Sequence record: PZ445487.1
Length of the DNA stretch: 64,000 bases
Source: a phage
Reading direction: 5' to 3' (one strand)
Shown: positions 1 through 64,000 of the stretch, one piece after another
Layout: the number at the start of each line of letters is the position of its first letter
Position numbering within the stretch: the stretch's first letter is position 1
The notes under the pieces: generated by a model
The model's database searches: none
What the model was told of the DNA's origin: nothing
What the model saw: only the letters and a program-made list of their open reading frames with translations
Position numbers and translations under genes: made by a program

Positions 1-14
1 CCTATAAAACAGGT

Positions 15-43
15 AAGCAAAGAAAACCCCACATTACGTGGGG
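15..43 (-). terminator. putative rho-independent terminator
   Basis: inverted repeat CCCCAC/GTGGGG with T-run in minus orientation; coordinates approximate. Confidence 0.35.
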
Positions 44-194
44 TTGGAAGATTTCTTAGACAATCTAATTTTCAGTGTCTCGGTAAGCAAATCAAGATGC
101 CACGGCATCGATTCACTGATTTCAAATATGCTATAGCCGTGTGCCTTTAATTCGTCACACATCACAAAATAGGAGAGTAAATCAATTTCAAAAA

Positions 195-1001
195 TTAAAT
201 GAAAATCTCGGTGACACTGTTAAATTTGACTTCGTGTTCTTTCCCACACGAAGGGCATTTAATTTTTGTCGCGTAACGAATACGCGGAATCTTTTTAAAG
301 AAATCATTCGAAATGTCCTGAACAATCTCAGATTCAATATTGTCCCCGACCCATTTGACAAATTCATCCTTAATGCGTTGGCGTTCTTTAGCAACTTCTG
401 GATCGATACCAGGTTCAGCCGGATTTTCCACCTTCCAAACCTGACCATCGTCGTCATACAGACAATCGATAAAAGTGGCAATCATTTGTTCAACAGAGGA
501 TGCTTCGTTGAGCACTGAGGCATCCGAGAAGGACGGCTGGCGCATCTTGATGTGATAGCCGCCAGGGAGGTCAAATGTTTCCCTGAAGCCTTCTGGGGAC
601 ACGCATTTTACCTGATTGAGCGGGATCGGTAACACAAGCTCTTGACCACAATCTTTAAGGCCAGAAACTGGTTCTTCACCACCTTCATTGGTTTCGGCTT
701 GAACTTTGTTATTACATTTGTAACGTATCTTCATGACCTCGCCGATAGATATACAGCGCATCTTTAAAAATACTTCTTCAGTAACACCGATTGGCAGTTT
801 ACTAAAGGGAACGCCAGCATCAACACAACTGTCAAATAGTTGCTCCAATGTTGCCACGCGCTCACTCATAGGAGTGTTCGGATCAGCAACCTGAAGTAAC
901 ATGGTCTGTTGCCCTGCTGTAAAGGCGCGGTATTTGATCACAGTCGGCCAGAAATCACTTTTATGTGTTCTCTCAGTTTTGGGCAATGATGGTAAATTCA
1001 T
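195..1001 (-). CDS. hypothetical protein with C-terminal CxxC zinc ribbon
   Basis: 268-aa ORF, KCPSCGKEH motif near C-terminus; no recognisable family. Confidence 0.5.
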   Translation of the reverse strand: MNLPSLPKTERTHKSDFWPTVIKYRAFTAGQQTMLLQVADPNTPMSERVATLEQLFDSCVDAGVPFSKLPIGVTEEVFLKMRCISIGEVMKIRYKCNNKVQAETNEGGEEPVSGLKDCGQELVLPIPLNQVKCVSPEGFRETFDLPGGYHIKMRQPSFSDASVLNEASSVEQMIATFIDCLYDDDGQVWKVENPAEPGIDPEVAKERQRIKDEFVKWVGDNIESEIVQDISNDFFKKIPRIRYATKIKCPSCGKEHEVKFNSVTEIFI

Positions 1002-1050
1002 AATGTATCTCCACGGTATATTGTAATTGTATTTATAACGAGGACTGAAA

Positions 1051-1575
1051 ATGCACGCGTTCTGTTTCAGTAAAGTGGGGGAGCAACTCGCAATTAATTA
1101 TCCGGATGCAAACACGGACTTTTTTGTATTACTCACAGATTTTGCAAATAAATTGGGGATAAAGAATGTCGCCATGACCGTGTCCGATATGAAATTCGGG
1201 TGGCTGGGAGTTAAAGATTTATTGAATTATGGATTCAATGTGATTATCGTTGATCCAACGTACAGCCCAATTGAAGAGGATGATGTTATTCCGGTTTGGG
1301 TGCAACGAGATATTAACACCCTGGACAAACACTATCCGGATTGTATCATCATCGGTGAATTAATACCGTATTTTCATAAACGTCGTCGTCTTGAAACAAT
1401 TAAAAGTTATTTTCAAGATAATGATTGTGGATATAAAATGGATGTCCTTACGAGCGGTTGGGTTGTGAAGAATACCACAGGCAATGCCGACCGAATTACT
1501 TCTCGTCTTTATGAATATGTTAAAGAACGGGATTATGAACTGGAGAACAATAATGCCAAACGTAGAACGCGCTGA
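1051..1575 (+). CDS. hypothetical protein
   Basis: 174-aa ORF in plus-strand gene array. Confidence 0.45.
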   Translation: MHAFCFSKVGEQLAINYPDANTDFFVLLTDFANKLGIKNVAMTVSDMKFGWLGVKDLLNYGFNVIIVDPTYSPIEEDDVIPVWVQRDINTLDKHYPDCIIIGELIPYFHKRRRLETIKSYFQDNDCGYKMDVLTSGWVVKNTTGNADRITSRLYEYVKERDYELENNNAKRRTR

Positions 1576-2038
1576 TATTCAGCAGGTACAAGACGTCATC
1601 CTTCAACGCCTTCGCGCTGTGATCACAAATGAAAAGGGAGAAATTGCGCCAGGGTTTGAAGGCGCATTCGACGGTTTCGTTGCTGATGATCAGGGGAACC
1701 CCGTTGTACAAACGATCGCTGGCATGATTATGCTGAATAGCGAATTTATGGCTGATGGTAAAATCCATTATTCACCCAATCTCAGTGTTGACGGAGAATC
1801 TTTGGCTTCCGAAGTGGTTGATTTAACGGTTGCCGTTGGTGAGTTGGGTTATGTTTTGATGGTTTGCACCGCGCATTATGTGGACGCCAACGGCCATGTG
1901 TCATATGGTGATGAGGCGCGAGGGGTCAAACGTCATGTGGACACTTCTGCATTACTGCAACAGATACGTCAGATGCAAGAAGAAATGGACTCCAAACCTC
2001 GCCTGATTTTACCGGAAAGCAAAATCGTCACCAGATAA
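1553..2038 (+). CDS. hypothetical protein
   Basis: track ORF 1484-2038 trimmed to in-frame ATG (MPNVERAD) overlapping upstream stop. Confidence 0.45.
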   Translation: MPNVERADIQQVQDVILQRLRAVITNEKGEIAPGFEGAFDGFVADDQGNPVVQTIAGMIMLNSEFMADGKIHYSPNLSVDGESLASEVVDLTVAVGELGYVLMVCTAHYVDANGHVSYGDEARGVKRHVDTSALLQQIRQMQEEMDSKPRLILPESKIVTR

Positions 2039-2087
2039 TCCGGTCTAAATACCCATAACACAATGAAACTTCGTTATGGGTATTTTT

Positions 2088-2687
2088 ATGAAATTTTGCG
2101 GAATCGACTATTCTTACGGCTGTCCAGCCATGTGCTTCTGGGACGACAAAGATCCTCTGGATTTTGATCATCTTCATTTCTATGCACACCATACCGTTGA
2201 GAAGCACTGTCGTCAAGTGCGACACAATATTCTTATTTTACGTCAACCCAAATATGAATCCCCCGAAGAACGGTTTTATAACATTTCCAAATGGGCTGAA
2301 GCCGTACTTCTTACGGAGAAGCCGGATTTCATCACCCTAGAAGGCTATGCTATGGGGAATTCAAAAAACTCCAATAACATATGCCAAACCGCCGAGAACA
2401 CATCTCTATTGAAACAAGCGATGCGCCGGAACAATATGGAATTTCAGATTGTTACCCCGTCTTTTGTTAAGAAACATTTTTGTGGTAAAGGAAATGCCGA
2501 CAAATTGGTCATGATAGATCACTTTGAGAAGCTGTTCAACGTTAAGATGCGCGGTATAATGGACATGTTGGACGTGAAGGATCCAAAGCCAATCGATGAC
2601 CTCGTGGATTCGTTCGCAAATATGGTTTCTGGTCCTTACTTCATAGAAAATTATCCTGATTTCAATAGAGGTGTAAGAAATGATTAA
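2088..2687 (+). CDS. RuvC-like Holliday junction resolvase
   Basis: N-terminal KFCGIDYSYG (RuvC GID motif), ITLEGYAMG second acidic motif, FCGKGNADK and DSFANM C-terminal motifs; start at ATG aa5 of track ORF. Confidence 0.5.
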   Translation: MKFCGIDYSYGCPAMCFWDDKDPLDFDHLHFYAHHTVEKHCRQVRHNILILRQPKYESPEERFYNISKWAEAVLLTEKPDFITLEGYAMGNSKNSNNICQTAENTSLLKQAMRRNNMEFQIVTPSFVKKHFCGKGNADKLVMIDHFEKLFNVKMRGIMDMLDVKDPKPIDDLVDSFANMVSGPYFIENYPDFNRGVRND

Positions 2688-2976
2688 CTACTGGCTGCTG
2701 GCAGATATACTGCTTTTCGCCTTGCTGTTGATGACGGCGTTTGTTTGGATTAAGGGATTCTTGACATTCCTTCATTCATTAAGTGCCATGGTATCTTTCT
2801 ATGCGGTTTCACCACATAGTGACGTCAATGTAAGAGCTGCAAATCAATCTGATATGTTGGCCGAATATGTTTTGCTGCGTGATAAAGCAAGCAGGATTGT
2901 CCTGTTTTCTACGCTGGTGGGAGCAGTTATTATATTTCTACGACACGTATTGGAGGCGATTCATGCCGTTTTATGA
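2680..2976 (+). CDS. small membrane protein
   Basis: 98-aa ORF with hydrophobic helices; overlaps neighbours by a few codons. Confidence 0.4.
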   Translation: MINYWLLADILLFALLLMTAFVWIKGFLTFLHSLSAMVSFYAVSPHSDVNVRAANQSDMLAEYVLLRDKASRIVLFSTLVGAVIIFLRHVLEAIHAVL

Positions 2977-3208
2977 TTATGCCTGTACAGGTTGTGGAAA
3001 TTCGTTTAGTGCTCGAAAATCTTGTGCTGAACGTCATACACCTGAATTAGAGCCATGTTCTGAATGTGGCGGTGAAATAAAAATGATTATTGGAGCACCA
3101 AAGATCGTATCTGGTGTTCGTGGTCCTCAGTCCGCGCCTGATGGCTTCAAAGACGTTTTGCGTCATATTAAGAAGCAATCAGGGAAGGGGAATACAATCG
3201 ATGTCTGA
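2963..3208 (+). CDS. FmdB-like zinc-ribbon protein
   Basis: MPFYDYACTGCG...CSECGG two CxxC pairs; GGAGG RBS upstream of internal ATG of track ORF 2867-3208. Confidence 0.45.
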   Translation: MPFYDYACTGCGNSFSARKSCAERHTPELEPCSECGGEIKMIIGAPKIVSGVRGPQSAPDGFKDVLRHIKKQSGKGNTIDV

Positions 3209-3443
3209 TCAACAAATAGCACAAGTGCTCACACCAGATTCTTTTTCCGAATTGGTGTTGATGAGAGCAAGCCAACGCAAGGAATCAATCCTTGAAACGA
3301 TGGCCAGTGTTTGTGAAGAGTATGACATCGAAGAAGCAAAGGTCAAAAAATTGATCACGCCTCCTCTTCTGTCAAGGCTAACAGCTGAATGTTCTGATGC
3401 TCGGTTGTTGAAGGGTGAATTGAAATCTAAAAAACTCATTTAA
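3201..3443 (+). CDS. hypothetical protein
   Basis: track ORF 3090-3443 trimmed to ATG (MSDQQIAQ) overlapping upstream stop ATGTCTGA. Confidence 0.4.
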   Translation: MSDQQIAQVLTPDSFSELVLMRASQRKESILETMASVCEEYDIEEAKVKKLITPPLLSRLTAECSDARLLKGELKSKKLI

Positions 3444-3452
3444 GGTTGTAAC

Positions 3453-3692
3453 ATGAGCAAAGAGCAAATCTATAAAATGTTGAAGGCGCAAGAGTATCTG
3501 CCAGGTTCTATCCGCTGGCGGCACGGTAGCCTCAATGAACATGCTGATGATATGGATCGTGTACGTTACACGACGCCGGAAGGTAAATCCTATGTCATCG
3601 AATACCATACATTCTTGGAAGGACACAAAACCTTCTCAGATGTGTACGACATTATTGAAATAGACCCAGCAAAACAAATGATTGCGGGTTAA
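3453..3692 (+). CDS. hypothetical protein
   Basis: 79-aa ORF with AAGG RBS. Confidence 0.45.
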   Translation: MSKEQIYKMLKAQEYLPGSIRWRHGSLNEHADDMDRVRYTTPEGKSYVIEYHTFLEGHKTFSDVYDIIEIDPAKQMIAG

Positions 3693-3693
3693 C

Positions 3694-3716
3694 TCAATAG
3701 CAAAACGCAGTATAAT
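3694..3716 (+). promoter_or_regulatory. putative promoter upstream of gene 32 (CTCAATA box + TATAAT)
   Basis: CTCAATAGCAAAACGCAGTATAAT about 70 nt upstream of gp32 ATG; approximate. Confidence 0.35.
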
Positions 3717-3788
3717 TACACCGTCGGAATAATTGACAAATACATTTACAGAATAGCCCGAAGGGGCGGATTATAGAGGAATATTAAA

Positions 3789-4820
3789 ATGGGTAATTTA
3801 TTTGATCGTCTTAAACAATCTCGTGGCCAACAAGCCGAAGCTATGCAACAGCGACTCGCTCAGCAAGGCCAGCGTGTTGGTGGCGGTCGTGACCCGCGCA
3901 TCTGGAAGTGGACCTGGAATGACAAGGGTACTTCTGAAAACATCATTCGTTTCCTGCCGATCCCTTTGGTGGACATGAAGGCTCAAGAAGAAGGCACCAT
4001 CCCTGAAGATGCTGTGTTAACTCCGTGTGCCATGATCATGAAACACGCATTCCAGGGCGCTGGTGGTTGGTATATCGAAAACTCTCCTCAGACTTTCGGT
4101 AACGATGATCCTGTTCGTGACCATGACCGTCCTCTGTGGGCACAACAGAAAGAAACGAATGATGAAAAGCTGAAAACAGTTCTCAAAAAACGTCTGCCGG
4201 ACACCAAATACTACGCCAACATCCTGGTGATCAAAGATGGTAACAATCCGGAAAACAACGGCAAGGTCTTCTTGCTTGAGTTCGGTAATGCCGTCAAGAA
4301 AATCCTGGATTCGGCTCAGAATCCTAAGTTCTCAACTGACCCTAAATTCGACCCGTTCGATATGTGGGAAGGCGCGAACCTGATTCTGAACCTCTTTGGT
4401 GAAGAGAAAGAGTTCGGAAACTGGAAAGGTCTGGTGGCTAACTTCACCAATGTGAAGTGGGATACTCCGGCACCTTTGGGGACAGACGAATACATTGAAG
4501 AGATCTGGGAAAAAGAACACAGTCTGTTTGAGTTCTTTAATCCGGCCAACTTCAAATCGTACGAAGATCTGGAAAAACGTTTGCGCAAAGTTCTGGCCAT
4601 CCCTGATAATCAGCCTCTGGTTGAAGGTGGTGCTTCTACTATGGCACATGCGCCTACCCAGTCTCAGGAACCCCAGCGCCCAACAGCGCAGGAAAGTCTG
4701 AACCAACAACAATCTCAGCCTTCTAATGCACAGCAATCTGTTCCAGCCAATAATGGTGGTGCCGATGCGAAACAGACGGCTTCCATTGATGAGTTCGAGC
4801 AGTTCCTGAAGCAAGACTAA
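3789..4820 (+). CDS. 32: single-stranded DNA-binding protein (T4 gp32 family)
   Basis: IRFLP, YANILVIKD, ENNGKVF, WEGANL, FNPANFKSYEDLEKR segments collinear with T4 gp32; acidic/Q-rich C-terminus; GAGGA RBS. Confidence 0.85.
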   Translation: MGNLFDRLKQSRGQQAEAMQQRLAQQGQRVGGGRDPRIWKWTWNDKGTSENIIRFLPIPLVDMKAQEEGTIPEDAVLTPCAMIMKHAFQGAGGWYIENSPQTFGNDDPVRDHDRPLWAQQKETNDEKLKTVLKKRLPDTKYYANILVIKDGNNPENNGKVFLLEFGNAVKKILDSAQNPKFSTDPKFDPFDMWEGANLILNLFGEEKEFGNWKGLVANFTNVKWDTPAPLGTDEYIEEIWEKEHSLFEFFNPANFKSYEDLEKRLRKVLAIPDNQPLVEGGASTMAHAPTQSQEPQRPTAQESLNQQQSQPSNAQQSVPANNGGADAKQTASIDEFEQFLKQD

Positions 4821-4827
4821 TTTCACT

Positions 4828-4850
4828 AAAGCCCCTTCGGGGGCTTTTTA
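4828..4850 (+). terminator. rho-independent terminator after gene 32
   Basis: AAAGCCCC-TTCG-GGGGCTTTTT hairpin with T-run. Confidence 0.7.
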
Positions 4851-5987
4851 GTTTTTGACAACATCCTGTAACAATCCCAACAGACTACTCTTCTCAGACG
4901 CCGTCAGGTTATCATTGCCTAATATATCCCTCTGGATGCCGATAGAGATCCTTTCGAAATCAGCCAAGCTGATACCAGCCAGATTGTTTACAAGCTGATC
5001 GAGTTGCTTATAAGCCAGCAGGGCTTCACCTGTGAAGTTTCCTTCTTTGATCTTTTTATACAGCTGTCCGGCTTTTGACGCAGCGGTTTCCCAGTCTCCG
5101 GAAGCAAGAGCATCAGTAATACCCAAAGGAAGAAAATCGCTGGCGAGGCTGCGCGTTTCATATTCAGTCTCCGATAATACTTTGTTATAAGAAAAGGAAA
5201 TGTTGTACTGATTAAATTGATCGGCGGCGCTTTTATCCAGGTCTATAGAACTGAAGTTGATGGGGTGAGCCTCAGTCACATAAACGCGATGAACAACCTG
5301 ATCTTCTGTATCCATTTGTTCTATACAAATATCGGTCACGAAATCTTCATAATAACCCATCTTGGTTGTGTATGGGTCGAATATCAGATTCTTCCATTTG
5401 TCCATGACCGACTTTTCATAATAATCGTTGGCGAGGAGGAACGACAACTCCAGATCAATGTTCGTCTTGTTGTTCGGCATTTTAATGTGGTTGCCGTTGT
5501 TGGTCATGGGAGTAGTGTCAATCCCTGTACCAGGTAAAGATGCGACCATACACATCATTTGCAGGGAACGAGATGTTTGGTTTGTCCCTCCAAAGAATGC
5601 GTTTACAATACGGGCGCTTTGTTTGAACAGATCCCCAAATGATGAAGATGAAGGATACGCGTTCCCATCATTTGCTAGTGTTGCATTGGAATCAAATATC
5701 CCAGGCGGCAACGGAATTGTAACACGAAATCTGTTCTTGCGGGAAATACCCCGTTGAAGCAGTTGCGTTAGAAAATTGCGATAGTCTTCCACGATGAGGA
5801 CTCCATTTAAATAATATATCTGTTGATATTTATAAGGAGTTGACAAATGGCTAAGAACGCTATGGGTGAAGAAGACCCGTTGTTGCTTCCCGCCGAGATG
5901 GACGCCCCAGAACTGGTCAAGCGTTACATCCGCAAATATCGTCAACATTTTGGGCCGGAAGCGAAGCGTAATATCCGTCGTTCTCAT
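4848..5987 (-). CDS. hypothetical protein (start uncertain)
   Basis: 379-aa ORF; first in-frame ATGs lack clear RBS and 5-prime end overlaps divergent gene at 5847. Confidence 0.4.
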   Translation of the reverse strand: MRTTDITLRFRPKMLTIFADVTLDQFWGVHLGGKQQRVFFTHSVLSHLSTPYKYQQIYYLNGVLIVEDYRNFLTQLLQRGISRKNRFRVTIPLPPGIFDSNATLANDGNAYPSSSSFGDLFKQSARIVNAFFGGTNQTSRSLQMMCMVASLPGTGIDTTPMTNNGNHIKMPNNKTNIDLELSFLLANDYYEKSVMDKWKNLIFDPYTTKMGYYEDFVTDICIEQMDTEDQVVHRVYVTEAHPINFSSIDLDKSAADQFNQYNISFSYNKVLSETEYETRSLASDFLPLGITDALASGDWETAASKAGQLYKKIKEGNFTGEALLAYKQLDQLVNNLAGISLADFERISIGIQRDILGNDNLTASEKSSLLGLLQDVVKN

Positions 5988-6551
5988 GTGTGGTTTATGG
6001 AGCGCGTGTCGAAAGATGCTAACTTATCTCCGAATCACATGATGAAAGCATTCGCTGAAAATAAACGTCCTGTTCAGGGTGTGCGTTATATTGTTGGTCG
6101 CATGTATTATTTCAAATATGATGCGCTGACTAAAGATGAACTCCCGTATTGGGATATGTATCCTCTGGTGTTCTTCTTCAATTTTGTGAAGGGGGATGGA
6201 GTGAAATTCGGTGAACGTGGTGTAACCTATCTTTATGGCCTAAACCTCCATTATTTACCGCCTAAACTCAGATTGTTGGTATTTGAAGATCTCATTAAAT
6301 TGAGAAATGAACGGGCATATCGTTCTAAAACACGTTTGAGACTTACCTGGGATGCGCTAAAGCGGTTTGCGAATCACCCTTTGTACAATCATTGTGTCAA
6401 ATTATACCGCGCAGATCAATTTCGTTCACAACTTTATGAAATTGAACCGCAATATTGGGAGGTCGTTTTGTTTATGCGTACTGCTCGATTCCAGAAACAG
6501 AGCCAGATGTCTGTTTGGAAAGACGCTCGTCGTAAACACAAAAATGGTTAG
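5847..6551 (+). CDS. hypothetical protein
   Basis: 234-aa basic protein; GGAG RBS. Confidence 0.5.
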   Translation: MAKNAMGEEDPLLLPAEMDAPELVKRYIRKYRQHFGPEAKRNIRRSHVWFMERVSKDANLSPNHMMKAFAENKRPVQGVRYIVGRMYYFKYDALTKDELPYWDMYPLVFFFNFVKGDGVKFGERGVTYLYGLNLHYLPPKLRLLVFEDLIKLRNERAYRSKTRLRLTWDALKRFANHPLYNHCVKLYRADQFRSQLYEIEPQYWEVVLFMRTARFQKQSQMSVWKDARRKHKNG

Positions 6552-6556
6552 TTCTA

Positions 6557-6594
6557 AAAGCCGTTCTATGGGATAATTCGCGAACGGCTTTCTA
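6557..6594 (+). terminator. putative rho-independent terminator
   Basis: GCCGTTC...GAACGGC stem followed by T-rich tract. Confidence 0.45.
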
Positions 6595-6612
6595 TAAACA
6601 TGAGGTTATGAT

Positions 6613-7359
6613 ATGTCACAGCTACATCGTATTTTTGGTATTGAATTCAGTTCTAATTGCGTTCGCTATGATCGCACCCATAAAGATTCGGGTGGTAAAA
6701 CCGGATATGAACTCGGTAGCCAGTTGGGATATTCCAAGGAACAATTGTTCAATCAACACAGGCTGAATGAAACGGATCTTCTTAGGGTTATGGGCATTGA
6801 ACTTGATTCCGAAGCCAGCTTGGATCTGGGCGACGAAATTCGTTTTGGCAAACCAGAAGCATTGGAATTCATTGAAGACTTCGTTTCTGGTTATACCCAA
6901 GCCGCTACGAACCGCCGCGCTGCTAATGATGCAGTGGGTAAATTCTACTTTGCGGCGAAATATCTTGCCGACAAACGTATACAGATGGAAGCGGAATTCA
7001 GTAAAGAAAATCTGAAAGCGGTTTTCGGCGAAGAAGGCGATTTCCGTTTAATGCCAGAATCTGGCACTGATTCAGCTCGTGATTTCTTTGAAAAACCATT
7101 TGTGGTCAAAGGCTGTAAAATTCTTACCGACGAAGACCACGCTTTCGCAATCCATACTGAAGTCGTTTACAATGAAGAGAATTGCCTTGTTATTTCCAGA
7201 TTGTTCAACAGTCTGTCATATACAGCGTATTCTTTGATTGAACGTTGTATGGAAGAAGAGCATCGTCAGGTAGTGGTGAATAAAATTCGCTTACACGTTG
7301 AGCAGAATTTTAACGGGTTTGGTTGTGAATCCGGCGAAATCCCTAATTTCTATCTGTAG
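6613..7359 (+). CDS. hypothetical protein
   Basis: 248-aa ORF. Confidence 0.5.
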   Translation: MSQLHRIFGIEFSSNCVRYDRTHKDSGGKTGYELGSQLGYSKEQLFNQHRLNETDLLRVMGIELDSEASLDLGDEIRFGKPEALEFIEDFVSGYTQAATNRRAANDAVGKFYFAAKYLADKRIQMEAEFSKENLKAVFGEEGDFRLMPESGTDSARDFFEKPFVVKGCKILTDEDHAFAIHTEVVYNEENCLVISRLFNSLSYTAYSLIERCMEEEHRQVVVNKIRLHVEQNFNGFGCESGEIPNFYL

Positions 7360-7376
7360 CACAAGCAGGGGGCTGT

Positions 7377-7664
7377 ATGAAGAAATATGTTCGCCTGAAC
7401 ACGGTACTGGAATCTGTAATCGAATATTTCATAATGCAGCACCTGAGAGCAGAAAATGATCATGTGAGCGATGCTTTGACTTATGACCACCGGATAGTGG
7501 TTCATTCCGTCGAAATAGTGGACGACGAATTGTTGATTGCCAACATAGAACATGCTCTCTGGGACGAAGTTTTGGACCAGTATGTTCAACCCAAATTCAC
7601 ACAAATCGAGTTGTCTGCCATGTGGCCACCTGAAACAGTTTTCAATATTGATATACAAAGTTAA
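7377..7664 (+). CDS. hypothetical protein
   Basis: 95-aa ORF with AGGGGG RBS. Confidence 0.4.
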   Translation: MKKYVRLNTVLESVIEYFIMQHLRAENDHVSDALTYDHRIVVHSVEIVDDELLIANIEHALWDEVLDQYVQPKFTQIELSAMWPPETVFNIDIQS

Positions 7665-7742
7665 TATTCACGCCAGTCCGCGCTGATACAGCGTTCCGTT
7701 GTCTAACACAGAAGTGTTAACCAACTTTTCAATAAAAAGTGG

Positions 7743-7770
7743 TTTACATCTTCTAAAAAGGCAGTATATT
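7743..7770 (+). promoter_or_regulatory. putative sigma70-like promoter (TTTACA N16 TATATT)
   Basis: -35/-10 hexamers with 16-nt spacer about 70 nt upstream of 7838; TTCAATAAA box just upstream. Confidence 0.4.
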
Positions 7771-7837
7771 AATGTTCCAGACGCACAGTTGAACATTAGA
7801 CTGCCAAAGAAGGTTACTACACAAAAGGGTTTTTATT

Positions 7838-8797
7838 ATGTCCTATATTCTTCATATCGAGTCCGGCCTGAAATTTGAAATTGATGGTAAAACCGCTGCT
7901 GAACTTCAAGCAGAAATTAAAGGTGCAGACCTTATCATTGGCAATGTAACATTACGCCGCATGATGGAAGGCGTCCTTCAGTCAGCCAATGGCTTTGAAC
8001 TCATCGAAGGTCTGAGCCAGGAAGAGAAAGAAGAGACTCTCGAAGCTCTTGACCGCGCTGAAGCCGAAAAAGTTAAACCGACCGAAGATGCGGGGGTTAA
8101 ACAGGGCGACGGTGAATCAAATCCGGTGATTGACGCCGAAGAAACGGTTGGGCAACCTGTCGGTGATCAAAATTCCCAGACCGTCGAAGACGGTTCTCTT
8201 GAAGTCAACAAAGACGGTTCCATTTCCCTGGTAGTTGAAGGCGAAGAAGTTCTTGACGAAGAAGCGCAAGCCCGTGCTGAAGAAGTTCGCCGTCGTATGC
8301 TGGGCACAACCGTTGCTGAAGCAATCGCCGACGTTGAAAATCCGAAGGATGATCAGGCTTTAGCGAACGCGAAGGCGGTTCTGGCCAAGAAATCTTCTGA
8401 AATGCGCCCTGCATCTTCTACCGAAGAACGCAAGCGTCGTCATAACAAGCGTGAAGAAATGGTTGAAGCGGCTCGCGCATCCAATTATGGTCCGATCCTT
8501 GCTGCGGTTGAATCGGGGGTTGTGCCTGGGGTTTATTTGAGCTATGTGAATCCGGATATGCGCTGGTTCCAGTTCCCTGTTACCGAATTGGCAGATGAAG
8601 CCAATCCACACGCCCGCACCAATACTTATGTTGATCTGGCGCCGATCGTTTCCGGCGGCTGGGGGTTCAGTCTGTATGTGAATGGTAAATCATTCACCAA
8701 ACGCCAGAAAATCAAAGAAACTGATGCCGAATCTCTGGTGAAAGCAATCAATGAATGGTTACCACAGGCGTTGGCCGAAGCGAAAGCTGCTGCGTAA
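7838..8797 (+). CDS. hypothetical acidic protein
   Basis: 319-aa ORF with acidic low-complexity centre. Confidence 0.5.
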   Translation: MSYILHIESGLKFEIDGKTAAELQAEIKGADLIIGNVTLRRMMEGVLQSANGFELIEGLSQEEKEETLEALDRAEAEKVKPTEDAGVKQGDGESNPVIDAEETVGQPVGDQNSQTVEDGSLEVNKDGSISLVVEGEEVLDEEAQARAEEVRRRMLGTTVAEAIADVENPKDDQALANAKAVLAKKSSEMRPASSTEERKRRHNKREEMVEAARASNYGPILAAVESGVVPGVYLSYVNPDMRWFQFPVTELADEANPHARTNTYVDLAPIVSGGWGFSLYVNGKSFTKRQKIKETDAESLVKAINEWLPQALAEAKAAA

Positions 8798-8812
8798 TTT
8801 AATTCAGAAGCG

Positions 8813-8856
8813 TTCAATAGATAAAGGGGCTGCTATAATAGCAGCTCCTTTTGTTT
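8813..8856 (+). promoter_or_regulatory. composite terminator/promoter element (TTCAAT N15 TATAAT with -10 in hairpin loop, then T-run)
   Basis: TTCAATAGATAAAGGGGCTGCTATAATAGCAGCTCCTTTTGTTT; 9-bp stem, loop TATAATA; approximate coordinates. Confidence 0.5.
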
Positions 8857-8869
8857 ATTGGAGCATGTC

Positions 8870-9532
8870 ATGTCTTATTCGCTCAAAGGGCTGTTGAAGC
8901 GCCCTGTGCATTTGTTTGTCAAACCACCTGCTGTAGAAAGGGAATATTCGGCACGAGGAGAGTTGTATTACATTAAAGGCTCCAATGGTAGTGGTAAGTC
9001 TACTGTGCCTTCTTATTTGGCGGAGAATGATCCTCAGGCGTATGTCGTAACCCACAACAGTAAGATCATGCTCACGGTTTGTCCATCTTATAATATTGTC
9101 TGTGTCGGTAAATATGACAAGTCTAAGTCCAAAGGGGTTGATTCTCTGAAGGATACTGAGCAGATGTTGTTCGCGTTGTCTATTGCTGACCAACCAGAAT
9201 ACCTGAAATATGATGTGATTTTCGAAGGCATCATTCCGTCTACATTATTGAGTTCTTGGATTCCCCGCCTGACACGCCCACCACGTGAATTGGTCGTCCT
9301 CTTTATGGATACCCCTCTTGAAACCTGTATTGCCCGTGTTAAATCGCGTAACGGTGGCGCAGACTTCAATGAAAGTCTGGTGGTCGAGAAGTGGGAGAGA
9401 GTTCATGATCACCGTCAACGGCATAAAGGCTTGTTCCCTACCGTTCCCGCAGGTATGATGAAGTCCGATGGCCTGACTGTAGAGCAGGCTGTTTTTGCGT
9501 TTCTCAATCGTGATTTTGGGAGTATTTATTGA
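8870..9532 (+). CDS. P-loop NTPase/kinase-like protein
   Basis: Walker A GSNGSGKST; start at ATG with GGAG RBS (aa5 of track ORF, whose first codon is TTG). Confidence 0.5.
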   Translation: MSYSLKGLLKRPVHLFVKPPAVEREYSARGELYYIKGSNGSGKSTVPSYLAENDPQAYVVTHNSKIMLTVCPSYNIVCVGKYDKSKSKGVDSLKDTEQMLFALSIADQPEYLKYDVIFEGIIPSTLLSSWIPRLTRPPRELVVLFMDTPLETCIARVKSRNGGADFNESLVVEKWERVHDHRQRHKGLFPTVPAGMMKSDGLTVEQAVFAFLNRDFGSIY

Positions 9533-10578
9533 TGGAAATCAAAGCAATTAACAACAACGACATGCTGAAACAGGCTGTCTTGGCTATCCGTGAGCACGGG
9601 ATTGAATCTGACCCTGGTAACGCGGAGATCAACACAGACGGCACTCGTTTTATTGATGGCGTGACGATCACCGTCTCTGACATCCGCGACCGTTGGCTGT
9701 CTGTTGAAGGACGCAACTCATCGGCTATTGCTGCCATCGGCGAGACCTTCTGGGTTCTGTCTGGGCGCGATGATGTGCGCTTCTTGTCCCGTGTCCTCCC
9801 TCGCGCCGCCAACTTCTCTGATAATGGCCATACATGGCGAGCCGCTTATGGTCCGCGTCTGTACGCCCATGGCCAGCTGGATAGCGTTATCAACCGCCTA
9901 CGCAAGAACCCAAATACTCGTCAAGCGTACCTCACCATCTATGATCCGGCTCTAGATTCGGATGCTGGTCTGGCGAAGTTCAGCGAGAGCGGCGAAGCAA
10001 AGACTAAGGACATGGTGTGTAACCTGGCTCTGTTGTTCGCCATCGTTGAAGGTCGTCTGAACCTGACGGTCATCAACCGCTCACAGGATGTTCTGTGGGG
10101 GATGAGTTCAATCAACTTCATTGAGTTCTCTATTCTTCAGGAAGTGATTGCTCAGGTGTTAGATGTTGATGTCGGTCAGTACAAGCTATTCTCTAACAAT
10201 CTTCATTACTACAACAATGAAGTCAGCCAGAAGCAGCTTGGCAAGATCACCAAAGACACAAAAGTCACTGGTGGTTTCATCAACTCCATGATCTACTTCA
10301 CGAACGTGACCAACCAGAACCATATCCGCAATCTGTTCACTGGTGTGCTTCATCACTGTGATATCGGCAGCCCGTGGGAAACTGTTGTCGCTCACCTGAA
10401 GGAGTACGGCGCGGATCGCGGCCTGATCGTGCAGATGGCGTACTGCCTGTACTGCAAACTGAACGACAAGCTCATCAACATGAACCTGATTCAGGATCAT
10501 GGTTTGAACATCGCGCTCGCCCATTCTCCGATTGACCGCAAGATCGTTGATCCCAAGTTCTTGGAAGGTGCAGTATGA
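9532..10578 (+). CDS. thymidylate synthase superfamily protein (candidate pyrimidine hydroxymethylase)
   Basis: MVCNLALLFAIVEGRLNLTVINRSQDVLWGMSSINFIEFSILQEVIA aligns to TS catalytic-Cys..QRS.D..LG.PFNI region; 348 aa, longer than TS or T4 gp42. Confidence 0.6.
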   Translation: MEIKAINNNDMLKQAVLAIREHGIESDPGNAEINTDGTRFIDGVTITVSDIRDRWLSVEGRNSSAIAAIGETFWVLSGRDDVRFLSRVLPRAANFSDNGHTWRAAYGPRLYAHGQLDSVINRLRKNPNTRQAYLTIYDPALDSDAGLAKFSESGEAKTKDMVCNLALLFAIVEGRLNLTVINRSQDVLWGMSSINFIEFSILQEVIAQVLDVDVGQYKLFSNNLHYYNNEVSQKQLGKITKDTKVTGGFINSMIYFTNVTNQNHIRNLFTGVLHHCDIGSPWETVVAHLKEYGADRGLIVQMAYCLYCKLNDKLINMNLIQDHGLNIALAHSPIDRKIVDPKFLEGAV

Positions 10579-11144
10579 TGTATCCGAACCTTGAATTCTT
10601 TACGGGGCGCAAGCGCTCCGGCAAGGACTTCTGTTTGGAGTCCCTCATCAGCTATCACCATTTACAGGGTGATATGGACATCCAGCGCTTATCTTTCTCA
10701 GACGAGTTGCGTCGGGTGGCTCATTACATCTATCCTTGGTTGCCAGAGGAAGTAGAGGACGATATCAAGGACTTGCCATATGTTCACCCAGATAACCCCA
10801 AGGGATTAACTCCAAGGCAGATCTGGCTTCATCTCGGCAGCGATACGGGGCTTCGTTATGTCCAACCGGATCTGTTTTTGTCTTTCTTTAAGCGTTACCA
10901 ACTCCCATTAGTTGAACAGAATCCTAACATTCATTATATTGTGAGTGATCTACGGACGCCTCAAGAATATGAATGGGCGCTGAGCACTAAATGTCCCATC
11001 ACCCGCATTTCAAAGGCAGATCGCGGCGGTATCATAGAGGACGACATAGAGGCTTTCATTGATGAGATGAAAGTTGATTATGAATTTGTTAACCCATTTG
11101 AAGGTTGGCAACCATTCGTCAAATTTTATAGGGAACGGAAATGA
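10575..11144 (+). CDS. deoxynucleoside monophosphate kinase (T4 gp1-like)
   Basis: FFTGRKRSGKDF matches T4 gp1 FLSGVKRSGKDT P-loop; size 189 aa. Confidence 0.65.
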   Translation: MMYPNLEFFTGRKRSGKDFCLESLISYHHLQGDMDIQRLSFSDELRRVAHYIYPWLPEEVEDDIKDLPYVHPDNPKGLTPRQIWLHLGSDTGLRYVQPDLFLSFFKRYQLPLVEQNPNIHYIVSDLRTPQEYEWALSTKCPITRISKADRGGIIEDDIEAFIDEMKVDYEFVNPFEGWQPFVKFYRERK

Positions 11145-11686
11145 TCACAGCAGAGCATATCAAAAGTCTGCTCGAACTTCAAAAGGCCACCAACGTGGCC
11201 TATTTTGGGGAAGAGTGGCGTAAACATTGGACTCATGTGGCGGTGGTGAACTCCATCTATCGTGAGTGGGCAGAGTTCCTTGACGAAGTTTCGACCAGTT
11301 GGAAAATCTACGGCAATGACCAGCAATGGCACCAAGTCAATGCGGTTTACGAATTGGTCGATGTCGTCCACTTCATGCTGTGTGCCGTTATACAAAAAGA
11401 AGCGGAGCCGCATGATATGTACGACATGACGGGTTATGTGTCTGATCAACCTATTCAGAGAAAGCCAGATTTCCTCCATGTGACAAATCTGTTTACGCAT
11501 TTTATGTCTCATCCAGAGCGCAATGTGCTGGCTGCTTTCCTTGCGTATGCTTGTGGTTATTTGGGACTGGATGCCGAAACCTACATGCTGGCGCACAAGC
11601 GCAAGAACGATCGCAATCGTCTACGTGCTGCTGGCGGTGCGAACTATGACAAGTCTGCCGAAACCCCTCTGACTCTGGAGTTCTAA
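11141..11686 (+). CDS. all-alpha NTP pyrophosphatase (MazG/dimeric dUTPase-dCTPase-like)
   Basis: EW..F..E and ELVDVVHF motifs typical of MazG-like/gp56-like pyrophosphatases; position after dNMP kinase. Confidence 0.45.
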   Translation: MITAEHIKSLLELQKATNVAYFGEEWRKHWTHVAVVNSIYREWAEFLDEVSTSWKIYGNDQQWHQVNAVYELVDVVHFMLCAVIQKEAEPHDMYDMTGYVSDQPIQRKPDFLHVTNLFTHFMSHPERNVLAAFLAYACGYLGLDAETYMLAHKRKNDRNRLRAAGGANYDKSAETPLTLEF

Positions 11687-12216
11687 TGTTTACAGTCGTC
11701 GTATCATATTATGCGGAACATGCCCCGTACATGGCAGAGAACTTCGCTGAGTTTATTAAACCAGGCGGTCATGTCGTTATTGCGACCAATTTCAAGAAAG
11801 GGCCAAATGGTGCGGCTACTGTAACACAACATATTACAACACCAGAGCCGGAAACACTTTTTAAACGCATTGAAGATTTTGCTTTTGGCGGGGAAGAAAT
11901 TCCAGAGTCATTGCAGCATATCTATTTTGAAGATGCGATATATTATGTTCATGCTATTCCAAAGGATGTTACAACTGAACAAATGATGTATATCCTGAAT
12001 ATCGCATTGAATGTTTCTTGTGTCAACAGGGCACAGCACAATCGTCTGCGTAATATGTATTTAACAGAACGCGGGGGTTCCGAAATTAACGATGAAAAAC
12101 TCCCGTCAATAATGGCGATTCACGAAGCAATCAATATATTGTCCAAGAAAGTCTTGGGCACCGATTTATTAATTACGATCAACAAGCAAGAGGAAACGAA
12201 ATGGCCGATTCATTGA
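11686..12216 (+). CDS. hypothetical protein
   Basis: 176-aa ORF with start overlapping upstream stop. Confidence 0.45.
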   Translation: MFTVVVSYYAEHAPYMAENFAEFIKPGGHVVIATNFKKGPNGAATVTQHITTPEPETLFKRIEDFAFGGEEIPESLQHIYFEDAIYYVHAIPKDVTTEQMMYILNIALNVSCVNRAQHNRLRNMYLTERGGSEINDEKLPSIMAIHEAINILSKKVLGTDLLITINKQEETKWPIH

Positions 12217-13286
12217 TGGCTCGCATGCTCAAGACAGCAAAGAAACTGGACCCGAATGCCGAAGTGCTGTCAAAGACCGATGCGCTGAAGCCTGACATTA
12301 TTTGCAGTACGGGTATTCCTATTCTGAATTTGGCCTGGTCCGGTCGTATTGATGGTGGTCTGATATCAGGCATCAAACAGTTGGTGGGGGATTCTCGTAC
12401 ATTCAAAACCATGTTTGGGCTGGTGGATGTTAAGGCTTACATGGATAAGTTTCCTGATGCAATTTGTATCTTCGCGGATTCAGAAGGCGGTGCGAATGAA
12501 AACTACTGGACATCTATGGGTATTGACATGGACCGTGTCTTGTATCTGCCGATTGAAAACGTTGAAAAGACGAAGATCAAGCTGACACAGCTTCTGAATG
12601 ATGCTCAGAAAGGTGACAAGATCATCGTATTCATTGACTCAATCAGCCAGTTGCCGTCTACCAAAGAAGTTGATGATGCCATCGCGGGCAAAGACACACA
12701 AGATATGACCCGCGCTCGCGCTCTCAATAGTTTTTGGCGTGTTATCACCCCGTTGGTCACTGAAAAGAAATTCGTTTTGGTATGGATCAACTCGTACTAT
12801 GATGAAATCGGGAACCAATACGCCGAGCCGAACATCAAAGGCGGTAAACAGGGGTTCCTGTCTTCTAACCAATTGTGGTTCATCACGCGTTCTCAAGTTA
12901 AAGAAGACAAAGACCTTTTGGGATGGCAGTTTACAGTCAACATTATGAAAGGCCGCTTTGTCCGTGAAAAAGCCAAGTTCCCTGTCACTGTGTTGTATGA
13001 AGGCGGTATTGACCGTTGGTCCGGTATGTTAGAAATTGCGCGCATGCTGGGGTATGTGGATTTGGTGAGTGGTTCTTGGTATCAACGCACTGCCAAAGGC
13101 GGGTTTGATCCAGAAAAAGAAAAGAAATATCGTAAGGCAGAGCTGGGGGATGACTTCTGGTATCCGCTGCTGGAAAACCCAGACTTTGTTGACGATGTGA
13201 ACAACATGTTCGGTATCTCTCAGAGTTCGGTTATGCCTGCAGATATGCTGGAGCGCCTCGATAATGTCATCAAAACAACCGAGTAA
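12201..13286 (+). CDS. uvsX: RecA-like recombinase UvsX
   Basis: Walker A GDSRTFKTMFGL (T4 GPSKSFKSNFGL); AICIFADSEGG and IIVFIDSISQL collinear with T4 UvsX. Confidence 0.85.
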   Translation: MADSLMARMLKTAKKLDPNAEVLSKTDALKPDIICSTGIPILNLAWSGRIDGGLISGIKQLVGDSRTFKTMFGLVDVKAYMDKFPDAICIFADSEGGANENYWTSMGIDMDRVLYLPIENVEKTKIKLTQLLNDAQKGDKIIVFIDSISQLPSTKEVDDAIAGKDTQDMTRARALNSFWRVITPLVTEKKFVLVWINSYYDEIGNQYAEPNIKGGKQGFLSSNQLWFITRSQVKEDKDLLGWQFTVNIMKGRFVREKAKFPVTVLYEGGIDRWSGMLEIARMLGYVDLVSGSWYQRTAKGGFDPEKEKKYRKAELGDDFWYPLLENPDFVDDVNNMFGISQSSVMPADMLERLDNVIKTTE

Positions 13287-13593
13287 TATTGCAGGGGGAG
13301 GAGACTCCCCCGTTAATTACAAAATCATCGACCCTGGTTCTGATCAGTTAGCAATAATCGAAATAACGGAAGGCAAATTCCGTGGCGTTCAATTTCGTAT
13401 AGGGAAAGTGGGTGTCCATTTAGATAATGGAGAGCCTCGGTTATCCTTTACAACAGATATATTGAAGAAACCATGGCGTTTGTTATTTGTTAATTTGAAA
13501 GAAAATGACTTGTTCACTGTGGTGTCTGGGGATATCTTAGTTGATCTGATACAGCAAAATGCTCAGGATTACAACAAAATTTTGGTGGGGTAG
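13264..13593 (+). CDS. hypothetical protein between uvsX and gene 41
   Basis: 109-aa ORF at the position of T4 gene 40; no sequence recognition. Confidence 0.4.
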   Translation: MSSKQPSNIAGGGDSPVNYKIIDPGSDQLAIIEITEGKFRGVQFRIGKVGVHLDNGEPRLSFTTDILKKPWRLLFVNLKENDLFTVVSGDILVDLIQQNAQDYNKILVG

Positions 13594-15024
13594 TTGCCAA
13601 TGTTACTCGAATCTGTCGTGCTTTCCCAATTAATCTATAACGAAGAATATCAAAGAAAGATCCAGCCGTATTTGAAAGCCGATTATTTCGATAACGAAGG
13701 CGAGAAAATTATATTCGGTCTCATTGACCATTACACTTGCGAATATAATGCTCGTCCTTCGGTTGAAGCGTTGTCTATTATGCTGGAAAAGACTTCGCTC
13801 AACGAACACGTATTTGAACAAGCTATTTCTGCTCTTGAGAATATCAATGACAACACATTCCATCAGGAATGGCTTGTAAAAGAAACAGAAAGTTGGGCGC
13901 GGCAGAAAGCTGTTCATAATGCGATCAAACACGCCGTCAACATCTATGGTGATGAGAAACGTAAAGATGAGATGAACACGATTCCAACTCTCCTACAAGA
14001 GGCGTTGGCGATAAGTTTTGATTCTTATCTTGGCCATATCTATTGGGAAATGGCTGAACAACAATACGACCACATGAACTCTAATGAAGCGAAGATTCCT
14101 TTCGCTGTAGAGATATTCAACAAAGCGACTCGTGGTGGTGTTGGTAAGAAAACGCTGAACATCGTGACGGGTGCAATTAATGCGGGTAAGACAACAACTC
14201 TGATTGATTTGGCTGCTGGTTACTCCGAGCAAGGGTTGAACGTATTCGTATTCACCCTAGAAGTGGCTGAGAACGTCTGGCGTCACCGCCTTGATGCCCG
14301 TATGATGCGCAGGGACTTCGAGTCCTTAGAGAAGCTCTCACGACATGAATATGTCGCCACGATACAAAAGTTGCGAACTCGTCAAGACGGTTCCATGAAG
14401 GGTGATATTGTTATCAAGGAATATCCTTCAGGCGCTGGGCATACAGGACTATATCGCCGCGATATCCTTGATTATGCGACATCCACGGGAATTACGCCGG
14501 ACGTCATTATTATAGACTACTTGGGTGAATCAGCGTCTTCTCGCCTTCCTGCCCATTTAATGCAGAACACCAACGTGTATTATACGTCGGTGGCGCGTGA
14601 ATTCCGTGCGCTTGGATTTGAATTTGATTGCCCTGTATGGACAGGTATGCAATTTAACCGTGAAAAACAATCGGCGACTGATGGTGATATTAGCGACCTG
14701 GCAGATGCTATCGGTATTCCGAAGGTTGCAGACTTCATCATGGCGTTCTATGCCCCTGATGAACTGGCGGCTGTTAAGAAAGCCCGAGCGTCTATCTTGA
14801 AAAACCGTTATGCCAATAAACAGAAACTCAAATCGTTCTTGTTCGGTATGGATCAAGATAAACAGATATTGTTTGACTTGGATTGGAATGAAGTCAAGCG
14901 AGACCTGACAGAAGAGGAAGCCCGTTATGTTGAGAATGTTCATATCAAACATGACTTAAACAAAACAGGCGACGTAAATGATGTCAAGAAAGCCGAGACC
15001 GTGAATAATTGGAATTTCGGTTAA
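13594..15024 (+). CDS. 41: replicative DNA helicase (T4 gp41, DnaB-like)
   Basis: N-terminus LLESVVLSQLIYNEEYQRKIQPYLKADYFDN parallels T4 gp41; Walker A GAINAGKTT; HQEWLVKETE motif. Confidence 0.85.
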   Translation: MPMLLESVVLSQLIYNEEYQRKIQPYLKADYFDNEGEKIIFGLIDHYTCEYNARPSVEALSIMLEKTSLNEHVFEQAISALENINDNTFHQEWLVKETESWARQKAVHNAIKHAVNIYGDEKRKDEMNTIPTLLQEALAISFDSYLGHIYWEMAEQQYDHMNSNEAKIPFAVEIFNKATRGGVGKKTLNIVTGAINAGKTTTLIDLAAGYSEQGLNVFVFTLEVAENVWRHRLDARMMRRDFESLEKLSRHEYVATIQKLRTRQDGSMKGDIVIKEYPSGAGHTGLYRRDILDYATSTGITPDVIIIDYLGESASSRLPAHLMQNTNVYYTSVAREFRALGFEFDCPVWTGMQFNREKQSATDGDISDLADAIGIPKVADFIMAFYAPDELAAVKKARASILKNRYANKQKLKSFLFGMDQDKQILFDLDWNEVKRDLTEEEARYVENVHIKHDLNKTGDVNDVKKAETVNNWNFG

Positions 15025-15026
15025 CT

Positions 15027-15054
15027 TCAATAATGGTGATCATAGGGTATAATC
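15027..15054 (+). promoter_or_regulatory. putative promoter (TTCAATAA N16 TATAAT)
   Basis: CTTCAATAATGGTGATCATAGGGTATAATC upstream of 15088. Confidence 0.4.
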
Positions 15055-15087
15055 TCTATGATCTGAATATTAACCCAGGAGCACATC

Positions 15088-15420
15088 ATGTCGGATGTTG
15101 CATTTATAGCTGACCTGATTCGGGCGGCACAACAGGTGTGCCAGTCTGGAGAAACCAGTCTCAAACTCACTACAGAGCAGACTCTAGAATTTTATAAGAA
15201 TCGTCGGTATTGGGGTAAGAATGTCAAGATACATTGCGAACCAGGTGAATTGGTTCAGCTTGATCTTCCGTCTTTTCCGTTGCCAGTACAGACCAACACT
15301 CAGGAATATTACAATGTTGAAGGCGTTGATATTATTCCTAAGTTTGGTTTTCACAGTATCGTTTATTTCTTCCTGCGCCGTTTGGGAACCAGTATCGGTC
15401 CACTCGGTTCTCGTCATTAA
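15088..15420 (+). CDS. hypothetical protein
   Basis: 110-aa ORF with AGGAG RBS. Confidence 0.4.
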   Translation: MSDVAFIADLIRAAQQVCQSGETSLKLTTEQTLEFYKNRRYWGKNVKIHCEPGELVQLDLPSFPLPVQTNTQEYYNVEGVDIIPKFGFHSIVYFFLRRLGTSIGPLGSRH

Positions 15421-15432
15421 TGAGGATATATT

Positions 15433-15735
15433 ATGTCAGTTGAACAAATTGGTTTTTATCAACTCCCTTCTGATCCAAAACTGCGTCAAAAGATGATGCA
15501 GACTTTAGAAAATTGTCGCGCCGCCCAGATCCGTATCAAGTCTGAACAGACCTTTGTTACCGAAGCCCTGGCTGAATTGGCAAAAGAAACAGGCATCAAA
15601 GCCGTTGATCTGCGCAAAGTCGTTACCGATCGCGCTGGTGGAACTTATACCAAGACCATCGAGACCAGCGCCAAATACCAGGATCTTTATGAGTCGCTGT
15701 ATCCTAACGCCGCGCCTGATCGCACGGATGAATAA
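15433..15735 (+). CDS. hypothetical protein
   Basis: 100-aa ORF. Confidence 0.45.
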   Translation: MSVEQIGFYQLPSDPKLRQKMMQTLENCRAAQIRIKSEQTFVTEALAELAKETGIKAVDLRKVVTDRAGGTYTKTIETSAKYQDLYESLYPNAAPDRTDE

Positions 15736-15743
15736 TATCGGTT

Positions 15744-15768
15744 AAAGCCCAACATTTGTTGGGCTTTA
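15744..15768 (+). terminator. rho-independent terminator
   Basis: AGCCCAAC-ATTT-GTTGGGCT hairpin plus T-run. Confidence 0.65.
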
Positions 15769-15796
15769 CTTCAATAAAACTTTACTTCAATAAAAC
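15764..15796 (+). repeat. tandem direct repeat of TTTACTTCAATAAAAC (2 copies)
   Basis: two adjacent copies of a 16-nt unit carrying the TTCAATAAA box, upstream of 15853. Confidence 0.6.
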
Positions 15797-15852
15797 TTGC
15801 GGCTATCATTTAACCTACATTGAAAAGTTTCACTACATCATGAGAGGCAAAA

Positions 15853-17046
15853 ATGAAAGCCAAGACCTTCAGCATCCCAATTGATAACATTGGTCGTGTC
15901 AAGGAACGTCTTGCCAAACTTGAAAGAACGGCAAACCGCCTGAAACTCGAGTTCCCTCTTGTTGAGTTCAGTGAACCATACAAAACACAACACCGCGATT
16001 CTATCACTGGCGAAAAATTTTATCGTTGGTGGCAAGATTGTACTCTAACTGGTGAAGGCATCGACCGCCCCGTTTCTTATGGTGGGTGGAGTATCATTGG
16101 ACAATTCAACCACCAGTATCCAAAAGTCATTCTGAATAAACTGTCAGATGACATCCACCCAAATTTCGTTCAAAGATTTGAAGCTGAAAACGTATCTTGG
16201 TGCGAGCATTGCAACAAATCTGTGCGTCGTCATAACACATATGTCGTTCGTAACGAACAATCTGGCGCACAGATGCTCGTGGGTAGCAGCTGTATGCATC
16301 ATTATGTCCCGCATCAGAAATCCCTTGATGCGGTTATGTCTTATTACATGTCTATTCACGAAATGTTTACCCCCGATGAAGATGACCCAGAAGGGATTTA
16401 TCGGGTTAATGAACCAGATTATGTTGACACAGAAGGATATTTGTGTAAATGCTTTCAGGTTTTGCTGTCGGGCATGAGCATTAAAAGTGATGATTTTGGT
16501 CGAGTTCTTGGTCATATCTCTAGCGGGACTCGTCCGGAGAAAGGTTCTGACATTGATATATTCTATAACAAGGCTGTTAAAGCCCGTGAAGATGCTCAAT
16601 CAGAGATGTATCATATGATGCTTTTCATCGCATCGTTGTCTGAAAATAACGATTTCAACGTCCGGCTGAAACGTATGTGCGAACCTGGTTATCACCTTGT
16701 TAAAGACTCAACAACAGTTCGTTGGGGAGCAGCAAAGTATTATGATTATATCCACACCCCCCGCCAAACGCGCACTGTATCAAATTGGGTTGGTGAAGTT
16801 GGTGAAATGTTAGAAGCACAGGTCAAATTTGAAGCAAGGATTTTCCTGTATTCATCTGATTATGGTGACACGTATCTGTATACTTTCAAAACCAAGGAAG
16901 GCAATACCATTACATGGAAGACTTCCTATATGGAAACCGAGTTTTTAGAAGGCGATATGATCATTCGAGGTCGTGTCAAAGAATTGACCGAATTCAAAGG
17001 TATTAAACAAACTCAGATTACAAGGGCAAAACTGAGGAAATTATGA
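15853..17046 (+). CDS. hypothetical zinc-binding protein
   Basis: 397-aa ORF with CEHC...SSCMHH cysteine/histidine cluster; GAGAGG RBS; no Toprim motif recognised. Confidence 0.5.
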   Translation: MKAKTFSIPIDNIGRVKERLAKLERTANRLKLEFPLVEFSEPYKTQHRDSITGEKFYRWWQDCTLTGEGIDRPVSYGGWSIIGQFNHQYPKVILNKLSDDIHPNFVQRFEAENVSWCEHCNKSVRRHNTYVVRNEQSGAQMLVGSSCMHHYVPHQKSLDAVMSYYMSIHEMFTPDEDDPEGIYRVNEPDYVDTEGYLCKCFQVLLSGMSIKSDDFGRVLGHISSGTRPEKGSDIDIFYNKAVKAREDAQSEMYHMMLFIASLSENNDFNVRLKRMCEPGYHLVKDSTTVRWGAAKYYDYIHTPRQTRTVSNWVGEVGEMLEAQVKFEARIFLYSSDYGDTYLYTFKTKEGNTITWKTSYMETEFLEGDMIIRGRVKELTEFKGIKQTQITRAKLRKL

Positions 17047-17159
17047 TTCTTTTACAATTTGTTTTGAAAGCATTTGCATTCGGTCTTATCGCATGCGGAG
17101 TGATCACAGCTATGCTGTTAATCATAGCCCTGATCATCCCATTTAAGAGGAAACGTTAA
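17043..17159 (+). CDS. small hydrophobic membrane peptide (38 aa, below ORF-track cutoff)
   Basis: MILLQFVLKAFAFGLIACGVITAMLLIIALIIPFKRKR; ATGA overlap with upstream stop, GAGGAAA RBS, TAATG overlap with downstream start; coordinates +/-1. Confidence 0.4.
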   Translation: MILLQFVLKAFAFGLIACGVITAMLLIIALIIPFKRKR

Positions 17160-17359
17160 TGAAACGGGAAATCTTGGATGTTTACTACCCTGGATCTTGT
17201 TGTCCAGGCCATGACAAGTACCCAGCGGACACATACAAAAATCGCCGCTCTAAATCAAAACGTTCAGACGGTATTAAAAAGGAGCATCGACATGTCCGCC
17301 GTGTCAAGCGCCAAAATCTGAAATCTGATTTGCTCTTCATTACCAAGGAGGATTTCTAA
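17159..17359 (+). CDS. small basic protein
   Basis: 66-aa ORF with AAGAGGAAA RBS. Confidence 0.35.
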   Translation: MKREILDVYYPGSCCPGHDKYPADTYKNRRSKSKRSDGIKKEHRHVRRVKRQNLKSDLLFITKEDF

Positions 17360-17571
17360 TGGAATGTTCATGCGGAGGGCAAGGCACAAGTGCATACTTG
17401 CCATTTAACACCGTGAAGGAAGCCGAAGAAGCCGGATATGCCGTGGATAAGGCTCCCTGTGTAATTGCCACCAAGGATTGTCCGTGCTGTAAGAGGCACT
17501 CTCAGGACGTGCATTACTCACCAAACGCACGTTCAGATAAAGTCAATCTTCTTTCACTGATGAGTAAATGA
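17359..17571 (+). CDS. small Cys-rich protein
   Basis: 70-aa ORF with CSCGG...CPCC cysteines. Confidence 0.35.
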   Translation: MECSCGGQGTSAYLPFNTVKEAEEAGYAVDKAPCVIATKDCPCCKRHSQDVHYSPNARSDKVNLLSLMSK

Positions 17572-17572
17572 C

Positions 17573-17926
17573 ATGCGCAAATATTTTAACTGGTTGTTGG
17601 GGAAACCCCTAAGCGTCGAAATCCGTTGTCTTATTGATGCCATCGACGCTGATGACGTTGAATGGAATGGTGAACGCTTTGTCGGTATCGATGCTGTCAT
17701 CTATAACGGCGTAAGGGTATGTGCATATACAGTCAATAGCAGCGCAGGGTATAGAGTCGATATCGGTTTTTGTTTCGATTGTCTGCCATACCATGAGGCC
17801 AAGGCCGTGTATAAAGCGCTCACCCGACATCACAGGCGTCGGATTAATCGTGAAGCAATTCAGGTCGATACATATGACCGTGAAAAAGTCCGCAAAGCTC
17901 TGGGGTGTCACAATGTCAAAAGTTGA
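17573..17926 (+). CDS. hypothetical protein
   Basis: 117-aa ORF. Confidence 0.4.
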   Translation: MRKYFNWLLGKPLSVEIRCLIDAIDADDVEWNGERFVGIDAVIYNGVRVCAYTVNSSAGYRVDIGFCFDCLPYHEAKAVYKALTRHHRRRINREAIQVDTYDREKVRKALGCHNVKS

Positions 17927-18332
17927 AATCCAATGCAAATGCTGTCCGAACAAGAAGATGGTTCGCCAGGCCGACATTGACCGTGGCTGGGGGTTGTTCT
18001 GTTCTAAGTCTTGCGCCGCCTACTGGAAGACCTTTGGGTGTCGTAAAGATACCCCAACAGACCTGTCCCTGAATGGCAAGCGACCTAAATCGGCGCAGGC
18101 AATCCTTTCTGATTTGCGGAAAGAGTCTGTCCGCCTTTCTGCTGGCCTCACTGAAGAGCAGATGGACAAACTCAATAAGGCGGGTTGTGGTTATATCCGA
18201 TTCGACGGAATGGACTATCCTCTGTTCAGTTCTCGCCAGCTCAGAGTCCTTGGGGCTTCAAAGGCTGAGATAAGAGAAGCTGAACGCGATGAAGCCGAAG
18301 AGGGCGCATACGGCCATCACGATTTTCAATAA
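17913..18332 (+). CDS. hypothetical zinc-finger protein
   Basis: track ORF 17721-18332 trimmed to ATG (MSKVEIQCKCCPNKK) overlapping upstream stop; CxC..C..C pattern. Confidence 0.4.
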   Translation: MSKVEIQCKCCPNKKMVRQADIDRGWGLFCSKSCAAYWKTFGCRKDTPTDLSLNGKRPKSAQAILSDLRKESVRLSAGLTEEQMDKLNKAGCGYIRFDGMDYPLFSSRQLRVLGASKAEIREAERDEAEEGAYGHHDFQ

Positions 18333-18379
18333 ACGATTTACCCATATAATGCATGGGAACTTTACAGAAGGATCAGACT

Positions 18380-18739
18380 ATGACCACACTTGTAGAAACA
18401 TTATTCCCAGGATGCACCCTTGGGCGCGGCGGTAGCGAAGCCAACGGGCTGGCAATTGACGCCGAACCCCAGAACTGTGTTGTTATCGACAAATTCCATG
18501 ACAATCATTATGCTCTGAATGATCGTCGCGATCATTATTTGGTTTCTGTGGGAGAATCTTTGGTTCACCTTCGAATCTGTTCTGCTTTACCAGGATATGG
18601 GTATGACGCATTTGCTTATATCCATGATGTTTCCAACGGTGAGATGGGGAAAGAATCCCTGATTGAAAAATTCAAGAGTTGGAAGGAATCTTTCACCTCT
18701 GCCACACCACCGAACAACAGAAAAAGACGCAGCAAATAA
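18380..18739 (+). CDS. hypothetical protein
   Basis: ATG with AAGGA RBS (MTTLVETL), downstream of TTCAATAAA...TATAAT promoter-like sequence. Confidence 0.4.
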   Translation: MTTLVETLFPGCTLGRGGSEANGLAIDAEPQNCVVIDKFHDNHYALNDRRDHYLVSVGESLVHLRICSALPGYGYDAFAYIHDVSNGEMGKESLIEKFKSWKESFTSATPPNNRKRRSK

Positions 18740-18792
18740 ATCTATTGAAGTCTCTAGGGTTATAATAGCATGACGAATAACCCTGGAGACAC

Positions 18793-20220
18793 ATGATGCT
18801 TCCTCTTTTAGAAATAATTCAAAATCTTCGCGATACCAAAGGCACCAACGCCAAGAAAGCTGTGCTGACCGAGGCGTTCAGAAACAACCCAGAATTGGTT
18901 GATTTCCTTCAATACGTCTACGATCCGATGCGTTCTTATTACCGCACTCAATTCAATCTAAACGCATTCCCTCGCATGCTCTCGCGCGGCGTTGTCGGTA
19001 GCTGGGATCAGGTTTATGACGTTCTTGATATGATGGCCGAACGCAAGATCGGTGGGATGAAGGCAGATCAAGAACTTGCGAAGGCCGCGACCAACATCCA
19101 TCCGGATTACCATACCCTGATACAAATTATACTCGACAGAGACATCAAAGCGGGAATTGCCGAGAAAGGTATAAACGCAGCATTCAACGCAGCAGGTGGT
19201 ACAGGGCGTCTGATTAATATCCTTCCATATCACCGTTATGATAACATGACGATTGACTTGCTGAAGAAGATGGACTTCAAGCGCGGCGTCTTCAGCCAGC
19301 TGAAGTCAGATGGCATGTTTGCCAACATCATCTGTCGTTATGGAAGAGACCCAGAGATTCGTTCTCGTTCCGGTTCTCTTATTGCGGGTGGTTCCGTTGA
19401 TAACCTATCATTGGTTTTCAAAGACCTGATCTACGATGCGGGGATTGGTGAAAGCGTCTTCCATGGTGAACTGCTCGTCATTGATCTGAAAACGAATACA
19501 GTGTTGCCTCGGGCTATCGGCAATGGTAAGCTCAACAGTGTTATCCAAACGGGTGAACCCCTGGAAGATCGTTACAAGGTGATCTATCGGGTATGGGACG
19601 TTGTGCCGTATGATAATTGGTTCAATGCTCAGCGTGTGGACACCCCATATGAGCGCCGTTTTGATATCATACAACAGTTGTTCGAAGGGGATGACGGACT
19701 GGTTCAGGTTCAAGAAACCCGTGTTGTTCATTCATTTGAAGAAGCTGTCGAACACTTCAAAGACGCTTTGGCTCGTCGGGAAGAAGGCACGATTTGTAAG
19801 GCCGCAGATATGCCTTGGGAAGATGGAACATCATCTGAAGGGTTAAAGCTAAAAATGGAAGTAGAATGTGACCTTGAAATCGTTGGCTTCAACGAGGCCG
19901 ATAAGAAAGGGAAGCACGCCAAGACATTTGGATCTCTCCTCTGCAAGACCTCTGATAGCCTCTTAGTTGTTGGCGTATCGGGGATCTCAGATGAGTTGAG
20001 ACTACGAATGTGGGAAAACCAAGAGGACTTCATTGGTAAGATTGCCGCCGTGCTCTCTAATGGCGTACAGGATAAAACCGATGACGCCATGAAGTCTCTA
20101 TTCCTTCCACGTCTCGTTGAAGTACGCACAGACAAGAAAGTCGCTAATACACTGGCTGAAGTCTATGCTATCCAGAAAGCATATATCGAAAATATTTTGG
20201 TGTTGTTGGAAGCGGCATGA
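18793..20220 (+). CDS. 30: ATP-dependent DNA ligase (T4 gp30-like)
   Basis: N-terminus LLEIIQNLRDTKGTNAKKAVL parallels T4 ligase; adenylation motif KSDG; GGAG RBS. Confidence 0.85.
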   Translation: MMLPLLEIIQNLRDTKGTNAKKAVLTEAFRNNPELVDFLQYVYDPMRSYYRTQFNLNAFPRMLSRGVVGSWDQVYDVLDMMAERKIGGMKADQELAKAATNIHPDYHTLIQIILDRDIKAGIAEKGINAAFNAAGGTGRLINILPYHRYDNMTIDLLKKMDFKRGVFSQLKSDGMFANIICRYGRDPEIRSRSGSLIAGGSVDNLSLVFKDLIYDAGIGESVFHGELLVIDLKTNTVLPRAIGNGKLNSVIQTGEPLEDRYKVIYRVWDVVPYDNWFNAQRVDTPYERRFDIIQQLFEGDDGLVQVQETRVVHSFEEAVEHFKDALARREEGTICKAADMPWEDGTSSEGLKLKMEVECDLEIVGFNEADKKGKHAKTFGSLLCKTSDSLLVVGVSGISDELRLRMWENQEDFIGKIAAVLSNGVQDKTDDAMKSLFLPRLVEVRTDKKVANTLAEVYAIQKAYIENILVLLEAA

Positions 20221-20224
20221 AAAT

Positions 20225-20271
20225 CGGGGTTCTTCGGAACCCCCATTCAATAAAGACAGTAGCAGTATAAT
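20225..20271 (+). promoter_or_regulatory. terminator hairpin followed by TTCAATAAA N14 TATAAT promoter-like element
   Basis: CGGGGTTCTTCGGAACCCC hairpin then ATTCAATAAAGACAGTAGCAGTATAATT; approximate. Confidence 0.45.
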
Positions 20272-20298
20272 TCCAAGAAATCATTACCAGGTGTTATT

Positions 20299-20562
20299 AT
20301 GAAACTTATTGATAAGAAACCAAGGAAAGACAATGATTCTCTTAATCTCATAAACATTATGAGGGAATTGGGAGTTTCTGAATTACAGATGATGAAGATG
20401 ATGAATTGTTCTGACGTTGTCTATAATTGGACAAACGGTTATCGTCTTATCCCAAAATCTTTTCGGCGTTTTATTCTGGCGTTGGTTTTTATTCACCGAC
20501 AAGGGAAGACAGAAGAGTTTCAACGTTTCGTTCGCACAGAGGAGAGATCACGTGGTTGGTAA
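20299..20562 (+). CDS. small protein, possible helix-turn-helix
   Basis: 87-aa ORF with AGGTG RBS. Confidence 0.4.
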   Translation: MKLIDKKPRKDNDSLNLINIMRELGVSELQMMKMMNCSDVVYNWTNGYRLIPKSFRRFILALVFIHRQGKTEEFQRFVRTEERSRGW

Positions 20563-20716
20563 AAATCCGCCGTCATATGCCAAGATTGGAATTGCTTTTC
20601 GAAACGCCATTCTCTTTATAAAGGAGAAAGGCTTGGTGACGGAGTTCAATCAGTTCTGTTCTGAACGCCGCAGATTACAGAAACAGAAAAGCAGGGAGAA
20701 ACGCCATGATAACTGA
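20552..20716 (+). CDS. small basic protein (GTG start)
   Basis: GTG preceded by GGAGAG; fills the 20563-20705 gap; low confidence. Confidence 0.25.
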   Translation: MVGKNPPSYAKIGIAFRNAILFIKEKGLVTEFNQFCSERRRLQKQKSREKRHDN

Positions 20717-21368
20717 GTGGGAGAAAATGCAATACGAACGTGCATTTAACGTTTATTGCATATATATGGCGATCAAGTTGCATTTCACCACCAAAGATTT
20801 TGATTATGGCCTGTATGGGCCGATGAACAATTACAAGTTTGAAACGTTCTATTCTAAACAGGGTGTGGCCAAACAATTTGCCAAACTTGCTCGTCGGTTT
20901 GAATCTTCCCAGGGTGAAGTGGTGGAAAATTATATCATCGCCAACTTTGTTAAATCACCAAAAACATGGGTGACAACATTACTCACCCGTCAGGCTCAAG
21001 AAAATTATAATGAATATCGCCGCCTGTATGACAACTTCTCATATAATTTTCTTGAACATTTTGAGAGATATATGATCCCTGAGATAAAAGAAAGAGGCGT
21101 GAATTTTATCCAATATATCAAAGGAAATGGTAATGGGCATCCACCTTTACTGACAGATATTATTGTTAAACGCTATCCAATTTGGTTTCTAGTTGGATTG
21201 AATAAAGTAGTGGGGTTCATCCATTTATATGATACAATACTCAAGGATGACATCTATTGGAACTCTGAGTCCTTTTTATTAAAGAAAACCAATTCAGTTG
21301 TTCCTGATGAAAACACAGAATACACAAAAGGAAAACTCCGTGAGCTAATCCTTGCCCACGGAATTTGA
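20706..21368 (+). CDS. helicase loader (T4 gp59-like)
   Basis: AFNVYCIYMAIKLHFTTKDFDY, FAKLARRFE and NEYRRLYDNFSYNF parallel T4 gp59 segments; 220 aa vs 217 aa. Confidence 0.5.
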   Translation: MITEWEKMQYERAFNVYCIYMAIKLHFTTKDFDYGLYGPMNNYKFETFYSKQGVAKQFAKLARRFESSQGEVVENYIIANFVKSPKTWVTTLLTRQAQENYNEYRRLYDNFSYNFLEHFERYMIPEIKERGVNFIQYIKGNGNGHPPLLTDIIVKRYPIWFLVGLNKVVGFIHLYDTILKDDIYWNSESFLLKKTNSVVPDENTEYTKGKLRELILAHGI

Positions 21369-23309
21369 TTACCAATCCCAGAGAATGCGCCCTGTATCAG
21401 TACGGTTGGACGGCTCCAACTGTGAACTATTGAAGTTGTTCGTCGTACTGACTTTCTTCGAGTTGTCCACATTTTGTTGTACTGGAACCACAACACTGGC
21501 TGGCGGGTTAGCATAGGCGGATTTAACTTCTTCGATGTTATTGGCTGCTCTTCCTTGAACCGGATAAGCCCCGCCCAGAGTACCTCCCCCAATCCCTGCG
21601 TATGCGTCTTTCAATTGTGAAGTTCTATCCGTAACGTTGACAGCGTCTGAGGACACCCCAGAAGGCATCGGAGTTAACGTGCTGATATTGGCATTGGGTT
21701 GTGCTGGTGATTGGCTGCTTGGCGGCGTAGACGCATTCTCAGGAGCCTTATCGTCTTGGCTGATTAGCATAGACTGTCTTGCTTCCGCCATTTTGTTCCT
21801 GGCTGCTTCACCACCCAGAGCATCAGGTATGATACTCACGAATTTATCCACGATATCAAACATGGCATTGGTTATGGCATTCAACATATTAAAGAATGGT
21901 TTCTTCACGTTTTCCGCAAATCCTTTCTTCATATCTTCAACGACTTTATTTGCAGCCGCCATGCCATCATCAATCAATCCCGATATCCCGCCCGTTACCC
22001 AATCAACCAATTTTATCAATTGGCCTTGTAAGTTGTCTGCAAGTTTACCAGGGATTTCGGTCAGTGATGTACTCTTCCCGATACCCGCAAACAAATCGTT
22101 GGTGACCCAATCAACAATCGAGTTCAACCAACGCACGGGCGCTTCGGTCATTTTCAGCACTTGTTCACGGAACGCCTTTCCAAACCCAGCATTGTTCCAT
22201 CCGAATATTTCAGCAACCCAATCAGCGAGATCCCCGAAACTACCGACCAGCTCTGTTATCCCTGCCTGAACCCGATCAACGATCGATACTTGCGCTTTAC
22301 CAAGGATTTCTTTAGCATTAAAGAAACCTTTACCGAATTCAAATACAGATGTTATTAACGCCAGAGGTCCAACTCGAAGCATCTTGGTTGCTGCTTTCAG
22401 AGGCGCAAGTAACCCGCCGATCCCAGCACCAAACCCCATGAATAATTTAATGAAGCCACCAACAAGTTTTAATGGGGACATCAGGAGTTTTAACGCACCC
22501 AGTCCAAGGAGTGCCCCCAGCGCCGCGCCTAACCCAGAAGATTGACCATCTTGTTTAGGCTCAGACGGAGGGATAGAACCAGCCTCTGGGTTGTTCTTGT
22601 TTTCCTTACCTTCTTCGCCACGACGGAATTTCTCTTCTTCTCTATATTTTTGATCACTTTCATAGATACGTGTCAGAGTATCATTAAGATCTTCGTTCAT
22701 GTATCCCAATTTGTCATCAATGCTGTCGAGGCGGGTAACAGTTTCGTTACTGGCATCTTTATTGAAATCCAGCGTGTCCTTATGCGTTTGAAGCATTATG
22801 TCAGTCAGGTTTACGATCTCCCCTCCGACCAACGCCAGCTTATCCTTTAATCCATCAAGGCGTTCAAGACTATCTTCGTTGGCCGCGCCCAATTGATCTG
22901 ATATCATGTCAAGATATTCAACAGACATATCATCAACAGGACCATTCGCCGCTTCGCCAAATTTTTCTATTTTGGTTGCGATTCGCATCAGTTCTTCATT
23001 TCCGTCCTTGGAAAGGCTGACGGTGTCTTTCATCCAAGTGCTGTAATCCCTTGTGAAAATAGGACTGACGCGGACAAACCCACCAACAATATCATTCACC
23101 GATGGGAATTTAATTGGCGGGACTTTCTGCTCCTGATTAGACGCCTGGCGTGTCTTCAGAGATTGCAGTTGTTTGTTGACATCTGCGAGCTGTTTATTCG
23201 TCTCGGATTGGGCGCGCAATTGCTTGCGCTCCATCATTTCTTTTTTGATTTTATCCAAAACCTTGACGATGTCTTGCTGCCCTGGTGTCGGTTGATTGTT
23301 ATCTGCCAT
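21369..23309 (-). CDS. putative tail tape-measure/baseplate hub protein (gp29-like)
   Basis: 646 aa; N-terminal coiled coil, long Gly/Ala/Leu-rich hydrophobic segment, S/T/P-rich C-terminus; position relative to ligase as in T4. Confidence 0.4.
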   Translation of the reverse strand: MADNNQPTPGQQDIVKVLDKIKKEMMERKQLRAQSETNKQLADVNKQLQSLKTRQASNQEQKVPPIKFPSVNDIVGGFVRVSPIFTRDYSTWMKDTVSLSKDGNEELMRIATKIEKFGEAANGPVDDMSVEYLDMISDQLGAANEDSLERLDGLKDKLALVGGEIVNLTDIMLQTHKDTLDFNKDASNETVTRLDSIDDKLGYMNEDLNDTLTRIYESDQKYREEEKFRRGEEGKENKNNPEAGSIPPSEPKQDGQSSGLGAALGALLGLGALKLLMSPLKLVGGFIKLFMGFGAGIGGLLAPLKAATKMLRVGPLALITSVFEFGKGFFNAKEILGKAQVSIVDRVQAGITELVGSFGDLADWVAEIFGWNNAGFGKAFREQVLKMTEAPVRWLNSIVDWVTNDLFAGIGKSTSLTEIPGKLADNLQGQLIKLVDWVTGGISGLIDDGMAAANKVVEDMKKGFAENVKKPFFNMLNAITNAMFDIVDKFVSIIPDALGGEAARNKMAEARQSMLISQDDKAPENASTPPSSQSPAQPNANISTLTPMPSGVSSDAVNVTDRTSQLKDAYAGIGGGTLGGAYPVQGRAANNIEEVKSAYANPPASVVVPVQQNVDNSKKVSTTNNFNSSQLEPSNRTDTGRILWDW

Positions 23310-23319
23310 TTGTCACCTC

Positions 23320-24708
23320 TCAGACCTTCTGGGCTTGTCCTTTCTCTATTGGCGTCGGAGTTGGTGTAGAAGCCACAGTTTGACCAGTCTGAGGCGGTAA
23401 GACCTTCTGGATCATACTATCTTTGGCAATCTCGGCGACGCATTGATAATCATTTGTCAGGCGTGAAATCTTATGGCGTATCTTTGTGACGATATAATGG
23501 CCTGTTGATAACTTACTTAACTCGGCAATGTTTTCATTAGATTTCGGGCGGTTCGACAAATCTTCAATATAATAAACCTGCCCAACATTCAGACGGTTAT
23601 CCCCCACGACCAGCAAACGCATAACCGTTGACGCGAGGCTGAATTCTATAACGCGTCGTGCGTAATCTATTTGTTCGGCACCATCCGGTTGCGCTTCAAT
23701 GTACCTAACGTTCTCGCGGTCGAATTGATCAGAGAACAAAGGGAAAGGATCAAGGTGAGCAGTGCTGTCAAACCATTCTGAATAAATGCGTTGGGTCGCT
23801 GTCGTGGATTTTGTACTAAAGTCATACACGCGCTCGTTCACTGCCAAGATATCCCGATAATTCGCCATGTATTGATCACGCGCCAGTTTCTTTTCAGCCT
23901 TGATTATAGTCCGCATGAAACGTTCTGAGTTGAAATTGTTATCCTGCATCAACGGCGCGTCTTGAGGGTCTCGGAAGAATTTCTTTTCAATAGAAGCCTC
24001 TTGCTTCTCTTCAGCAGTCATAGACTGGTTGCCCTGGTTGAACAACGTCGACATGCTTTTGAAGTGATAACCCGTAAAGTCTTCATAGAAAACGAATGGC
24101 ATGAATAATTCGTCATATGCACGGCTGGCCATATAATCTATGGAGCGGAGTACAGGCCAAAGAGGGGTAGCGAACCTTTCTTGTATCCCATATGAAGGAT
24201 CTATGTCTTCAAATTTGGTGCGTGAATTCAGTTGCTCAAAGATTTTAGCTGCCATCTCAGAATAAGAACCGCTTAATCCAACAGATTTACGCAACATGCT
24301 ATCTCGATACGCGTCTGTTGTCACCAAGTGCAACCAGAATGCCTTTTTCGAAGAAGAGTTCGATTCGTCAGCAACTCTCCCCACCCGACTGACTCGCAAT
24401 GAAAGCGTAGTGTAGTCGGAAGCCGCAGGTGATTTGAACGATACCACTACTTCCTCACCTCCGAGGATTGGCATTGTATCCAATATATCCCAGCCTTCTT
24501 TGATCAGAATATTAGCTGTCAGCGACGGTGAAGCATTCCCTTCCAGACCAAGATCCTGATATACGTTGAATTCTTGAAACAACGATGAAAGGTCATAAGG
24601 CTTGGGAGTACCGCCTTCAGGCGTGTGCGGTAATATCGCCATATATTTCAAATCAAATGTTGTGGACGGAGTTAAAATTCCGTCCTGGGATTCTTTATTT
24701 TCGATCAT
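23320..24708 (-). CDS. hypothetical protein, possible baseplate hub component
   Basis: 462-aa ORF co-oriented and tightly packed with the gp29-like gene. Confidence 0.4.
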   Translation of the reverse strand: MIENKESQDGILTPSTTFDLKYMAILPHTPEGGTPKPYDLSSLFQEFNVYQDLGLEGNASPSLTANILIKEGWDILDTMPILGGEEVVVSFKSPAASDYTTLSLRVSRVGRVADESNSSSKKAFWLHLVTTDAYRDSMLRKSVGLSGSYSEMAAKIFEQLNSRTKFEDIDPSYGIQERFATPLWPVLRSIDYMASRAYDELFMPFVFYEDFTGYHFKSMSTLFNQGNQSMTAEEKQEASIEKKFFRDPQDAPLMQDNNFNSERFMRTIIKAEKKLARDQYMANYRDILAVNERVYDFSTKSTTATQRIYSEWFDSTAHLDPFPLFSDQFDRENVRYIEAQPDGAEQIDYARRVIEFSLASTVMRLLVVGDNRLNVGQVYYIEDLSNRPKSNENIAELSKLSTGHYIVTKIRHKISRLTNDYQCVAEIAKDSMIQKVLPPQTGQTVASTPTPTPIEKGQAQKV

Positions 24709-25301
24709 TTGGTCAGCTCCTGTTCTAGCTGATTAACAAAGGAAGAAACATAATCTGGGTCTAGAACCTGAATATTCCGTTTGGCTTCGTTTTTGTTTAT
24801 AGCATCATCATGATATGTAATACCTGTCAGGCCATAGTTGGCGATAATCGTGGAATCATCCATAGAACCAAGGCCATATGCTAAACGTATTGCTCTAGGA
24901 TCTGTTTCATGACCGAATTCGTCAACGTAGTATTTCACATCCCACATTCCGTCAAGGCCGTATCGAGCCGTCAGTTCTTCAATGATACGGCGCTCTGGTT
25001 TTGGCCAGTCCTCTGTGATGTCCATGATACCATTGATAAGACATGGGATCCAAAACAGCTCGAAGGAACCGTAGACGCGTTCGGCAAAAGACCTTGGGGT
25101 TTCCCCATCGAAAACAGTATACGGCAGGAGAAGCCCTTCTATGTCCCTAATTTTCTTAACAACCATAACCCGTCGTGTTAAGTTCTGCAACAGGACTTGG
25201 TCATCCTCTTTGACACCAATTAATTGATGCCACACGAGTGGAAATTTCTCAAAATATTTCATGGCATCTTTCTCCTTAGAAGCTGTCGCCTTCGGTATCA
25301 A
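24705..25301 (-). CDS. hypothetical protein, possible baseplate hub component
   Basis: 198-aa ORF with ATGA overlap to downstream gene. Confidence 0.4.
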   Translation of the reverse strand: MIPKATASKEKDAMKYFEKFPLVWHQLIGVKEDDQVLLQNLTRRVMVVKKIRDIEGLLLPYTVFDGETPRSFAERVYGSFELFWIPCLINGIMDITEDWPKPERRIIEELTARYGLDGMWDVKYYVDEFGHETDPRAIRLAYGLGSMDDSTIIANYGLTGITYHDDAINKNEAKRNIQVLDPDYVSSFVNQLEQELTK

Positions 25302-26244
25302 AGCGGCCTTTGTGCAACGGTTCTAGTTCTATAAACGTCATGTCGATTTGTGTCGACACGATGCTGTCATCTTTGTGTACGGCATATGAAGAGTCAGGCG
25401 TCTCGTTGACAAACATATTTGATAGGACGCAAGTCGATATCCGATGCAACCATTTGTTGCGTTCTCCCTGGACCATGAACGTGATATCAAACGTGGATGG
25501 ATGAAGATAGAATGCGCTGGAATTCTTGTTGTATTTGTATTCTGGATACATGTGCATCTTGAATAAACGGATAATCTCCCGCACCATTTTCGCCTCTTTT
25601 TGCGATCTTGGAGTGAATTTGAATGTGAACGGGATTTCTCGGTTGCGCACCCCTTGGAAAATCATCTCCACATACGGGTTGGTCATCGTACCTGTAAACA
25701 ATTCTAATGTATCATGAGCATTAATTGTCGGCAAGAAAGGAATTGCTTCCGAAGCAGATTGAATGGCCTTTGTTGCCGCAAATCTCCCCATTTCTTTCCC
25801 AACATTCAAAGCATCCCCAAGTTTGAATTGACTCATATCTTGGGCGGCGCGTGATAAGAATTGGGCACCCATACCTGCTAATCCCAACTCGGAGCCGTTC
25901 CAGCCAACGCCATAGTTGGTTGTAATGGATTCGGGCATACACAACACAATTGACTCGTTAGAGCGGACATGACGCGCCCAAGCATATTTGCTAATAGAAC
26001 CCGATTTAGAACCGTAAACCACAGGAGTCTTACCCAATGGATTTTGTATCGGATTTTCGACGGTTTGGGTTGTGGTGTCCCCATATGAAGAACCAGATAT
26101 TCGGTTGATGTTGAATAGAACATAATGGCCGAGGGTTTTACCCCCTGTTATGTCTAATGGATAGACCAATTGCTTCTGAGACTTGGCCAAGCCTTTTGTG
26201 TTCAGAACTTTGATCTTATCGATGGTCGACTTGAAATTCGCCAT
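25276..26244 (-). CDS. hypothetical protein, possible baseplate/tail tube component
   Basis: 322-aa ORF. Confidence 0.4.
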   Translation of the reverse strand: MANFKSTIDKIKVLNTKGLAKSQKQLVYPLDITGGKTLGHYVLFNINRISGSSYGDTTTQTVENPIQNPLGKTPVVYGSKSGSISKYAWARHVRSNESIVLCMPESITTNYGVGWNGSELGLAGMGAQFLSRAAQDMSQFKLGDALNVGKEMGRFAATKAIQSASEAIPFLPTINAHDTLELFTGTMTNPYVEMIFQGVRNREIPFTFKFTPRSQKEAKMVREIIRLFKMHMYPEYKYNKNSSAFYLHPSTFDITFMVQGERNKWLHRISTCVLSNMFVNETPDSSYAVHKDDSIVSTQIDMTFIELEPLHKGRFDTEGDSF

Positions 26245-26297
26245 GGTCTGAAGCCCTTTAATTAGAATAGAGTGATGACACTATTTAGGACTAGAAT

Positions 26298-26918
26298 ATG
26301 GCTATGTATTTGCAGGGGAAGTATGTTCCCGTAAATCCCAAGAAATATAAAGGCGACGTGAACAAAATAGTATTTCGTTCTTCGCTAGAACTTGTCGCCT
26401 TTAAATTTTGTGATATGAATCCTGCTATCGTCTATTGGTCTTCAGAAGAAACTGTAATCCCTTACATATCTCCGGTTGATGGCCGCGCCCATCGTTATTT
26501 CATGGATTTGAAGGTTTGGACTCGTCGGCAGGATTCCGATGAATTACAAATTACTCTTATTGAAATAAAACCCAAAGACCAGATTAAAGAACCTCGCAAA
26601 ACTAAAACGATGAAGGAATCAACATTCAATAATTCAATGCGCACTTGGTTGGTAAATCAGGCAAAGTGGACAGCAACTAAAGAACATTGCGCAAAGGTAG
26701 GTTGGAAATTCATTATCTGGACAGAAGAACATTTGGTGCCAGGTGAAGACCCAGAAGTTAAAAAACAATTTGCTCTTCGTTCTAAGAAAAAGCGCGAAGT
26801 CGAAATGGAAGATCGACGCCGCGCTCAAAGGATTAATGCGTTGAAAGAGCAAATGAAGAAGGAAACTGCTAATAAACAACCAACGCAATCGGAAGATGAT
26901 GGTTTGTTATTACCCTGA
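26298..26918 (+). CDS. hypothetical protein, possible PD-(D/E)xK nuclease fold
   Basis: FMDLKVW ... ELQITLIEIKPK resembles a D...ExK core; basic C-terminus. Confidence 0.35.
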   Translation: MAMYLQGKYVPVNPKKYKGDVNKIVFRSSLELVAFKFCDMNPAIVYWSSEETVIPYISPVDGRAHRYFMDLKVWTRRQDSDELQITLIEIKPKDQIKEPRKTKTMKESTFNNSMRTWLVNQAKWTATKEHCAKVGWKFIIWTEEHLVPGEDPEVKKQFALRSKKKREVEMEDRRRAQRINALKEQMKKETANKQPTQSEDDGLLLP

Positions 26919-27128
26919 TTTCCTTGGATGTCCAGGGGCAAAGCAAGTTTGTTTGTCCCTGCATATCATCCACCCATCAGCACGGGCTTGTCTAGCACAG
27001 TCTCCCCAAGATTCACCAGCATAAGACTTCATCCCACATCTGGGGTGATGTTCTTGCCAAGCCCAATTACAAGATTTGCATTCAACACACTCACAATACA
27101 AATCGACGGTGTATCCTGCAGTAATCAT
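26910..27128 (-). CDS. small Cys-rich protein
   Basis: 72-aa ORF with CECVECKSC cysteines filling an inter-gene gap. Confidence 0.35.
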   Translation of the reverse strand: MITAGYTVDLYCECVECKSCNWAWQEHHPRCGMKSYAGESWGDCARQARADGWMICRDKQTCFAPGHPRKSG

Positions 27129-27536
27129 TTAGTCACCCAGATGATCATAAATTTTTTGACGGAATTCGTTCCCTTTAGCACAACCTGTAGCCAACAGGCG
27201 AGTACCGCCCGTACCAATAACACTGATGGTCGAAAACTTCAGGATACGGCCTGTAATAGACTGGTCCACCTTAATGGTTTCTACTTTACCAAGACGGAGT
27301 TCATCAGCATCACGACGAATAAATCCCCGTTTGACAATAACACGCTTGTTGGTGACTGCGAATTCAGTTGTCAATACATTTAAAATTGTTGGTATCAGAA
27401 ATAACAAACTGAATCCAAATGTTGGGATAATCGTTAAAATAACCAGAACATAAATCCAAAAACCGCTCCACCAAGTCGGGCGGGTGAAAGCGATGACATG
27501 TTCATTTTCGCCGAGCATGCGGTCTACATAACGCAT
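27129..27536 (-). CDS. membrane protein with bacterial PH-like domain (DUF304-like)
   Basis: two N-terminal TM helices followed by NKRVIVKRGFIRRDADELRLGKVETI region. Confidence 0.4.
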   Translation of the reverse strand: MRYVDRMLGENEHVIAFTRPTWWSGFWIYVLVILTIIPTFGFSLLFLIPTILNVLTTEFAVTNKRVIVKRGFIRRDADELRLGKVETIKVDQSITGRILKFSTISVIGTGGTRLLATGCAKGNEFRQKIYDHLGD

Positions 27537-27537
27537 T

Positions 27538-28059
27538 TTAATTCCTTACTTTGTCTGGGTTGGATAAGATTTGTTCGTATCCGACTTCGCCTTGATCGTC
27601 GAAAACGTGTTTAAGGATTGCCATATCTCCCACCATCCGGTAAACTTCAATTCCGGAGTTCATCAATCTTTTGATTCCATCCATGATACGATATGGCTCT
27701 TGATAATATACTTTATCGATCTTGCCATTGTCGATGATTTTCTGAGTGCAATCAGGGCATGGGCTATGTGTCACAAACATAACCAACCCTGTGAAATCAT
27801 CTGCATTTTCGGGGATACGCATTAGAGCATTTTCCTCCGCATGAATGACACACGGGTTTGTAACAATTTGCCCGTGTTGTTCCATCTCACAAACATTCGG
27901 CATGCCAGGAGGCGTTCCGTTCCATCCGATAGCCACAGGCTGATCAGTTTCAGGGTTTACGATAACACAACCGACTTGCAGACGCCGAGCATAACTGGTT
28001 ACACCATATGCTGCAGCTGATCGCATATGGGCGAACATCATACGTGGTTTGATAGCCAT
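27538..28059 (-). CDS. cd: deoxycytidylate (dCMP) deaminase
   Basis: zinc-binding HAEENAL and PCPDC motifs; 173 aa. Confidence 0.8.
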   Translation of the reverse strand: MAIKPRMMFAHMRSAAAYGVTSYARRLQVGCVIVNPETDQPVAIGWNGTPPGMPNVCEMEQHGQIVTNPCVIHAEENALMRIPENADDFTGLVMFVTHSPCPDCTQKIIDNGKIDKVYYQEPYRIMDGIKRLMNSGIEVYRMVGDMAILKHVFDDQGEVGYEQILSNPDKVRN

Positions 28060-28376
28060 TATTTTACCAGAGCCTTTTCAAGTAAAAAGATCATGTCATC
28101 CTGGTCGGCGCGGCCAAAGATCTGACCGAGGGATACCATGGAATGAACCTCTTTGACAATCAGGTCTTTGCCTGTTACACCGCTGTTGTCCAATTCGAGA
28201 ATTGTGGACATGCGCTCAACCATATGAGGTGGATGATTGATATAACGTTGAAGATACTTTTCACGCAACGCAATTTTTTCGATAAGATCTGACATTTCTG
28301 CATTCTCTTCTGAATACAGACGTTCTTTAGATTTCAGTTCTTCGAGGCGTTCGTACATTTCTTTTAATGAAATCAT
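28059..28376 (-). CDS. hypothetical protein
   Basis: track ORF 28059-28427 trimmed to ATG with GGGAGAG RBS (MISLKEMYERL). Confidence 0.4.
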   Translation of the reverse strand: MISLKEMYERLEELKSKERLYSEENAEMSDLIEKIALREKYLQRYINHPPHMVERMSTILELDNSGVTGKDLIVKEVHSMVSLGQIFGRADQDDMIFLLEKALVK

Positions 28377-28439
28377 GTTTGTCTCTCCCAATAAATTAAG
28401 GGGAAGTATACCTTCCCCTTTCTTCAATAACCTAAAATA

Positions 28440-28778
28440 TTATTCAGTACATGCTTTACCGAGGTCTGTAAGCCTATAGAATGTTACTTCAGACTTCGGC
28501 CAATGCTTATACTCTTCAGAGTTGTCATGAACCATTGTAAACGCAGGTTCGATCAGACCTTTAGACAACAAGGATTGACCTGAACGCGTATCCCATGGAT
28601 CACCCTTTACAGAACGAAACCCGCCAGATATCGGTGGCGCATGAAAAGTCCAAACCGTTTTCCCTTTATCGTTCGTCCAAGATTTGGGATTGAAATACCA
28701 ATGACAAACACCCTTTTCAAAATTCAACATTCCTAAAAGGACGCAGAGTTGATGTCCTGTGATGCGTGGCTTTTTCAT
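28440..28778 (-). CDS. hypothetical protein
   Basis: trimmed to ATG (MKKPRITG) forming ATGA overlap with upstream gene. Confidence 0.4.
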   Translation of the reverse strand: MKKPRITGHQLCVLLGMLNFEKGVCHWYFNPKSWTNDKGKTVWTFHAPPISGGFRSVKGDPWDTRSGQSLLSKGLIEPAFTMVHDNSEEYKHWPKSEVTFYRLTDLGKACTE

Positions 28779-29107
28779 AAGATCCCCAAGTCGGTAAGGT
28801 AACGATAAAACAAGATTATAGACAGAAATCCAATTAACGCCCAAGACGACAGGATAGGCTTTCCATTGAGCGTGGTCTTCCCATTGGGTATGTTAGGACT
28901 TCCGGTAATAACGACGGAGTCTGTTTTGGCTCTCAGCGTCATGATAGAACCCATGAGAATGATTGGGCGCACATAATACCCTTCATGATTGCGCTTCACG
29001 ATACATGGTGAAGAAAATCGCAGGAACGGATCACCGCTTTTATAACCAAATAACTCGACCTTTTCAATTTCTTCGGGTACTTTCTGACCAGGAAAGAATA
29101 TTTTCAT
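28775..29107 (-). CDS. hypothetical protein
   Basis: 110-aa ORF. Confidence 0.35.
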
Positions 29108-29682
29108 AATACAATTCCTAAATTTGTGTATAACAACTCAGCCAGGGTTACAGGACGCTTGAATTGTTCCCAACTGCAGTTCAGGTATTCGCGCTCTTCG
29201 CGAATATTTTCGTGAAGATGACCATGGATATTATACGCCCAACGGTCTAATTGATAAGGAACATGTGTTGTCAACACACAGCCAACAGGCGTGTCACGTT
29301 CGTACATAGCGCCGAAGGAGCTAATCCAGCCGTCCAGATACAGAGACAACAACATCTTAAAGCTGTCATGGTTGCCTTGTGCCACCTTGATGATAAAGTT
29401 CGGACGCCAGTCATCGGGAACGGGGCGTCGCTTAAACTCATCAATGTTTCGCTTGGCACCCTCCCGCATCAGGCGAATGAACCCTTCAGCCCCGATGAAG
29501 CATATATCACCAGCCAGTTCAAGAACGTCCCGAGACTTCAACCCCTGAAAGATACTGTCAATGACCGCAGCGTCATGGGCTTCCTGTGTATCAAATCCAC
29601 GCGGTTTAAAGACCTTCTTATGCCCAAGATGAGTGTCACCAAGGTGCTTTACAATTCCCGCCATTATGGTTTCCTCAGCCAT
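29104..29682 (-). CDS. calcineurin-like metallophosphoesterase
   Basis: GDTHLG, GNHD and GHLH metal-binding motifs. Confidence 0.6.
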
Positions 29683-30005
29683 TCTAAAATCGGTACGTTC
29701 ACAAACCCTTTATGCCAACGATGCGGTTTGTGACCTCTATTATGTTCGAGCAAACACGTGTCTGGTGGGACACTGAAGTGGATGCCGTCGATGTCGTAGT
29801 AATGTCCATCAATCAGAGTATACACATGACCTTCAATCTGGCTATAATGGATCTCTGCTTGAGGATACACATGCTTCAGAACCAGAGCAACCTGATAGCA
29901 CTTTCCGTTCTTCCCAACATACTCAACATCCACCTGTTGTGGGAAGACGTCTTTGATAAGATTTATCAATCTCGTGATGTCATTTACAACAACCGAACAT
30001 TTCAT
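29664..30005 (-). CDS. hypothetical protein
   Basis: 113-aa ORF. Confidence 0.4.
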
Positions 30006-30007
30006 CT

Positions 30008-30670
30008 CTATGATAACTCATGGCGATGTCGAACACAGGCAGGGCAATCACAATTCTTTTTCAAAATTGGCAATTCACACCATGTCATTAAGTCATGTAT
30101 TGGGGACATGTGATGATAGAACCAAGATTTCTTGAGACTAATCAATGGATATAAAATTTCAATAGATCTTTCCCCGTCTCTGGTCATCATGTTGTATCCT
30201 TCAATAACTTTATTAAAGGCGGGTATCCAGTGTATTGCGTCATCGCCGTTAACATATGCCAAGATATACGTGGGTGGCAAGCCACTGCCTTTAAATTGCG
30301 TGTTTAATAACCATATCGGGGCTTGTGCTAAACAAGCGCGAAAACCACCGTTCGGGACGTTGATGCTACTGATAGGTTCTTGATGATGTGTCCAACGATA
30401 CATGAGAAGTGGGGCATTTTTATTAATCCAGTTGTATATTTTATTCCTCGCCCAATTTTCGCGTTTAGATTTAAATTTATTATTTTCGAGGTGGCAATAC
30501 ACAGTATGAACTGAATATCCTTTCGATAGCAACCAAATCAACATGTATGTGCTATCCACCCCACCAGACCAGAACAACGTCACTTCTTGATTATTCTGCG
30601 GCAATGGAGCATCCCCTTGAAGAACACGGTATACAAAATCACAATCAGATATTGAGACAACAATTTCCAT
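30008..30670 (-). CDS. QueC-like PP-loop ATPase
   Basis: PP-loop LFWSGGVDS (SGGxDS); C-terminal CDCPACVRH cysteine cluster as in the QueC zinc site; 220 aa. Confidence 0.55.
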   Translation of the reverse strand: MEIVVSISDCDFVYRVLQGDAPLPQNNQEVTLFWSGGVDSTYMLIWLLSKGYSVHTVYCHLENNKFKSKRENWARNKIYNWINKNAPLLMYRWTHHQEPISSINVPNGGFRACLAQAPIWLLNTQFKGSGLPPTYILAYVNGDDAIHWIPAFNKVIEGYNMMTRDGERSIEILYPLISLKKSWFYHHMSPIHDLMTWCELPILKKNCDCPACVRHRHELS

Positions 30671-30966
30671 TAAAATATTCCTCTTAAAGAATCATTTATC
30701 CTGCGCAATTCGTTTTCCACTTTTATCTTCATATTTTTATCGTCGTTCACGAAAATCATTTTATCTAAATCTTCGCCATTAATCTTTGTATAAAAATAAA
30801 TGTCATGCTCAAAGAAAATCGTTTTTCCAACAGAACGCATGGCAAAGAACGTTGCGATAGTTCTTGGTAAAGGTTTGAATTTAATGGCATTGAAACGCAA
30901 AGCCTGATAGAGAGGTTTTAATGTTCCTAAGCGAATACAATGCTGGATAATTTCTTGCTCTTTCAT
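30670..30966 (-). CDS. hypothetical protein
   Basis: 98-aa ORF; extended -10 (TGTATAAT) upstream in minus orientation. Confidence 0.4.
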   Translation of the reverse strand: MKEQEIIQHCIRLGTLKPLYQALRFNAIKFKPLPRTIATFFAMRSVGKTIFFEHDIYFYTKINGEDLDKMIFVNDDKNMKIKVENELRRINDSLRGIF

Positions 30967-31023
30967 TTGTTGTGTGCCATAAAGATATGATGGTACAATG
31001 ATAATACATTATACAAATAGAAA

Positions 31024-31040
31024 AGCCCCTTTCGGGGCTT
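31024..31040 (-). terminator. rho-independent terminator (GCCCC-GAAA-GGGGC)
   Basis: hairpin immediately after stop of 31039-31329 gene, followed by T-run in minus orientation. Confidence 0.55.
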
Positions 31041-31329
31041 ATTTGTCTTCAGATTCGTACAAACGCCAATTGCCGATGCTAAACCATTCCCCTACATTAT
31101 TTGAATATCTGGTTGTTCGGACTCCTCCGACTTCATACGCCCATTTGAAGAATTTCCATTTGGACGATAAAGAAGGACATTCGCTTCCAGATTTCAAAGA
31201 ACACGCTGTGAGCCAACGTGTAATACTGAGAGCCTGAAAAATCGGATGGATAAATGAAGAATACAATATCCAAAGCGTTATGACAACAAAAACAATGGTC
31301 GTGATCACCCCGACAATTTGAAAGAACAT
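31039..31329 (-). CDS. small membrane protein
   Basis: GGAGG RBS; TM helix IVGVITTIVFVVITLWILY; chosen over overlapping 31133-31390 ORF. Confidence 0.4.
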   Translation of the reverse strand: MFFQIVGVITTIVFVVITLWILYSSFIHPIFQALSITRWLTACSLKSGSECPSLSSKWKFFKWAYEVGGVRTTRYSNNVGEWFSIGNWRLYESEDK

Positions 31330-31406
31330 TTAAGAACCTCCAAAATATTGAACACAGACTATGAAGAAAACTATGATTGTAAACAACCATGAAAACAAGG
31401 AAAGAT

Positions 31407-32039
31407 TCATCCTTCTACCTTCAGCCCCATCAGGTCTTCCATGGTTTTCTGAATGCGTAGCCAGTCAAGCGCCGCATCATAACGAGGATCATGATAGACC
31501 ATGCCTTCCAGTTCCCACGCCTTGATACCAGCATATCGATCCTGCTGCCCAACACCCTTCAGCCAGCTTACGATGTCAAATGTGTGGTGATAGTCCCAAG
31601 GTTCGTTGGAATCTTGCTTACACGTCACCTCAATGATGTGCTGAGCCTTGCGTAGGTCAAACAGATTCCTATCACACCAGTCAACCGATCGCGGGTCGAT
31701 CCCAAGGCGATGGCATCCCCTGCGAATTTCATCGGCCAATTTGAAAATAGAAATATCCTTGTCGGTCGGATATAGACTGATAGTTCGGGCGGCGTCGCAC
31801 GGGTTGCGTTTACCTGTACCCAGCCACCATTCCACAGTGCCCTGGTCTTTCACACGGCCAAGTTCAATCTGTTCTTTGACATTCAGTTTGATAAATGTCG
31901 TGCGCTCTACAACAAGCTGCTGAAGAGTATAACGCTTGGTCAGGTCGGCGATAGTCTGTGCCCAAGACAACATGACAGCATCATCCCAACGACCGAGAGT
32001 TTCGCTATCAGCGACGGCCAAGAAATTAGATTTATACAT
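31407..32039 (-). CDS. possible DEDD-type 3-prime-5-prime exonuclease
   Basis: N-terminal FLAVADSETLG resembles DnaQ-like Exo I motif (D-x-E); weak. Confidence 0.35.
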   Translation of the reverse strand: MYKSNFLAVADSETLGRWDDAVMLSWAQTIADLTKRYTLQQLVVERTTFIKLNVKEQIELGRVKDQGTVEWWLGTGKRNPCDAARTISLYPTDKDISIFKLADEIRRGCHRLGIDPRSVDWCDRNLFDLRKAQHIIEVTCKQDSNEPWDYHHTFDIVSWLKGVGQQDRYAGIKAWELEGMVYHDPRYDAALDWLRIQKTMEDLMGLKVEG

Positions 32040-32376
32040 CAGTTTCCCCTGCTTTCTCTAAAAGGAGTTTCAAAGGATATGTCCCACAAGCGGTGGCATA
32101 CTCGACTTTGAAATATGAATTATCGTTCATGGCGAAATTTCGATGTGGGAAATATTCCCCGTCATCCAACCCGCCTAATCCCCCGCCGACGCGATATTGT
32201 TTCAACTCAACTTCGCCGCCATAACGGAGTTGGGCATATAGGCCGATAGGAGCGCGAACGTAATGCTCCAGCCATACCCAATTTCCGTCGTGTAAACGTG
32301 TAGGGATAAATGCAAAACGCACCTTGGGATGAAGAACGGCTTTGGCGAGCATCTCTTCTGTTATTTCACGCTTCAT
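32032..32376 (-). CDS. hypothetical protein
   Basis: 114-aa ORF. Confidence 0.4.
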   Translation of the reverse strand: MKREITEEMLAKAVLHPKVRFAFIPTRLHDGNWVWLEHYVRAPIGLYAQLRYGGEVELKQYRVGGGLGGLDDGEYFPHRNFAMNDNSYFKVEYATACGTYPLKLLLEKAGETDV

Positions 32377-32993
32377 CCAATACCTTCCTCTTCGATGATA
32401 TCTTCTTCACTAGCGACGACAGAGATTCCGTAGTCCACCATCTGGGAAAGTTCTTGTAAATCTTGTTCAAACCCGTCACCCTGTCGGATATAAAAGACGG
32501 GTACGACACGACGCCTGGTATCTTCGAAGATAGTCTCCGCGATTTTATTAATCTGACTCACTACATGAAACAGTTTCAAACCACCGATGCCACAGCCGAT
32601 GGCGGGTAAACCAACATAGACTGTTTCGTCAGTTTTTGCCTCAATGATATCGTGAACTTGTTCAAACATAATCTGAACTGAACTGATAATGGAAGGCATG
32701 CGTGCGTTAGGACCAGGGTAGAACTGAGTATACAAATTGAATCCCCAGACACCAGTGTCATGATCAAACGCATAGGACATGTTCCCCAAACGTTGTTCCG
32801 GACCACGTTCATCTAATTGGTCGGCTCGGTAAATTTCTGGGAAATCTAATCGAACATGGTTGGCGATACCTGCGCCCATCACAGACCAACAATTTGCTCC
32901 ATGAGCGAAAGCATTGATGAGATTAAAACTCGTAGCGGCTTTCAGTAAATCGCCGTTTGTGATAACATATGTGGTCATGCGTAACGTCTCCAT
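32373..32993 (-). CDS. macro-domain protein (ADP-ribose binding/processing)
   Basis: YVITNGDLL...INAFAHGANCWSVMGAGIA matches macro-domain N-terminal signature; GLPAIGCGIGG second glycine-rich motif. Confidence 0.55.
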   Translation of the reverse strand: METLRMTTYVITNGDLLKAATSFNLINAFAHGANCWSVMGAGIANHVRLDFPEIYRADQLDERGPEQRLGNMSYAFDHDTGVWGFNLYTQFYPGPNARMPSIISSVQIMFEQVHDIIEAKTDETVYVGLPAIGCGIGGLKLFHVVSQINKIAETIFEDTRRRVVPVFYIRQGDGFEQDLQELSQMVDYGISVVASEEDIIEEEGIG

Positions 32994-33211
32994 TGTATAA
33001 TTTCGTTGTTGACACAGCTAACCTGGATGATACACATATTCTGGCGATGGTCAGTGAGTGTCATAATAAAACTATCTGTCTGTGTCATAACGCAATTGAC
33101 AGATATTCCTCGCATCATCAAACGAACACAGATTTCTTGATATAATCGTTTCATGTATCCTGAAACTGAAGCGGACTCATACACGCGTTCAAATTCATAT
33201 AACTCGTTCAT
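32975..33211 (-). CDS. hypothetical protein
   Basis: 78-aa ORF. Confidence 0.35.
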   Translation of the reverse strand: MNELYEFERVYESASVSGYMKRLYQEICVRLMMRGISVNCVMTQTDSFIMTLTDHRQNMCIIQVSCVNNEIIQWRRYA

Positions 33212-33432
33212 TTATTCAGACCATCAATAGCGTGTTCAGAAATATATTCAACAAATTGGTTATCAGCTGCCATCTTTAAAAGTTCAAATAATTCCGTTCC
33301 AACGGTACTCCCAAACATCCCTTCCAATACACCCTGAACATCTTCATCTATTTCTTCGATGACGAGTCCATACGATTTCAGGCGGCGTGAAATAGCACGG
33401 AACTGGGCAATATCACCAATTTCATTTGCCAT
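33208..33432 (-). CDS. hypothetical protein
   Basis: 74-aa acidic ORF. Confidence 0.35.
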   Translation of the reverse strand: MANEIGDIAQFRAISRRLKSYGLVIEEIDEDVQGVLEGMFGSTVGTELFELLKMAADNQFVEYISEHAIDGLNK

Positions 33433-33481
33433 GTTATTTGTCTCATTATGGGGTTAGGCGGCAATTATACCGCCAATTTAT

Positions 33482-33895
33482 TCAATAGAGGTCTTCGGAA
33501 AAGAGTTTTTTGAAAGGAGTGTTCTTCAAACGGACCTGATTAGTTTGTCCGGCTTCACGGGCGACCACAGCGGCCTCTTCACGGGACATCCATTGCCCAT
33601 AGTTATCAATAAACCCTTGTTCACGAGTGTGGGTGGTTTCGATAATACCTGCTTCCTTCAATCGTTTGAGTTGCGTGTTCATCAATTTGTCGTGATGTCG
33701 GGCGCTTACAACGATCACATCACCATATTTGTTGGCAGCAGCCACAACACGCCGATCAAACTTGGTTGGGTCAGGTATATCACGAGCATACAAGGCGATG
33801 TGAGTGTCGTCCACGTCCCCTTTCACTTCAGAGTATAATTGACACCCATTAGGAGATCCAGTAGGCAAAGAACGAAAATATCCAAGTAATTTCAT
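33482..33895 (-). CDS. hypothetical protein
   Basis: 137-aa ORF. Confidence 0.4.
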   Translation of the reverse strand: MKLLGYFRSLPTGSPNGCQLYSEVKGDVDDTHIALYARDIPDPTKFDRRVVAAANKYGDVIVVSARHHDKLMNTQLKRLKEAGIIETTHTREQGFIDNYGQWMSREEAAVVAREAGQTNQVRLKNTPFKKLFSEDLY

Positions 33896-33898
33896 AAT

Positions 33899-34258
33899 CT
33901 AATCTATCCATATTTCAGGTTCAGGAATATCGACCATCTCCACGGTTTGATTCTTTAATTCGTGGAAACAATCTCCAAGGAATTGTAATTTACCATCAGT
34001 CAAGAACAAATGACAACGACTCGCCGGATGAGAATGATTCACCAACAGACTAGGAGTGAAAGTCGGTGATTCGAGATCGTGATTCCATTGCCATATTGGG
34101 CCAGGCATTTGCCCTGAAATGCGATAAGGATGAAGCATATTACATCCAGGACAATGAAAATATATGGAACCACCCATTGATAATAATTTTGGAGTCAATA
34201 ATTTTGACATATCACGCCTCCACTTCTTCATCAGGATTGTATGGGTGTAATTCTCCAA
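33899..34258 (-). CDS. hypothetical protein with CPGC motif
   Basis: 119-aa ORF. Confidence 0.4.
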   Translation of the reverse strand: MENYTHTILMKKWRRDMSKLLTPKLLSMGGSIYFHCPGCNMLHPYRISGQMPGPIWQWNHDLESPTFTPSLLVNHSHPASRCHLFLTDGKLQFLGDCFHELKNQTVEMVDIPEPEIWID

Positions 34259-34523
34259 TTAACTTAGGGAATAATGCGAATCCAAATAAATTAAATGAAC
34301 GCATGGTGCCAACCATACCCACTTCATCCGATTCGGTTACATCAGAAAGAGCGCAAAGAGGTATCCATAAATCTTGTTGGCCTTCATGATTGACAAAAGC
34401 AACTTCCTCTTTAATAAAACGAGGGCATAAGATATCGAACAACCAATAGAAGAAAGTCAGCAATGAGAGACTGCGGAAATATACAAACATGGTGAACCCC
34501 TTGCTTGTTTGGAGGGAATTCAC
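34212..34523 (-). CDS. hypothetical protein
   Basis: 103-aa ORF. Confidence 0.3.
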   Translation of the reverse strand: MNSLQTSKGFTMFVYFRSLSLLTFFYWLFDILCPRFIKEEVAFVNHEGQQDLWIPLCALSDVTESDEVGMVGTMRSFNLFGFALFPKLIGELHPYNPDEEVEA

Positions 34524-34532
34524 CCTCCGGAT

Positions 34533-35945
34533 TTATAGGCCCAATGCCTTTTCAAGATCATCTAAATCTTCAGTATAAAGATCGATGTCTTGCTTATTAT
34601 TTAATTCTTCTCGTTGAACTTCTAAATTCTTTATCTGGTTCAACAAACGTTCACGGGCATCTAGTGTAATTGATGATAAAGACATCTTGAATAAATCATC
34701 GAGATCGCCATCAAAATCAGGATAGTCTGTCTGGAATAACGCTTTCAGTTCCGTGAGGCTCCGGCGCATATCTGTAACGACAGCCCACCCAATGAATATG
34801 GCACGATTGTTCAAACGGTGTATTTTGTCGGTCAATTCCTTGATAAGATACTGACGTCTATCTTCATAGCGACTCAGGCGATAATTGAAAAATGGAAGCA
34901 ACATATCTTTCCAACCATCGTAACGGTGAATAACACCATCTTCATCCCAAGCTGTCCACACGGGCTTATTAGCTGAGTAGAGGCGGAACATTTGTTCAAC
35001 CTGTTCGTCATTCAACTTAGACAATTCACCCCGCTTGAATACAACAGTGATATCCCAACCATCTTCGGTCGTATCGTTAGCATATTCAGTGAGTATGCCG
35101 GATTTGTACAACGGCAACAACACTTTGGTCTCATAGGTTTTAGAGAACCAACCAATAGGAACCTCGGTGATGTTCAGAGTGGTTGCATTGACGCGGGTGA
35201 ACAAACCACGACTGTATGCTCTTCCTTCCTCAGTATAGCCTGTCTCTCCTTTGAAACCATTCCAGTACGGTTTTAAGTCCTTCGGGTCTTCGCCACGGAG
35301 AAGTGCTCTCAGGGCACTGAGTACGGACTTAACGCAGTGACATGGGGTGTCGGTGGCATAACCCGAGCCGATACCATTGATACCATTCACGAGAAACATG
35401 GGCAGGATGGGTAAAAAGAATTTCGGCTCCAGTTTCTCTTCCCCAAGATAATTGTATTCCAATATCCCATCGTCCTCCTTTCGGAAGATTTTACGGATAA
35501 CTTCAGACACTGCCACTGAAATATAACGAGCGGAAGACGCTTCGCGCCCCATGATTGAACCAAACTGTCCGTCGCGGTCAAAGTATGGGATGTTATTCGT
35601 ACCTGGGAACCCCTGAGCCATGTTCACGATCGTACCGCTCATGTTCTCACCACCGGATTTGTAATTCGTGCGAGCGGCGGCGAACATGCCAAGGCGGTCA
35701 ACAATCTCCTCCTTGTTGTATTCAAGAGCAGCGAAGAGTATCTTGCGCTGGCTTGGCTTCAGGCTGTCAATCAGCTGAGGGATTTGACGGATGCTGTTGA
35801 CCACGGAAAACTCCTTGTGGTCAGTGTTGACAAAGTCCGTTACAGTAATGCTCTTGGCAACCATCTTATTCATCCTCGGTTTCAAATAGGCAAACATCGC
35901 TAAACCAGGTTTTGCGGTAATCGGCGGCCTCATCACCGAAGCCAT
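34533..35945 (-). CDS. 52: DNA topoisomerase II medium subunit (gp52, GyrA-like)
   Basis: LKPSQRKILFAA (GyrA/ParC RDGLKPVQRR-like), active-site region SARYI; start may be an internal ATG near 35873. Confidence 0.7.
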   Translation of the reverse strand: MASVMRPPITAKPGLAMFAYLKPRMNKMVAKSITVTDFVNTDHKEFSVVNSIRQIPQLIDSLKPSQRKILFAALEYNKEEIVDRLGMFAAARTNYKSGGENMSGTIVNMAQGFPGTNNIPYFDRDGQFGSIMGREASSARYISVAVSEVIRKIFRKEDDGILEYNYLGEEKLEPKFFLPILPMFLVNGINGIGSGYATDTPCHCVKSVLSALRALLRGEDPKDLKPYWNGFKGETGYTEEGRAYSRGLFTRVNATTLNITEVPIGWFSKTYETKVLLPLYKSGILTEYANDTTEDGWDITVVFKRGELSKLNDEQVEQMFRLYSANKPVWTAWDEDGVIHRYDGWKDMLLPFFNYRLSRYEDRRQYLIKELTDKIHRLNNRAIFIGWAVVTDMRRSLTELKALFQTDYPDFDGDLDDLFKMSLSSITLDARERLLNQIKNLEVQREELNNKQDIDLYTEDLDDLEKALGL

Positions 35946-37779
35946 TCTTCAGTGACTGCTTGTATCCATCGTCCAGCGTGACCGTCGTAGTATACGCATC
36001 CAGGTTGTTTAGAATACGCTTGAAGTCTTCAGTGCTGTTACCGCCAAGACCTTTCAGATATTTCTTCTTCGTGATCTTCTTGGCGTCAGGTGTCTTCAGG
36101 AACTCCTCATATTCGGCATTGTTCATGAATTCATGCATTATATTACCACACCACACGCGCATGTATGGGGTACGAAGGAGCTTCAGCCTACCCTGACGAA
36201 CGTATTCAGGCCAGAACGTACAATACAGAGTTATTAACAACCCACGGATGTGAATGCCGTCGTCATCCGCGTCTGTTGCCACGACGGTCTGTGGATAGCG
36301 ACTGATATCAAGCGGCTGGCCTGGCACAGCACCGCCGTGAATGGTGCATAAATTCTTGAATTCTTCGTTCGCCATCACTTTTGAGCGCGGGGCGTTCAAG
36401 CAGTTGATAAACTTACCACGAAGCGGGAACAAACCAATTTTCTTGGTATCACGAGCGTTCAGGATAGGGTTGGATGCGCTATCACCTTCTGTCAGTAGCA
36501 GCGAACACCCACTGCGGTCGCCTCTGGCGGTCGCCGGATAATACTTCTCAATCTCACGATAATCCCGTTTGCTGATATCCTTCTTCGCCTTTTCAAATTC
36601 GGCATCTTCTTGTTCATTGCGTAATGAAGCCAGTTCTTTACTCAGCCCTGCTGTCACGAACTCAAGCGCCTTACGAATCAGACGTTCGCTTGGCTTGTAG
36701 GTCGTGCCAAACTGGCTAACAGGAGTCGTCATGCGCTCCTTGGTCTGGCTGTCAAAGCGAGGGTTGTTGATGTCGGCGGCGATGAACAATGACATGTGGT
36801 TCTTGATCATCGCTGGCTTCAGTTCGGTCTTGAACTTCTTAACCAGCTGAGGGCGTATAGCCGCCACGATCTGGTCAGCAACATAATCAACGTGAGGTCC
36901 ACCGATGTGCGTGGCGATTGAGTTCACGTATGATGCATGCATGAACGCACCAGATGAGGGAGTGATAGCAACAGACCAATCATCCGTTTCATCAACAGCC
37001 GAGCCAGCGTAGAAGTAATCAACGAAATGACCAAATCGATCAATGCGGATTTGCTTGCCGTTGAGAACAACCTTCAGGCGCGGGTTGCATGCCGCCACTT
37101 CGAATGCACGACGGTAAATCATGAGCAGGTTGTTCTGGTCAAGCCCCTTAACACCCAGGCGCGCATAATCAGGGATCCAGGCAATAGTGGTGCCGAACTC
37201 TTTCGGTGTATTGCCGATGACCGGATTGGACTTCTTGCTCATGTTGTCTTCAAACAGCTGAGTATAAGACTTCTTGCCGTCACTGGTAGCAACGCGGAAC
37301 CACTTTGAGAACACGTTGACGAGCGAAGCCCCTTCACCGTTCTGGCCGCCGGACTTCTGGTTGTTGTACTCCTCGTCCTCATCGTTGAAGTTGCTGCCCG
37401 CATAGAGCGAGCCAAACAACATCTCAGGGAGCCACTCATTGGTGACGCCATGCTTGACCACAGGGATACCCCCGTTGTCAGAAACGATGATTTGACCGTT
37501 CATAGGGGAGACCGTGACGGTGATTTCCGTCAAGCCTTTACCCTCAGAGGTCTTGCTGTGGTCAACACAGTTGGTGATGATTTCATCAAACTGTTTGATC
37601 AGCGCAGGGGAGTACTCAAAGTTGTCACGGAAGATGACTTTGTCTTTGGTTGGGTCATACACCCACACCGTCCCCACAGACGAACGGATACTGCCCAGAT
37701 GACGCTCTGGGCGAAGTAGGATATGCTCTATGTGAGTGAGCTTTTTGTATTTGCGTTCAATATCAATTTTGTTGGACAT
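35866..37779 (-). CDS. 39: DNA topoisomerase II large subunit (gp39, GyrB-like; appears fused with gp60 region)
   Basis: GHKL ATPase motifs, RFDSQTKER and LTEGDSA Toprim-region motifs collinear with T4 gp39; 637 aa. Confidence 0.85.
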   Translation of the reverse strand: MSNKIDIERKYKKLTHIEHILLRPERHLGSIRSSVGTVWVYDPTKDKVIFRDNFEYSPALIKQFDEIITNCVDHSKTSEGKGLTEITVTVSPMNGQIIVSDNGGIPVVKHGVTNEWLPEMLFGSLYAGSNFNDEDEEYNNQKSGGQNGEGASLVNVFSKWFRVATSDGKKSYTQLFEDNMSKKSNPVIGNTPKEFGTTIAWIPDYARLGVKGLDQNNLLMIYRRAFEVAACNPRLKVVLNGKQIRIDRFGHFVDYFYAGSAVDETDDWSVAITPSSGAFMHASYVNSIATHIGGPHVDYVADQIVAAIRPQLVKKFKTELKPAMIKNHMSLFIAADINNPRFDSQTKERMTTPVSQFGTTYKPSERLIRKALEFVTAGLSKELASLRNEQEDAEFEKAKKDISKRDYREIEKYYPATARGDRSGCSLLLTEGDSASNPILNARDTKKIGLFPLRGKFINCLNAPRSKVMANEEFKNLCTIHGGAVPGQPLDISRYPQTVVATDADDDGIHIRGLLITLYCTFWPEYVRQGRLKLLRTPYMRVWCGNIMHEFMNNAEYEEFLKTPDAKKITKKKYLKGLGGNSTEDFKRILNNLDAYTTTVTLDDGYKQSLKNGFGDEAADYRKTWFSDVCLFETEDE

Positions 37780-37828
37780 CGGCCTATCCCGTCAATGGTA
37801 AACACACAAGATTATGTATGGGGTTGGC

Positions 37829-38407
37829 TTATAGACCAAATTTACCACGCCACTTTTCAACTTTGTGTTCTATGGCATGTTCTACTTTAACGATCGTGTT
37901 GATATGGTTTTGATTATACCCACACGCCAATTTGGCAGTATTGCGTATCAGATTTGAAACCAGGTCCACCATATTATCTTCTGAACGTTGAGGTTGGTTC
38001 AGTAAACGAGTGATGCGGCCTTTGTAATGATTAACCATCGCAAGATATTTGTCTATAGTTTCAACACCACTGCAGAACCAATAATCCTCCAACGTATGTT
38101 GGCTGAGATCAGTTGTGTGATTGGCCGTAGCCAAAGCAAACACCATGGAGTCAAAGATTTCTTCTTTGGTCATAGACCCATGTTGTTGAACTTGTTGATA
38201 ATCCACAACATATAATAGATCCAGAGCCGAGATGATAACGTCCGCCACTTCACCGTTCAGGGGTTCGGATGCAGCGATTCCATAAAGCACATCTGATAGT
38301 TCACAAGACTCTTCCACGAGTTTGCAATATACAAACACAGGAGAACGATTAGGATCGCGCTGGCTGAGTTCATATGATGTGTTGAAGATAATTTTTAGAA
38401 AATTCAT
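37829..38407 (-). CDS. MazG-like nucleotide pyrophosphohydrolase
   Basis: KLVEESCELSDVL and GEVADVIISALDLL match MazG EExxE / E-x-x-D helices. Confidence 0.45.
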   Translation of the reverse strand: MNFLKIIFNTSYELSQRDPNRSPVFVYCKLVEESCELSDVLYGIAASEPLNGEVADVIISALDLLYVVDYQQVQQHGSMTKEEIFDSMVFALATANHTTDLSQHTLEDYWFCSGVETIDKYLAMVNHYKGRITRLLNQPQRSEDNMVDLVSNLIRNTAKLACGYNQNHINTIVKVEHAIEHKVEKWRGKFGL

Positions 38408-38420
38408 TTCAAATATCCTT

Positions 38421-38903
38421 CTAGACGGAAGCGGTTAATATGCTGTATGATAAAATCCATAGAGTTTTGAAAACTGTATTTCCCTGATGCTCATATGCAT
38501 GAATAAGGGGAAGACGGCTGTGGGCCAATTGGAATCTCAACTTGGATGGCATTGTCAGCAATTTTTGACTCGTCGCTGCGATAATGTCTCGTTTAAATTT
38601 GGGATCATCAGGGGACAATACAACGATGCGTGACTTGGCCAGGGTTTGTCCAAATTGCTTGGCGTCGTTCCCGTAAAGACTACGCAAGTCGTCGTGGCGA
38701 TATTTTAGCCAATACCAGTAGCCTTCTATTGAGTTGAAATTACCATCAACAGTATCCATGGGATGGTATGCAAAATGGGAAAGGAATCTGCCTAGTTCTG
38801 TGCGACTTCGACTGTATATGTTGTAATGGGTCTTACCTTCACTATCCGGCGTCATACGTTCTTTTGGAACATTGAGTAATGGGAGCATGATATAGGGTCT
38901 CAA
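38421..38903 (-). CDS. NADAR-like (YbiA/DUF1768-like) domain protein
   Basis: YSRSRTELGRFLSHFAY and NSIEGYWYWLKY resemble NADAR FSNF and E-x-Y-x-x-x-K motifs; tentative. Confidence 0.3.
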   Translation of the reverse strand: MRPYIMLPLLNVPKERMTPDSEGKTHYNIYSRSRTELGRFLSHFAYHPMDTVDGNFNSIEGYWYWLKYRHDDLRSLYGNDAKQFGQTLAKSRIVVLSPDDPKFKRDIIAATSQKLLTMPSKLRFQLAHSRLPLIHAYEHQGNTVFKTLWILSYSILTASV

Positions 38904-38929
38904 ATCAAAATTGCTGTGTGTGTGTTAAA

Positions 38930-39121
38930 TCAGATCTTTTTGTACGCTTTCAAAGCACTAATAACCGAGACGCCGCCAAATAGAACTAACAATATGAATC
39001 GTTCCATCCTGAAATCAGGAAGGGAAAGCAGTCCCACAAGGCTGTCTAAAGCAATCATGAACGTTACTCCAGTCAGCATGCCCAACTTAAAGGAGTTGGA
39101 ACCTCTTTTGCAACGTAGCAT
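38930..39121 (-). CDS. small membrane protein (2 TM)
   Basis: 63-aa ORF with GGAGGTGA RBS filling gap 38904-39167. Confidence 0.45.
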   Translation of the reverse strand: MLRCKRGSNSFKLGMLTGVTFMIALDSLVGLLSLPDFRMERFILLVLFGGVSVISALKAYKKI

Positions 39122-39167
39122 AAATCACCTCCGATTCAAATGGGGAGTTCTCTCCCCACACAGATAT

Positions 39168-39677
39168 CTAGCCCAGAAACACTACTAAAGTCAAATTTGT
39201 GAGACTGGTCCGAGCATCCTGCAACATTTCACGGGCAGCGGCTAAACGTTTTACATCATGTAGAGTGTCAGAGAACACGATTATGTTAGCCTTATCGATC
39301 CTGGTCCCCATGAAATGGGTGATTGTCGTCGTGCTCTCTTTCTTGTCGACATCAGGGATAAGTAATTCTTCGCCCGTCTGAGGGTTGCGGGAAGGATAGA
39401 AGAATGCATCACGTTCACGAGAAGTATGGAAGACGCCAAACACATATGCGTCGTTTTCGACCTGAAACTTTTTAGAAAGTAGTTTCTTCAGAGCGGCTGT
39501 ATGTCCGGTCTGGCGGAGCATTCTGTAGTAGAGCATGTTGCCGGAGCAAATAGGGTCTATCACTCCCCTAATTTGACGTTCCTTTTGTATCTCATACGCA
39601 TCTGCCACAAGCTGCTGGATCATATCGACATGGGCATTCATGGAGATTTCTATTTTACGTTTGATCATAGATTGCAT
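39168..39677 (-). CDS. hypothetical protein
   Basis: 169-aa ORF. Confidence 0.4.
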   Translation of the reverse strand: MQSMIKRKIEISMNAHVDMIQQLVADAYEIQKERQIRGVIDPICSGNMLYYRMLRQTGHTAALKKLLSKKFQVENDAYVFGVFHTSRERDAFFYPSRNPQTGEELLIPDVDKKESTTTITHFMGTRIDKANIIVFSDTLHDVKRLAAAREMLQDARTSLTNLTLVVFLG

Positions 39678-39764
39678 TTGGTATATCCTCAGTTAGGTTC
39701 CGCTCATGGGGAACGGGTCCATTATACACCCAATGCTGGAAATGAAAAAGAGGCCGAAGCCTCT

Positions 39765-39986
39765 TTAATCGTCGTATTGGCCTGTCCTGAAATTCCATTT
39801 TCGCGCCTTGGATAAATCCAAATCTTTGAAAATGCTGCCAAAGATCTTTTTAAAATCAGACTCTTCTTCAAGATCTTTTGGTTTTTTGACAGGCTCCTTA
39901 ACCATACCGCCTTCGGGTTTCCCCACATCGGCGGTCGTGGTTGCCGGAGCAGAAGAGTCTTCAAGGAAATCCTGGAAGCTCTTCAT
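39765..39986 (-). CDS. small acidic/basic protein
   Basis: 73-aa ORF. Confidence 0.3.
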   Translation of the reverse strand: MKSFQDFLEDSSAPATTTADVGKPEGGMVKEPVKKPKDLEEESDFKKIFGSIFKDLDLSKARKWNFRTGQYDD

Positions 39987-39989
39987 AAA

Positions 39990-40799
39990 TTACACCACAG
40001 CCATTTCACAACGAGTAGACGTGACAGAATGGCCATCTGCATCAGAAACAACACACCAATATTCGCCTTCATTTGCGGCTTCAACTGCTGTGATAACCAG
40101 GTTAGCAGTGGCGGCGGTGGCATTAGTGCCAGCATCGATAACTGACCCCGCACCCCCAGGAGTATCAGAGAAATGCCACACATAAGTGTATGGAGTTGTA
40201 CCGCCCGCAGCAACAACACTAAAGGTTCCGTCTTGTCCAGAAGTCACGTCTTTGGTGGCAGGTAAATCAGTCGACAGCGATAGAGCGCCTGCAACTGTAA
40301 TAACCGTAGAATCTGTGTGATTCCCTTCAACCGTGACACCATAAACCGTTACAGTTCCTGAAGCCAGCAATTTGAATTTACCACCACCGACATGTACAGC
40401 TTTCGTAATATCACCAGAATACCAATTAACGCCTTGATATGTGGCATTGGCAGGGGATACCGTCGCTAGCAATTCAACAAATTGTCCGATCTCTCCGCTG
40501 GCTGTAGCTGGAGTAATCACAAGTCCGGTGGTTAAAATAGCATTCGGATCGTGGATTTCATAAGATACTTGAAAGCCGATAGGCTTGGTGGGATCCACTT
40601 TGGTGACACCGTCCGCTTGTAAATTGCTCTTGGTGAGCAGAGCGTCAAGACCTTTACATTCGGTCAGGATCTCATCAGGATCTTGGTTGAGGCTGGTCTT
40701 TTGCCAACCCTTTGCAACACCCGTCACGACATGATTGCGTTCGGTTTCGGGTTTGTTGCGGACAACTTCCGGTGCGACTAATACTGTGATTGTTGGCAT
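39990..40799 (-). CDS. Ig-like domain protein
   Basis: beta-rich T/S/G/V composition with Ig-type YWCVVSD motif near C-terminus; ATG with GGAGG RBS. Confidence 0.5.
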   Translation of the reverse strand: MPTITVLVAPEVVRNKPETERNHVVTGVAKGWQKTSLNQDPDEILTECKGLDALLTKSNLQADGVTKVDPTKPIGFQVSYEIHDPNAILTTGLVITPATASGEIGQFVELLATVSPANATYQGVNWYSGDITKAVHVGGGKFKLLASGTVTVYGVTVEGNHTDSTVITVAGALSLSTDLPATKDVTSGQDGTFSVVAAGGTTPYTYVWHFSDTPGGAGSVIDAGTNATAATANLVITAVEAANEGEYWCVVSDADGHSVTSTRCEMAVV

Positions 40800-41170
40800 G
40801 GTTTCCTCCACTCATCCAAATCGTTGTTCAGAGCCATCATCAGCTCATTATCTGGTTCGTATGAACCGGAACATAAATCATCTCGCCAAACTCCTAACGT
40901 CAACAGCGCTGCTTTAAGACGAGGATGTTGGTTCTTATCCGTTTTCAACACCAACATTCGGCACACGGCTTCGGTTTCAAAGGTATTGAAAAGAATAATC
41001 AATTGATTGATAAGTACTCGAGGACTTTTCCCTGGCACAAATCTTTTCAATGATTGATTAATTAGCGAAATTCGCTGAATGTCTACCATCAAATCATCTC
41101 TTGAGACACCAGGGGTGATATAATGTCTTAGAGCGTACTCCATCAAATTGCTTTCGTCAACGATAGCCAT
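40778..41170 (-). CDS. hypothetical protein
   Basis: 130-aa ORF. Confidence 0.4.
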   Translation of the reverse strand: MAIVDESNLMEYALRHYITPGVSRDDLMVDIQRISLINQSLKRFVPGKSPRVLINQLIILFNTFETEAVCRMLVLKTDKNQHPRLKAALLTLGVWRDDLCSGSYEPDNELMMALNNDLDEWRKPCQQSQY

Positions 41171-41202
41171 ATTGAATTATAATCAGCAGTTATACACTGG
41201 GA

Positions 41203-41616
41203 TTATTTAATCTGCAGTTTTTCAGCCAATTGCGAGATTATTTCATTACGGTCAGTCGCGTCGATACCCAGGGGTTCCGCAAGTGTTTTAAGATCATTGA
41301 TATCGAGCAAAAGAAGAACTTCAACTGTAATATCGGTTGATACCACAGTACCTGGTTTCATCGGCTTACCGAATTTATCTAACCCATAACGGCGCAAAGT
41401 TCCGGCAAGTCCGGTGAGTTCCTCTAGAAGCTCCTTAGAGCCGTCTTTATATTCACACACCCAACCGTAGTCACCAGCGTAGACAATACCGCCGTCGCCG
41501 CCCTGAGGCACGTTATCCACCACGCGTTGCAGATAACTGGGAAGTTTATTTTCTTCCTGTGCAGTGATTTCTTGGATGGTTTGGGTGTTTTCAATTTTCT
41601 TTTGTGTCTTCGCCAT
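41203..41616 (-). CDS. hypothetical protein
   Basis: trimmed to ATG with GGAGA RBS (MAKTQKKIE). Confidence 0.4.
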   Translation of the reverse strand: MAKTQKKIENTQTIQEITAQEENKLPSYLQRVVDNVPQGGDGGIVYAGDYGWVCEYKDGSKELLEELTGLAGTLRRYGLDKFGKPMKPGTVVSTDITVEVLLLLDINDLKTLAEPLGIDATDRNEIISQLAEKLQIK

Positions 41617-41890
41617 GATCAGTTCTCCTATAGACTGTAATATATTTACCACAACAATTGCAGCAATAAACATGCATGGAATATCCGTCGTCGTTAAAGT
41701 CACAGCCGCCACAACGACAAAATAATTTCACGAACTGGTCGCCTATGACTTCTCTCGGAGGAAAATTCCTGAACGAGTATTCCTTGAGTTCTCCATCAAA
41801 TTGGAATGAATCAACAAGGAACTTTGTTTTTCGGCGCAGTGATCCAAATGCCTGTTGCTCATACACGAAGTAAACATCTCTGGTTTCCAT
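41591..41890 (-). CDS. zinc-finger protein
   Basis: CRCGGCDF...CCNCCGKY cysteine pairs. Confidence 0.35.
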   Translation of the reverse strand: METRDVYFVYEQQAFGSLRRKTKFLVDSFQFDGELKEYSFRNFPPREVIGDQFVKLFCRCGGCDFNDDGYSMHVYCCNCCGKYITVYRRTDHGEDTKEN

Positions 41891-41894
41891 ATCG

Positions 41895-41925
41895 ACCTCA
41901 AAGAAAAGGAGGCCGAAGCCCCCTC
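41895..41925 (-). terminator. putative terminator after rIIB-like gene
   Basis: GGAGGCCGAAGCCCCC hairpin flanked by T-runs on both strands; approximate. Confidence 0.4.
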
Positions 41926-41943
41926 TTTTATGTCAGTTCGCGG

Positions 41944-43527
41944 TTACTTGTATAGACCTTCAACATCAATGGATTTATGTTGGCGGTTGTATTCCGTGGT
42001 GTAATCGTCTAATACCAGATATTCACAGCAGCGGATTTTACTGGAGCCATAATCATCAGTGATAGACACGATATCTTTCGGGTTCAGTTTGCAACGGACA
42101 ACGCGTTGTCCCAGGCTACCAAAACATTGTTTCAGATAAGCCAGAGAACAAACGTGAAGACCGTAAGAGCACAGATCTTTGTTGTTATCGTTCACGAATG
42201 AGCGAGCCATCCGAACAATGGTGCCAGGAGCATTACTAACTTTTCCTGTGCGCTTGTCCATGTAGTTACCGCGAACGGATTTATACAGAATGATATCACC
42301 GTCTTCATGAATTTCGATATCCGAATATGCCATGAATTCATAGATTCGACCGGACTGAACCAGCGCGGCGCTCGGGTTTTGGAACATTTTGTCCAGGAAA
42401 CGACCCAAGCGTTCCAAGTTCGGATAATCGCCTTTTAATGCCAAAGCCAAAATGCGTTTGGCAACGGAAGTTCCGGTGATATCATAGCCACCCCAGCGAA
42501 CACGATTGTCTGAAAGGTCAACCATGCCTGTGGTGAATTGTTTGATGGCTTCACGCGGTTTCATCAGAGTGTACGCTGTTTTGACGTCACGATTTTTAAT
42601 CGCTTCAACAATACGGTCATACGCCTGGTGGCTCGTTGTGATCGTTTCCGGTTTACCATCAACCACGATCACGATACTTTCCGGCAAAATCATGATCTGG
42701 TGTTCGTTCAGGAACACAGACAGATCTTTTTCATTAAATGAATTCTGAGTTTGCTTGTCGCCTGTTTCTCCAACAACTGCAACAGTCTTGACCACGAATA
42801 ATACGGATGACAATGCCAGACGAAGTGTACGGCCTAAAATTACATCAAAGTAACCCACGCGCCGACGGGCATCAAGGGAACCGCGCATCGGGTATGTTTC
42901 GCCGTCATGTTGTACACTGATTACCACGCCATCATTGACTTTGGTAACGCCATCAACCAGTGCTGTCGCCAATTCGGCCAACGGCGAAATATTTTCTTCA
43001 TTGAAGCGGCTTGACCGAGTTTCTAACGGTTTCAGTTCTTCGCTTCTGAAAAGTTTGGCCTGAATAGCAGCAGAGCTATCGTAACGCATACAGATAAACA
43101 CTGTTTGGTTTTCCAGGAAACGGCCAACATACCATTCTTCGCCTTCAGAATCGACAGACACCGAACCTTCCAGAACTTCATAGGTGTCGGGGATTTTCCC
43201 TTCTTCAGTCAATTCTTTAATTGGCGAAATCACGACCACGTTATTAGATTCTTTGATGATACGAACCATCAGGGCGCGGGCAATTGTTTTGGCACTGACG
43301 CCATAAACTGATGCCAGAGAAGAATTGCTTTCACCTTTGCTGCTCTTGGTTTGTATTTCTTGAATCTGTTCAGTGGTCAGAGACTTAATCGAAGCTGGAT
43401 CCACTCCCAGTTCTTTATCCGACACGCGTTGTATCATTGAGCGCGGTACGCCCAATTCACTGGCTATTGAACTTTGACTTCTGTTCTCATTCAACAGCTT
43501 GAGAATACGTTTTTCTATAGCATTCAT
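41944..43527 (-). CDS. probable rIIB-like protein
   Basis: 527-aa ORF immediately downstream of rIIA; assignment by synteny, N-terminal HTH-like segment. Confidence 0.45.
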   Translation of the reverse strand: MNAIEKRILKLLNENRSQSSIASELGVPRSMIQRVSDKELGVDPASIKSLTTEQIQEIQTKSSKGESNSSLASVYGVSAKTIARALMVRIIKESNNVVVISPIKELTEEGKIPDTYEVLEGSVSVDSEGEEWYVGRFLENQTVFICMRYDSSAAIQAKLFRSEELKPLETRSSRFNEENISPLAELATALVDGVTKVNDGVVISVQHDGETYPMRGSLDARRRVGYFDVILGRTLRLALSSVLFVVKTVAVVGETGDKQTQNSFNEKDLSVFLNEHQIMILPESIVIVVDGKPETITTSHQAYDRIVEAIKNRDVKTAYTLMKPREAIKQFTTGMVDLSDNRVRWGGYDITGTSVAKRILALALKGDYPNLERLGRFLDKMFQNPSAALVQSGRIYEFMAYSDIEIHEDGDIILYKSVRGNYMDKRTGKVSNAPGTIVRMARSFVNDNNKDLCSYGLHVCSLAYLKQCFGSLGQRVVRCKLNPKDIVSITDDYGSSKIRCCEYLVLDDYTTEYNRQHKSIDVEGLYK

Positions 43528-43559
43528 CTTGTAGTTCTCACTGTGGGGTAATGGGGCTA

Positions 43560-46301
43560 TTATGCCCCGAGAATACGTTTTGAAATAGCCTTCACAAATC
43601 TAGTGGCATCTTCAATCGCGTTGTGTGCCGAAGGCTGATATGTTGACATCATGAATTTCACCAAACGATGACATTCAACTCGGTATCGGTTTTTGGCCTT
43701 TTGCTTTTGAGATATAGTGCTAGTGACCTTTATCTCATCAAATCCTTCAGCAGTTAATTTTTCATTCAATAAATCAACAACTTGAGTTAACTGGTTACAG
43801 GCGCGGAAAAATCTCGTAGTTGAGAAAGGCATTTCTATATGATAATGTAATTCCTCAACAGCCTTGCGGAAATAACCGTACCCCGATCCAGACGGATTTC
43901 GTTTGGCCAGCATACGAACAATCTTCCATTCTTCTTCAGTGATTTGTTGTTTCGCATAACTGATGATTGCTTTTGCCCTGTGTTGATGATGGGCATAGCC
44001 ATCCGTAACTTTTCCATGGGAATCAATCAACAGCTTGGCACCATAATCAATGCGATGAGACATGATGTTTATGCCCTTGCGAAGTTTCAGGAGTTTCTTA
44101 GATTCAAGCGCCTGAAATTCATCTTTATAATGCTCAAGCAACATATCAAACACTGCGTCAATGGGGATGAATACTTCTGGGAATTTCTTCATCATCGGAA
44201 CAGATTTACGACGCGCAAGAACGATTGTTGGATGTGCTCCCAGCAAATCAAACAGGTTTTCGTTTCCATTCTCGCCGAACTTCGTTCTTTCCATCGCTTC
44301 ACGCAAATGTCCAGCCGCGGATTGTCGTAAGGTATTACCATGAATTTTATGGATACCTTCTCGGCCAGATACTTCGATATATACGATCTTTTTGCCCGAA
44401 TCAATAATATCTGAAACGGTTTTTCCATCTAATTCATAAACGCGGTCGAAGTTAAATGAATTGTAATGGAAACTAAACATCCCAGGATCTTTTTCAACGG
44501 TCGGGCGAACATATTCCATTTCATGCATGAAATAGACTTCATCCGGATTGAATAAATCGCCAAAGACCTCGATCAGTTTATCGGCAAAGACCAGGTAGTC
44601 CGGCGTTGTTTCTTGTACACCGATCCATGATTCAAAATAAGACTTCAATTCCTCATGGTTGGTAAATGATTCTTTATGTGCCGCCAGCTGATTCCGATTA
44701 CTGAAATAATTTTCATTCGGTTTGACGACGATAACGACATTGAAGTTATTGCGTGCTGTTTGTATCTTCAGGTTTCGAGCACGATTCGAGTTATCAATAA
44801 TAACAGCAATTTTTGATTTAGATTTCAACCAATTTCCGACAGAGTTCACATAAATGCTGTCGTGTACTACACCGTTGTCGTGTACTTCAATTTCGTAAGG
44901 ACTACCAATAGACCGGAAAGGTGCATCCAAAGAGTAATCGCGCACGACGTCCGGCGCTCCGATATAACGGAACGTGCCTTTGTAGAAACGGTTATCTGCA
45001 GGAAATTCCCGTTCGACCAATTTACGGAAACCACTACCGAACATATCAGTCAGCTGAGTCTTTTTCATATACAACATAAGAGGACCCATAGATTCGGCCT
45101 GGCGAAGTTCATACATCTTCGCCTGCATAATATTGTCAGCCACATGCTTGAACACGCGGTTCAGGCTTTCACGGGTGAACTCGTCATATGACAAGTCTTC
45201 ACGTGATGGAGGAACATTCAATTCTCCAAGTTCGAAGAAGGTATAGGAACTCGGGAATTTTTCCAGCACGGTGCATATTTCAGAGTCCAATTGGTCGAGA
45301 TCTATCGGGTAAGAAACCCCGCCCATGACAGCATAGTGGATGTTGTCGGAATCTAACTTCGGTTGGATATATGTGTTGCCTACACGGTTTTCGAAGTTGA
45401 TGTCAGACCAACGGAAAGAATAACTGGCGTTTTCAACCTTCGGTCGCATTGAAGGTCGCATCACTCGACCCAAACGGACCAACTCTTGTTCAAAGGCGGT
45501 AAAACGCTGATTCTTTACAGGAACTTTAACAGTCAGGCCGTTGAACTCATCAGTGTCCTCCGGTTTAGGATCACGGGTATCTAAATCCTTGGTAATGAGA
45601 TCCACAGTTGGGATTCTGTCCGCATTCAGATACATCAGGAAACGATACAGTTTCCCTTCATAGCGACTTTCTACTGTAAATGAATCAGATACAGCAAATG
45701 GGGATTTAGAACCTAGCCCAAACGCCCCTATTTGCCCGTCGTCGTCCTCTTTTGTACTATGGAAGAGTGTTGTATACAAACCAGGTCCACGAATGATCTC
45801 GCCATCCTCAGCGCGGAATACCAGTACCCCATTATAATAACCAGGTGTACCAATAACAGCAGTGCTATCAGGGATTTCGTCTTCCTTCACGACGATATTA
45901 CCTTCAACCAGCACTTCATCTTCACGCGCTGTAATAGGCTCGCCGATGATCATTTCTAATGGAAGACCAACCCCATAATCTTTAATTTCCAGCCAGGGTT
46001 CCATAACATCCGGTAAATGTACAACAACAGGAGTTCCCTTGGGGGCAAGATGTTTGCTGTATCGTTGAGGCATAGGAGTGAGAGGAGCATAATGCGATGG
46101 CATCCAGCGTTGTTGGCGATCACGCATATTATGTGAGTCTATACCATTACACAACGTCTCACGCAAAGACGCCGCCTCTTTATATTTGTAGAGACTTGAA
46201 AATAATGTTTCAAATAATTTATCCGTCATCTTGACATTGAATGTCTGTCCGACGATGGTAGAAGAAGAGCGCACGAAATGCTCGGACTTGCGCATTTTCA
46301 T
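43560..46301 (-). CDS. rIIA: rIIA-like protein (GHKL ATPase domain)
   Basis: 913 aa; N-terminal histidine-kinase-like ATPase motifs (LCNGIDSH; G-rich GAFGLGSKS); AGGAA RBS. Confidence 0.65.
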   Translation of the reverse strand: MKMRKSEHFVRSSSTIVGQTFNVKMTDKLFETLFSSLYKYKEAASLRETLCNGIDSHNMRDRQQRWMPSHYAPLTPMPQRYSKHLAPKGTPVVVHLPDVMEPWLEIKDYGVGLPLEMIIGEPITAREDEVLVEGNIVVKEDEIPDSTAVIGTPGYYNGVLVFRAEDGEIIRGPGLYTTLFHSTKEDDDGQIGAFGLGSKSPFAVSDSFTVESRYEGKLYRFLMYLNADRIPTVDLITKDLDTRDPKPEDTDEFNGLTVKVPVKNQRFTAFEQELVRLGRVMRPSMRPKVENASYSFRWSDINFENRVGNTYIQPKLDSDNIHYAVMGGVSYPIDLDQLDSEICTVLEKFPSSYTFFELGELNVPPSREDLSYDEFTRESLNRVFKHVADNIMQAKMYELRQAESMGPLMLYMKKTQLTDMFGSGFRKLVEREFPADNRFYKGTFRYIGAPDVVRDYSLDAPFRSIGSPYEIEVHDNGVVHDSIYVNSVGNWLKSKSKIAVIIDNSNRARNLKIQTARNNFNVVIVVKPNENYFSNRNQLAAHKESFTNHEELKSYFESWIGVQETTPDYLVFADKLIEVFGDLFNPDEVYFMHEMEYVRPTVEKDPGMFSFHYNSFNFDRVYELDGKTVSDIIDSGKKIVYIEVSGREGIHKIHGNTLRQSAAGHLREAMERTKFGENGNENLFDLLGAHPTIVLARRKSVPMMKKFPEVFIPIDAVFDMLLEHYKDEFQALESKKLLKLRKGINIMSHRIDYGAKLLIDSHGKVTDGYAHHQHRAKAIISYAKQQITEEEWKIVRMLAKRNPSGSGYGYFRKAVEELHYHIEMPFSTTRFFRACNQLTQVVDLLNEKLTAEGFDEIKVTSTISQKQKAKNRYRVECHRLVKFMMSTYQPSAHNAIEDATRFVKAISKRILGA

Positions 46302-46408
46302 AGTATAGAATTCCTGTTCAGATCAAAGAAGAACACATTATTGGGTAAGGTTATGATACTGGCGGGTGGTTCAATAGAAAAGCCTCCAATCGGAGGCTTT
46401 AATCAGGA

Positions 46409-46762
46409 TTAACTTCCCTGAACGTTTACAACGGTGGCGTTGAAATTGAATATCGGGTGGGTGGCACCTGGCTCTAACGTCTCTTCCAGATAACCCACAA
46501 TATTGCGTGTCACAGATTTCGGCTCTGCGCGGGAAGGCTTCGTTGCGCCGAGGTCAATAATGCTCGAAGTGACTTGTTCAACCTGAGTGTGATTGACAAC
46601 AAAATGATAACGACTACCGAAGGCCGCAACTTCAACTTCTGTTATTTCTAAACCACTCAATTCAGAGCTGTTCAACTGCTTCACATTCAATTGAGAGCGG
46701 AGGTGCTCTACAATATTGCTGTAAACATATTGTGGTGTGATCAGCTGTTCAATAGAACTCAT
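46409..46762 (-). CDS. hypothetical protein
   Basis: 117-aa ORF. Confidence 0.4.
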   Translation of the reverse strand: MSSIEQLITPQYVYSNIVEHLRSQLNVKQLNSSELSGLEITEVEVAAFGSRYHFVVNHTQVEQVTSSIIDLGATKPSRAEPKSVTRNIVGYLEETLEPGATHPIFNFNATVVNVQGS

Positions 46763-46931
46763 GACATATCCTCATTTCTTTGGGGGTTTATTGTTACTTA
46801 AACGGATCACCTCTGCTCGAAGGAAGAGGATTTCATCGGCCATCATTTTACCTTCTTGAAACATAACATGACATCGTGATGATCTGGGTTCACCTTCCGA
46901 TAATGCGTAAAGGCGATATTCGGGGATGACA

Positions 46932-47138
46932 TCATTTACGGCGTTTCTTTTTGTTCTTTCCATGGGTCTTGGCCTTTTTAGGACGACTGACGGAAGGACG
47001 AGCATGCCCAGGTTCCCCAGGGGTACACCCTTGTGCATAACGATGATCATCCCAGAGACGACCATTATGCGTCATATCTTCAGCCATGGCGGACAAAGCA
47101 AGGGTTGCTACAGCCGCAGCAGATAATGGTTTAGACAT
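46932..47138 (-). CDS. small secreted-like protein with polybasic C-terminus
   Basis: AAAGGAGAAACAA RBS before ATG (MSKPLSAAAVATLALSAMA signal-like N-terminus; tail KKAKTHGKNKKKRRK). Confidence 0.45.
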   Translation of the reverse strand: MSKPLSAAAVATLALSAMAEDMTHNGRLWDDHRYAQGCTPGEPGHARPSVSRPKKAKTHGKNKKKRRK

Positions 47139-47577
47139 TTGTTTCTCCTTTTGCTGCATACGACAGAGCTTTTACGATCATAACAGCCAAACCGATAGGA
47201 TCGTATGCATTGTCGAATTCTTGTTCTATGTTCTGACGAATTTCATCAGAAGATTGTACTTCAGAGCAGTTCTTACTCTGTCTGCGTTGCTCTTGCTCGA
47301 CTAGATCTTTGAACAGAAGGTCTTTGAAAGAATACTCATCGAAGTTTTCAAGATACCGTTGGATGCTTGGTTGTTTTACATCCATCGTTTGACGCAAATT
47401 GCTAATAGTTGAACTTGCCTGTTCGCGGTGTTTGTTCATAACAGCAAAGTTAACGGGCTTGCCCCAAGCATTCATCACTGGATTAGAGCATACTTGGCCA
47501 AAGAGATCTTGGAAGGCATCATCCATGTGGATCAACGCAGTGGCCAATTCCTCATAAGTCGGTTTTTGAGTAGTCAT
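47131..47577 (-). CDS. hypothetical protein
   Basis: 148-aa ORF. Confidence 0.4.
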   Translation of the reverse strand: MTTQKPTYEELATALIHMDDAFQDLFGQVCSNPVMNAWGKPVNFAVMNKHREQASSTISNLRQTMDVKQPSIQRYLENFDEYSFKDLLFKDLVEQEQRRQSKNCSEVQSSDEIRQNIEQEFDNAYDPIGLAVMIVKALSYAAKGETNV

Positions 47578-47951
47578 TTTCGTTTACTCCGATTTTTATA
47601 TTTCTTAGCCTGACGTTTATGTTGGGCGGCTCCATATAGGCGCGGCGGCTTTTGATAACGTTGTGACGCAATTATGTCTCTGTCATCGGCTTCACAATAC
47701 GAAATATCTGCCTTCCGTAACTGAGCCACCGCTTGAGATACCAAGGTTTTGCGTTCACTTTCTACCAGATCATCACAAATTATCATGCGTTCACCTGGTT
47801 CACAACAACGTTTAGGAATATCGTCTACACTGATACATTCTACTTCAACACCTTTCAACTTTTCTTGAAGGATAATGGCCATAGTCCGAGCGCCGATTCC
47901 TCCTCCAATAATCGCTATCTTTCTTGTCTTGTCTGTCATGTTCTTGCCCAT
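47574..47951 (-). CDS. hypothetical protein with Rossmann-like GGGIG motif
   Basis: KIAIIGGGIGA dinucleotide-binding-like motif; track start 47969 is TTG inside a hairpin, ATG at 47951 or 47939 more likely. Confidence 0.4.
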   Translation of the reverse strand: MGKNMTDKTRKIAIIGGGIGARTMAIILQEKLKGVEVECISVDDIPKRCCEPGERMIICDDLVESERKTLVSQAVAQLRKADISYCEADDRDIIASQRYQKPPRLYGAAQHKRQAKKYKNRSKRK

Positions 47952-47956
47952 GAAAA

Positions 47957-47994
47957 GGGGATAGAGCAATAATACCCTATCCCCATTTATTGAA
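47957..47994 (-). promoter_or_regulatory. composite terminator/promoter element (TTCAAT N14 TATTAT in hairpin loop, T-run)
   Basis: minus orientation TTCTTCAATAAATGGGGATAGGGTATTATTGCTCTATCCCCTTTTC; approximate. Confidence 0.5.
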
Positions 47995-48000
47995 GAACTA

Positions 48001-48492
48001 TTAGTCTTCCGAACCTACAACCCCACCACGCAGATCCTGTGCTGGCTTACCATCAGGTGCCATGACATAGATGGTATTGATAGTCTCAAACCAAGACAAT
48101 AAATCAACTCCTTCGGTGTATGGCGTTACCGGAACAGAAGTTTTGATTTCTTTCTGTTCATCCTTCAAATCCGGATGACTTCCCGATAGGGTTAACCAAG
48201 CGAATCTTCCATTGGGATAAATAATGCCTTCTTTGAACATTACAATCTTTTTGCGAGGATTATTGGCTTCACCCAGGCACACCACCAGATGATGGATCAT
48301 TTCGGGGCGCGTCAACAACGTGTCATCTTTGATAATGCCCTGCTTGACAGCAGAGATTACCACTTCATCCAGCAACGCCTGTTGCTGTTCCAGCGTCAGA
48401 GATTCGGTTAGTTTCACGCTCATAAGATCAGCCTTTGAAGTTAATCGGAGTCTGGACACCAGAGTCAAATGCGGCCTGGGTGCGGGTGTCAC
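48001..48492 (-). CDS. hypothetical protein
   Basis: 163-aa ORF. Confidence 0.4.
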   Translation of the reverse strand: MTPAPRPHLTLVSRLRLTSKADLMSVKLTESLTLEQQQALLDEVVISAVKQGIIKDDTLLTRPEMIHHLVVCLGEANNPRKKIVMFKEGIIYPNGRFAWLTLSGSHPDLKDEQKEIKTSVPVTPYTEGVDLLSWFETINTIYVMAPDGKPAQDLRGGVVGSED

Positions 48493-48997
48493 TCACCACC
48501 TGACATGTCTTGTCAAGATCGATACGCGGATATCCAAAGATTCCTGCTATCAGAGAACCAGGGAACTGGCCAAGTTTAGTTTCATAGATCGCACATGCGT
48601 CCAATTTTTTAGTTTGGCTAATGCGGAATTCATCCCGACCTGAGCTGATAACAACCTGAATCTCTTTGTACAAAGATGAATCAAACTGAATATTCTGTTC
48701 CTGAATCCATTGCATTACTGCTTTAGAACCGTCTGCGCCATAACGGCCTTGGAAAGTATCTTTGATCACTTCCTTCAAACCGTTTTTGTACATGTCAGGA
48801 ATCTGCGCCGTCTCCTGAACTTTGAGCGTGTAGTTGCTCAGGTGGTTTTCAGAATCTTTGTTGAACTTTTTGACCTGTTGTTCAATGCGGTTGAAGTCAT
48901 TGAAATAGCTAACCACACTGCCAATCCCAATTACAGCAAATGCTAGAATCGCCAACCCAACAATCCAACCAATTGAAATACCTTTACGTTGTGACAT
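48428..48997 (-). CDS. LemA-family membrane protein
   Basis: N-terminal TM helix; C-terminal LGQFPGSLIAGIFGYP matches LemA VxKFPGxLIA motif. Confidence 0.5.
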   Translation of the reverse strand: MSQRKGISIGWIVGLAILAFAVIGIGSVVSYFNDFNRIEQQVKKFNKDSENHLSNYTLKVQETAQIPDMYKNGLKEVIKDTFQGRYGADGSKAVMQWIQEQNIQFDSSLYKEIQVVISSGRDEFRISQTKKLDACAIYETKLGQFPGSLIAGIFGYPRIDLDKTCQVVSDTRTQAAFDSGVQTPINFKG

Positions 48998-49012
48998 CTT
49001 TACTTCCTCTTG

Positions 49013-50122
49013 TTAAAACAAACGTTTATAAGTTCGACCATTGTACTGCATGCGGCCTAATATGAAAACTGCGGTAAAAGGGATACATCCAAACAGCACG
49101 ACGATAATCACTTCCCAAGTTTTAAGATCTCGCCATTTCAGATATTCCATTTCCTTCATCTCAACTCGGTTGTATCCCTTACTGATATTGACCGCAACTT
49201 CTTGGAACACGGATATGCCCATTGGTTTCCCAGTCAATGAAAGTCCGTTACGAGAATGGAGTTCCATGTTGTTCATGCCGTCGGCAAATGACGTAGACTT
49301 ACCCCAATTAATTTTCATATCCTTTGAAATATCGGTGACTACAATAACATCGTTCTTTTTACCGCCAGACCATGCATATAGAAGTCCCTGAAAATATTCA
49401 ACAGGCTGGCCAGAAGTCACAACCCAAACGATATTAACCTGACGTGAAGCACCTAATGTTTTCAGAGTATTGTTCAGATAATCATTCCAGTAATCAACAG
49501 GAATGTCCATCCCTGACATATTCAGAACACGAGTTACTCGGTAATAATCATACACCCTCGGATATGAAGGGATATGCTCTTTGAACTTCTCGGCGAATTT
49601 CTGGTCAGATTTAGAGAATAATGAATCTTTGTTGCCCAGCACATAATTCATATATGAATGTTCACGTGCCGCAGGTTCCCCGATTTTAACTTGTGCCCAA
49701 CGCGGAGGCTCTGTAGTACCCTGACGATCAATACGGTCAATGCTCAGATCACCGACGGTTGTTAATACGTCCCAATCAACGTCATAAGAGTGCTCATAGC
49801 ATGTGCTGCAATGACGCGTTTGTGTACAAGATCGGTTATTTCCTGAACCTGTACAAGATGTTGTGTAATAACACATACATTCATAAGAATGTTCACAACC
49901 CACCTTATTCCGTTGCTTATCAGTTACATATCCATTCAGGATTTCCACGTCCCCAGAACTACCAAGGGAGAAAGCAGCATATAATCCCGACTGGATAAGG
50001 CAAGACAATACGATAACAATGGCCGTGGCGATCAAAGTCTCCTTTGGCTCATGAGTCTTGCGGTGATATATCACAAACAAGATGGCCAAAATTACAGGAA
50101 CCACAAACAGAAGGTAAATCAT
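49013..50122 (-). CDS. Cys-rich membrane protein (TM helices at both ends)
   Basis: 369 aa; N- and C-terminal hydrophobic helices; cysteine-rich segment CEHSYECMCYYTTSCTGSGNNRSCTQTRHCSTC. Confidence 0.5.
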   Translation of the reverse strand: MIYLLFVVPVILAILFVIYHRKTHEPKETLIATAIVIVLSCLIQSGLYAAFSLGSSGDVEILNGYVTDKQRNKVGCEHSYECMCYYTTSCTGSGNNRSCTQTRHCSTCYEHSYDVDWDVLTTVGDLSIDRIDRQGTTEPPRWAQVKIGEPAAREHSYMNYVLGNKDSLFSKSDQKFAEKFKEHIPSYPRVYDYYRVTRVLNMSGMDIPVDYWNDYLNNTLKTLGASRQVNIVWVVTSGQPVEYFQGLLYAWSGGKKNDVIVVTDISKDMKINWGKSTSFADGMNNMELHSRNGLSLTGKPMGISVFQEVAVNISKGYNRVEMKEMEYLKWRDLKTWEVIIVVLFGCIPFTAVFILGRMQYNGRTYKRLF

Positions 50123-50505
50123 AACACACCATCCACGAGTTGTTCCTTCGTCATACCAAGAAGTTGATTTTTATGCTCAGATTTAGCCCCATTTTTCAAC
50201 AACAGATCCCAACGTTCTTCATGATACTGTGGAGTCATTGCATCGTCAAAAGAAACATGGTGGAGATGCATAATTGTTGCAACGGTATGAAGAACGATTG
50301 CTGTTTCTCTTTTTAAAGCACGTGTATCCGTGATATGGTCTTCATATTCGATTCCCATCAAATCGAGTTCTTTTCGGATATATGCTATAGACAAATCACC
50401 TTCAGAATGCAATTTAACAATAGTCGCTTTCTTAGGATGTAACACGCCGTCTGTTTCTTTCATGAACAGATCGTACAGGTACTGTTTGTATTCGGACTGT
50501 GTCAT
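50119..50505 (-). CDS. hypothetical protein
   Basis: 128-aa ORF. Confidence 0.4.
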   Translation of the reverse strand: MTQSEYKQYLYDLFMKETDGVLHPKKATIVKLHSEGDLSIAYIRKELDLMGIEYEDHITDTRALKRETAIVLHTVATIMHLHHVSFDDAMTPQYHEERWDLLLKNGAKSEHKNQLLGMTKEQLVDGVL

Positions 50506-50714
50506 TTAGATTCTCCCATGACGATAACAGGAGCGCCATTACGGAAACAACTATATTCTGCAGGAAGACCTTCGCGAACCTTCTGGGCGAACGCTTCAGA
50601 AACAACCAAACGACCAACCAGAGGTTCTTTTTGTTTTGGGGTGGACTCAAAGTAATCACCAAAAGTCGCTTCCATATCGAGCACAGACATGTCTTCAATT
50701 CGTTGCATTGCCAT
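50502..50714 (-). CDS. hypothetical protein
   Basis: 70-aa ORF. Confidence 0.3.
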   Translation of the reverse strand: MAMQRIEDMSVLDMEATFGDYFESTPKQKEPLVGRLVVSEAFAQKVREGLPAEYSCFRNGAPVIVMGESK

Positions 50715-50725
50715 GATATAGGACC

Positions 50726-50917
50726 TCAGTATAATTTCGTATAAACTTGTTTAACGCCAATATCGGCAGGAGCTGTGCTCTGCTGCATATTATAGAATGC
50801 CAAATCTGCTTGTTCTTTGTTTTCAAAATCAACTACAACTGTGTGTACTGATATTGCTTCACCCTGTCCATAAGCATAACAACGGCTGGTGACCAATATT
50901 TTGTATTGAGGTGTCAT
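50726..50917 (-). CDS. hypothetical protein
   Basis: 63-aa ORF with AAGGA RBS. Confidence 0.4.
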   Translation of the reverse strand: MTPQYKILVTSRCYAYGQGEAISVHTVVVDFENKEQADLAFYNMQQSTAPADIGVKQVYTKLY

Positions 50918-50941
50918 AAAATCAATCCTTGCAAAAAGAAA

Positions 50942-50980
50942 GGGGAACGGGCTAATAATAACCCATTCCCCTTTATTGAA
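50942..50980 (-). promoter_or_regulatory. composite terminator/promoter element (TTCAAT N14 TATTAT in hairpin loop, T-run)
   Basis: minus orientation TTCTTCAATAAAGGGGAATGGGTTATTATTAGCCCGTTCCCCTTTCTTT; approximate. Confidence 0.5.
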
Positions 50981-51000
50981 GAACGCAATCGCAATCAGAT

Positions 51001-51167
51001 TACTTTTTCTTCAGCTCGTCCAGTTTGGCTTCGATTTGTTCCAGGATGTCTTTACCCTTCTGAACAATCACTTCACCGTCTTGCGCGTGTTTGCGAAAGA
51101 CCAGAGCGCCAGCGATGAAGCCGACAACCACACCAGGAAGCGCATAAACCAACAGATCTTGTAACAT
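51001..51167 (-). CDS. small membrane protein (55 aa, below ORF-track cutoff)
   Basis: MLQDLLVYALPGVVVGFIAGALVFRKHAQDGEVIVQKGKDILEQIEAKLDELKKK; GAGGA RBS; coordinates +/-2. Confidence 0.35.
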
Positions 51168-51202
51168 GATAATATCCTCACTTTATAGCGAGGATATTTA
51201 TA

Positions 51203-52444
51203 TCAGCGTTTCAAGAGTGTCATGAGGTTCACACTTTTAGAAGGATACACAGTACCATTTCGGCTCATGGTGTCCAATTTACCAACTGACAAACAAACCT
51301 CAGACGGTTCCCAACGTGTACCCTGCTGTAAATGCCAGATATGTAGAGGAACACCCGTCTCAAAGAACACGGGCATCTTCCACTTCTGGACGCCTGGAAC
51401 GTGCCCTGCAGGAGCCTTCTCACATAACAGGGTATCTGGTAGCCAGAGTGAACGGGCTTCCCAGAGAGGTGCACAGGAGTATTCAGGCCAAATACGTTCC
51501 ATATAATCGATCTCGTCCCATGTACGCTCGGCGTCCCACCCGATGTAACGGGTATTCTTCAGTCGGAAGAATTTCTTCAACCAACAAGCACCGGAGGTCT
51601 CAAAGTTCAGACGATTGATAAACGTGATGTGGCCAAACTCTTCAACGCATTCCTGAAACGCTTTCTCAAGGTCGGTTTCGAGTATATCACATTCTTCGTC
51701 TGTAATAGGACAACCGTTAATCTTTTTCTTCCCGTGCTTGGTCACCCAATCATCACGGTTGGATAAGAATGCCGCGCCGTTACGATTGGATTCGCTACCA
51801 TCACGGTCACGCAACATGAAACCAGGGACGTCTATATCCCATATGTTACCGAAGACCATGTTCAGGGCTTCCAGGAAGTTCCATGCGCTCAGGCGACCGA
51901 AGTATTTCCATGACATCGCCGTATTCCACAGTTCGGTGAATTGGTCTTCCTTGGTAGTGCATTCCAACATCCAACGAAAAGAATCCATTTGGGTTTTACC
52001 ACCCAACCAATCGATATAGGACTGAACGCACGGAATCATCTTCGACTTACGATAACGACAATCTGTATCGAAGCGCATACGATCAAAGTTCAGGTTATAC
52101 CAATCAGAAAATCGCTGAAACTCTTTCGGAGATTGTGGGGGTACAGGAAATTCACTGTAAATTGTCCATGGTCCAATCCCATTATAGCAACAACCCCACA
52201 AAAAGGCCATCCAAATCTTGCGCTCGATCTTCTCGAGCTGTGTGATGCCTTCTGTAACCTCGATGGCATAATCCATCAGACGGACTTGCTGGTTATGCTC
52301 TTCAGTGTAGGATAGCGCCTCCACCCATGCCTTGAGCAGGTACATGCGATTTTCTGGCTTACGATAATCTACTGCCAGATCAATCGGGTATTTCCATTTT
52401 TCAGGGGCTTTATATCCCTGCGGCATTTTAGAAATGTGTATCAT
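51203..52444 (-). CDS. hypothetical protein (candidate DNA base-modification enzyme by context)
   Basis: 413-aa Trp/Cys-rich protein with no recognised family, directly upstream of P-loop kinase and nucleotidase genes. Confidence 0.5.
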   Translation of the reverse strand: MIHISKMPQGYKAPEKWKYPIDLAVDYRKPENRMYLLKAWVEALSYTEEHNQQVRLMDYAIEVTEGITQLEKIERKIWMAFLWGCCYNGIGPWTIYSEFPVPPQSPKEFQRFSDWYNLNFDRMRFDTDCRYRKSKMIPCVQSYIDWLGGKTQMDSFRWMLECTTKEDQFTELWNTAMSWKYFGRLSAWNFLEALNMVFGNIWDIDVPGFMLRDRDGSESNRNGAAFLSNRDDWVTKHGKKKINGCPITDEECDILETDLEKAFQECVEEFGHITFINRLNFETSGACWLKKFFRLKNTRYIGWDAERTWDEIDYMERIWPEYSCAPLWEARSLWLPDTLLCEKAPAGHVPGVQKWKMPVFFETGVPLHIWHLQQGTRWEPSEVCLSVGKLDTMSRNGTVYPSKSVNLMTLLKR

Positions 52445-52626
52445 CCGATTTTACTCCCGAGTTCAACACGGAACGCCAGATAGAAGAAAGTGGCGATCGA
52501 TACTGGACAGATCACCAAGAATGGGCGCTGTTGCACCCCTTCTGTGACCATGACGCCGACCAGCGAAACCGTAAAGATAACGAACATCAGCATCATGAAG
52601 ATAAAATCAACATGCTTGATTTTCAT
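52441..52626 (-). CDS. small membrane protein
   Basis: 61-aa hydrophobic ORF. Confidence 0.3.
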   Translation of the reverse strand: MKIKHVDFIFMMLMFVIFTVSLVGVMVTEGVQQRPFLVICPVSIATFFYLAFRVELGSKIG

Positions 52627-52993
52627 CTTTCACTTCCTCTACAGGAGAAACAACTTCAGGCTCAGCTTCGGGAGCCAGCTGAATTTCTTCGGGGCTTACT
52701 ACGGGCTGTCCCAGAGACCAGATAGGCAGGAAACGACGATCATTCGTCACCAACCAAATTTGCTTGGCGGTTTTCGTCTTTTCGGAAATAAAATGCTGGG
52801 CATTGACCTGGGTACGAGCCAAACCCACCTGACGCCAAGAACCGAAATCCTTAGAAGAAGGATTGGTATTCAGTTGAAATTGTGGGACGATTTTATTCTG
52901 TTCCGGATAATAACGGACAGCGTTAATCATCTTCGCATCACCACGGTAATCAATAGCAACAGCGACAACGTTGCGTGGAATGAGGATTTTCAT
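52607..52993 (-). CDS. hypothetical protein
   Basis: 128-aa ORF. Confidence 0.4.
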   Translation of the reverse strand: MKILIPRNVVAVAIDYRGDAKMINAVRYYPEQNKIVPQFQLNTNPSSKDFGSWRQVGLARTQVNAQHFISEKTKTAKQIWLVTNDRRFLPIWSLGQPVVSPEEIQLAPEAEPEVVSPVEEVKDENQAC

Positions 52994-52994
52994 T

Positions 52995-53198
52995 TTAATT
53001 CCTTTTGAAACTCTGAATTATGTTATAGACGAAAGGCGTTAATAAGATAGCACCCCCCAAATAATATAACGCGTAAACGTTCAATATTTCGGTTGAATCC
53101 AACTCAACGATGCCCAAATATTTCATGACACCGACAAGCACAGCTGTGATACACATCACCAATCCGACGAACACAAAATATTTAGACATCTGTTTCAT
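52995..53198 (-). CDS. small membrane protein (2 TM)
   Basis: 67-aa hydrophobic ORF. Confidence 0.35.
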   Translation of the reverse strand: MKQMSKYFVFVGLVMCITAVLVGVMKYLGIVELDSTEILNVYALYYLGGAILLTPFVYNIIQSFKRN

Positions 53199-53200
53199 TT

Positions 53201-54106
53201 CTAACCCTTACTCAACAGGCCGAGAAGGGATACAGAGGACTTTGTTACCTCTCCCTTGGCGCTCGCCTTGGTTTTAGATTTGGTCGCCTTCTCAGGGACT
53301 CGATGCGCTAGAGGATCATCCCCACCGACTTCACGCGTCATTGGGTCAGTTTCACAGAATCCGTAGAAATCTTTGATGTCCAGACCCATGGCGTGAAACT
53401 CACCACGCATTTGATGATGAATAGCGTTGCCAATCACCCATAAAGGTGCATCAAACGGCATCATGGCTAATTCGCTATCATTTCCTGTTTTGAATTCTTG
53501 AGTGTTTGTAGGCGATTGACGGTACAACACGTCTTGCCCGCTGTAGTCATTGACCACCACTTCCCAACCCAGCACCAGCATTTCAGTCTTCGACTTCTCA
53601 AACTCCTTGGAGTAAGATTCGTTGCGTGACCAGCCGGAGTCCCCTGCTTCCTTACCAGAGCGACCACGGATGCGTGCATCATACTGATAGCGGTCTGGGT
53701 ATGCAAAATAAAGCAACGCCAGAGATTCAATCGGATAGTTCTTGAACATCCATTCAGGACGCCATTTATCCGATAGCATGAGGGGTTCACCCTCGCACAC
53801 CAAAGTGTAACCCTGAGCCAGCCAGCCTTTGACCAGATCACGGGCGATATCACCCGAGCCTGTGGCGGCGTGGATGGCGTCCATGGAAGTCCAGGAAGCC
53901 AGGCCGGATTTGTTGGACACAGTATACTGGCCAACGAAGATTAACTTCAGCTCTTCGAACTTCAGGCCGAATGGGCGCGTCTTGTCACCAATGGTGTAGG
54001 TGAGTTCAGTAGGCTCCAGCTTAGTTCGGAGCCATTCGATGAACTGGACTACTCTCGTACCCTTGCCCGTGGCCGAGGTGCCTTTCACTACAATTATTTT
54101 AGCCAT
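53201..54106 (-). CDS. P-loop kinase-like protein
   Basis: N-terminal IIVVKGTSATGKGT Walker A-like loop; 301 aa. Confidence 0.45.
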   Translation of the reverse strand: MAKIIVVKGTSATGKGTRVVQFIEWLRTKLEPTELTYTIGDKTRPFGLKFEELKLIFVGQYTVSNKSGLASWTSMDAIHAATGSGDIARDLVKGWLAQGYTLVCEGEPLMLSDKWRPEWMFKNYPIESLALLYFAYPDRYQYDARIRGRSGKEAGDSGWSRNESYSKEFEKSKTEMLVLGWEVVVNDYSGQDVLYRQSPTNTQEFKTGNDSELAMMPFDAPLWVIGNAIHHQMRGEFHAMGLDIKDFYGFCETDPMTREVGGDDPLAHRVPEKATKSKTKASAKGEVTKSSVSLLGLLSKG

Positions 54107-54447
54107 TATGCATCTTCCTCAATACGCCAGCTCACACCGCCCAACCAGGGAGACCAGAAAACAGCAACCTGTGGACGTTCGTTTTCTACAAACTTCACTT
54201 TATACTGGTCTTCAAAGTTATAGAAAATTTCATCGTCATCTGGTGCCATACCGTTTTCTATCAGAACACGCTTTAACTCCAGCGCCGCACCAACGGAAGT
54301 GGGTGTGGTTTGTTTACGAATGAAGTTGTTCACATGGATAATAACGCCATCCATATCGCTATCACCGGAACGCTTGTCTGGGGTTTCCCCAAACTTAGAT
54401 TGTTCTTGCACGATGTCCTCCTCAACGGACGTATTGATAATGGCCAA
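54106..54447 (-). CDS. hypothetical protein
   Basis: 113-aa ORF. Confidence 0.4.
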   Translation of the reverse strand: MAIINTSVEEDIVQEQSKFGETPDKRSGDSDMDGVIIHVNNFIRKQTTPTSVGAALELKRVLIENGMAPDDDEIFYNFEDQYKVKFVENERPQVAVFWSPWLGGVSWRIEEDA

Positions 54448-55204
54448 TCAGGCGATTCACCACTTCGACAATATTACGGTTCAGGAAGTCGAAGTGGTTC
54501 TGGCCTTCTACTGGTTTAATATAAAGCATATCTTCCGAGTTCGAAAGATCCAGTTTTTCATAATTTCCCTGAGGAACAAAGATGACAAAAATATTGTTCA
54601 TCGCACAGGGTTCAACGTATTTCGGGTTATCATCAATTAAAACATCACCTGCCAAAAGATGCTTTTCGTCGGTGCTGACAAACCCGTTGAAGATGCCAGG
54701 GAACTTGTCATAGACAAACTGGCGCTTGCTGCGCTCGTGTTCTGGCTCACACTTAGATACTGCGATCAATTCAACATTTTCAAAGTCTTCGAGTAGGATC
54801 TTCTTCAGATTCACCAGGAACTCGTAAGCGCCTGGAAGCGGGTTCATCTTGGCATACAGGTCCGGCATGCGCCACCAATCCATAGGATCACGTCCTGTAG
54901 GTGAATCCATCCATTGACCAGCAACAAACACACGGCGTGTCAACCATGCTGGGTGAGCGCGTTCCCGCATGAGGATCGCCAGATCACCAGCATGAGCCAT
55001 ATAGCACTCTTTGGTGATTGGTTGAAATTCAGATGGGTAGTCGTGACAACCCATGTTTTCCGCAGCAGCTTTTGAATTGGAAATATTAAACCAATCCACC
55101 CAAGGGGAGAGGCTATCAACCAAAGTCAAGTCTACGTCTACCAGGATACGATACATTCCACCGATTTTAGAATTGGCATCATACAGACCAACATGATTAT
55201 TCAT
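54422..55204 (-). CDS. HAD-superfamily 5-prime-deoxynucleotidase-like (NT5C-like) protein
   Basis: HAD motif I ILVDVDLTLVD and C-terminal GDVLIDDNP motif; start set to ATG with GGAGAAG RBS. Confidence 0.5.
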   Translation of the reverse strand: MNNHVGLYDANSKIGGMYRILVDVDLTLVDSLSPWVDWFNISNSKAAAENMGCHDYPSEFQPITKECYMAHAGDLAILMRERAHPAWLTRRVFVAGQWMDSPTGRDPMDWWRMPDLYAKMNPLPGAYEFLVNLKKILLEDFENVELIAVSKCEPEHERSKRQFVYDKFPGIFNGFVSTDEKHLLAGDVLIDDNPKYVEPCAMNNIFVIFVPQGNYEKLDLSNSEDMLYIKPVEGQNHFDFLNRNIVEVVNRLIGHYQYVR

Positions 55205-55541
55205 CAGACTTCTCCACTTGATCATAACCAGTTGCGGTGCATTGCTCTTCTGTGCAATCTGCATACAGAACCACAGAAGATTCCTTCACGTAAGTGGTGC
55301 AGTGATAGGTTTCATCTTCCTGGATGGAATCATCATAATTGCAAACAGTTTGCAACGGACCAGGAGTGGTGTTGTCCAAAGCTGCATGTGCCTTGATGGT
55401 GTCTTCCATCTTATTCACCGCTTGCTGATTGGTGAACGTCGGCGCATCGAGGTCAACAGTAGACGCAACGTCCAGAAGGGTAGAGCATGCAGTGGTAGAG
55501 AAAGCCAGAGCACACACCAGAAGAATCTTATTGAGTTTCAT
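55197..55541 (-). CDS. putative lipoprotein
   Basis: MKLNKILLVCALAFSTTACS signal peptide with lipobox-like cysteine. Confidence 0.45.
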   Translation of the reverse strand: MKLNKILLVCALAFSTTACSTLLDVASTVDLDAPTFTNQQAVNKMEDTIKAHAALDNTTPGPLQTVCNYDDSIQEDETYHCTTYVKESSVVLYADCTEEQCTATGYDQVEKSDE

Positions 55542-55601
55542 AACAATACCTGTTGTCAAAGGGATAACAGGGGGAATTATATCCCCCTTTGGTTTATTGA
55601 A

Positions 55602-58598
55602 TCAACCTTTCTTGCCCATCATGGACAACAGATTAACTCGACGTTTATGAGACCAACCAACCACATCCAAGATAGACTGAATTGGCTCTATAAAGGTCTT
55701 TTCAAACGTGGTGTGGTAATCCACCCATTTATCCAATCCCAATTCTGGAGGAAGGAAGTCAGGGAAGGCTATGCGATCATTCCCCACAGGATTGCCAGGT
55801 TTCAGGTTGATGATTTTAACCTTATCACCGGATTCGATAGGCGGAAGACCGAGATCTTCGTGCTTATCGATCAGCTTGTTGTACATAATACAAGCCTTGG
55901 CAGCAAAGTGCGTACCGCTGATGTAATTCCCGTTCGCGTCTAACCACTTCTCAATATCGCTCACACCAGATGCCTGAGCGATATCATCCACGGTGAGTTC
56001 CATATATTCCTTTTTGTATCCAGCGATTAATTCCTGAACCTCCGCCTCAGTACCGAGCAGGACTTTCTCATAACATTTGACAAGACGCTCACGACACCAT
56101 TCCGGCGTTGTAGATTTACGCGCTTCCAGACCTTTGAATTTGATCTTTGGTTTCTCATACTTGATGCCTTCGCTATCGTATACTGCCATGCAATACATCT
56201 TCTTGGCTCGCCATACAGCAGACGATGCGATGACCTCACGTTCCCAGACCATGCGCTGCTCAAACCCGTTCATGGTATTACACAGCAATTGCGCCCATTC
56301 ACTAGTTTTTGGTTGGTAATTCTCTTTGATCCATTGGTCGATGTTATCAACAAGTTTATGATGATCCTTTTCATCAGGCCATAATTGCTTGACCAGGCGT
56401 TCAATGCAAATATAATTGGAGTCTGTATCACCTGCGATAACAAAATCCTGACCAGTAGTACCACAAAGTTTGTTCAGATAATCATCAGTGTGGCGTTTGT
56501 TCCATTTATTGATCAGCTGGCCGGAAGTGGTAATTGCTTCAGCGATGTTGATGTTGAAGTATTCTTTAAACCAGACGTTAGAAATTGCACCATATCCTGC
56601 GTTCATCAAGATCTTCAGACCTTGTTGTAACGTATCTTGGGCAACTCCCAAATCTTCCCACTTGTGCATGACTTCGGTCAGGTGATCAAGGTCGATATGC
56701 TTGTGTTCTTCATACCATTCAGGATCGTAGAAACGAGACTTCATGGCGGATTCAAGGTGGAAATCACCTTTAGACATTTCCTTACACCAACCAGCCCATT
56801 GCTCATACTTCAGGCCAGTTGCTTTCTCTCCTTTACGGTCAGCGTATATGCCTCGCATAATTTCGGAAAGGAAGGACATCTTCTCATTACTGAAGAACTG
56901 AACGTTCGGGGTAAAAGAAACGTTATAACGGCGTAACGTTTCAAAATGGAATTCACCCAGCGCGACCAATTCATCAACAACTTGTATGCGTTCATCAATA
57001 GCACGCTGCAGCTTGTCGTGAAGATTTTTGAGATGACGGCGCTTGTTCATAGGCGTTGTCATATCATTCATCGCTTTGGTCAATTCTTCACACATGGACT
57101 CAATGATATCGCGACGTGTGTGCTTGTCAGAAACGATAGTCTCAGGACCAAGGTTGTATTGCTGTATGATGTGGGGATACAGGGAGTTTAAGTCCTCAGA
57201 GAATACCCAGAAATATATCCCTGGTGCAACCTCCATGACATATGCGCCTTCAAAGTCCGTTGGACCATCATATACACGCTGTATTTTAGGGACAATCCCC
57301 TTTTCATAAAGACGATAGTAACACATCGCCAGCCATGGTGCTACAGTCCCAAGACCGTCTTCATAGTTAGATTTGGTGCGATACGCCAATACGAACATCA
57401 GCTGTATCAAACGCAGCTTTTGTTCTAAACGCCACACGAGTTTGACGTCTTTGATACCATATCGGGTGTGTTTGCAATAATCATTAAAATATAGATCATA
57501 CAATGACTTGCTTTCACTATAATCCAACTTCTTCTCACCGAGTTCACAATAAGCGATCCAATCCAGTGAGTATTTTTCGCGGGTCGTGTACGTGTGTTTC
57601 TTGTAAACTTGCATGTAGTCCATCATAGGACAACCGACGAATTGATAAGAAGTCACGTCGCCTTTACGGTCTTTGATGAAACGTTTCTTGAGTTTGCTCC
57701 AAGGACTGAGACGCTCTGCCTGAGTTTCACCGAGAACCTGCGTAATACGTTCAACCAAGTACGGGCTATCAAACGTTTCGATGTTCCAGCCAGTCCAACC
57801 ATCAAATTGACGTTCAGACCAATAATCTAAGAAAGCGCGAAGAAGTTCTTGTTCAGTAGTGTATTCTTTGTATTCAACCTCAAGACCACCTATCTCTTCA
57901 TCATTTGGATCATATTTGAATTTATGGCGATCCTTAGAGCACGGCATACCCCAGACATAGAACTTGTTGGTGTTCATGTCTTGAAGCTGGATGAGCGTAA
58001 TAGGGAAGGCGGCATTCATGTTCTGTGTGATCTTCCCATTACTATCAATGATAGGGAACTGGTCAGTCACGTTGTTGGAAATAAAGGAACCTGGGAAATG
58101 CTCTCGAACGAAATCATGGTTGGCCAACACTTGCTTATGAAATCGGCGAACACGCGCCTCGCTCCCCTTAAACGTGTGGGATTCAATCGTCGCGTGAGGA
58201 AATGGACCTTTAGTCATTTCTCCATCGCGCCACCCAGCCGAGAAAACTTCGATATCCACGTTGGCGATGTGAATATTTGAGTAATCGGGGGTAATCATCC
58301 CAGGAAAACTATGCGCTATGAATTGATATGCATAATCCGTTTGCCCGTAAACGGCAGCGCCTTCGACCTCCTTATATTCCTCCAGATAGTTGTCGGCGTC
58401 ACGCATTGACGCAAATTTTTTAGACACCAACGGTTCATTGAGGAGGCCAATCTTTTCAACTTTGGAATAATCGGCTGTGGGTAAATACAAGGTGGGTTCG
58501 AATTTCTTACGCAACATACGGCGATTGCCGTTGTCGTCTGCAATACGAATCAGAAGGTCGTTACCCTGTCGGGCAACGTTCGTATAGAAAACAGTCAT
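55602..58598 (-). CDS. 43: B-family DNA polymerase (T4 gp43-like)
   Basis: N-terminus MTVFYTNVARQGNDLLIR parallels T4 gp43; exo motif VDIEVF, pol motifs DLNSLYPHII and IAGDTDSNY; start trimmed to ATG with GGAG RBS. Confidence 0.9.
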   Translation of the reverse strand: MTVFYTNVARQGNDLLIRIADDNGNRRMLRKKFEPTLYLPTADYSKVEKIGLLNEPLVSKKFASMRDADNYLEEYKEVEGAAVYGQTDYAYQFIAHSFPGMITPDYSNIHIANVDIEVFSAGWRDGEMTKGPFPHATIESHTFKGSEARVRRFHKQVLANHDFVREHFPGSFISNNVTDQFPIIDSNGKITQNMNAAFPITLIQLQDMNTNKFYVWGMPCSKDRHKFKYDPNDEEIGGLEVEYKEYTTEQELLRAFLDYWSERQFDGWTGWNIETFDSPYLVERITQVLGETQAERLSPWSKLKKRFIKDRKGDVTSYQFVGCPMMDYMQVYKKHTYTTREKYSLDWIAYCELGEKKLDYSESKSLYDLYFNDYCKHTRYGIKDVKLVWRLEQKLRLIQLMFVLAYRTKSNYEDGLGTVAPWLAMCYYRLYEKGIVPKIQRVYDGPTDFEGAYVMEVAPGIYFWVFSEDLNSLYPHIIQQYNLGPETIVSDKHTRRDIIESMCEELTKAMNDMTTPMNKRRHLKNLHDKLQRAIDERIQVVDELVALGEFHFETLRRYNVSFTPNVQFFSNEKMSFLSEIMRGIYADRKGEKATGLKYEQWAGWCKEMSKGDFHLESAMKSRFYDPEWYEEHKHIDLDHLTEVMHKWEDLGVAQDTLQQGLKILMNAGYGAISNVWFKEYFNINIAEAITTSGQLINKWNKRHTDDYLNKLCGTTGQDFVIAGDTDSNYICIERLVKQLWPDEKDHHKLVDNIDQWIKENYQPKTSEWAQLLCNTMNGFEQRMVWEREVIASSAVWRAKKMYCMAVYDSEGIKYEKPKIKFKGLEARKSTTPEWCRERLVKCYEKVLLGTEAEVQELIAGYKKEYMELTVDDIAQASGVSDIEKWLDANGNYISGTHFAAKACIMYNKLIDKHEDLGLPPIESGDKVKIINLKPGNPVGNDRIAFPDFLPPELGLDKWVDYHTTFEKTFIEPIQSILDVVGWSHKRRVNLLSMMGKKG

Positions 58599-58677
58599 TG
58601 TTTGTCTCCGGTTAACCGTGCCGTTAGCACGTCCCCGTAATTTAGCCGAGGAACGTTCAATGACCAAGGAGTTTATT

Positions 58678-59250
58678 ATGGCAATCCCCTTTGTGAGTAT
58701 GATCCCAGGGGCGCTCAAGCAACTCTGGAACCTCGGGACTGATTTGATCCAATACAAGCGGGAAGTTGTTCAGGCCAAACACGATGTCAAGCTAGAGGCT
58801 ATCAAGTCCTCCTCAGATTGGGAGCTGTCTAAGATCACCGAAGTCGGCGGGTCTTGGAAAGACGAATTCTGGACTATCGTGTTAGCTGTTCCCGCTATCC
58901 TCGTCATGACTGCTCCGGTTGTGGAACTAATTCTGTTCCCTGATGAGTATCATAAAGGGGATTTCATCAAAGCAGTAATCGACGGCCTCCAGGCGCTCGA
59001 TACCGCACCTGAATGGTATACCTATTCGTTATTGACAGCAATTAGTGCATCATTCGGTATCAAGGGGTATAACCATTACAAAAGCAACAGCCGGAAGGCG
59101 CAAGCTGTGGATGCTCTCAAGCAGTTTGGGGTCAAAGTGGTTAACAAAGATCCCACTGTTGTTACTCAGTCGGGTTCTCCCGATCTTGAGTCTGCTCCCC
59201 CAGCTGGGTCTACTGCGACCTCTGGTGCGTGGCCTGATCTGAAGAAATAA
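58678..59250 (+). CDS. hypothetical membrane-associated protein
   Basis: AAGGAG RBS before ATG (MAIPFVSMIPG); one TM helix; diverges from polymerase gene. Confidence 0.45.
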   Translation: MAIPFVSMIPGALKQLWNLGTDLIQYKREVVQAKHDVKLEAIKSSSDWELSKITEVGGSWKDEFWTIVLAVPAILVMTAPVVELILFPDEYHKGDFIKAVIDGLQALDTAPEWYTYSLLTAISASFGIKGYNHYKSNSRKAQAVDALKQFGVKVVNKDPTVVTQSGSPDLESAPPAGSTATSGAWPDLKK

Positions 59251-59253
59251 GTT

Positions 59254-59280
59254 AGAGGGGAGGAAACTCCCCTTTCTTTT
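59254..59280 (+). terminator. putative rho-independent terminator
   Basis: GAGGGGAGGAAACTCCCCTTTCTTTT; approximate. Confidence 0.5.
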
Positions 59281-59291
59281 GGTGTTAAGGA

Positions 59292-59504
59292 ATGAAAGTG
59301 GTAAACAAGAGATTGCTGGTCACCCAAGGCGGGGCGACGATAGTGAGAGGAAGGATTTACGAACAGATTCAGCTGGGTGATCATAAGACACGCCTGACTG
59401 TCAAAGCACCGGACGGCGGATGGCCCACAAAGGTGGTTGTCCCCGACGGCCTCATAGAACGAGGGAAAGCAGTGTACAAAGGAGCAGAGTTCAAAATTTA
59501 TTAA
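59292..59504 (+). CDS. hypothetical protein
   Basis: 70-aa ORF. Confidence 0.4.
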   Translation: MKVVNKRLLVTQGGATIVRGRIYEQIQLGDHKTRLTVKAPDGGWPTKVVVPDGLIERGKAVYKGAEFKIY

Positions 59505-59599
59505 AATATTTATTGAATAAAGTTTACTTCTTCAATAACTGGCGTATACTTCTAATTGTAGTACGAACAAACAACAATCTGAAGAGAAGGAAATACATC

Positions 59600-60157
59600 A
59601 TGGCAATCGAAATTATCGCTCAATCTAAATCCGGCAAAACTGTATTGTTCGGCACCGAAGAAGGCCGTGTAATCACCACTTTGGGCACAGTTGACGGCAG
59701 CAACCCCGTAAAAGGCGGTCGCTTCCTGGTTGAGTACGGTTCTCGTGTCGTGATGGTAAGTAAAATTGATGGGCGTGATATCACCGCTCCTCGTCAAGAA
59801 TTCTTTGATTCACGTTCTGCCGCCATGCAATTCTTTCTCTTCCAGAAACGTCATGAACTCTTTGTAGAAGCGAAAGACGCAGGTCTGGACGACGAAACGG
59901 CTGAGCTGATTGCCGAAGGTAAAATGACTCTTGAGACTGCTCTGGGAGACATGGATTGCGAAGCCGAAGCGCATTATATTGAATATTCCGCATATCAGAA
60001 CGAATGTGAAGATGATCCGGAAGACGACGGATTCGACCCTGACCTCCACGGCGGCGAAGACGATAACACCCCTTCCTTAGAAGTTCTGATGGCTGGCGGC
60101 CAGGCCGCTTGGGAATGGCAGAACGAGAAGAACGCCTGGCTGGATTCCCGTATCTAA
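59600..60157 (+). CDS. hypothetical acidic protein
   Basis: track ORF 59420-60157 trimmed to ATG (MAIEIIAQSK) downstream of a promoter-like TTCAATAA region. Confidence 0.45.
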   Translation: MAIEIIAQSKSGKTVLFGTEEGRVITTLGTVDGSNPVKGGRFLVEYGSRVVMVSKIDGRDITAPRQEFFDSRSAAMQFFLFQKRHELFVEAKDAGLDDETAELIAEGKMTLETALGDMDCEAEAHYIEYSAYQNECEDDPEDDGFDPDLHGGEDDNTPSLEVLMAGGQAAWEWQNEKNAWLDSRI

Positions 60158-60159
60158 TT

Positions 60160-60182
60160 GACTGAAGCCCCTTCGGGGGCTT
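60160..60182 (+). terminator. rho-independent terminator (GAAGCCCC-TTCG-GGGGCTT)
   Basis: same hairpin type as the gene 32 terminator. Confidence 0.55.
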
Positions 60183-60205
60183 ACTTTGAACTGAAGGACT
60201 ATATC

Positions 60206-60358
60206 ATGATTTTAATCTTATGGTTTGTATTCACATTTCTGGCCATGGCCGACATCGGCAAGTATCACGTTCTCCCAAGCGACCTGACCGTCCTGCTATA
60301 CGGCATAGTTTCGTTTGTGCTGGGTTCCTTGCGCGCCCATATGAGGACTATATCATGA
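60206..60358 (+). CDS. small membrane protein
   Basis: GAAGGA RBS before ATG (MILILWFVFTFLAMADIG). Confidence 0.4.
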   Translation: MILILWFVFTFLAMADIGKYHVLPSDLTVLLYGIVSFVLGSLRAHMRTIS

Positions 60359-60897
60359 GCACCCCAAAAACTCCTGTCCGTATCGCTGTTGAGCCTCTGC
60401 TGGTTGATGCTGAGAATGCTGCTGAGCAGTACGCGAACAAAATCATCAAGAACATAATGGACGATCTAGCATCCAACGGCTGGGACGTTGAGAAGTGCGC
60501 TCCGTGGCCATCTTCGGTTGGCGTCAAGTTTGGTGATCCAGATTACCAACGAATGAAATCAAAACACGCACTCTACCGTTCTTTGACCCAGGCAGTGAAT
60601 CCTTCTTACACACCTGGGAAGCCGGATATTGTCAAAGCTGATCCTGAACGCCATGCTCTATTTGTCAAGGAAGCACGTCGAAACGCTGCGATGCAATATG
60701 AGTCTTTCATTTGTAAACTGGAAGACAAAATTGGTGGGCACAGCGCGGCTGTGCTGAATGGTTCCCATATATGGGGTTATTCAATCCTAACCGTGACTAC
60801 ACCAGAGGGGATCGAGCGCTGGAAGACTCAGACGATTATCAATGTGTCCAAGCTGGGCAAACTCTTTAACCAATATCCAACGAGGAAGGTGAAATGA
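60355..60897 (+). CDS. hypothetical protein
   Basis: track ORF 60220-60897 trimmed to ATG (MSTPKTPV) with ATGA overlap. Confidence 0.45.
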   Translation: MSTPKTPVRIAVEPLLVDAENAAEQYANKIIKNIMDDLASNGWDVEKCAPWPSSVGVKFGDPDYQRMKSKHALYRSLTQAVNPSYTPGKPDIVKADPERHALFVKEARRNAAMQYESFICKLEDKIGGHSAAVLNGSHIWGYSILTVTTPEGIERWKTQTIINVSKLGKLFNQYPTRKVK

Positions 60898-61268
60898 TGA
60901 AAAACTTCGCACAAGAATTACAGACTACGATTGACCAGGCTCAGATTTGGGAAGCCATGGGGATAGTTGAAAAAGCCGTTGATATCTTTGTTTGCAAAAT
61001 GAAGAAGCAACTCGTTTCCCAAGCAAATCGCGGAGTTGAAATTGATGACATGGTGTACGCTGTTGGTGGCCACAGGTTTGACGAAATATTAACCGCATTT
61101 CAACAGGCATATAAGTCTCAAAAATACCCAACAGACAAGCAAGTCGAAAAGTTCAAAACATTGTTGGTGGCGAGTCTTCTGAAGGAAGGTTTGAAGTTCG
61201 AATTACACAAGGATGAAAGAACAGATGTCGTAACAATGAGATTCACAGTACACACAAACGATATCTAA
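60894..61268 (+). CDS. hypothetical protein
   Basis: 124-aa ORF. Confidence 0.45.
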   Translation: MMKNFAQELQTTIDQAQIWEAMGIVEKAVDIFVCKMKKQLVSQANRGVEIDDMVYAVGGHRFDEILTAFQQAYKSQKYPTDKQVEKFKTLLVASLLKEGLKFELHKDERTDVVTMRFTVHTNDI

Positions 61269-61290
61269 AACAAAGGGGCATTAAGCCCCT
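61264..61290. terminator. bidirectional terminator at convergent gene junction
   Basis: AAAGGGGCATTAAGCCCCTTTGTTTATTT between plus gene end 61268 and minus gene end 61295. Confidence 0.55.
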
Positions 61291-61294
61291 TTGT

Positions 61295-61753
61295 TTATTT
61301 CCCATCCCAAAAGTCGTCTTCATCGTCTACTTCATCAAACGCAGAATCCAATTCTTCGTCAGAGTACTCTGGAAGACGACCATTCTGTTTCAGATATTCA
61401 ATTTCGTCATCTTCCAATTGAAGATCCGTGGCTATAAACAGCGCCCCTGTTTCTTCATCGTGCTCAATACTGTAAGATGTATATTCAGCACCCTGGACTG
61501 TAATGATGATAGACGTCGGGTCTTCTGGGTCCACATGGGCTTCAAACGGGATACCGTCAATCGGGGCGTCCTCTAAAAATGTAGCAAGAGCTACGGCGGC
61601 GCGGACGACGTCTGTCCCTTGCACGGAAGCATAAATCTCTTCAGCGCCTGTTTCCCCGCGCTCAAAGAATTCAATCGTAGTCCCGTCTTGAACACCAGTC
61701 CAGATAGGCATGTCTGCTGGGGAATCCGCTTCAAATAATTTCGAAATTGGCAT
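61295..61753 (-). CDS. hypothetical acidic protein
   Basis: 152-aa ORF with D/E-rich termini. Confidence 0.45.
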   Translation of the reverse strand: MPISKLFEADSPADMPIWTGVQDGTTIEFFERGETGAEEIYASVQGTDVVRAAVALATFLEDAPIDGIPFEAHVDPEDPTSIIITVQGAEYTSYSIEHDEETGALFIATDLQLEDDEIEYLKQNGRLPEYSDEELDSAFDEVDDEDDFWDGK

Positions 61754-61788
61754 GGTAATGTCCTCTTGAATAAACCGCTTTGGACTAT

Positions 61789-62238
61789 TTAGGCTTCTCT
61801 GGTCGCCAACCCTGGCTTAAACACCACCATTTCCTCAACGTTATTGGCACTCATAGAGGCTATAGAATCGAACCCTTTGTTGATAAGTTCTTTCACATTA
61901 TCATGTATCTTACCAGGCTTTATCCCCAACTCTCGCATTTTATTTTCCCACACCGAAACATTGTTGGAATCTATTACAAGAGTCTTCTTGGCCTTGACAC
62001 GAAATGCCATGACAATAGGTTCACCAGATTGACGATAGCGCACGGCATTTTCTGCGTAGATCTGTGCCTTTTCTGGATCCCCCGTCAGGTAAAACCCAGC
62101 ACCCATCGTACCAGAGTCAGTCTGGCCAAATTTTTCAAAATCAAAGATATCGAATTCAACATTAGACCCATGATACAAAACGATATTCGTAAAATCAGGT
62201 AACGTTGATTCGCGATAAAATTCTAGAAAGGTTTTCAT
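61789..62238 (-). CDS. hypothetical protein, possible ADP-ribosyltransferase-fold (H-G-S motif)
   Basis: IVLYHGSNVEF followed by GAGFYLTGD and EEMVVF resembles KptA/Tpt1 and PARP-like H-G-[ST] / Y / E elements; tentative. Confidence 0.35.
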   Translation of the reverse strand: MKTFLEFYRESTLPDFTNIVLYHGSNVEFDIFDFEKFGQTDSGTMGAGFYLTGDPEKAQIYAENAVRYRQSGEPIVMAFRVKAKKTLVIDSNNVSVWENKMRELGIKPGKIHDNVKELINKGFDSIASMSANNVEEMVVFKPGLATREA

Positions 62239-62277
62239 AGATACCCCACACTGGTCGTATGGGGTATTTAGGATGGA

Positions 62278-63471
62278 TTAGCTGGGGACAAACTCATTCA
62301 CAGGAACATGTTCAGGTATTGATAATTCAGGACAAGCAGCTTTCATCGCTTCCAGATATGGCTTGCTACCCACGATCCAAAACAATGAGTTCTCATTAAG
62401 CAATTCTGGTTTGTGTTCCTGTATCCATGTCATCACCTTCCCTTCATAACGAGGATGCAACTCAATATCTCCCCACTGGTAATCCATGAGGTCGTTGTAA
62501 CGAACCCAATTAGTGGTATGAAGATCCCAATGGTGTACCTCAAAACGAGGAAGCACGATATCCGGCTCGTTCTTTGGCCTGATACCACTTAGGAGGCCAG
62601 CCAGCGAAACGCTCTTAGAGGCATGCTGGAGATCCTTCTTACCATACACATAGTCTGGGTTGTCGTGATAGCGACGAGTGAAATCAGTTATGTGAGGGAG
62701 GTTTGCTTGCTTACCGATAATGCGCAAACGACTTTCAATGAAATCTAATCGGTTTGGGCCAATCCCGATCAGATAAACATTCTTCAGATTTGGTTTCGGA
62801 TGCATCGCCAAACCTGTCAGGATACTGGTGCATGAATTACAAGAACCAGCAGGAATGATCAGATCAGTGATATGGTCTGGGATATTGGCAACCTGCTCGC
62901 CACCCAGCATATGGAATCCAGCAATGCGTTCTGGTGAATGAACGGTATGATCCAATGTAATGCCATATTCCAGATAATACGCCTTTGGATTTAATTGTTC
63001 AATGAGTTTCTTACAGCGCGGCTGAATGGTGCTATTGTAACCAGATCCAACAAAGTTGAACTCACTACCAAACCATGCTGACATTGAAACCATATCATGA
63101 TTCATGCATGTGGTTGGTTTAGTGGCACCCAGCACAGTGGTTGTCTTACCGCCGAAATGCCGTGAGACTGCCGTCGCCATAGGGGACTGCGGACTACCAA
63201 CGACAGTACCATGGATAAGATCTGGGGATCCTCCAGCTTTCAGATGCTCCATCATGAGCCAGATGGCCTGACGGAGTTTGCTGCCATTGATCCCCTGCTT
63301 GCCATTCATATAGCATGACAAAGGCGCGAAGTAATCTTCACGTTTGAACCAAACCTGCTGATTGGTTTCTGGATTGGCAATGAGTTCGCACGGGGTGTGT
63401 TTGTAGAGATAATCTTCCCAATGAACCAGATCGCGGTTGAGGGAAAGAGTATCGAAGATGGTTTTGTTCAT
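62278..63471 (-). CDS. PLP-dependent enzyme, fold type II (ACC deaminase/D-cysteine desulfhydrase-like)
   Basis: GINGSKLRQA candidate PLP-lysine motif; Gly/Ser-rich loop IIPAGSCNSCTS; 397 aa. Confidence 0.5.
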   Translation of the reverse strand: MNKTIFDTLSLNRDLVHWEDYLYKHTPCELIANPETNQQVWFKREDYFAPLSCYMNGKQGINGSKLRQAIWLMMEHLKAGGSPDLIHGTVVGSPQSPMATAVSRHFGGKTTTVLGATKPTTCMNHDMVSMSAWFGSEFNFVGSGYNSTIQPRCKKLIEQLNPKAYYLEYGITLDHTVHSPERIAGFHMLGGEQVANIPDHITDLIIPAGSCNSCTSILTGLAMHPKPNLKNVYLIGIGPNRLDFIESRLRIIGKQANLPHITDFTRRYHDNPDYVYGKKDLQHASKSVSLAGLLSGIRPKNEPDIVLPRFEVHHWDLHTTNWVRYNDLMDYQWGDIELHPRYEGKVMTWIQEHKPELLNENSLFWIVGSKPYLEAMKAACPELSIPEHVPVNEFVPS

Positions 63472-63540
63472 TCTATTTCTCCTGTAGGCATTGGCTTATC
63501 ATAGCGTATCTACAGGAGTATAGAAAAGGAGAATCTCAGA

Positions 63541-63990
63541 TTACTTAGTCAGGAAGTCCAGCAGACGGCGGAAGAACGATTTGCGATCTACTGGTTTCTT
63601 CGATTCCGGTACAGGATATTGAAGGATAGGTGGGAGTTCAGGGTATCCACCAGGGAAACATTTATCCAGATCATTTAAACTACAACTGGCCAGAGGAGTC
63701 GGCTTCAAAGATTTAATTGCCTGATTCAAATCGGAATTATCCACGACACCCACTTCTTCACCGACCGTAACGCATGGTTTGATTAGAACGGATTTCTTAG
63801 ATTGCTCATATTGATGAGCGATATCCAGATATTTCTTGCGCTCTGCGTAGAAATCAACATTCTTTACTTTACGGCGGCGAGCAGTAGAACTCTCTTCACC
63901 ATAGAAATCATAACCATTTTTGAATAACCAATTCACGGCTTGCTCAAATGAATTGAATACCATATACAGGCCGCGCCGCCCGTTGACCAT
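63541..63990 (-). CDS. hypothetical protein (5-prime end may extend beyond window)
   Basis: 149-aa ORF running to the window edge. Confidence 0.35.
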   Translation of the reverse strand: MVNGRRGLYMVFNSFEQAVNWLFKNGYDFYGEESSTARRRKVKNVDFYAERKKYLDIAHQYEQSKKSVLIKPCVTVGEEVGVVDNSDLNQAIKSLKPTPLASCSLNDLDKCFPGGYPELPPILQYPVPESKKPVDRKSFFRRLLDFLTK

Positions 63991-64000
63991 ATCGTCTTCG

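What the first reader, a model, noticed from the sequence alone, without database searches (positions are those of the whole stretch)
30008..30670. Lone QueC-like PP-loop ATPase
SGGxDS PP-loop plus a C-terminal CxCxxC zinc cluster match QueC (7-cyano-7-deazaguanine synthase), but no QueD/QueE/FolE or DpdA-like transglycosylase is recognisable in this window. Either the phage makes 7-deazaguanine DNA modifications with partners encoded elsewhere, or a QueC scaffold has been recruited for different ATP-dependent amidation or nitrile chemistry.
Basis: partly seen in the sequence, partly recalled or inferred. Interest (0 to 1): 0.6.

Follow-up and report, generated by a model that had tools for sequence, protein, structure and literature searches.

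The report
Phage-only Cap9/QueC-like PP-loop enzyme
The gene is real and encodes an ATP-using enzyme of the QueC/Cap9 type, but it is not a queuosine-precursor synthase: it belongs to a large, almost phage-only branch of that family whose substrate is still unknown.

Summary
The window is Escherichia phage CBA120 (Kuttervirus).

It is not a canonical QueC:
- Curated QueC models match only the PP-loop.
- The essential QueC motifs VPxRN and YPDC are absent from it and from all 149 relatives examined.
- No FolE, QueD, QueE or DpdA gene is found anywhere in the genome.
- Published LC-MS of CBA120 DNA shows the four canonical nucleosides plus 5-NeOmdU only.

It belongs to a large family (at least 478 cluster representatives at E<=1e-10). 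Only one full-length copy turned up in 185,579 prokaryotic species genomes. The family sits mostly in replication, recombination, nucleotide-metabolism and DNA-modification neighbourhoods of large virulent phages. It is variably present within Ackermannviridae and does not track the thymidine-hypermodification genes.

The closest known proteins are Cap9 (type IV CBASS) and QueC. The ATP site, a conserved Glu, Lys, a base-reading Asp and the zinc site are kept; the residues that stack on deazaguanine are lost.

It most likely adenylates a carboxylated heteroaromatic substrate and couples it to an amine. The substrate is unknown. Hutinet et al. 2019 had already flagged this lone phage QueC as a probable non-QueC.

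The parts
30008..30670 (-). orf028 / CBA120_gp024 (YP_004957727.1), 220 aa: phage-type Cap9/QueC-like PP-loop ATP pyrophosphatase
30551..30568 (-). PP-loop SGGVDS (residues 35-40), the pyrophosphate-binding site for ATP
   Evidence: Sequence. G37, D39 and S40 are invariant, and W34, S35, G36 and T41 are at least 90% conserved, in 61 distant relatives. The motif aligns to Cap9 S18/D22/S23, whose mutation abolishes function
30458..30484 (-). N63-N64 ... E71 block: the family's counterpart of QueC YxQxHxxE and Cap9 FxQ(x)5E, with a 2-residue insertion
   Evidence: Alignments to Cap9. E71 is invariant and N63/N64 are at least 90% conserved
30323..30325 (-). Q116, at the position of Cap9 R86 and the Arg of QueC's VPxRN motif (the arginine that stacks on deazaguanine; R99 is essential in QueC)
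   Evidence: Alignments; roles of the residues; VPxRN is present in 0 of 149 family representatives
30236..30256 (-). Y139-V-N-G-D143-D144-A145 block. D143 aligns with Cap9 D117, which reads the N1/N2 edge of deazaguanine. The stacking Tyr (Cap9 Y115) falls in a 4-residue deletion
   Evidence: hmmsearch and hhalign alignments; Y139 and D143 invariant in the family; residue roles
30128..30148 (-). P175-L176-x4-K181, counterpart of Cap9 PF(x)4K and QueC K165
   Evidence: Alignment; K181 invariant and F174/P175/L176 at least 90% conserved; motif definitions
30035..30079 (-). W197-C198-E199 ... C207-D-C209-P-A-C212: a Cys4 motif, presumed structural zinc site, with the 'CE' start shared with Cap9
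   Evidence: Sequence; C198, C209 and C212 invariant, C207 and E199 at least 90% conserved; aligned to the zinc motifs of QueC and Cap9
30670..30966 (-). orf027, 98 aa, unknown function, translationally coupled upstream gene (TAATG overlap)
   Evidence: phrog_9302 of unknown function. Found only in Kuttervirus-like loci, so not an obligate partner
29664..30005 (-). orf031, 113 aa, Phage YunG-like protein, starting 3 nt after the QueC-like stop codon
   Evidence: PF24591 at E 7.8e-44. Found only in Kuttervirus-like loci
29104..29682 (-). orf033, metallophosphoesterase. Found within about 1 kb downstream in all 14 sampled Ackermannviridae loci (adjacent in the Taipeivirus-type loci L016 and L017), but also occurs without the QueC-like gene
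   Evidence: phrog_547 phosphoesterase at E 1.4e-42; neighbourhood; distribution: Klebsiella 34 records against 7 for the QueC-like gene, plus T5-like phages
31023..31040 (.). GC-rich hairpin AAGCCCCGAAAGGGGCTT, a terminator-like site read on both strands, at the upstream boundary of the orf027-orf035 gene block
28398..28420 (-). Terminator-like hairpin at the downstream boundary of the same block

Best explanation
orf028 encodes an active PP-loop ATP pyrophosphatase of the QueC/Cap9 clade. It belongs to a distinct family found almost only in phages.

Shown: it has the fold, the ATP/pyrophosphate loop, the Cys4 (zinc) motif and four further positions shared with Cap9/QueC (E71, D143, P175-L176-x4-K181, C198-E199). 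It lacks the residues that canonical QueC needs.

Inferred: like its two nearest relatives, it binds ATP and adenylates a carboxyl group on a planar heteroaromatic (nucleobase-like) acid, releasing PPi. The acyl group then passes to a nitrogen nucleophile to form an amide. This makes it a ligase or amidotransferase, not a nitrile (preQ0) synthase.

The substrate is not identified. Host-made 7-carboxy-7-deazaguanine (CDG) cannot be excluded, because the Asp that reads the guanine-like edge is kept. However, both residues that stack on the base are replaced or deleted, which points to a different or differently held substrate.

The biological setting is inferred from gene neighbourhoods in many unrelated phages: DNA replication, recombination, nucleotide metabolism and DNA modification. 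In Ackermannviridae the gene is accessory. It is not part of the 5-NeOmdU thymidine pathway or of any 7-deazaguanine pathway.
For: Real, conserved gene.

Fold and nearest relatives:
- AF2 mean pLDDT 83.6.
- Foldseek best hit is Cap9.
- The family profile matches QueC (E 1.3e-8) and Cap9 (E 3.2e-8) over the full length. Other PP-loop families match only the PP-loop region, at E 2.7e-4 or worse.
- hhalign against Cap9: probability 97.8%, E 1e-12, 160 columns.

Conserved catalytic positions: with residue roles taken.

Not QueC:
- TIGR00364 scores 17.8 against a cut-off of 150.3.
- The Pfam QueC match covers only residues 33-64.
- VPxRN and YPDC occur in 0 of 149 family members.
- No partner genes.
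- LC-MS of CBA120 DNA (PMC5889632).

Phage-restricted large family:
- 1155 representatives at E<=1e-3 and 478 at E<=1e-10.
- One full-length copy in 185,579 species genomes, and that copy lies between IS elements.

Gene context:
- About 32 contigs share the order SNF2 helicase, 120-aa protein, this gene, PolB, with a NUDIX gene two genes further on. In other lineages it lies next to RecA, DnaB, FEN, dCMP deaminase, TAGT or ParB_N genes.

Not the thymidine pathway:
- ADDT is present in 19 Dickeya, 45 Klebsiella and 62 Vibrio phage records. The QueC-like gene is present in at most 2, 7 and 3 of those groups (Dickeya is not among the listed genera).
- The gene is present in PhiPA3-like and RSL2-like phage groups in which the ADDT search found no match or almost none.
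Against: No biochemical data exist for any family member.

The two substrate-stacking residues of Cap9/QueC are not conserved (R86 becomes Q116; Y115 is deleted), so carrying the substrate class over from those enzymes is an extrapolation.

Gene neighbourhoods differ between lineages, and in 20 of 30 lineages no SNF2 gene lies within 10 kb. In CBA120 the neighbours are all of unknown function.

The gene has been lost from Limestonevirus without loss of viability, so it is not a core replication function.
Confidence: 0.45

Rival explanations
1. It is a true QueC (preQ0 synthase) that feeds a 7-deazaguanine DNA or tRNA modification, using host or distantly encoded partners.
For: The Pfam QueC model scores just above its gathering threshold (23.5 against 22). 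RefSeq and PHROG name it 'QueC-like'. A QueC-type Cys4 motif is present. The host makes CDG.
Against: - The Pfam match is the PP-loop only, and the TIGR00364 equivalog model scores 17.8 against 150.3.
- The essential Arg of VPxRN is Gln, and the YPDC and YxQxH motifs are absent. VPxRN and YPDC are found in 0 of 149 relatives.
- There is no dpdA/tgt, folE, queD or queE in the genome.
- CBA120 DNA shows only 5-NeOmdU as an extra nucleoside.
- Hutinet et al. 2019 excluded these singleton QueCs from the QueC cluster.
- The host already has QueC, so a second copy would add nothing.
Confidence: 0.03
2. It is an accessory enzyme of the thymidine hypermodification pathway (5-hmdU to 5-NeOmdU), for example acting on the carboxylate of an O-serinyl intermediate.
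For: The phage and this window encode the pathway: HMUD2 kinase, ADDT and a thymidylate-synthase-like enzyme. Pathway intermediates carry carboxylates. In one unrelated phage contig (L074) the gene lies next to two TET-associated glycosyltransferase genes.
Against: - Every protein reported as responsible for 5-NeOmdU is accounted for without a PP-loop enzyme: hydroxymethyltransferase, kinase, two pyrophosphotransferases and a PLP decarboxylase.
- The phyletic patterns disagree. Dickeya and most Klebsiella and Vibrio Ackermannviridae have ADDT but not this gene. PhiPA3-like and RSL2-like phages have this gene, but ADDT was not found, or hardly found, in those groups.
- The gene lies more than 20 kb from the modification cluster in the window.
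Confidence: 0.07
3. It activates a base carbonyl rather than a carboxylate, as ThiI, MnmA, TilS, GMP synthase or YcfA do. It would then thiolate or aminate a nucleotide, a tRNA or a DNA base.
For: - Pfam ThiI scores marginally above threshold (20.9 against 20.5), and the MnmA and TilS models give weak hits.
- dCMP or dCTP deaminase genes lie nearby in several lineages.
- The phage encodes four tRNAs.
Against: - Those matches cover only the PP-loop region. Only QueC and Cap9 align over the full length, including the C-terminal zinc motif.
- There is no THUMP or other RNA-binding domain and no fusion domains.
- No conserved catalytic cysteine or Fe-S cysteine triad lies outside the C-terminal Cys4.
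Confidence: 0.2
4. It is a counter-defence protein. As a Cap9/QatC look-alike it would either drain or divert host CDG, or interfere with type IV CBASS or QatABCD immunity.
For: - Its closest relative is the defence enzyme Cap9.
- The only PADLOC hit is the model named 'QueC' (E 1.2e-6).
- The gene is accessory within Ackermannviridae and lies among small genes of unknown function.
- The family is restricted to phages.
Against: - In many lineages it sits in a conserved position inside replication modules, which is not typical of anti-defence islands.
- It is not linked to any known anti-defence gene.
- There are no experimental data.
Confidence: 0.12

Closest known systems
Cap9 (QueC-family enzyme of type IV CBASS; PDB 9nto chain B)
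   Same: - Minimal single-domain size.
- Shared SGGxDS loop, the Glu of FxQ(x)5E (E71), the Asp that reads the base edge (D143 = D117), P-[FL]-x4-K (K181), and a Cys4 motif that starts with 'CE'.
   Different: - R86 is Gln here, and the stacking Y115 lies in a 4-residue deletion. Q46 is Asn, with a 2-residue insertion.
- There is no CD-NTase, Cap10 (TGT-like) or Cap11 partner in the genome.
- It is encoded by phages, not by bacterial defence operons.
- No N-terminal-glycine substrate gene lies next to it in CBA120.
[quoted passage not shown]
   Different: - It fails the equivalog model (17.8 bits against 150.3).
- It lacks YxQxH, VPxRN (R99 essential) and YPDC (Y131 essential), and 'CY' in the zinc region is 'CE' here.
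- It is never linked to queD, queE or folE.
- No 7-deazaguanine has been detected in the phage DNA.
QatC (QueC-family protein of the QatABCD defence system)
   Same: Another QueC-family member that keeps the ATP loop but has changed the CDG-recognition residues (Thr-x-Thr replaces Tyr-x-Asp). Its substrate is also unresolved.
   Different: QatC is about 400 aa with N- and C-terminal extensions, has its own motif set, and is encoded with qatA, qatB and qatD. The phage protein has none of these features.
The 'QueC singleton' phage proteins set aside by Hutinet et al. 2019 (SFP10, ECML-4), also PHROG 1550
   Same: This is the same protein family. SFP10 and ECML-4 carry orthologues with 92-97% identity, and the PHROG 1550 match is E 2e-81.
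   Different: That paper only noted that these proteins do not cluster with QueC and are probably another N-type ATP pyrophosphatase subfamily. It did not describe their size, their restriction to phages, their closeness to Cap9 or their gene context.

Membership tests
PP-loop ATP pyrophosphatase (adenine nucleotide alpha hydrolase) superfamily | SGGxDS pyrophosphate-binding loop at the end of the first strand of a Rossmann-like fold | tested here: met
   [not shown]
Canonical QueC (TIGR00364 / PF06508 cluster 1) | Score above the curated equivalog cut-off | tested here: not met
   TIGR00364 scores 17.8 bits against a cut-off of 150.3. Pfam PF06508 scores 23.5 against 22, but the match covers only residues 33-64.
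Canonical QueC (TIGR00364 / PF06508 cluster 1) | C(x)8CxxCxxC zinc motif | tested here: met
   Present in a variant form, C198-x8-C207-x-C209-x2-C212. Most relatives have CGxCxxC.
Canonical QueC (TIGR00364 / PF06508 cluster 1) | YxQxHxxE motif (Y35 essential) | tested here: not met
   The aligned segment is L61-E-N63-N64 ... E71. Only the Glu is kept, and there is a 2-residue insertion.
Canonical QueC (TIGR00364 / PF06508 cluster 1) | VPxRN motif (R99 essential) | tested here: not met
   The Arg position is Q116. VPxRN occurs in 0 of 149 family representatives.
Canonical QueC (TIGR00364 / PF06508 cluster 1) | YPDC motif (aromatic Y131 essential; the Asp reads the N1/N2 edge of CDG) | tested here: not met
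   YPDC occurs in 0 of 149 representatives. An Asp (D143) aligns with the Cap9 and QueC Asp, but the Tyr falls in a 4-residue deletion.
Canonical QueC (TIGR00364 / PF06508 cluster 1) | Genomic linkage with queD, queE or folE, or in phages with dpdA | tested here: not met
   None in the window or the whole genome. None among the most frequent Pfam families in a census of 150 neighbouring genes from 27 lineages (only the top 25 of 81 matched families were shown).
Canonical QueC (TIGR00364 / PF06508 cluster 1) | Converts CDG to preQ0; 7-deazaguanine present in nucleic acid | not testable with these tools
   Literature only: LC-MS of CBA120 DNA shows four canonical nucleosides plus 5-NeOmdU (PMC5889632). 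Minor species were not excluded.
Cap9 (type IV CBASS) | Minimal QueC fold with LxSGGxDS, PF(x)4K and CE(x)6CxxCxxC | tested here: met
   Present as variants: LFWSGGVDS, P175-L-x4-K181 and C198-E-x7-C-x-C-x2-C.
Cap9 (type IV CBASS) | CDG-binding residues R86, Y115 and D117 (the RN and YxDC motifs) | tested here: not met
   R86 aligns with Q116, Y115 is deleted, and only D117 is kept (as D143).
Cap9 (type IV CBASS) | Operon with a CD-NTase and the TGT-like Cap10 | tested here: not met
   No such genes in CBA120 or in the neighbourhood census.
Cap9 (type IV CBASS) | An adjacent substrate protein with an N-terminal glycine | tested here: inconclusive
   Not in CBA120: the neighbours start MKEQ and MKCS. 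In about 24 uncultivated-phage loci the gene immediately upstream encodes a 120-aa protein starting M-[G/A]-x-x-Y-x-W-x-x-N-P-F. It is the only neighbouring gene family there with Gly predominant at position 2.
QatC (QatABCD) | About 400 aa with N- and C-terminal extensions; operon with qatA, qatB and qatD | tested here: not met
   The protein is 220 aa. The only PADLOC hit is the short 'QueC' model. No such neighbours are present.
tRNA thiolases and lysidine synthase (ThiI, MnmA, TtuA, TilS) | RNA-binding domains (THUMP etc.) and a catalytic Cys or Fe-S Cys triad in the core | tested here: not met
   Matches are confined to the PP-loop region. No extra domains. No conserved core cysteine.

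The most novel reading that the evidence does not exclude
The family is a phage-encoded counterpart of Cap9/QatC. It would be an ATP-dependent ligase that takes a host-made carboxylated nucleobase, most simply 7-carboxy-7-deazaguanine, and attaches it to the N-terminal amine of a protein. The target could be a phage protein: in one large uncultivated clade, the conserved upstream 120-aa protein with an M-G/A N-terminus is a candidate. Alternatively the target could be a host immune protein, or the enzyme could drain CDG to disarm QueC-family-dependent defences. Either way, phages would be using 'deazaguanylation' chemistry that is so far known only from bacterial immunity.
Probability: 0.13. 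Interest if true: 0.85.

Novelty: new variant of a known kind. Interest (0 to 1): 0.48.

Why it matters
QueC-family enzymes were recently shown to do more than make queuosine precursors. In bacterial immunity, Cap9 attaches a deazaguanine base to a protein N-terminus, and QatC is proposed to do the same.

This gene represents a large branch of the same family with no biochemical data:
- At least 478 cluster representatives at 50% identity.
- Essentially confined to virulent, mostly large phages, including therapeutic and biocontrol Kuttervirus phages.
- Databases label it 'queuosine biosynthesis', '7-cyano-7-deazaguanine synthase' or even 'argininosuccinate synthase'.

Showing what it adenylates would correct a widespread mis-annotation. 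It could also reveal a new phage nucleotide, DNA or protein modification, or a counter-defence. The practical point for now is that the presence of this gene should not be read as evidence for 7-deazaguanine DNA.

Tried and rejected
Searches that found nothing:
- Pfam and PHROG scans of the flanking genes gave only a YunG-like protein, DUF7618 and a phosphoesterase, with no functional clue.
- jackhmmer showed that orf027 and orf031 are confined to Kuttervirus-like phages, so they are not obligate partners.
- The metallophosphoesterase orf033 is near the gene in the sampled Ackermannviridae loci but occurs widely without it.
- Long family members (300-460 aa) carry no recognisable fused domains.
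- No riboswitch or other Rfam element is present in the window or near the gene, so there is no preQ1 riboswitch.
- A scan of bacterial and archaeal genomes gave one stray copy between IS elements, so no cellular operon is available to learn from.
- A search for the c4-type N-terminal motif in CBA120 found nothing.
- One distant relative sat on an 805-bp contig with no context.

Limits of the tools:
- The BFVD search only returned other unnamed or mis-named phage homologues.
- Model coordinates could not be read, so pocket geometry was inferred from alignments only.

Rejected ideas: canonical QueC, and membership of the 5-NeOmdU pathway (see the rival explanations). A non-catalytic remnant was also rejected, because the PP-loop is conserved across the family: SGGxDS in 133 of 149 relatives and [ST]GGxDS in 143 of 149.
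Full report
**Identity of the window and the gene**

The 3-kb stretch around the finding is 100% identical to Escherichia phage CBA120 (Kuttervirus, Ackermannviridae; NC_016570.1). Window 1-46301 is the reverse of record 46301-1, and window 46302-64000 continues from the other end of the record.

The finding coincides exactly with an ORF on the minus strand, 30008-30670. It is 220 aa and is annotated orf028/gp024, 'QueC-like queuosine biosynthesis' in RefSeq. It has a good Shine-Dalgarno sequence, and its ATG overlaps the stop codon of the upstream orf027. Two terminator-like hairpins, at 31023-31040 and 28398-28420, bracket a six-gene block running from orf027 to orf035.

SGGVDS lies at residues 35-40. 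The cysteines are C198-x8-C207-x-C209-x2-C212.
- The annotation lists none.
- tblastn with the DpdA, FolE, QueD and QueE proteins of phage 9g gives nothing below E 0.3.

**It is not a canonical QueC**

- The Pfam QueC model matches only residues 33-64, the PP-loop, at 23.5 bits. ThiI, MnmA and ArgG models score similarly.
- The NCBIfam QueC equivalog model scores 17.8 bits against a cut-off of 150.3.
- Libby et al. 2026 defined the QueC signature by mutagenesis: SGGxDS, YxQxHxxE, VPxRN, YPDC, K165 and the zinc motif, with Y35, R99, Y131 and Y189 essential.
- Alignment through a family profile shows which positions survive. The PP-loop, the Glu (E71), the Lys (K181) and the Cys4 motif are kept. 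The Arg position is Q116, the Gln position is N63 with a 2-residue insertion, and the Tyr of YPDC falls in a 4-residue deletion.
- Among the 149 best family representatives, VPxRN and YPDC each occur zero times. SGGxDS occurs in 133, the Cys4 motif in 128, and a 'CE' start to that motif in 125.

Published work agrees:
- Hutinet et al. 2019 noted that singleton QueCs of SFP10 and ECML-4, which are orthologues of this gene, do not cluster with QueC and are probably another ATP pyrophosphatase subfamily.
- Lee et al. 2018 analysed CBA120 DNA itself by LC-MS. They found the four canonical nucleosides plus a single 301-Da nucleoside, 5-NeOmdU, replacing about 40% of thymidine.
- The window carries that pathway: the HMUD2 5-hmdU DNA kinase, the ADDT amino acid:DNA transferase and a thymidylate-synthase-like enzyme.

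**What it is**

A word-indexed search found only 19 close relatives. A profile search of 1.84 billion cluster representatives found 1155 at E<=1e-3 and 478 at E<=1e-10, nearly all matching over about 190 residues.

In 61 distant relatives (24-58% identity):
- Invariant positions are G37, D39, S40, E71, Y139, D143, K181, C198, C209 and C212.
- Positions at least 90% conserved are W34, S35, G36, T41, N63, N64, A74, Q116, A145, F174, P175, L176, E199 and C207.

The family profile aligns over the full length only to QueC (E 1.3e-8) and Cap9 (E 3.2e-8). hhalign gives 97.8% probability and E 1e-12 over 160 columns against Cap9, but only a C-terminal 49-column match to B. subtilis QueC. The protein is therefore a homologue of the QueC/Cap9 clade, somewhat nearer to Cap9.

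In the Cap9 structure, the conjugated deazaguanine is held by D117 (N1/N2 edge), Y115 and R86 (stacking). Here D117 corresponds to the invariant D143. R86 is Q116 and Y115 is deleted. QatC offers a precedent for a QueC-family enzyme with a remodelled base pocket and an unresolved substrate.

**Distribution**

- The family is almost absent from cells. A scan of one genome for each of 185,579 prokaryotic species gave a single full-length copy, a lone gene between IS elements.
- Among 50,697 phage records, the CBA120 protein itself finds 200, almost all Ackermannviridae: Salmonella, Escherichia, Serratia, Shigella, Yersinia, Enterobacter, and some Klebsiella and Vibrio phages. Divergent family members used as queries add PhiPA3-like Pseudomonas jumbo phages, RSL2/RSF1-like Ralstonia phages, and Burkholderia and Erwinia phages, for about 230 records.
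- Within Ackermannviridae it is accessory. ADDT is present in 19 Dickeya, 45 Klebsiella and 62 Vibrio phage records. The QueC-like gene is present in at most 2, 7 and 3 of those groups (Dickeya is not among the listed genera).
- A Dickeya phage keeps only the last 24 codons of the gene two positions downstream (orf033), which suggests a deletion of this part of the block.
- This also separates the gene from the thymidine-hypermodification pathway.

**Gene context**

I fetched 80 IMG/VR loci and clustered their ORFs.
- About 32 contigs of an uncultivated phage group share the order: 137-aa protein, SNF2 helicase, 120-aa protein, QueC-like, family-B DNA polymerase, unknown, NUDIX protein.
- The QueC-like proteins fall into 30 lineages at 45% identity. 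In 10 of them an SNF2 helicase lies within 10 kb, in varying order. The same holds on an independent Logan contig.
- CBA120 has a homologous SNF2 helicase (orf124) elsewhere in its genome.
- A Pfam census of 150 neighbouring genes from 27 lineages gave: RecA, helicase C-terminal domain, SMC/Rad50 and GT1 glycosyltransferases in 3 genes each; FEN, DnaB, SNF2, dCMP deaminase, NUDIX, ParB_N and TET-associated glycosyltransferase in 2 each; and single DNA methylases, Mom and thymidylate synthase. The TET-associated glycosyltransferase and ParB_N counts each come from a paralogue pair in a single locus.
- In CBA120 the neighbours are DexA, a Tk.4-like protein, dCMP deaminase, a metallophosphoesterase and small proteins of unknown function.
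- The context therefore points to DNA and nucleotide metabolism broadly, without a fixed partner.

**A lead for the protein-ligase reading**

In the uncultivated group, the 120-aa protein encoded immediately upstream has a conserved N-terminus, M-[G/A]-x-x-Y-x-W-x-x-N-P-F-[R/Q]-D. Glycine or alanine is at position 2 in 21 of 22 distinct sequences. It is the only neighbouring gene family there with Gly predominant at that position. Cap9 and QatC both act on the N-terminal glycine of an adjacent gene product.

The lead is weak. The small protein has no homologue outside that group, and the CBA120 neighbours begin MKEQ and MKCS. I treat it as a lead only.

**Mechanism**

Shown by sequence and model: an intact ATP/pyrophosphate loop, a Cys4 site and a QueC/Cap9-type core.

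Inferred from the chemistry of the two nearest families: adenylation of a carboxyl group on a planar heteroaromatic acid, followed by amide formation with an amine. The substrate and the acceptor are unknown. I put this at about 0.45. The main alternatives are:
- Carbonyl activation on a nucleotide or tRNA: 0.2.
- A counter-defence role as a Cap9/QatC look-alike: 0.12. This concerns the biological role and overlaps with the mechanism above.
- A role in thymidine hypermodification: 0.07.
- A true QueC: 0.03.

**Novelty**

The lone QueC-like gene of ViI-like phages has been noticed before, and databases name it 'QueC-like'. New here are:
- The residue-by-residue test against the 2026 QueC signature.
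- The closeness to Cap9.
- The size of the family and its restriction to phages.
- Its accessory status within Ackermannviridae.
- Its recurrent placement in replication, recombination and DNA-modification neighbourhoods.

It is a new variant of a known kind of enzyme, with unknown function. Interest is moderate. It would rise sharply if the enzyme proves to carry out nucleobase-protein conjugation or a new nucleic-acid modification.

Noticed in passing
window 46301/46302: The window is circularly permuted relative to the GenBank record. Window 1-46301 is record 46301-1 reversed, and window 46302-64000 continues at record 157304 down to 139607. The ends of the 'linear' record are therefore joined inside the window.
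   Followed up: yes
window 53201-54106 (-), 51203-52444 (-), 54422-55204 (-), 9532-10578 (+): Genes of the thymidine hypermodification (5-NeOmdU) pathway lie in the same window: HMUD2 5-hmdU DNA kinase (E 1.8e-149), ADDT amino acid:DNA transferase (E 1.9e-57), an NT5C-like nucleotidase and a thymidylate-synthase-like enzyme (probably the dUMP hydroxymethylase).
   Followed up: partly
window 31023-31040 and 28398-28420: A GC-rich hairpin (AAGCCCCGAAAGGGGCTT) scores as a terminator on both strands. A second terminator-like hairpin lies downstream. Together they bracket a six-gene block: orf027, QueC-like, YunG-like, phosphoesterase, DUF7618, orf035.
   Followed up: partly
window 32373-32993 (-): The orf021 'Tk.4' protein contains a macrodomain-like stretch (AHGANCWSVMGAGIA). 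Pfam gives no hit, and PHROG 335 calls it a 'phosphatase'. It may be an ADP-ribose-binding or ADP-ribose-hydrolysing protein.
   Followed up: no
Dickeya phage RC-2014, NC_025452.1 143437-143508: This Limestonevirus keeps only the last 24 codons of the phosphoesterase orf033 (95.8% identity) and has no QueC-like gene. This suggests a deletion that removed the QueC-like gene and most of orf033 in that genus.
   Followed up: partly
L031-L083 (about 24 IMG/VR loci), e.g. L069 9636-9998: A 120-aa protein always encoded immediately upstream of the QueC-like gene has a conserved N-terminus, M-[G/A]-x-x-Y-x-W-x-x-N-P-F-[R/Q]-D. This resembles the N-terminal-glycine substrates of Cap9 and QatC. No Pfam or PHROG family matches it.
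   Followed up: partly
L074 8329-13216: In a T4-like contig the gene order is UvsW-like helicase, QueC-like gene, TET-associated glycosyltransferase, small ORF, second TET-associated glycosyltransferase. This places a family member next to a DNA hypermodification cluster.
   Followed up: partly
L080 7163-7879, 7876-8499, 11639-12346; L064 3067-3408 and 3590-3868: One contig (L080) carries three divergent PP-loop paralogues, two adjacent and the third about 3 kb downstream. Another (L064) has the QueC-like gene split into two ORFs separated by about 180 nt, which could be a frameshift, an intervening element or an assembly error.
   Followed up: no
OR844942.1 'Enterococcus phage Efm 3-10' (111 kb); KY000003.1 Salmonella phage STP07: An unannotated record labelled as an Enterococcus phage matches Kuttervirus: a megablast hit to the region around the gene and 94% amino-acid identity for ADDT. 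It is probably mislabelled or contaminated. STP07 annotates the QueC-like gene as 'argininosuccinate synthase', and several other records call it '7-cyano-7-deazaguanine synthase'.
   Followed up: no
L091 (OW818669.1 2799344-2815901), gene at 7896-8582: This is the only full-length family member found in 185,579 prokaryotic species genomes. It is a lone gene flanked by IS-element transposase genes in a 4.2-Mb metagenome-assembled chromosome, with no phage genes within 8 kb.
   Followed up: partly

Follow-up and report, generated by a model that had tools for sequence, protein, structure and literature searches.

The question raised by this locus is whether Escherichia phage CBA120 (Kuttervirus) encodes an enzyme that removes ADP-ribose. 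The ORF concerned, orf012 (CBA120_gp010), lies on the minus strand of the window analysed here (a stretch of 64,000 nucleotides), and its product is called hypothetical in every Kuttervirus and Ackermannviridae record listed. A preliminary description, made from the DNA alone, had tentatively placed the product in the NADAR (YbiA-like) family on the strength of two motifs, and had given its span as 38421–38903. The ORF proved to be real, but its 5' TTG start is mechanical and its 3' end is out of frame. As generated by the program, the ORF (38421..38903, minus strand) consists of 160 codons and opens with TTG at 38903, while the CDS as recorded (38421..38888, minus strand) encodes 155 amino acids from an ATG, with residues 142–160 out of frame. 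Translation of the five-codon TTG extension within the preliminary span (38889..38903, minus strand) is improbable, since RefSeq and the intact orthologues of EP75, SS9, SeKF_64 and P0001 begin the protein at the counterpart of the ATG at 38888, the likely start. Residue numbers given here count from the TTG at 38903, and the ATG at 38888 corresponds to M6.

The Pfam NADAR model (PF08719) left the orf012 protein unmatched even at E ≤ 10, and only one of 43 relatives gave a match, below threshold (20.5 bits against a gathering score of 35.1 bits); PF08719 was precomputed in none of about 160 family proteins. Pfam PF08010 (Phage_30_3), which has a cut-off of 36 bits, did not match orf012 either, and gave weak matches in eight of the 43 relatives (best E 0.0026), compared with 237.5 bits for gp30.3 of phage T4. 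Scans against NCBIfam and PADLOC were without a match, and searches of the PDB by phmmer (with the sequence) and hmmsearch (with the family profile) returned no NADAR chain; PDB matches to 'Endolysin A', Rrp17 and ATG12 (E 0.17–1.1) were discarded as noise.

In contrast to the Pfam model, comparison of profile with profile revealed a relationship. By hhalign, the orf012 family aligned with the T4 gp30.3/AdfN family at 97.3% (E 1.9e-11, 110 columns) and with the YbiA family at 93.2% (E 2.8e-7), while reversed decoys reached 0.9% (gp30.3) and 5.9% (YbiA), and the calibration pair gp30.3–YbiA gave 98.0%. The gp30.3 profile was built from the large protein search, because a scan of viral_contigs for gp30.3 relatives yielded seven near-identical T4-type copies only, which were too few. 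Reciprocal HMM searches joined the orf012 and gp30.3 families (best E about 1e-9, in small local sets), PHROG 652 is common to orf012 (E 6.9e-50) and T4 gp30.3 (E 9.2e-51), and several members of the orf012 family are labelled YbiA/DUF1768 by JGI. In a second profile search, against the big collection, the 120 matches listed were same-family proteins only and offered no bridge to annotated NADARs. The orf012 (Cba120-type) clade comprises at least 1,836 proteins in this collection at E ≤ 0.01, and is also found in jumbo phages of Vibrio, Erwinia and Serratia and in Pseudomonas phages, in many genome types.

The best two matches of orf012 in a Foldseek search of the PDB were NADARs, and in a viral structure library same-family proteins ranked highest and many proteins annotated as NADAR came next. 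The predicted structure has the YbiA-like fold, i.e. an alpha-helical core with two small flanking beta-sheets. The family assignment of the preliminary description is thus supported by both profile–profile and structure comparison; of the two checks proposed there, structural similarity was found unambiguously, and a profile match, absent with the Pfam NADAR model, was obtained when profiles were aligned with each other. Identity to the NADAR structures is just 16–21%, and this, together with the lack of a match in Pfam, NCBIfam and PADLOC and of a NADAR chain in the PDB sequence and profile searches, would fit a likeness that arose by chance or exists at the level of the fold, with neither common ancestry nor common function. 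Set against the profile and structure comparisons, such an explanation is hardly credible. The orf012 protein has a NADAR fold and is homologous to AdfN and YbiA, and the sequence comparisons support its placement as a previously unannotated, divergent relative of T4 gp30.3/AdfN.

Both motifs on which the first assignment was based are present and conserved. FLSHFAY (residues 40–46; 38766..38786, minus strand) corresponds to the NADAR 'SNF' motif, which reads SHF in the CBA120 subgroup, and was paired by hhalign with LSNFAQ of T4 AdfN and FSNFAA of YbiA. EGYWYWLK (residues 60–67; 38703..38726, minus strand) is the catalytic Glu-x6-Lys motif. Among 147 homologues, S42 was either Ser or Thr throughout (147/147), position 43 was Asn in 119 and His in 28, and F44 was retained in 146. 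E60, K82, K114 and H135 were invariant in the same set (147/147), as were G61, Y62, W63, Y64 and W65 in an alignment of 43 sequences, indicating that the two motifs are not chance strings.

In NADARs the distal ribose is held by the catalytic Glu (Pn E43, C7 E88, T4 E36, YbiA E48), and a Lys is located seven residues past it (Pn K50, C7 K95, T4 K43, YbiA K55). By hhalign, E60 of orf012 (codon 38724–38726, minus strand) was aligned with T4 E36 and YbiA E48, and K67 (codon 38703–38705, minus strand), likewise seven residues further on, with T4 K43 and YbiA K55. Full anti-DarTG1 activity of T4 AdfN is lost in E36A and K43A (PMC11825919). The position of K67 was occupied by Lys or Arg in only 25 of the 147 homologues, these being the CBA120 protein and P0001–P0024, its nearest relatives, and by Ser, Gly or other residues in 122 members of the wider clade. 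The chemistry may thus differ across the clade, the CBA120 subgroup having kept the Lys.

A third conserved catalytic position lies in the last beta-strands, where the residue defines the subfamily: Glu in YbiA, Asp in BC4488/DarG1 and His in the phage NADARs (PMC11125620, PMC11543638). In orf012 this residue is H135 (codon 38499..38501, minus strand), which was aligned by hhalign with H123 of T4 and was located within a strand in the structure models of both the as-recorded protein and an intact orthologue. H123 is invariant in the T4 family (108/108), as H135 is in the orf012 clade. The protein is accordingly of the phage histidine type; membership in DarG1 was rejected, as the last-strand residue was His in 147/147 and not Asp, and membership in the YbiA subfamily was rejected because His and not Glu occupies the defining position.

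T4 gp30.3 (PF08010) was characterised by Johannesman et al. 2025 (PMC11825919) as AdfN, an anti-DarT factor NADAR that takes ADP-ribose off DarT1-modified DNA and is both necessary and sufficient for the DarTG1 resistance of T-even phages. Like AdfN, orf012 encodes a small free-standing NADAR-fold phage protein (about 150–160 amino acids), which shares PHROG 652 with it, and E60, K67 and H135 reproduce the Glu-x6-Lys motif and phage-type His formed by E36, K43 and H123 of T4. A C-terminal helix ends both T4 AdfN and the native form of orf012. The two proteins nevertheless differ considerably, with about 30% similarity over 57 residues, EGYWYWL and SHF in orf012 in place of EGFLQGC and SNF, and a stretch of about 17 conserved residues that extends orf012 at its N-terminus. 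Their neighbourhoods are also different (MazG and topoisomerase for orf012, ligase and 30.2 for T4 AdfN). The main text of the AdfN paper makes no mention of Kuttervirus proteins (PMC11825919). The preliminary description had overlooked this characterised T4 homologue, and also the 3'-terminal frameshift of the gene, which is discussed below.

Other known NADARs are set apart from orf012 by residue or context. DarG1, the antitoxin of DarTG1 (BC4488 subfamily; NADARs of G. lovleyi, PDB 8bat, and E. coli C7), has the last-strand Asp and a basic N-terminal beta-beta-alpha extension and adjoins DarT1, whereas orf012 has His and is a phage orphan. YbiA of E. coli (PF08719; PDB 2b3w) is an N-glycosidase in which the last-strand residue is Glu and both D130 and W133 are conserved; it serves bacteria as a housekeeping or damage-control enzyme, and its operon is under LexA control. 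AdfN(Bas32) and AdfN(Bas60), orphan NADARs of the non-T-even Markadamsvirinae and Vequintavirinae, counter DarTG1 and, according to the authors, cluster with archaeal and bacterial NADARs and not with the gp30.3 type (PMC11825919). The orphan-NADAR strategy therefore recurs across phage lineages.

These comparisons make it reasonably probable that orf012 encodes a free-standing ADP-ribosylglycohydrolase of the phage NADAR type, acting like AdfN as an eraser of guanine-linked ADP-ribose in DNA and thereby countering DarTG1; enzymatic activity, substrate and anti-DarTG1 role are all inferred by analogy with AdfN. In the proposed mechanism, a host toxin of the DarT1 type would ADP-ribosylate guanines in phage single-stranded DNA and so block replication. 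The orf012 enzyme, expressed from an early or middle block of replication genes, would bind the ADP-ribose, with E60 contacting the distal ribose, K67 the pyrophosphate and H135 of the last beta-strands providing a third catalytic group. Cleavage of the N-glycosidic bond between ribose and guanine would restore unmodified DNA, making the protein in effect an orphan antitoxin. Close relatives have conserved the gene in intact form. T4 AdfN does not neutralise DarT1 outside T-even infection (PMC11825919, PMC11125620), so that activity in vitro would be no guarantee of counter-defence.

The specificity proposed for orf012 has to be weighed against other substrates. NADAR domains are highly substrate-specific in cells (PMC11125620), and PMC12945103 and PMC11125620 describe reversal of cytidine ADP-ribosylation by NADARs and the existence of further ART-NADAR pairs such as YarT-YbiA. 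It is therefore conceivable that orf012 removes some other adduct (ADP-ribosylated cytidine, RNA or another base) made by other host ART toxins. The clade is a divergent branch, missed by the Pfam NADAR and Phage_30_3 models, NCBIfam and PADLOC, and its specificity could differ; the canonical Lys is also gone in most of its members. We consider this explanation unlikely, since the CBA120 subgroup has the full T4-type set of Glu, Lys and His, and all phage NADARs tested so far, from three unrelated lineages, counter DarTG1 and act on DarT1-modified guanine but not on thymidine adducts (PMC11825919, PMC11125620). In a related and slightly less likely version, the whole Cba120-type clade would be a distinct NADAR branch with an ADP-ribose adduct or N-glycosidic substrate other than that of AdfN and DarG1. 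This possibility is suggested by the replacement of Lys mostly by Ser or Gly while EGYWYW, K82, K114 and the His are invariant, and by the failure of Pfam to detect the clade. If correct, it would suggest that hosts have an ADP-ribosyltransferase defence still without a matched phage countermeasure, to which CBA120 would be sensitive if it is in addition a genuine natural frameshift mutant.

A role in metabolism was also considered, in which orf012 would be a YbiA-like N-glycosidase acting on riboflavin or nucleotide intermediates, or would take part in hydroxymethyl-dU hypermodification together with the MazG-like pyrophosphatase. YbiA of E. coli carries an N-glycosidase annotation and is said to act on riboflavin intermediates (PMC11543638), hmdU is used by ViI-like phages (PMC3184105), and orf012 sits among nucleotide-metabolism genes, with its stop overlapping the start of the MazG-like gene in relatives. 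Against this stand the phage-type His in place of the YbiA Glu, an orf012 profile nearer to AdfN than to YbiA, and the lack of aligned counterparts in orf012 for E125, D130 and W133 of YbiA (each conserved in 42/42), which lie beyond YbiA residue 119, where the hhalign match ends. The distribution of the family across many unrelated phage groups was taken to argue against a ViI-type DNA hypermodification role, which was rejected. Overall, a metabolite substrate appears very unlikely, and an AdfN-like activity on guanine-ADP-ribose is preferred.

The 3' end of the CBA120 gene differs from that of its relatives. At 38482..38484 the record has CCC on the plus strand (GGG in the coding sense), one base short of the GGGG found in EP75 and SS9 by DNA alignment, and residues 142–160 are thus frameshift products. 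The native C-terminal segment, KYSFQNSMDFIIQHINRFRLEGYLK followed by a TGA stop, was recovered by translation of the other frame (38404..38481, minus strand). In CBA120 this 25-residue tail, consisting of a strand and a helix, is swapped for 19 out-of-frame residues. EP75, SS9 and SeKF_64 encode intact proteins of 161 amino acids, and the intact C-terminal helix, absent from the CBA120 record, is present in these three and in P0001. The tail was modelled with a pLDDT of about 95 in the intact orthologue (strand 137–140, helix 145–156) and of about 50–70 in CBA120 as recorded. Of the 528 phage records that matched, the only ones aligned past residue 147 were those of CBA120, two entries with the same sequence, and the other close relatives among the matches listed ended at that residue.

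Whether the frameshift exists in the phage or in the record only has consequences for the activity predicted. If genuine, it would make the CBA120 gene a hypomorph or pseudogene without full activity. This reading agrees with the GGG of CBA120 against GGGG in three close relatives, with the restriction of the extension past residue 147 to CBA120 records among the matches listed, and with the loss of a strand and helix that are confidently modelled in the intact orthologue. It also has a precedent in RB69, where a natural one-base frameshift in adfN removes the C-terminal helix; engineered C-terminal truncation of T4 AdfN, whose full activity needs this helix, reduces activity as well (PMC11825919). 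On the other hand, the CBA120 protein is 100% identical to that of EP75 upstream of the indel, and the gene thus shows no sign of decay; no independent CBA120 sequence was found for comparison. Errors in homopolymer length are typical of 454 sequencing. The CBA120 genome was determined by 454 pyrosequencing (PMC3184105), which makes an artefact plausible, and on balance a genuine frameshift is possible but doubtful. Were the G truly absent from the phage, its protein would probably be weakened, as that of RB69 is; in the case of a homopolymer miscall, the real CBA120 protein is the 161-residue form of EP75. The frameshift thus marks either an error that should be corrected in the record or a naturally hypomorphic gene; in the latter case CBA120, unlike EP75, is predicted to be sensitive to DarTG1, with implications for host range in the choice of phages for applications.

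Genes in the vicinity of orf012 include orf011 (63 amino acids), the histone-like orf010, a MazG-like gene and topoisomerase II. The orf012 gene shares its strand with rIIA/B, topoisomerase II and MazG, and forms a block with nucleotide-metabolism genes. Its downstream neighbour, orf013 (37829..38407, minus strand; RefSeq), was assigned as a MazG-like pyrophosphatase by PHROG 1247 (E 3e-40), and had no Pfam match at E ≤ 0.01. The native TGA of orf012 overlaps the ATG of orf013 (ATGA), giving a 4-nt overlap of the two CDSs in EP75. The annotation of the region contains no toxin gene, and no DarT1 ADP-ribosyltransferase gene adjoins orf012. Upstream of orf010, a consensus scan detected a hairpin resembling a terminator and, after it, a promoter-like site (TTTTCA-16-TATAAT; 39721..39766, minus strand), which may start a transcription unit comprising orf010, orf011, orf012 and orf013. 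Support for this is weak, because the eight promoter-like sites of the region do not exceed the shuffled expectation (5.6 +/- 2.9) and none was above background in the promoter/terminator scan.

The results provide a candidate function for a gene called hypothetical in all listed Kuttervirus and Ackermannviridae records, and for a large metagenomic family whose tested members were missed by Pfam, NCBIfam and PADLOC. They would also carry the orphan-antitoxin (AdfN) concept beyond T-even, T5-like and rV5-like phages into the ViI-like group, whose members are widely used for biocontrol and typing of Salmonella and E. coli O157:H7.

The preliminary description had further suggested that a macro-domain gene gives the phage a second ADP-ribose-removing activity, and at the level of sequence profiles this holds. 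The gene was not found by phmmer with an approximate YmdB query or by a GGG-motif scan of all ORFs in the window, and the Pfam Macro model was not significant for orf021 (E 0.22). The orf021 product (Tk.4-like; 32373..32978, minus strand), however, matched the macrodomain of DarG in NCBIfam (antitoxin_DarG, E 2.3e-9, model positions 3–136 of 338) and in PADLOC (E 2.6e-10, positions 4–136 of 329), as well as the macro domain/Appr-1-p processing domain structures 5m3i, 7omu and 5m31 in the PDB (E 1e-4 to 3e-3); orf021 thus encodes a DarG-like macrodomain without a DarT-binding domain and is the macro-domain gene meant in the preliminary description. A comparable protein is AdfM of PhiKZ (PMC13309987), an orphan DarG2-like phage macrodomain that counters DarTG2; orf021 resembles it through its match to the DarG-model macrodomain, and AdfM differs from orf012 in fold and substrate (thymidine-ADPr). 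Together, orf012 and orf021 may supply erasers for DNA ADP-ribosylation by both DarT1 (guanine) and DarT2 (thymine).

The product of orf012 (CBA120_gp010) is almost certainly a predicted enzyme with the NADAR fold, of the phage His type. The region at 37800-39700 was 100% identical to JN593240/NC_016570, the genome of Escherichia phage CBA120 (Kuttervirus, Ackermannviridae), and orf012 is labelled 'hypothetical protein' there and in all related records listed. The mechanically called ORF (38421..38903, minus strand) begins at a TTG; in RefSeq and in every intact orthologue the start is the ATG at 38888. With numbering from the TTG, the motifs claimed in the preliminary description were found at residues 40-46 (FLSHFAY) and 60-67 (EGYWYWLK).

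The protein had no Pfam match of any kind, NADAR included, even at E<=10. No match was obtained in NCBIfam or PADLOC, and neither sequence nor profile search of the PDB found a NADAR chain. PHROGs placed orf012 in phrog_652 (function unknown; profile length 296 positions; E 6.9e-50), where T4 gp30.3 was likewise placed (E 9.2e-51). Homologues in the large protein collection numbered 60 by sequence search and 1,836 by profile search at E<=0.01, almost all 140-165 aa long. Among those listed, none carried a precomputed NADAR or gp30.3 Pfam domain, four carried a Pfam domain of any sort, and a few bore the JGI name 'YbiA (DUF1768 family)'. When 43 members were scanned against Pfam one by one, a single sub-threshold NADAR match (20.5 bits; cut-off 35.1 bits) and eight weak Phage_30_3 matches were detected. 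The family alignment was strongly conserved, with the consensus INIYSKG.TELGRFLSNF...DG.FNSIEGYWYWL...AKQ.GR...K...LPL.HYY. Some members are fused to extra domains, i.e. DUF4326 (PF14216; P0078 and P0135), a DNA polymerase B fragment (PF00136; P0138) or, in jumbo phages, a DprA-like N-terminal part (Erwinia phage RAY A0A173GE06, 293 aa, 'DprA-like'), which may hint at DNA-associated partners.

Pairwise BLASTP of orf012 against T4 gp30.3 gave E 0.001 over the SNF-to-AK..G region. Three alignments were compared by hhalign: 147 sequences of the orf012 family (Cba120 type), 108 of the gp30.3 type (PF08010 in all and PF08719 also in some) and 42 of YbiA. The Cba120 type matched gp30.3 at 97.3% (E 1.9e-11, 110 columns) and YbiA at 93.2% (E 2.8e-7), with 98.0% (E 2.3e-13) for the calibration pair gp30.3 and YbiA; decoys of reversed gp30.3 and reversed YbiA gave 0.9% (E 0.064) and 5.9% (E 0.0064). 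Reciprocal HMM searches also joined the Cba120 and gp30.3 families.

With the family alignment as input, AlphaFold2 gave a confident model of the window protein (pLDDT 87, pTM 0.81). The similarity to YbiA anticipated in the preliminary description was recovered by Foldseek against the PDB, which ranked E. coli YbiA first (2b3w, prob 1.00, TM 0.58, 144 columns) and a G. lovleyi NADAR protein second (8bat, prob 0.94); all further matches were noise. The model of an intact orthologue, P0001 (pLDDT 96.8, pTM 0.90), matched uncharacterised phage proteins of the same family at the top of a viral structure library, followed by many annotated NADAR proteins of phages and giant viruses. With these models and matches, the predicted NADAR fold can be regarded as secure.

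In the hhalign pairing, E60 of orf012 corresponds to T4 E36 and YbiA E48, K67 to T4 K43 and YbiA K55, and H135 to T4 H123. The glutamate was invariant in all three alignments (147/147, 108/108 and 42/42), as was the last-strand residue, which is His in the Cba120 type (147/147) and the gp30.3 type (108/108) and Glu (E125) in YbiA (42/42). Lysine at E+7 occurred in 104 of the 108 gp30.3-type and all 42 YbiA sequences. In the Cba120 type, K or R was confined to 25/147, the CBA120 protein itself plus the relatives nearest to it (P0001-P0024); in the other 122 (among P0025-P0159) the lysine was replaced, mostly by Ser or Gly, and these members could have a different catalytic arrangement or specificity. 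K82 and K114, like the Glu and His, were invariant across the clade. The CBA120 protein thus has a complete triad of the T4 AdfN type (E36/K43/H123 in T4) with the phage-type histidine. Assignment to the DarG1 or YbiA subfamily failed the defining-residue tests: DarG1 requires Asp at the last-strand position and YbiA requires Glu plus D/W, whereas the CBA120 protein has His.

T4 gp30.3 is AdfN, a NADAR DNA ADP-ribosylglycohydrolase that strips DarT1-made ADP-ribose off DNA; in T-even phages it is both required and sufficient for resistance to DarTG1, and full activity is lost in E36A, K43A and a C-terminal truncation (PMC11825919). Because of the precedents in T4, Bas32 and Bas60 and the residue conservation, we favour, with some reserve, a role for orf012 in removing guanine-linked ADP-ribose from phage DNA against DarT1-type defence. 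Another ADP-ribose adduct as the substrate is unlikely, a YbiA-like metabolite glycosidase more improbable still, and a chance resemblance to NADAR proteins scarcely credible. The concept of a phage His-type NADAR family, AdfN function and the PHROG grouping are already known; what is new is the recognition of orf012 as a divergent member. No paper tying NADAR or AdfN to Kuttervirus or Ackermannviridae was found in the literature searched, which included the main text of the AdfN paper; the Cba120-type clade may already stand in a published tree.

Alignments with close relatives end at about residue 147. Another reading frame at 38404..38481 encodes KYSFQNSMDFIIQHINRFRLEGYLK followed by a stop, which fits the C-terminus of the family; this TGA overlaps the start codon of orf013 (MazG-like) in the sequence ATGA. 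DNA alignment showed GGG in CBA120 (CCC on the plus strand, 38482-38484) against GGGG in EP75 and SS9; relative to these and SeKF_64, one base is deleted from a G4 run and the last 25 codons are frameshifted. All three relatives encode an intact 161-aa orthologue, that of EP75 being identical to the CBA120 protein as far as the indel. In the intact model the missing residues fold into a strand (137-140) and a helix (145-156) with pLDDT about 95, and in the as-recorded model the tail falls to about 50-70. Wrong homopolymer length is the typical error of 454 pyrosequencing. This method was used for the CBA120 genome (PMC3184105), and it is therefore plausible that the frameshift is a record artefact. 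A real deletion, which is less likely, would leave CBA120 with a hypomorphic allele like that of RB69 adfN, in which a natural one-base insertion truncates the last 15 residues (the terminal helix) and the phage is DarTG1-sensitive (PMC11825919). For SS9 (NC_049458, 705..1061) RefSeq uses an internal start and lists an orthologue of no more than 118 aa, even though that sequence retains the complete 161-aa ORF; near-identical genomes are thus annotated inconsistently.

On the same strand lie rIIA/rIIB, the topoisomerase II genes, orf013 (37829..38407, PHROG 1247), the 63-aa orf011 (38930..39121, PHROG 4835) and the histone-like orf010 (39168..39677, PHROG 4164). None of the last three matched Pfam at E<=0.01 and PHROGs alone recognised them; general domain libraries therefore cover this block poorly. 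A sequence scan gave a promoter-like site and a hairpin upstream of orf010, not above background. No toxin gene adjoins orf012, hence the term 'orphan'. The T4 record has an internal out-of-frame ORF, gene 30.3' (8403..8630), annotated within adfN; in orf012 nothing similar was seen except short opposite-strand mechanical ORFs, e.g. one of 48 aa at 38487..38633 (plus strand).

The preliminary description also proposed that, with a macro-domain gene, the phage would have two ADP-ribose-removing activities. The gene meant is most likely orf021 (CBA120_gp019, Tk.4-like; 32373..32978, minus strand), for which Pfam Macro was not significant (E 0.22). It did match NCBIfam antitoxin_DarG (E 2.3e-9) and PADLOC DarG (E 2.6e-10), with both matches confined to the macrodomain portion of the model, and PDB entries 5m3i, 7omu and 5m31, named as macro domain or Appr-1-p processing domain (E 1e-4 to 3e-3). 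AdfM of phage PhiKZ, a DarG2-like macrodomain, counters DarTG2 (PMC13309987), and orf021, an orphan DarG-like macrodomain, is a candidate AdfM-like anti-DarTG2 factor. Given these matches and this precedent, the proposal appears reasonable at the level of sequence; the two predicted activities would fit the two DarTG subtypes, the NADAR protein acting on guanine and the macrodomain on thymine. A Tk.4 gene is present in T4 too, where DarTG2 resistance remains without adfA and adfN (PMC11825919), and Tk.4 is therefore an obvious anti-DarTG2 candidate in that phage.

Follow-up and report, generated by a model that had tools for sequence, protein, structure and literature searches.

The closest described relative of the locus presented here is the pathway of Salmonella phage ViI that generates 5-(2-aminoethoxy)methyl-2'-deoxyuridine (5-NeOmdU) and includes gp67, gp243, gp247, gp226 and gp160 (Lee et al. 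2018 PNAS, 2021 NAR). The substrate of this pathway is 5-hydroxymethyluracil in newly made DNA, and the hypermodified base makes the phage DNA restriction-resistant. Kinase, serine-transfer and decarboxylase steps have been assayed in vitro for ViI; gp243 and gp247 were both assayed on 5-hmdU DNA, and gp243 phosphorylates the 5-hmdU in it (PMC8989533). In virion DNA of Escherichia phage CBA120, LC-MS revealed 5-(2-aminoethoxy)methyl-dU as a 301-Da nucleoside at ~40% of T (PMC5889632), and CBA120 is stated to make 5-NeOmdU natively (PMC8989533).

The window analysed here, a stretch of phage DNA of 64,000 nucleotides, is 100% identical to CBA120 (Kuttervirus, Ackermannviridae) over 4,062 nt and over 20 kb. 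The features relevant to the modification pathway are listed below.

3201-3443, plus strand: orf084, gp33-like late-transcription co-activator with the tail ...ARLLKGELKSKKLI, 36% identical to its homolog in Vibrio phage D504
8870-9532, plus strand: orf074, 5-hmdU DNA kinase 1 (Pfam HMUDK_HMUD1, E=5.2e-113; 94% identical to ViI gp67)
9532-10578, plus strand: orf073, thymidylate-synthase homolog, predicted dUMP hydroxymethyltransferase yielding 5-hmdUMP (Pfam Thymidylat_synt, E=4.3e-16)
10575-11686, plus strand: orf072 (P-loop dNMP-kinase-like) and orf070 (dUTPase_2 / NTP pyrophosphohydrolase)
17359-17571, plus strand: orf058, 70-aa Cys-rich protein with the tail ...DKVNLLSLMSK
50939-50974, minus strand: terminator-like hairpin, 16-bp stem and T-run, likely the end of the array
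51000-51167: orf249, small ORF, 5' of the terminator-like hairpin
51203-52444, minus strand: orf248, amino acid:DNA transferase (ADDT/AADT), 413 aa (Pfam ADDT; ortholog of ViI gp247)
52441-53198, minus strand: three small ORFs between kinase 2 and the transferase, namely orf244 (52995-53198, 67 aa, membrane-like), orf245 (52607-52993, 128 aa, phrog_4163) and orf247 (52441-52626, 61 aa, membrane), from phrog and annotation
53201-54106, minus strand: orf243, 5-hmdU DNA kinase 2 (HMUD2), 301 aa (Pfam HMUD2; ortholog of ViI gp243)
54106-54411, minus strand: orf242, DUF7254 (Pfam, E=2.3e-49)
54422-55204, minus strand: orf240, NT5C-like HAD phosphatase (Pfam NT5C, 32.7 bits; alignment to PDB 3bwv/4mwo)
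55197-55541, minus strand: orf238, DUF7292, lipoprotein-like (Pfam, E=2.9e-53)
55602-58598, minus strand: orf237, family-B (T4-type) DNA polymerase, predicted to incorporate 5-hmdUTP (Pfam DNA_pol_B_exo1/DNA_pol_B, phrog_262, annotation)
62278-63471, minus strand: orf228, PLP-dependent decarboxylase, O-serinyl-T to 5-NeOmdU (94% identical to ViI gp226)

The three ORFs singled out by the original prediction, a kinase, a nucleotidase and a 413-aa protein, are present exactly as described; all three lie downstream of the DNA polymerase and, like it, on the minus strand. The annotated ATG of the polymerase gives the coordinates listed, while the mechanically called ORF starts at a TTG and extends to 58757. 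Genes downstream of the polymerase are contiguous or overlap by 1-20 nt and the hairpin lies at their end (50974-50939, minus strand), thus a single co-directional array is plausible. The small ORFs orf238, orf242, orf244, orf245 and orf247 were missing from the earlier list of genes.

The 301-aa protein encoded by orf243 matches Pfam HMUD2 (PF18747, 5-hmdU DNA kinase 2) over its full length, with residues 1-300 (of 301) covering all 298 profile positions (E=1.8e-149, 497.3 bits, cut-off 25). Its Walker A motif (P-loop), read from the translation as G9-TSAT-G14-K15-G-T, is conserved in ViI and Vibrio phage D504, and ViI gp243 (YP_004327565), encoded at the same genomic position, is 86% identical over the full length. 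The similarity to 5-hmdU DNA kinases that had been suggested for this gene was therefore found.

The 413-aa protein, rich in Trp (22, 5.3%) and Cys (12, 2.9%), had been described as impossible to place in any family, yet it matches Pfam ADDT (PF18724, "amino acid:DNA transferase") with E=1.9e-57 and 195.1 bits (cut-off 26.2), residues 49-292 aligning with profile positions 2-228 of 232. This family was once named aGPT-Pplase clade 2, so that the proposed relationship of the protein to aGPT-Pplases holds. The assayed enzymes ViI gp247 (a serine:DNA transferase), M6 gp51 and PaMx11 gp46 all match the same Pfam model, and gp247 is 86% identical to orf248. Catalytic candidates are E282, C287 and D213, which pair with E243, C247 and D175 of PaMx11 gp46 in a 7-sequence L-INS-i alignment; the Glu and Cys lie in the segment NFETSGAC. 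C341, taken as the match of the catalytic Cys in a 4-sequence alignment, was rejected, since the larger alignment pairs C287. Cys and Glu mutants of ViI gp247 lost activity (PMC8989533); the Cys and its neighbouring Glu are essential in ViI gp247 and M6 gp51, and in the structure paper on PaMx11 gp46 Cys247 is proposed as nucleophile (PMC11472151). Pairwise BLASTP of the 413-aa protein against M6 gp51 or PaMx11 gp46 was not significant and phmmer against the PDB found no chain, so that what connects the protein with the solved structure is the Pfam profile common to both and a single multiple alignment. The donor for orf248 would be serine, giving an O-linkage, as we infer from the identity to ViI gp247 and from the 5-NeOmdU in CBA120 DNA.

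Further pathway genes are located elsewhere in the window. The decarboxylase orf228 scores 31.4 bits against Pfam PALP, which is below the cut-off; its step was assayed in vitro for ViI (PMC8989533). Kinase 1 carries the RefSeq name 'terminase small subunit'. The predicted hydroxymethylase orf073 is adjoined by the nucleotide-pool enzymes orf072 and orf070, and 5-HMUDK is reported to co-occur with dU hydroxymethyltransferases. CBA120 contains two 5-hmdU DNA kinases, and in addition a second glycosylase-fold paralog (HMUDK_hel) that is encoded outside the window.

With a probability of roughly 0.93, the region belongs to the 5-NeOmdU pathway published for ViI-like (Ackermannviridae) phages. The thymidylate-synthase homolog (9532-10578) would generate 5-hmdUMP, as suggested by its family match and by papers on such homologs, and 5-hmdU would enter the DNA through the phage polymerase (55602-58598). 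On the DNA polymer, the two kinases (53201-54106 and 8870-9532) would then move the gamma-phosphate of ATP to the 5-hydroxymethyl group, resulting in 5-PmdU. Cys287 of the transferase (51203-52444), assisted by Glu282, would attack C6 and the phosphate would be expelled, leaving an exocyclic methylene; free L-serine could add to this group through its side-chain hydroxyl, yielding O-serinyl-thymidine. Decarboxylation by the PLP enzyme (62278-63471) would finally produce 5-NeOmdU. The steps from the kinases onward were shown in vitro for the ViI orthologs (PMC8989533), which are 86% (gp247, gp243) and 94% (gp226, gp67) identical to the CBA120 proteins; the activities of the latter are deduced from orthology and conserved residues.

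Two other readings of the kinase and the transferase have to be weighed. The RefSeq product name of orf243, 'guanylate kinase', and its phrog_4409 label would fit a guanylate/nucleotide kinase or a polynucleotide kinase, with the 413-aa protein standing outside DNA modification. This can practically be dismissed: orf243 is a full-length HMUD2 protein for which no other kinase family was found at E<=0.1 in Pfam or <=0.01 in NCBIfam, the 413-aa protein is an ADDT member with catalytic Cys and Glu conserved, and the published ViI data, with gp243 acting as a kinase on 5-hmdU in DNA, already speak against it. The mechanism named in the original prediction, with a pyrophosphoryl ester (5-PPmdU) as kinase product and the large protein acting as an alpha-glutamyl/putrescinyl-thymine pyrophosphorylase, corresponds to the first computational proposal in the literature and to the classical PhiW-14/SP10 model (PMC8989533), and the 413-aa protein shows a weak secondary match to aGPT-Pplase3 (E=0.013, below the cut-off). 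However, the kinases gave a monophosphate (418 u) with ADP as by-product in vitro, purified gp247 worked with 5-PmdU and free serine (PMC8989533), and the pyrophosphorylase family has meanwhile been renamed AADT, making this chemistry highly improbable. In the chemistry that has been demonstrated, free L-serine is instead placed onto monophosphorylated 5-PmdU via a covalent Cys intermediate. Thus, the functional guess that kinase and large protein form a ViI-like DNA modification pair is right, as HMUD2 and ADDT are each 86% identical to an assayed ViI protein. The presumed novelty of the 413-aa protein is refuted, because the window is CBA120, whose DNA modification is on record (PMC5889632), and the hypermodification system itself is already known.

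The polymerase and the modification enzymes have a short terminal peptide in common, present on the polymerase (...HKRRVNLLSMMGKKG), kinase 2 (...SSVSLLGLLSKG, motif at 53213-53236), the transferase (...SKSVNLMTLLKR, motif at 51212-51235), the transferase paralog, kinase 1 and the decarboxylase. It is located at the C-terminus except in kinase 1, where it is N-terminal (MSYSLKGLLKRP, 8873-8896), and in the decarboxylase, where it lies in an internal loop (...SKSVSLAGLLSGIRPK..., 62590-62613). Genome-wide scans with the polymerase tail as query were made in CBA120, D504 and Delftia phage PhiW-14, and three lineage-specific forms were found, in enteric Ackermannviridae, D504 and PhiW-14. The gp33-like late-transcription factors of D504 and PhiW-14 also bear the peptide of their lineage; tails of such gp33/gp55 factors are …KTRKLF in D504 and …SLGGFAAT and …SIARFMV in PhiW-14. 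In CBA120, the best non-self match in the whole genome is the tail of orf058. A polymerase-type peptide on modification enzymes was not found in the searched literature, and its presence on DNA-acting modification enzymes is apparently an unreported feature. Its occurrence on polymerase and modification enzymes, together with the gp33-like factors of D504 and PhiW-14, points to tethering to the sliding clamp, and the peptide is probably a clamp docking tag. If true, the modification enzymes would be tethered to the clamp; the clamp gene of CBA120, orf163, is located outside the window.

The peptide might also be due to chance, serve another common partner (SSB, helicase loader) or act as a localisation or degradation signal, which we consider rather unlikely. 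Separation from noise is imperfect in CBA120, where unrelated tails score 16-19 and true matches 16-31; its gp33-like tail (…KSKKLI) resembles the polymerase tail only loosely, the tails of the polymerase (…VNVLKFFKQKEA) and of the transferase (…TKKLW) in Aeromonas TSW001 belong to different classes, and a once reported interaction of T4 alpha-glucosyltransferase with gp45 failed reproduction. On the other hand, the scan of 733 ORFs of D504 with the last 7 polymerase residues gave as five best non-self matches the transferase, kinase 2, the HMUDK_hel paralog, a small Cys-rich protein and the gp33-like factor, with scores of 18-28 against noise of <=13. PhiW-14 repeats this pattern with a third motif, GLGxFF, the motif is kept across five Ackermannviridae genera despite variable linkers, and interchangeable C-terminal clamp-binding motifs are known from T4 gp43, gp33 and gp55 (PMC2988020). 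The NT5C-like protein orf240 has 260 aa when read from the annotated ATG and 280 aa with the upstream ATG at 55264. It does not carry such a tail, and most likely it does not act on DNA but is a phosphatase of the nucleotide pool. Its match to Pfam NT5C is partial (E=8.5e-8, cut-off 24.8 bits, profile positions 56-146 of 180), and a search of NCBIfam gave no match. That it contributes to the module, for instance as a dTMP/dUMP 5'-nucleotidase excluding thymine from replication such that every T position is 5-hmdU at first, is a tentative and somewhat doubtful suggestion. Its HAD motifs are intact (motif I D23-V-D25-L-T27, DxDxT; motif IV D191-D192) and align with those of its closest solved relatives, the deoxyribonucleotidases 3bwv and 4mwo; homologs are nearly restricted to this phage group, and the cited papers report virion DNA free of 5-hmdU, which becomes T or the hypermodified base. 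It is 88% identical to ViI orf00239 and 27% to the syntenic D504 gene, and its place between polymerase and kinase 2 is also kept in Erwinia phiEa2809; this synteny carries little weight, because whole genomes are collinear. Against a role in the module, orf240 does not figure in the set of genes found to be unique to hypermodifying phages, it was dispensable in the published reconstitutions with lysate and with purified enzymes, and no homolog turned up in the clusters of M6 and PaMx11.

Like the clients of the T4 gp45-type clamp (gp43, gp33 and gp55), the proteins described here carry a short hydrophobic peptide that follows a variable linker and forms the extreme C-terminus. It is common to the polymerase and other proteins, and in D504 and PhiW-14 the gp33-like factors bear the lineage version. 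The motif is hydrophobic and basic in these phages, whereas it is hydrophobic and acidic in T4, and unlike the T4 clients the peptides, candidate clamp motifs recognised from sequence, are also present on DNA base-modifying enzymes. Cytosolic and mitochondrial 5'(3')-deoxyribonucleotidases (NT5C; PDB 3bwv, 1mh9, 4mwo) share the DxDxT and DD motifs and a partial profile match with orf240 (E-value 0.011 against solved chains), but in orf240 motif I is separated from the matched core by an insertion of ~80 aa.

ViI and CBA120 agree in gene order downstream of the polymerase, in the Pfam families and in the end product, which was measured in CBA120 DNA; they differ only at the strain level, for example by indels in the linkers that precede the C-terminal tails. 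The glycine:DNA transferases M6 gp51 and PaMx11 gp46 (PUGT; crystal structure in PMC11472151) belong to the same Pfam ADDT family as orf248; their catalytic Cys, the Glu close to it and the Asp within FM(F/L)(K/R)D are aligned. Compared to these Pseudomonas enzymes, which are without a polymerase-type tail, orf248 is longer by ~120 aa at the C-terminus and ~45 aa at the N-terminus. The nucleophile differs as well: in CBA120 it would be the side-chain hydroxyl of serine, forming a C-O bond, whereas M6 gp51 and PaMx11 gp46 use the alpha-amine of glycine.

The family-B DNA polymerase and, downstream of it on the minus strand, the three ORFs named in the original prediction were confirmed in the arrangement listed here.

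55602-58598, minus strand: family-B DNA polymerase, directly upstream of the three ORFs
54422-55204, minus strand: HAD protein ORF, 260 aa counted from the annotated ATG
53201-54106, minus strand: kinase 2 ORF, 301 aa
51203-52444, minus strand: transferase ORF, 413 aa (Trp 5.3%, Cys 2.9%)
50974-50939, minus strand: strong terminator-like hairpin, 3´ of the last small ORF of the array

Five small ORFs are interspersed among the three main ORFs, and adjoining genes either abut or share 1-20 nt. Since the terminator-like hairpin follows the last small ORF, a single co-directional array is plausible. Between the stop codon of the polymerase and orf238 are 60 nt with a G/C-rich palindromic hairpin (AGGGGGAATTATATCCCCCT, window 55569-55588), which overlaps a minus-strand match (55605-55576) to sigma-70-like -10/-35 elements. 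Identity to Escherichia phage CBA120 (NC_016570; Kuttervirus, Ackermannviridae) is 100% both for the 4,062-nt region and over the window's first 20 kb, and the region is present in 275 other phage records, chiefly Salmonella, Klebsiella, Escherichia and Dickeya Ackermannviridae. The two ends of the linear CBA120 GenBank record meet at window 46301/46302; window 1-46301 is the reverse complement of record positions 46301-1 and window 46302-64000 that of 157304-139606.

The proposal that the 301-aa protein is a 5-hmdU DNA kinase is supported: its match to Pfam HMUD2 ('5-hmdU DNA kinase 2', E=1.8e-149) covers the full length, and it is 86% identical to gp243 of Salmonella phage ViI (YP_004327565), located at the equivalent genome position. 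Both gp67 and gp243 of ViI add a phosphate to 5-hmdU in DNA and release ADP (Lee et al., PMC8989533). The 413-aa protein likewise resembles DNA-modifying enzymes, with a match to Pfam ADDT ('amino acid:DNA transferase', E=1.9e-57) and 86% identity to ViI gp247 (YP_004327568). Its predicted place as modification partner of the kinase is supported, the predicted activity is not: purified gp247 moves free L-serine onto the phosphorylated base, yielding O-serinyl-thymidine (PMC8989533). The ester that receives the serine is a monophosphate, and the reaction is not that of a pyrophosphorylase. Nor is the protein novel, as had been supposed, but a member of a named and assayed family. Neither of the outcomes named beforehand as refuting the prediction was obtained. 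We consider the assignment of kinase 2 and transferase settled by the 86% identity to assayed orthologs. A phmmer search with the 301-aa and 413-aa proteins against PDB sequences gave no usable match, and NCBIfam had none for the transferase, kinase 2, the HAD protein, DUF7254 or the decarboxylase.

Cys-to-Ala and Glu-to-Ala mutants of gp247 have no activity (PMC8989533). In a seven-sequence alignment with intermediates, E282, C287 and D213 of the 413-aa protein pair with E243, C247 and D175 of Pseudomonas phage PaMx11 gp46, for which Cys247 has been proposed as the nucleophile attacking at C6 (PMC11472151). C341, the catalytic Cys according to a four-sequence MAFFT alignment, was replaced by C287 once homologs from Vibrio, Mycobacterium and Caulobacter phages were added. 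PaMx11 gp46 and M6 gp51 match the same ADDT model; pairwise BLASTP of the 413-aa protein against either was not significant, and the kinship is seen only via the common Pfam profile and the alignment with intermediate sequences.

The other genes of the pathway are located as follows.

8870-9532, plus strand: kinase 1 (HMUDK_HMUD1, E=5.2e-113; 94% identity to ViI gp67)
9532-10578, plus strand: thymidylate-synthase homolog, adjoining kinase 1, with a dNMP-kinase-like gene and a dUTPase_2 gene
62278-63471, minus strand: PLP decarboxylase (94% identity to ViI gp226)
Outside the window: HMUDK_hel paralog (ViI gp160 type), the fifth published gene, CBA120 orf156

The PLP enzyme ViI gp226 decarboxylates O-serinyl-thymidine to 5-NeOmdU (PMC8989533). 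The whole pathway is already known, in CBA120 itself, and the DNA chemistry has been measured: CBA120 was employed as a phage that 'natively synthesizes 5-NeOmdU' (PMC8989533), and a 301-Da nucleoside was measured in its DNA with about 40% of T replaced (2018 paper, PMC5889632). Re-identification of the pathway adds nothing new, yet it shows that the original sequence-only inference was sound.

The RefSeq names of these genes are misleading. Kinase 2 is called 'guanylate kinase' and kinase 1 'terminase small subunit', a label also found on the kinase 1 homologs of ViI, M6, PaMx11 and PhiW-14; the transferase, the HMUDK_hel paralog and the PLP decarboxylase are each a 'hypothetical protein'. 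In Klebsiella phage KpS110 (locus L019, 6325-7914) and Dickeya phage Ds3CZ (locus L020, 6166-7761), kinase 2 is annotated as one protein of 529-531 aa with about 230 additional residues at the N-terminus; in KpS110 its label is 'endonuclease' (phrog_15209). A fusion could account for this, as could insertion of a homing endonuclease. Vibrio phage D504 has a separate homing endonuclease immediately upstream of kinase 2. Two further genes lie close to the pathway. In the nucleotide-metabolism block, orf069 (11686-12216, plus strand), beside the dUTPase_2 gene, matches the Pfam 'phage ACT-like domain' over its full length (E=3.6e-86) and may act as a regulator that senses a small molecule. The PLP decarboxylase is directly followed by a 149-aa ORF (61789-62238, minus strand) with matches to ART-PolyVal (polyvalent-protein ADP-ribosyltransferase, E=2.2e-10) and DUF3990.

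The 260-aa protein is above the NT5C cut-off over part of the profile only; its HAD nucleophile motif D23-x-D25-x-T27 and DD motif D191-D192 align with solved deoxyribonucleotidases. It hardly occurs outside this group of phages and, in ViI, Erwinia phiEa2809 and Vibrio D504, is likewise found between polymerase and kinase 2, with identities down to 27%. It does not figure among the genes that have been described as unique to hypermodifying phages and was dispensable in the published reconstitutions (PMC8989533); the literature searched contained nothing relevant on an Ackermannviridae deoxyribonucleotidase. A putative nucleotide-pool role, e.g. removal of dTMP or dUMP, is a reasonable if rather doubtful assignment. 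The protein is a candidate for the thymine-exclusion step.

The DNA-acting enzymes of CBA120 contain a short peptide of the same kind as the C-terminal tail of the polymerase. In enteric Ackermannviridae it reads [ST]-V-[NS]-L-x-x-[LM]-[LM], in a tighter form [ST]-V-[NS]-L-[LM]-x-[LM]-[LM]; the CBA120 set comprises HKRRVNLLSMMGKKG, TKSSVSLLGLLSKG, PSKSVNLMTLLKR, PVRSINLLEKMKK and MSYSLKGLLKRP.

55617-55637, minus strand: DNA polymerase, C-terminus, …RRVNLLSMMGKKG
53213-53236, minus strand: kinase 2, C-terminus, …SSVSLLGLLSKG
51212-51235, minus strand: transferase, C-terminus, …KSVNLMTLLKR
8873-8896, plus strand: kinase 1, N-terminus, MSYSLKGLLKRP…
62590-62613, minus strand: PLP decarboxylase, internal loop, …KSVSLAGLLSGIRPK…
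Outside the window: HMUDK_hel paralog (orf156), C-terminus, …RSINLLEKMKK

Nucleotide-pool enzymes such as the HAD nucleotidase are without the tag. The peptide is kept across five Ackermannviridae genera and is preceded by variable Lys/Ala/Pro-rich linkers with indels; such a conserved peptide next to a variable linker is what one would expect to see for a short linear motif.

A strict regular expression for the CBA120 tail gave four matches against 0.45 expected from shuffles, a comparison that is circular because the expression was built from those matches; the valid test is a scan with the polymerase tail as the only query. When the polymerase core RVNLLSMMG alone was searched against the C-terminal 16 residues of every CBA120 ORF of at least 60 aa (853 in all), the top non-self match was orf058, a 70-aa Cys-rich protein (score 31). 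The HMUDK_hel paralog (18), the transferase (18) and kinase 2 (16) were intermixed with three unrelated tails at 16-19, true matches being imperfectly separated from noise. The gp33-like tail of CBA120 (…KSKKLI) is unlike that of the polymerase. The best match, orf058 (17359-17571, plus strand), has two CxxC-like pairs, ends in …DKVNLLSLMSK and may be a small zinc-ribbon client of the same partner as the tagged enzymes. Directly upstream of the PLP decarboxylase, the C-terminal part of orf227 (63541-63990, minus strand, truncated by the window end) has no Pfam match and terminates in …KSFFRRLLDFLTK, a hydrophobic tail that may be another docking peptide.

Vibrio phage D504, with a transferase of 50% identity, has a different version of the peptide, K-x-[KR]-[KR]-L-W at the very end of the protein (…[KR][KR]LW), and a polymerase tail …KKARKLW. 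Among 733 ORFs, the top five non-self matches to this tail scored 18-28, with noise at 13 or below: transferase (…KTRKLW), kinase 2 (…KTKKLW), HMUDK_hel paralog (…TKRLW), a Cys-rich 99-aa protein (…KTKRLW) and the gp33-like late-transcription co-activator (…KTRKLF). The 99-aa protein has a similar place to orf058, upstream of the ligase, although no homology was detectable by tblastn. The loop of the D504 PLP decarboxylase contains …KTRRLF… where that of CBA120 reads …SVSLAGLL…. Delftia phage PhiW-14, an unrelated hypermodifier producing putrescinyl-thymine, has a third version, G-L-G-x-F-F, on the polymerase (…AKLGAFFV), the 5-HMUDK gp37 (…HGLGGFFKG) and the putrescine:DNA transferase gp109 (…TGLGSFFR), as well as on an exonuclease and an NrdA.1-like protein and, more loosely, on gp33, gp55 and gp72. 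The enzymes of the Pseudomonas phages M6 and PaMx11 have no tails of the polymerase type. In Aeromonas phage TSW001 the tail classes are mixed; its kinase 2 tail was left out, the gene spanning the record junction with a duplicated-looking joined sequence.

T4 gp43, gp33 and gp55 end in clamp-binding motifs that closely resemble, and can replace, one another (PMC2988020). The simplest reading of the peptides is that they are each lineage's putative clamp-binding motif. We consider it probable, at roughly 60%, that, where the phage replisome is of the T4 type, the enzymes of thymidine hypermodification that act on DNA (both 5-hmdU DNA kinases, the amino-acid/polyamine:DNA transferase, the HMUDK_hel paralog and the PLP decarboxylase) are sliding-clamp clients via the polymerase-type peptide of their lineage. 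Clamps remaining on new DNA behind the fork would recruit a modification 'tool-belt', and the enzymes would ride on these clamps. Such recruitment, if true, would explain the older observation that modification is concurrent with replication or follows just after it.

Neither hypermodification paper mentions the clamp, and no report of a clamp-type peptide on hypermodification enzymes was found in the open-access literature searched; an earlier description may exist elsewhere. If confirmed, the shared terminal peptide would be a physical mechanism tying DNA hypermodification to the replication fork and a simple sequence tag to find more DNA-acting enzymes in such phages. For T4, an interaction of the alpha-glucosyltransferase with gp45 was claimed and then not reproduced. 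In eukaryotes, the coupling of DNMT1 to PCNA would be the parallel to a coupling of hypermodification enzymes to the clamp, should the latter be confirmed.
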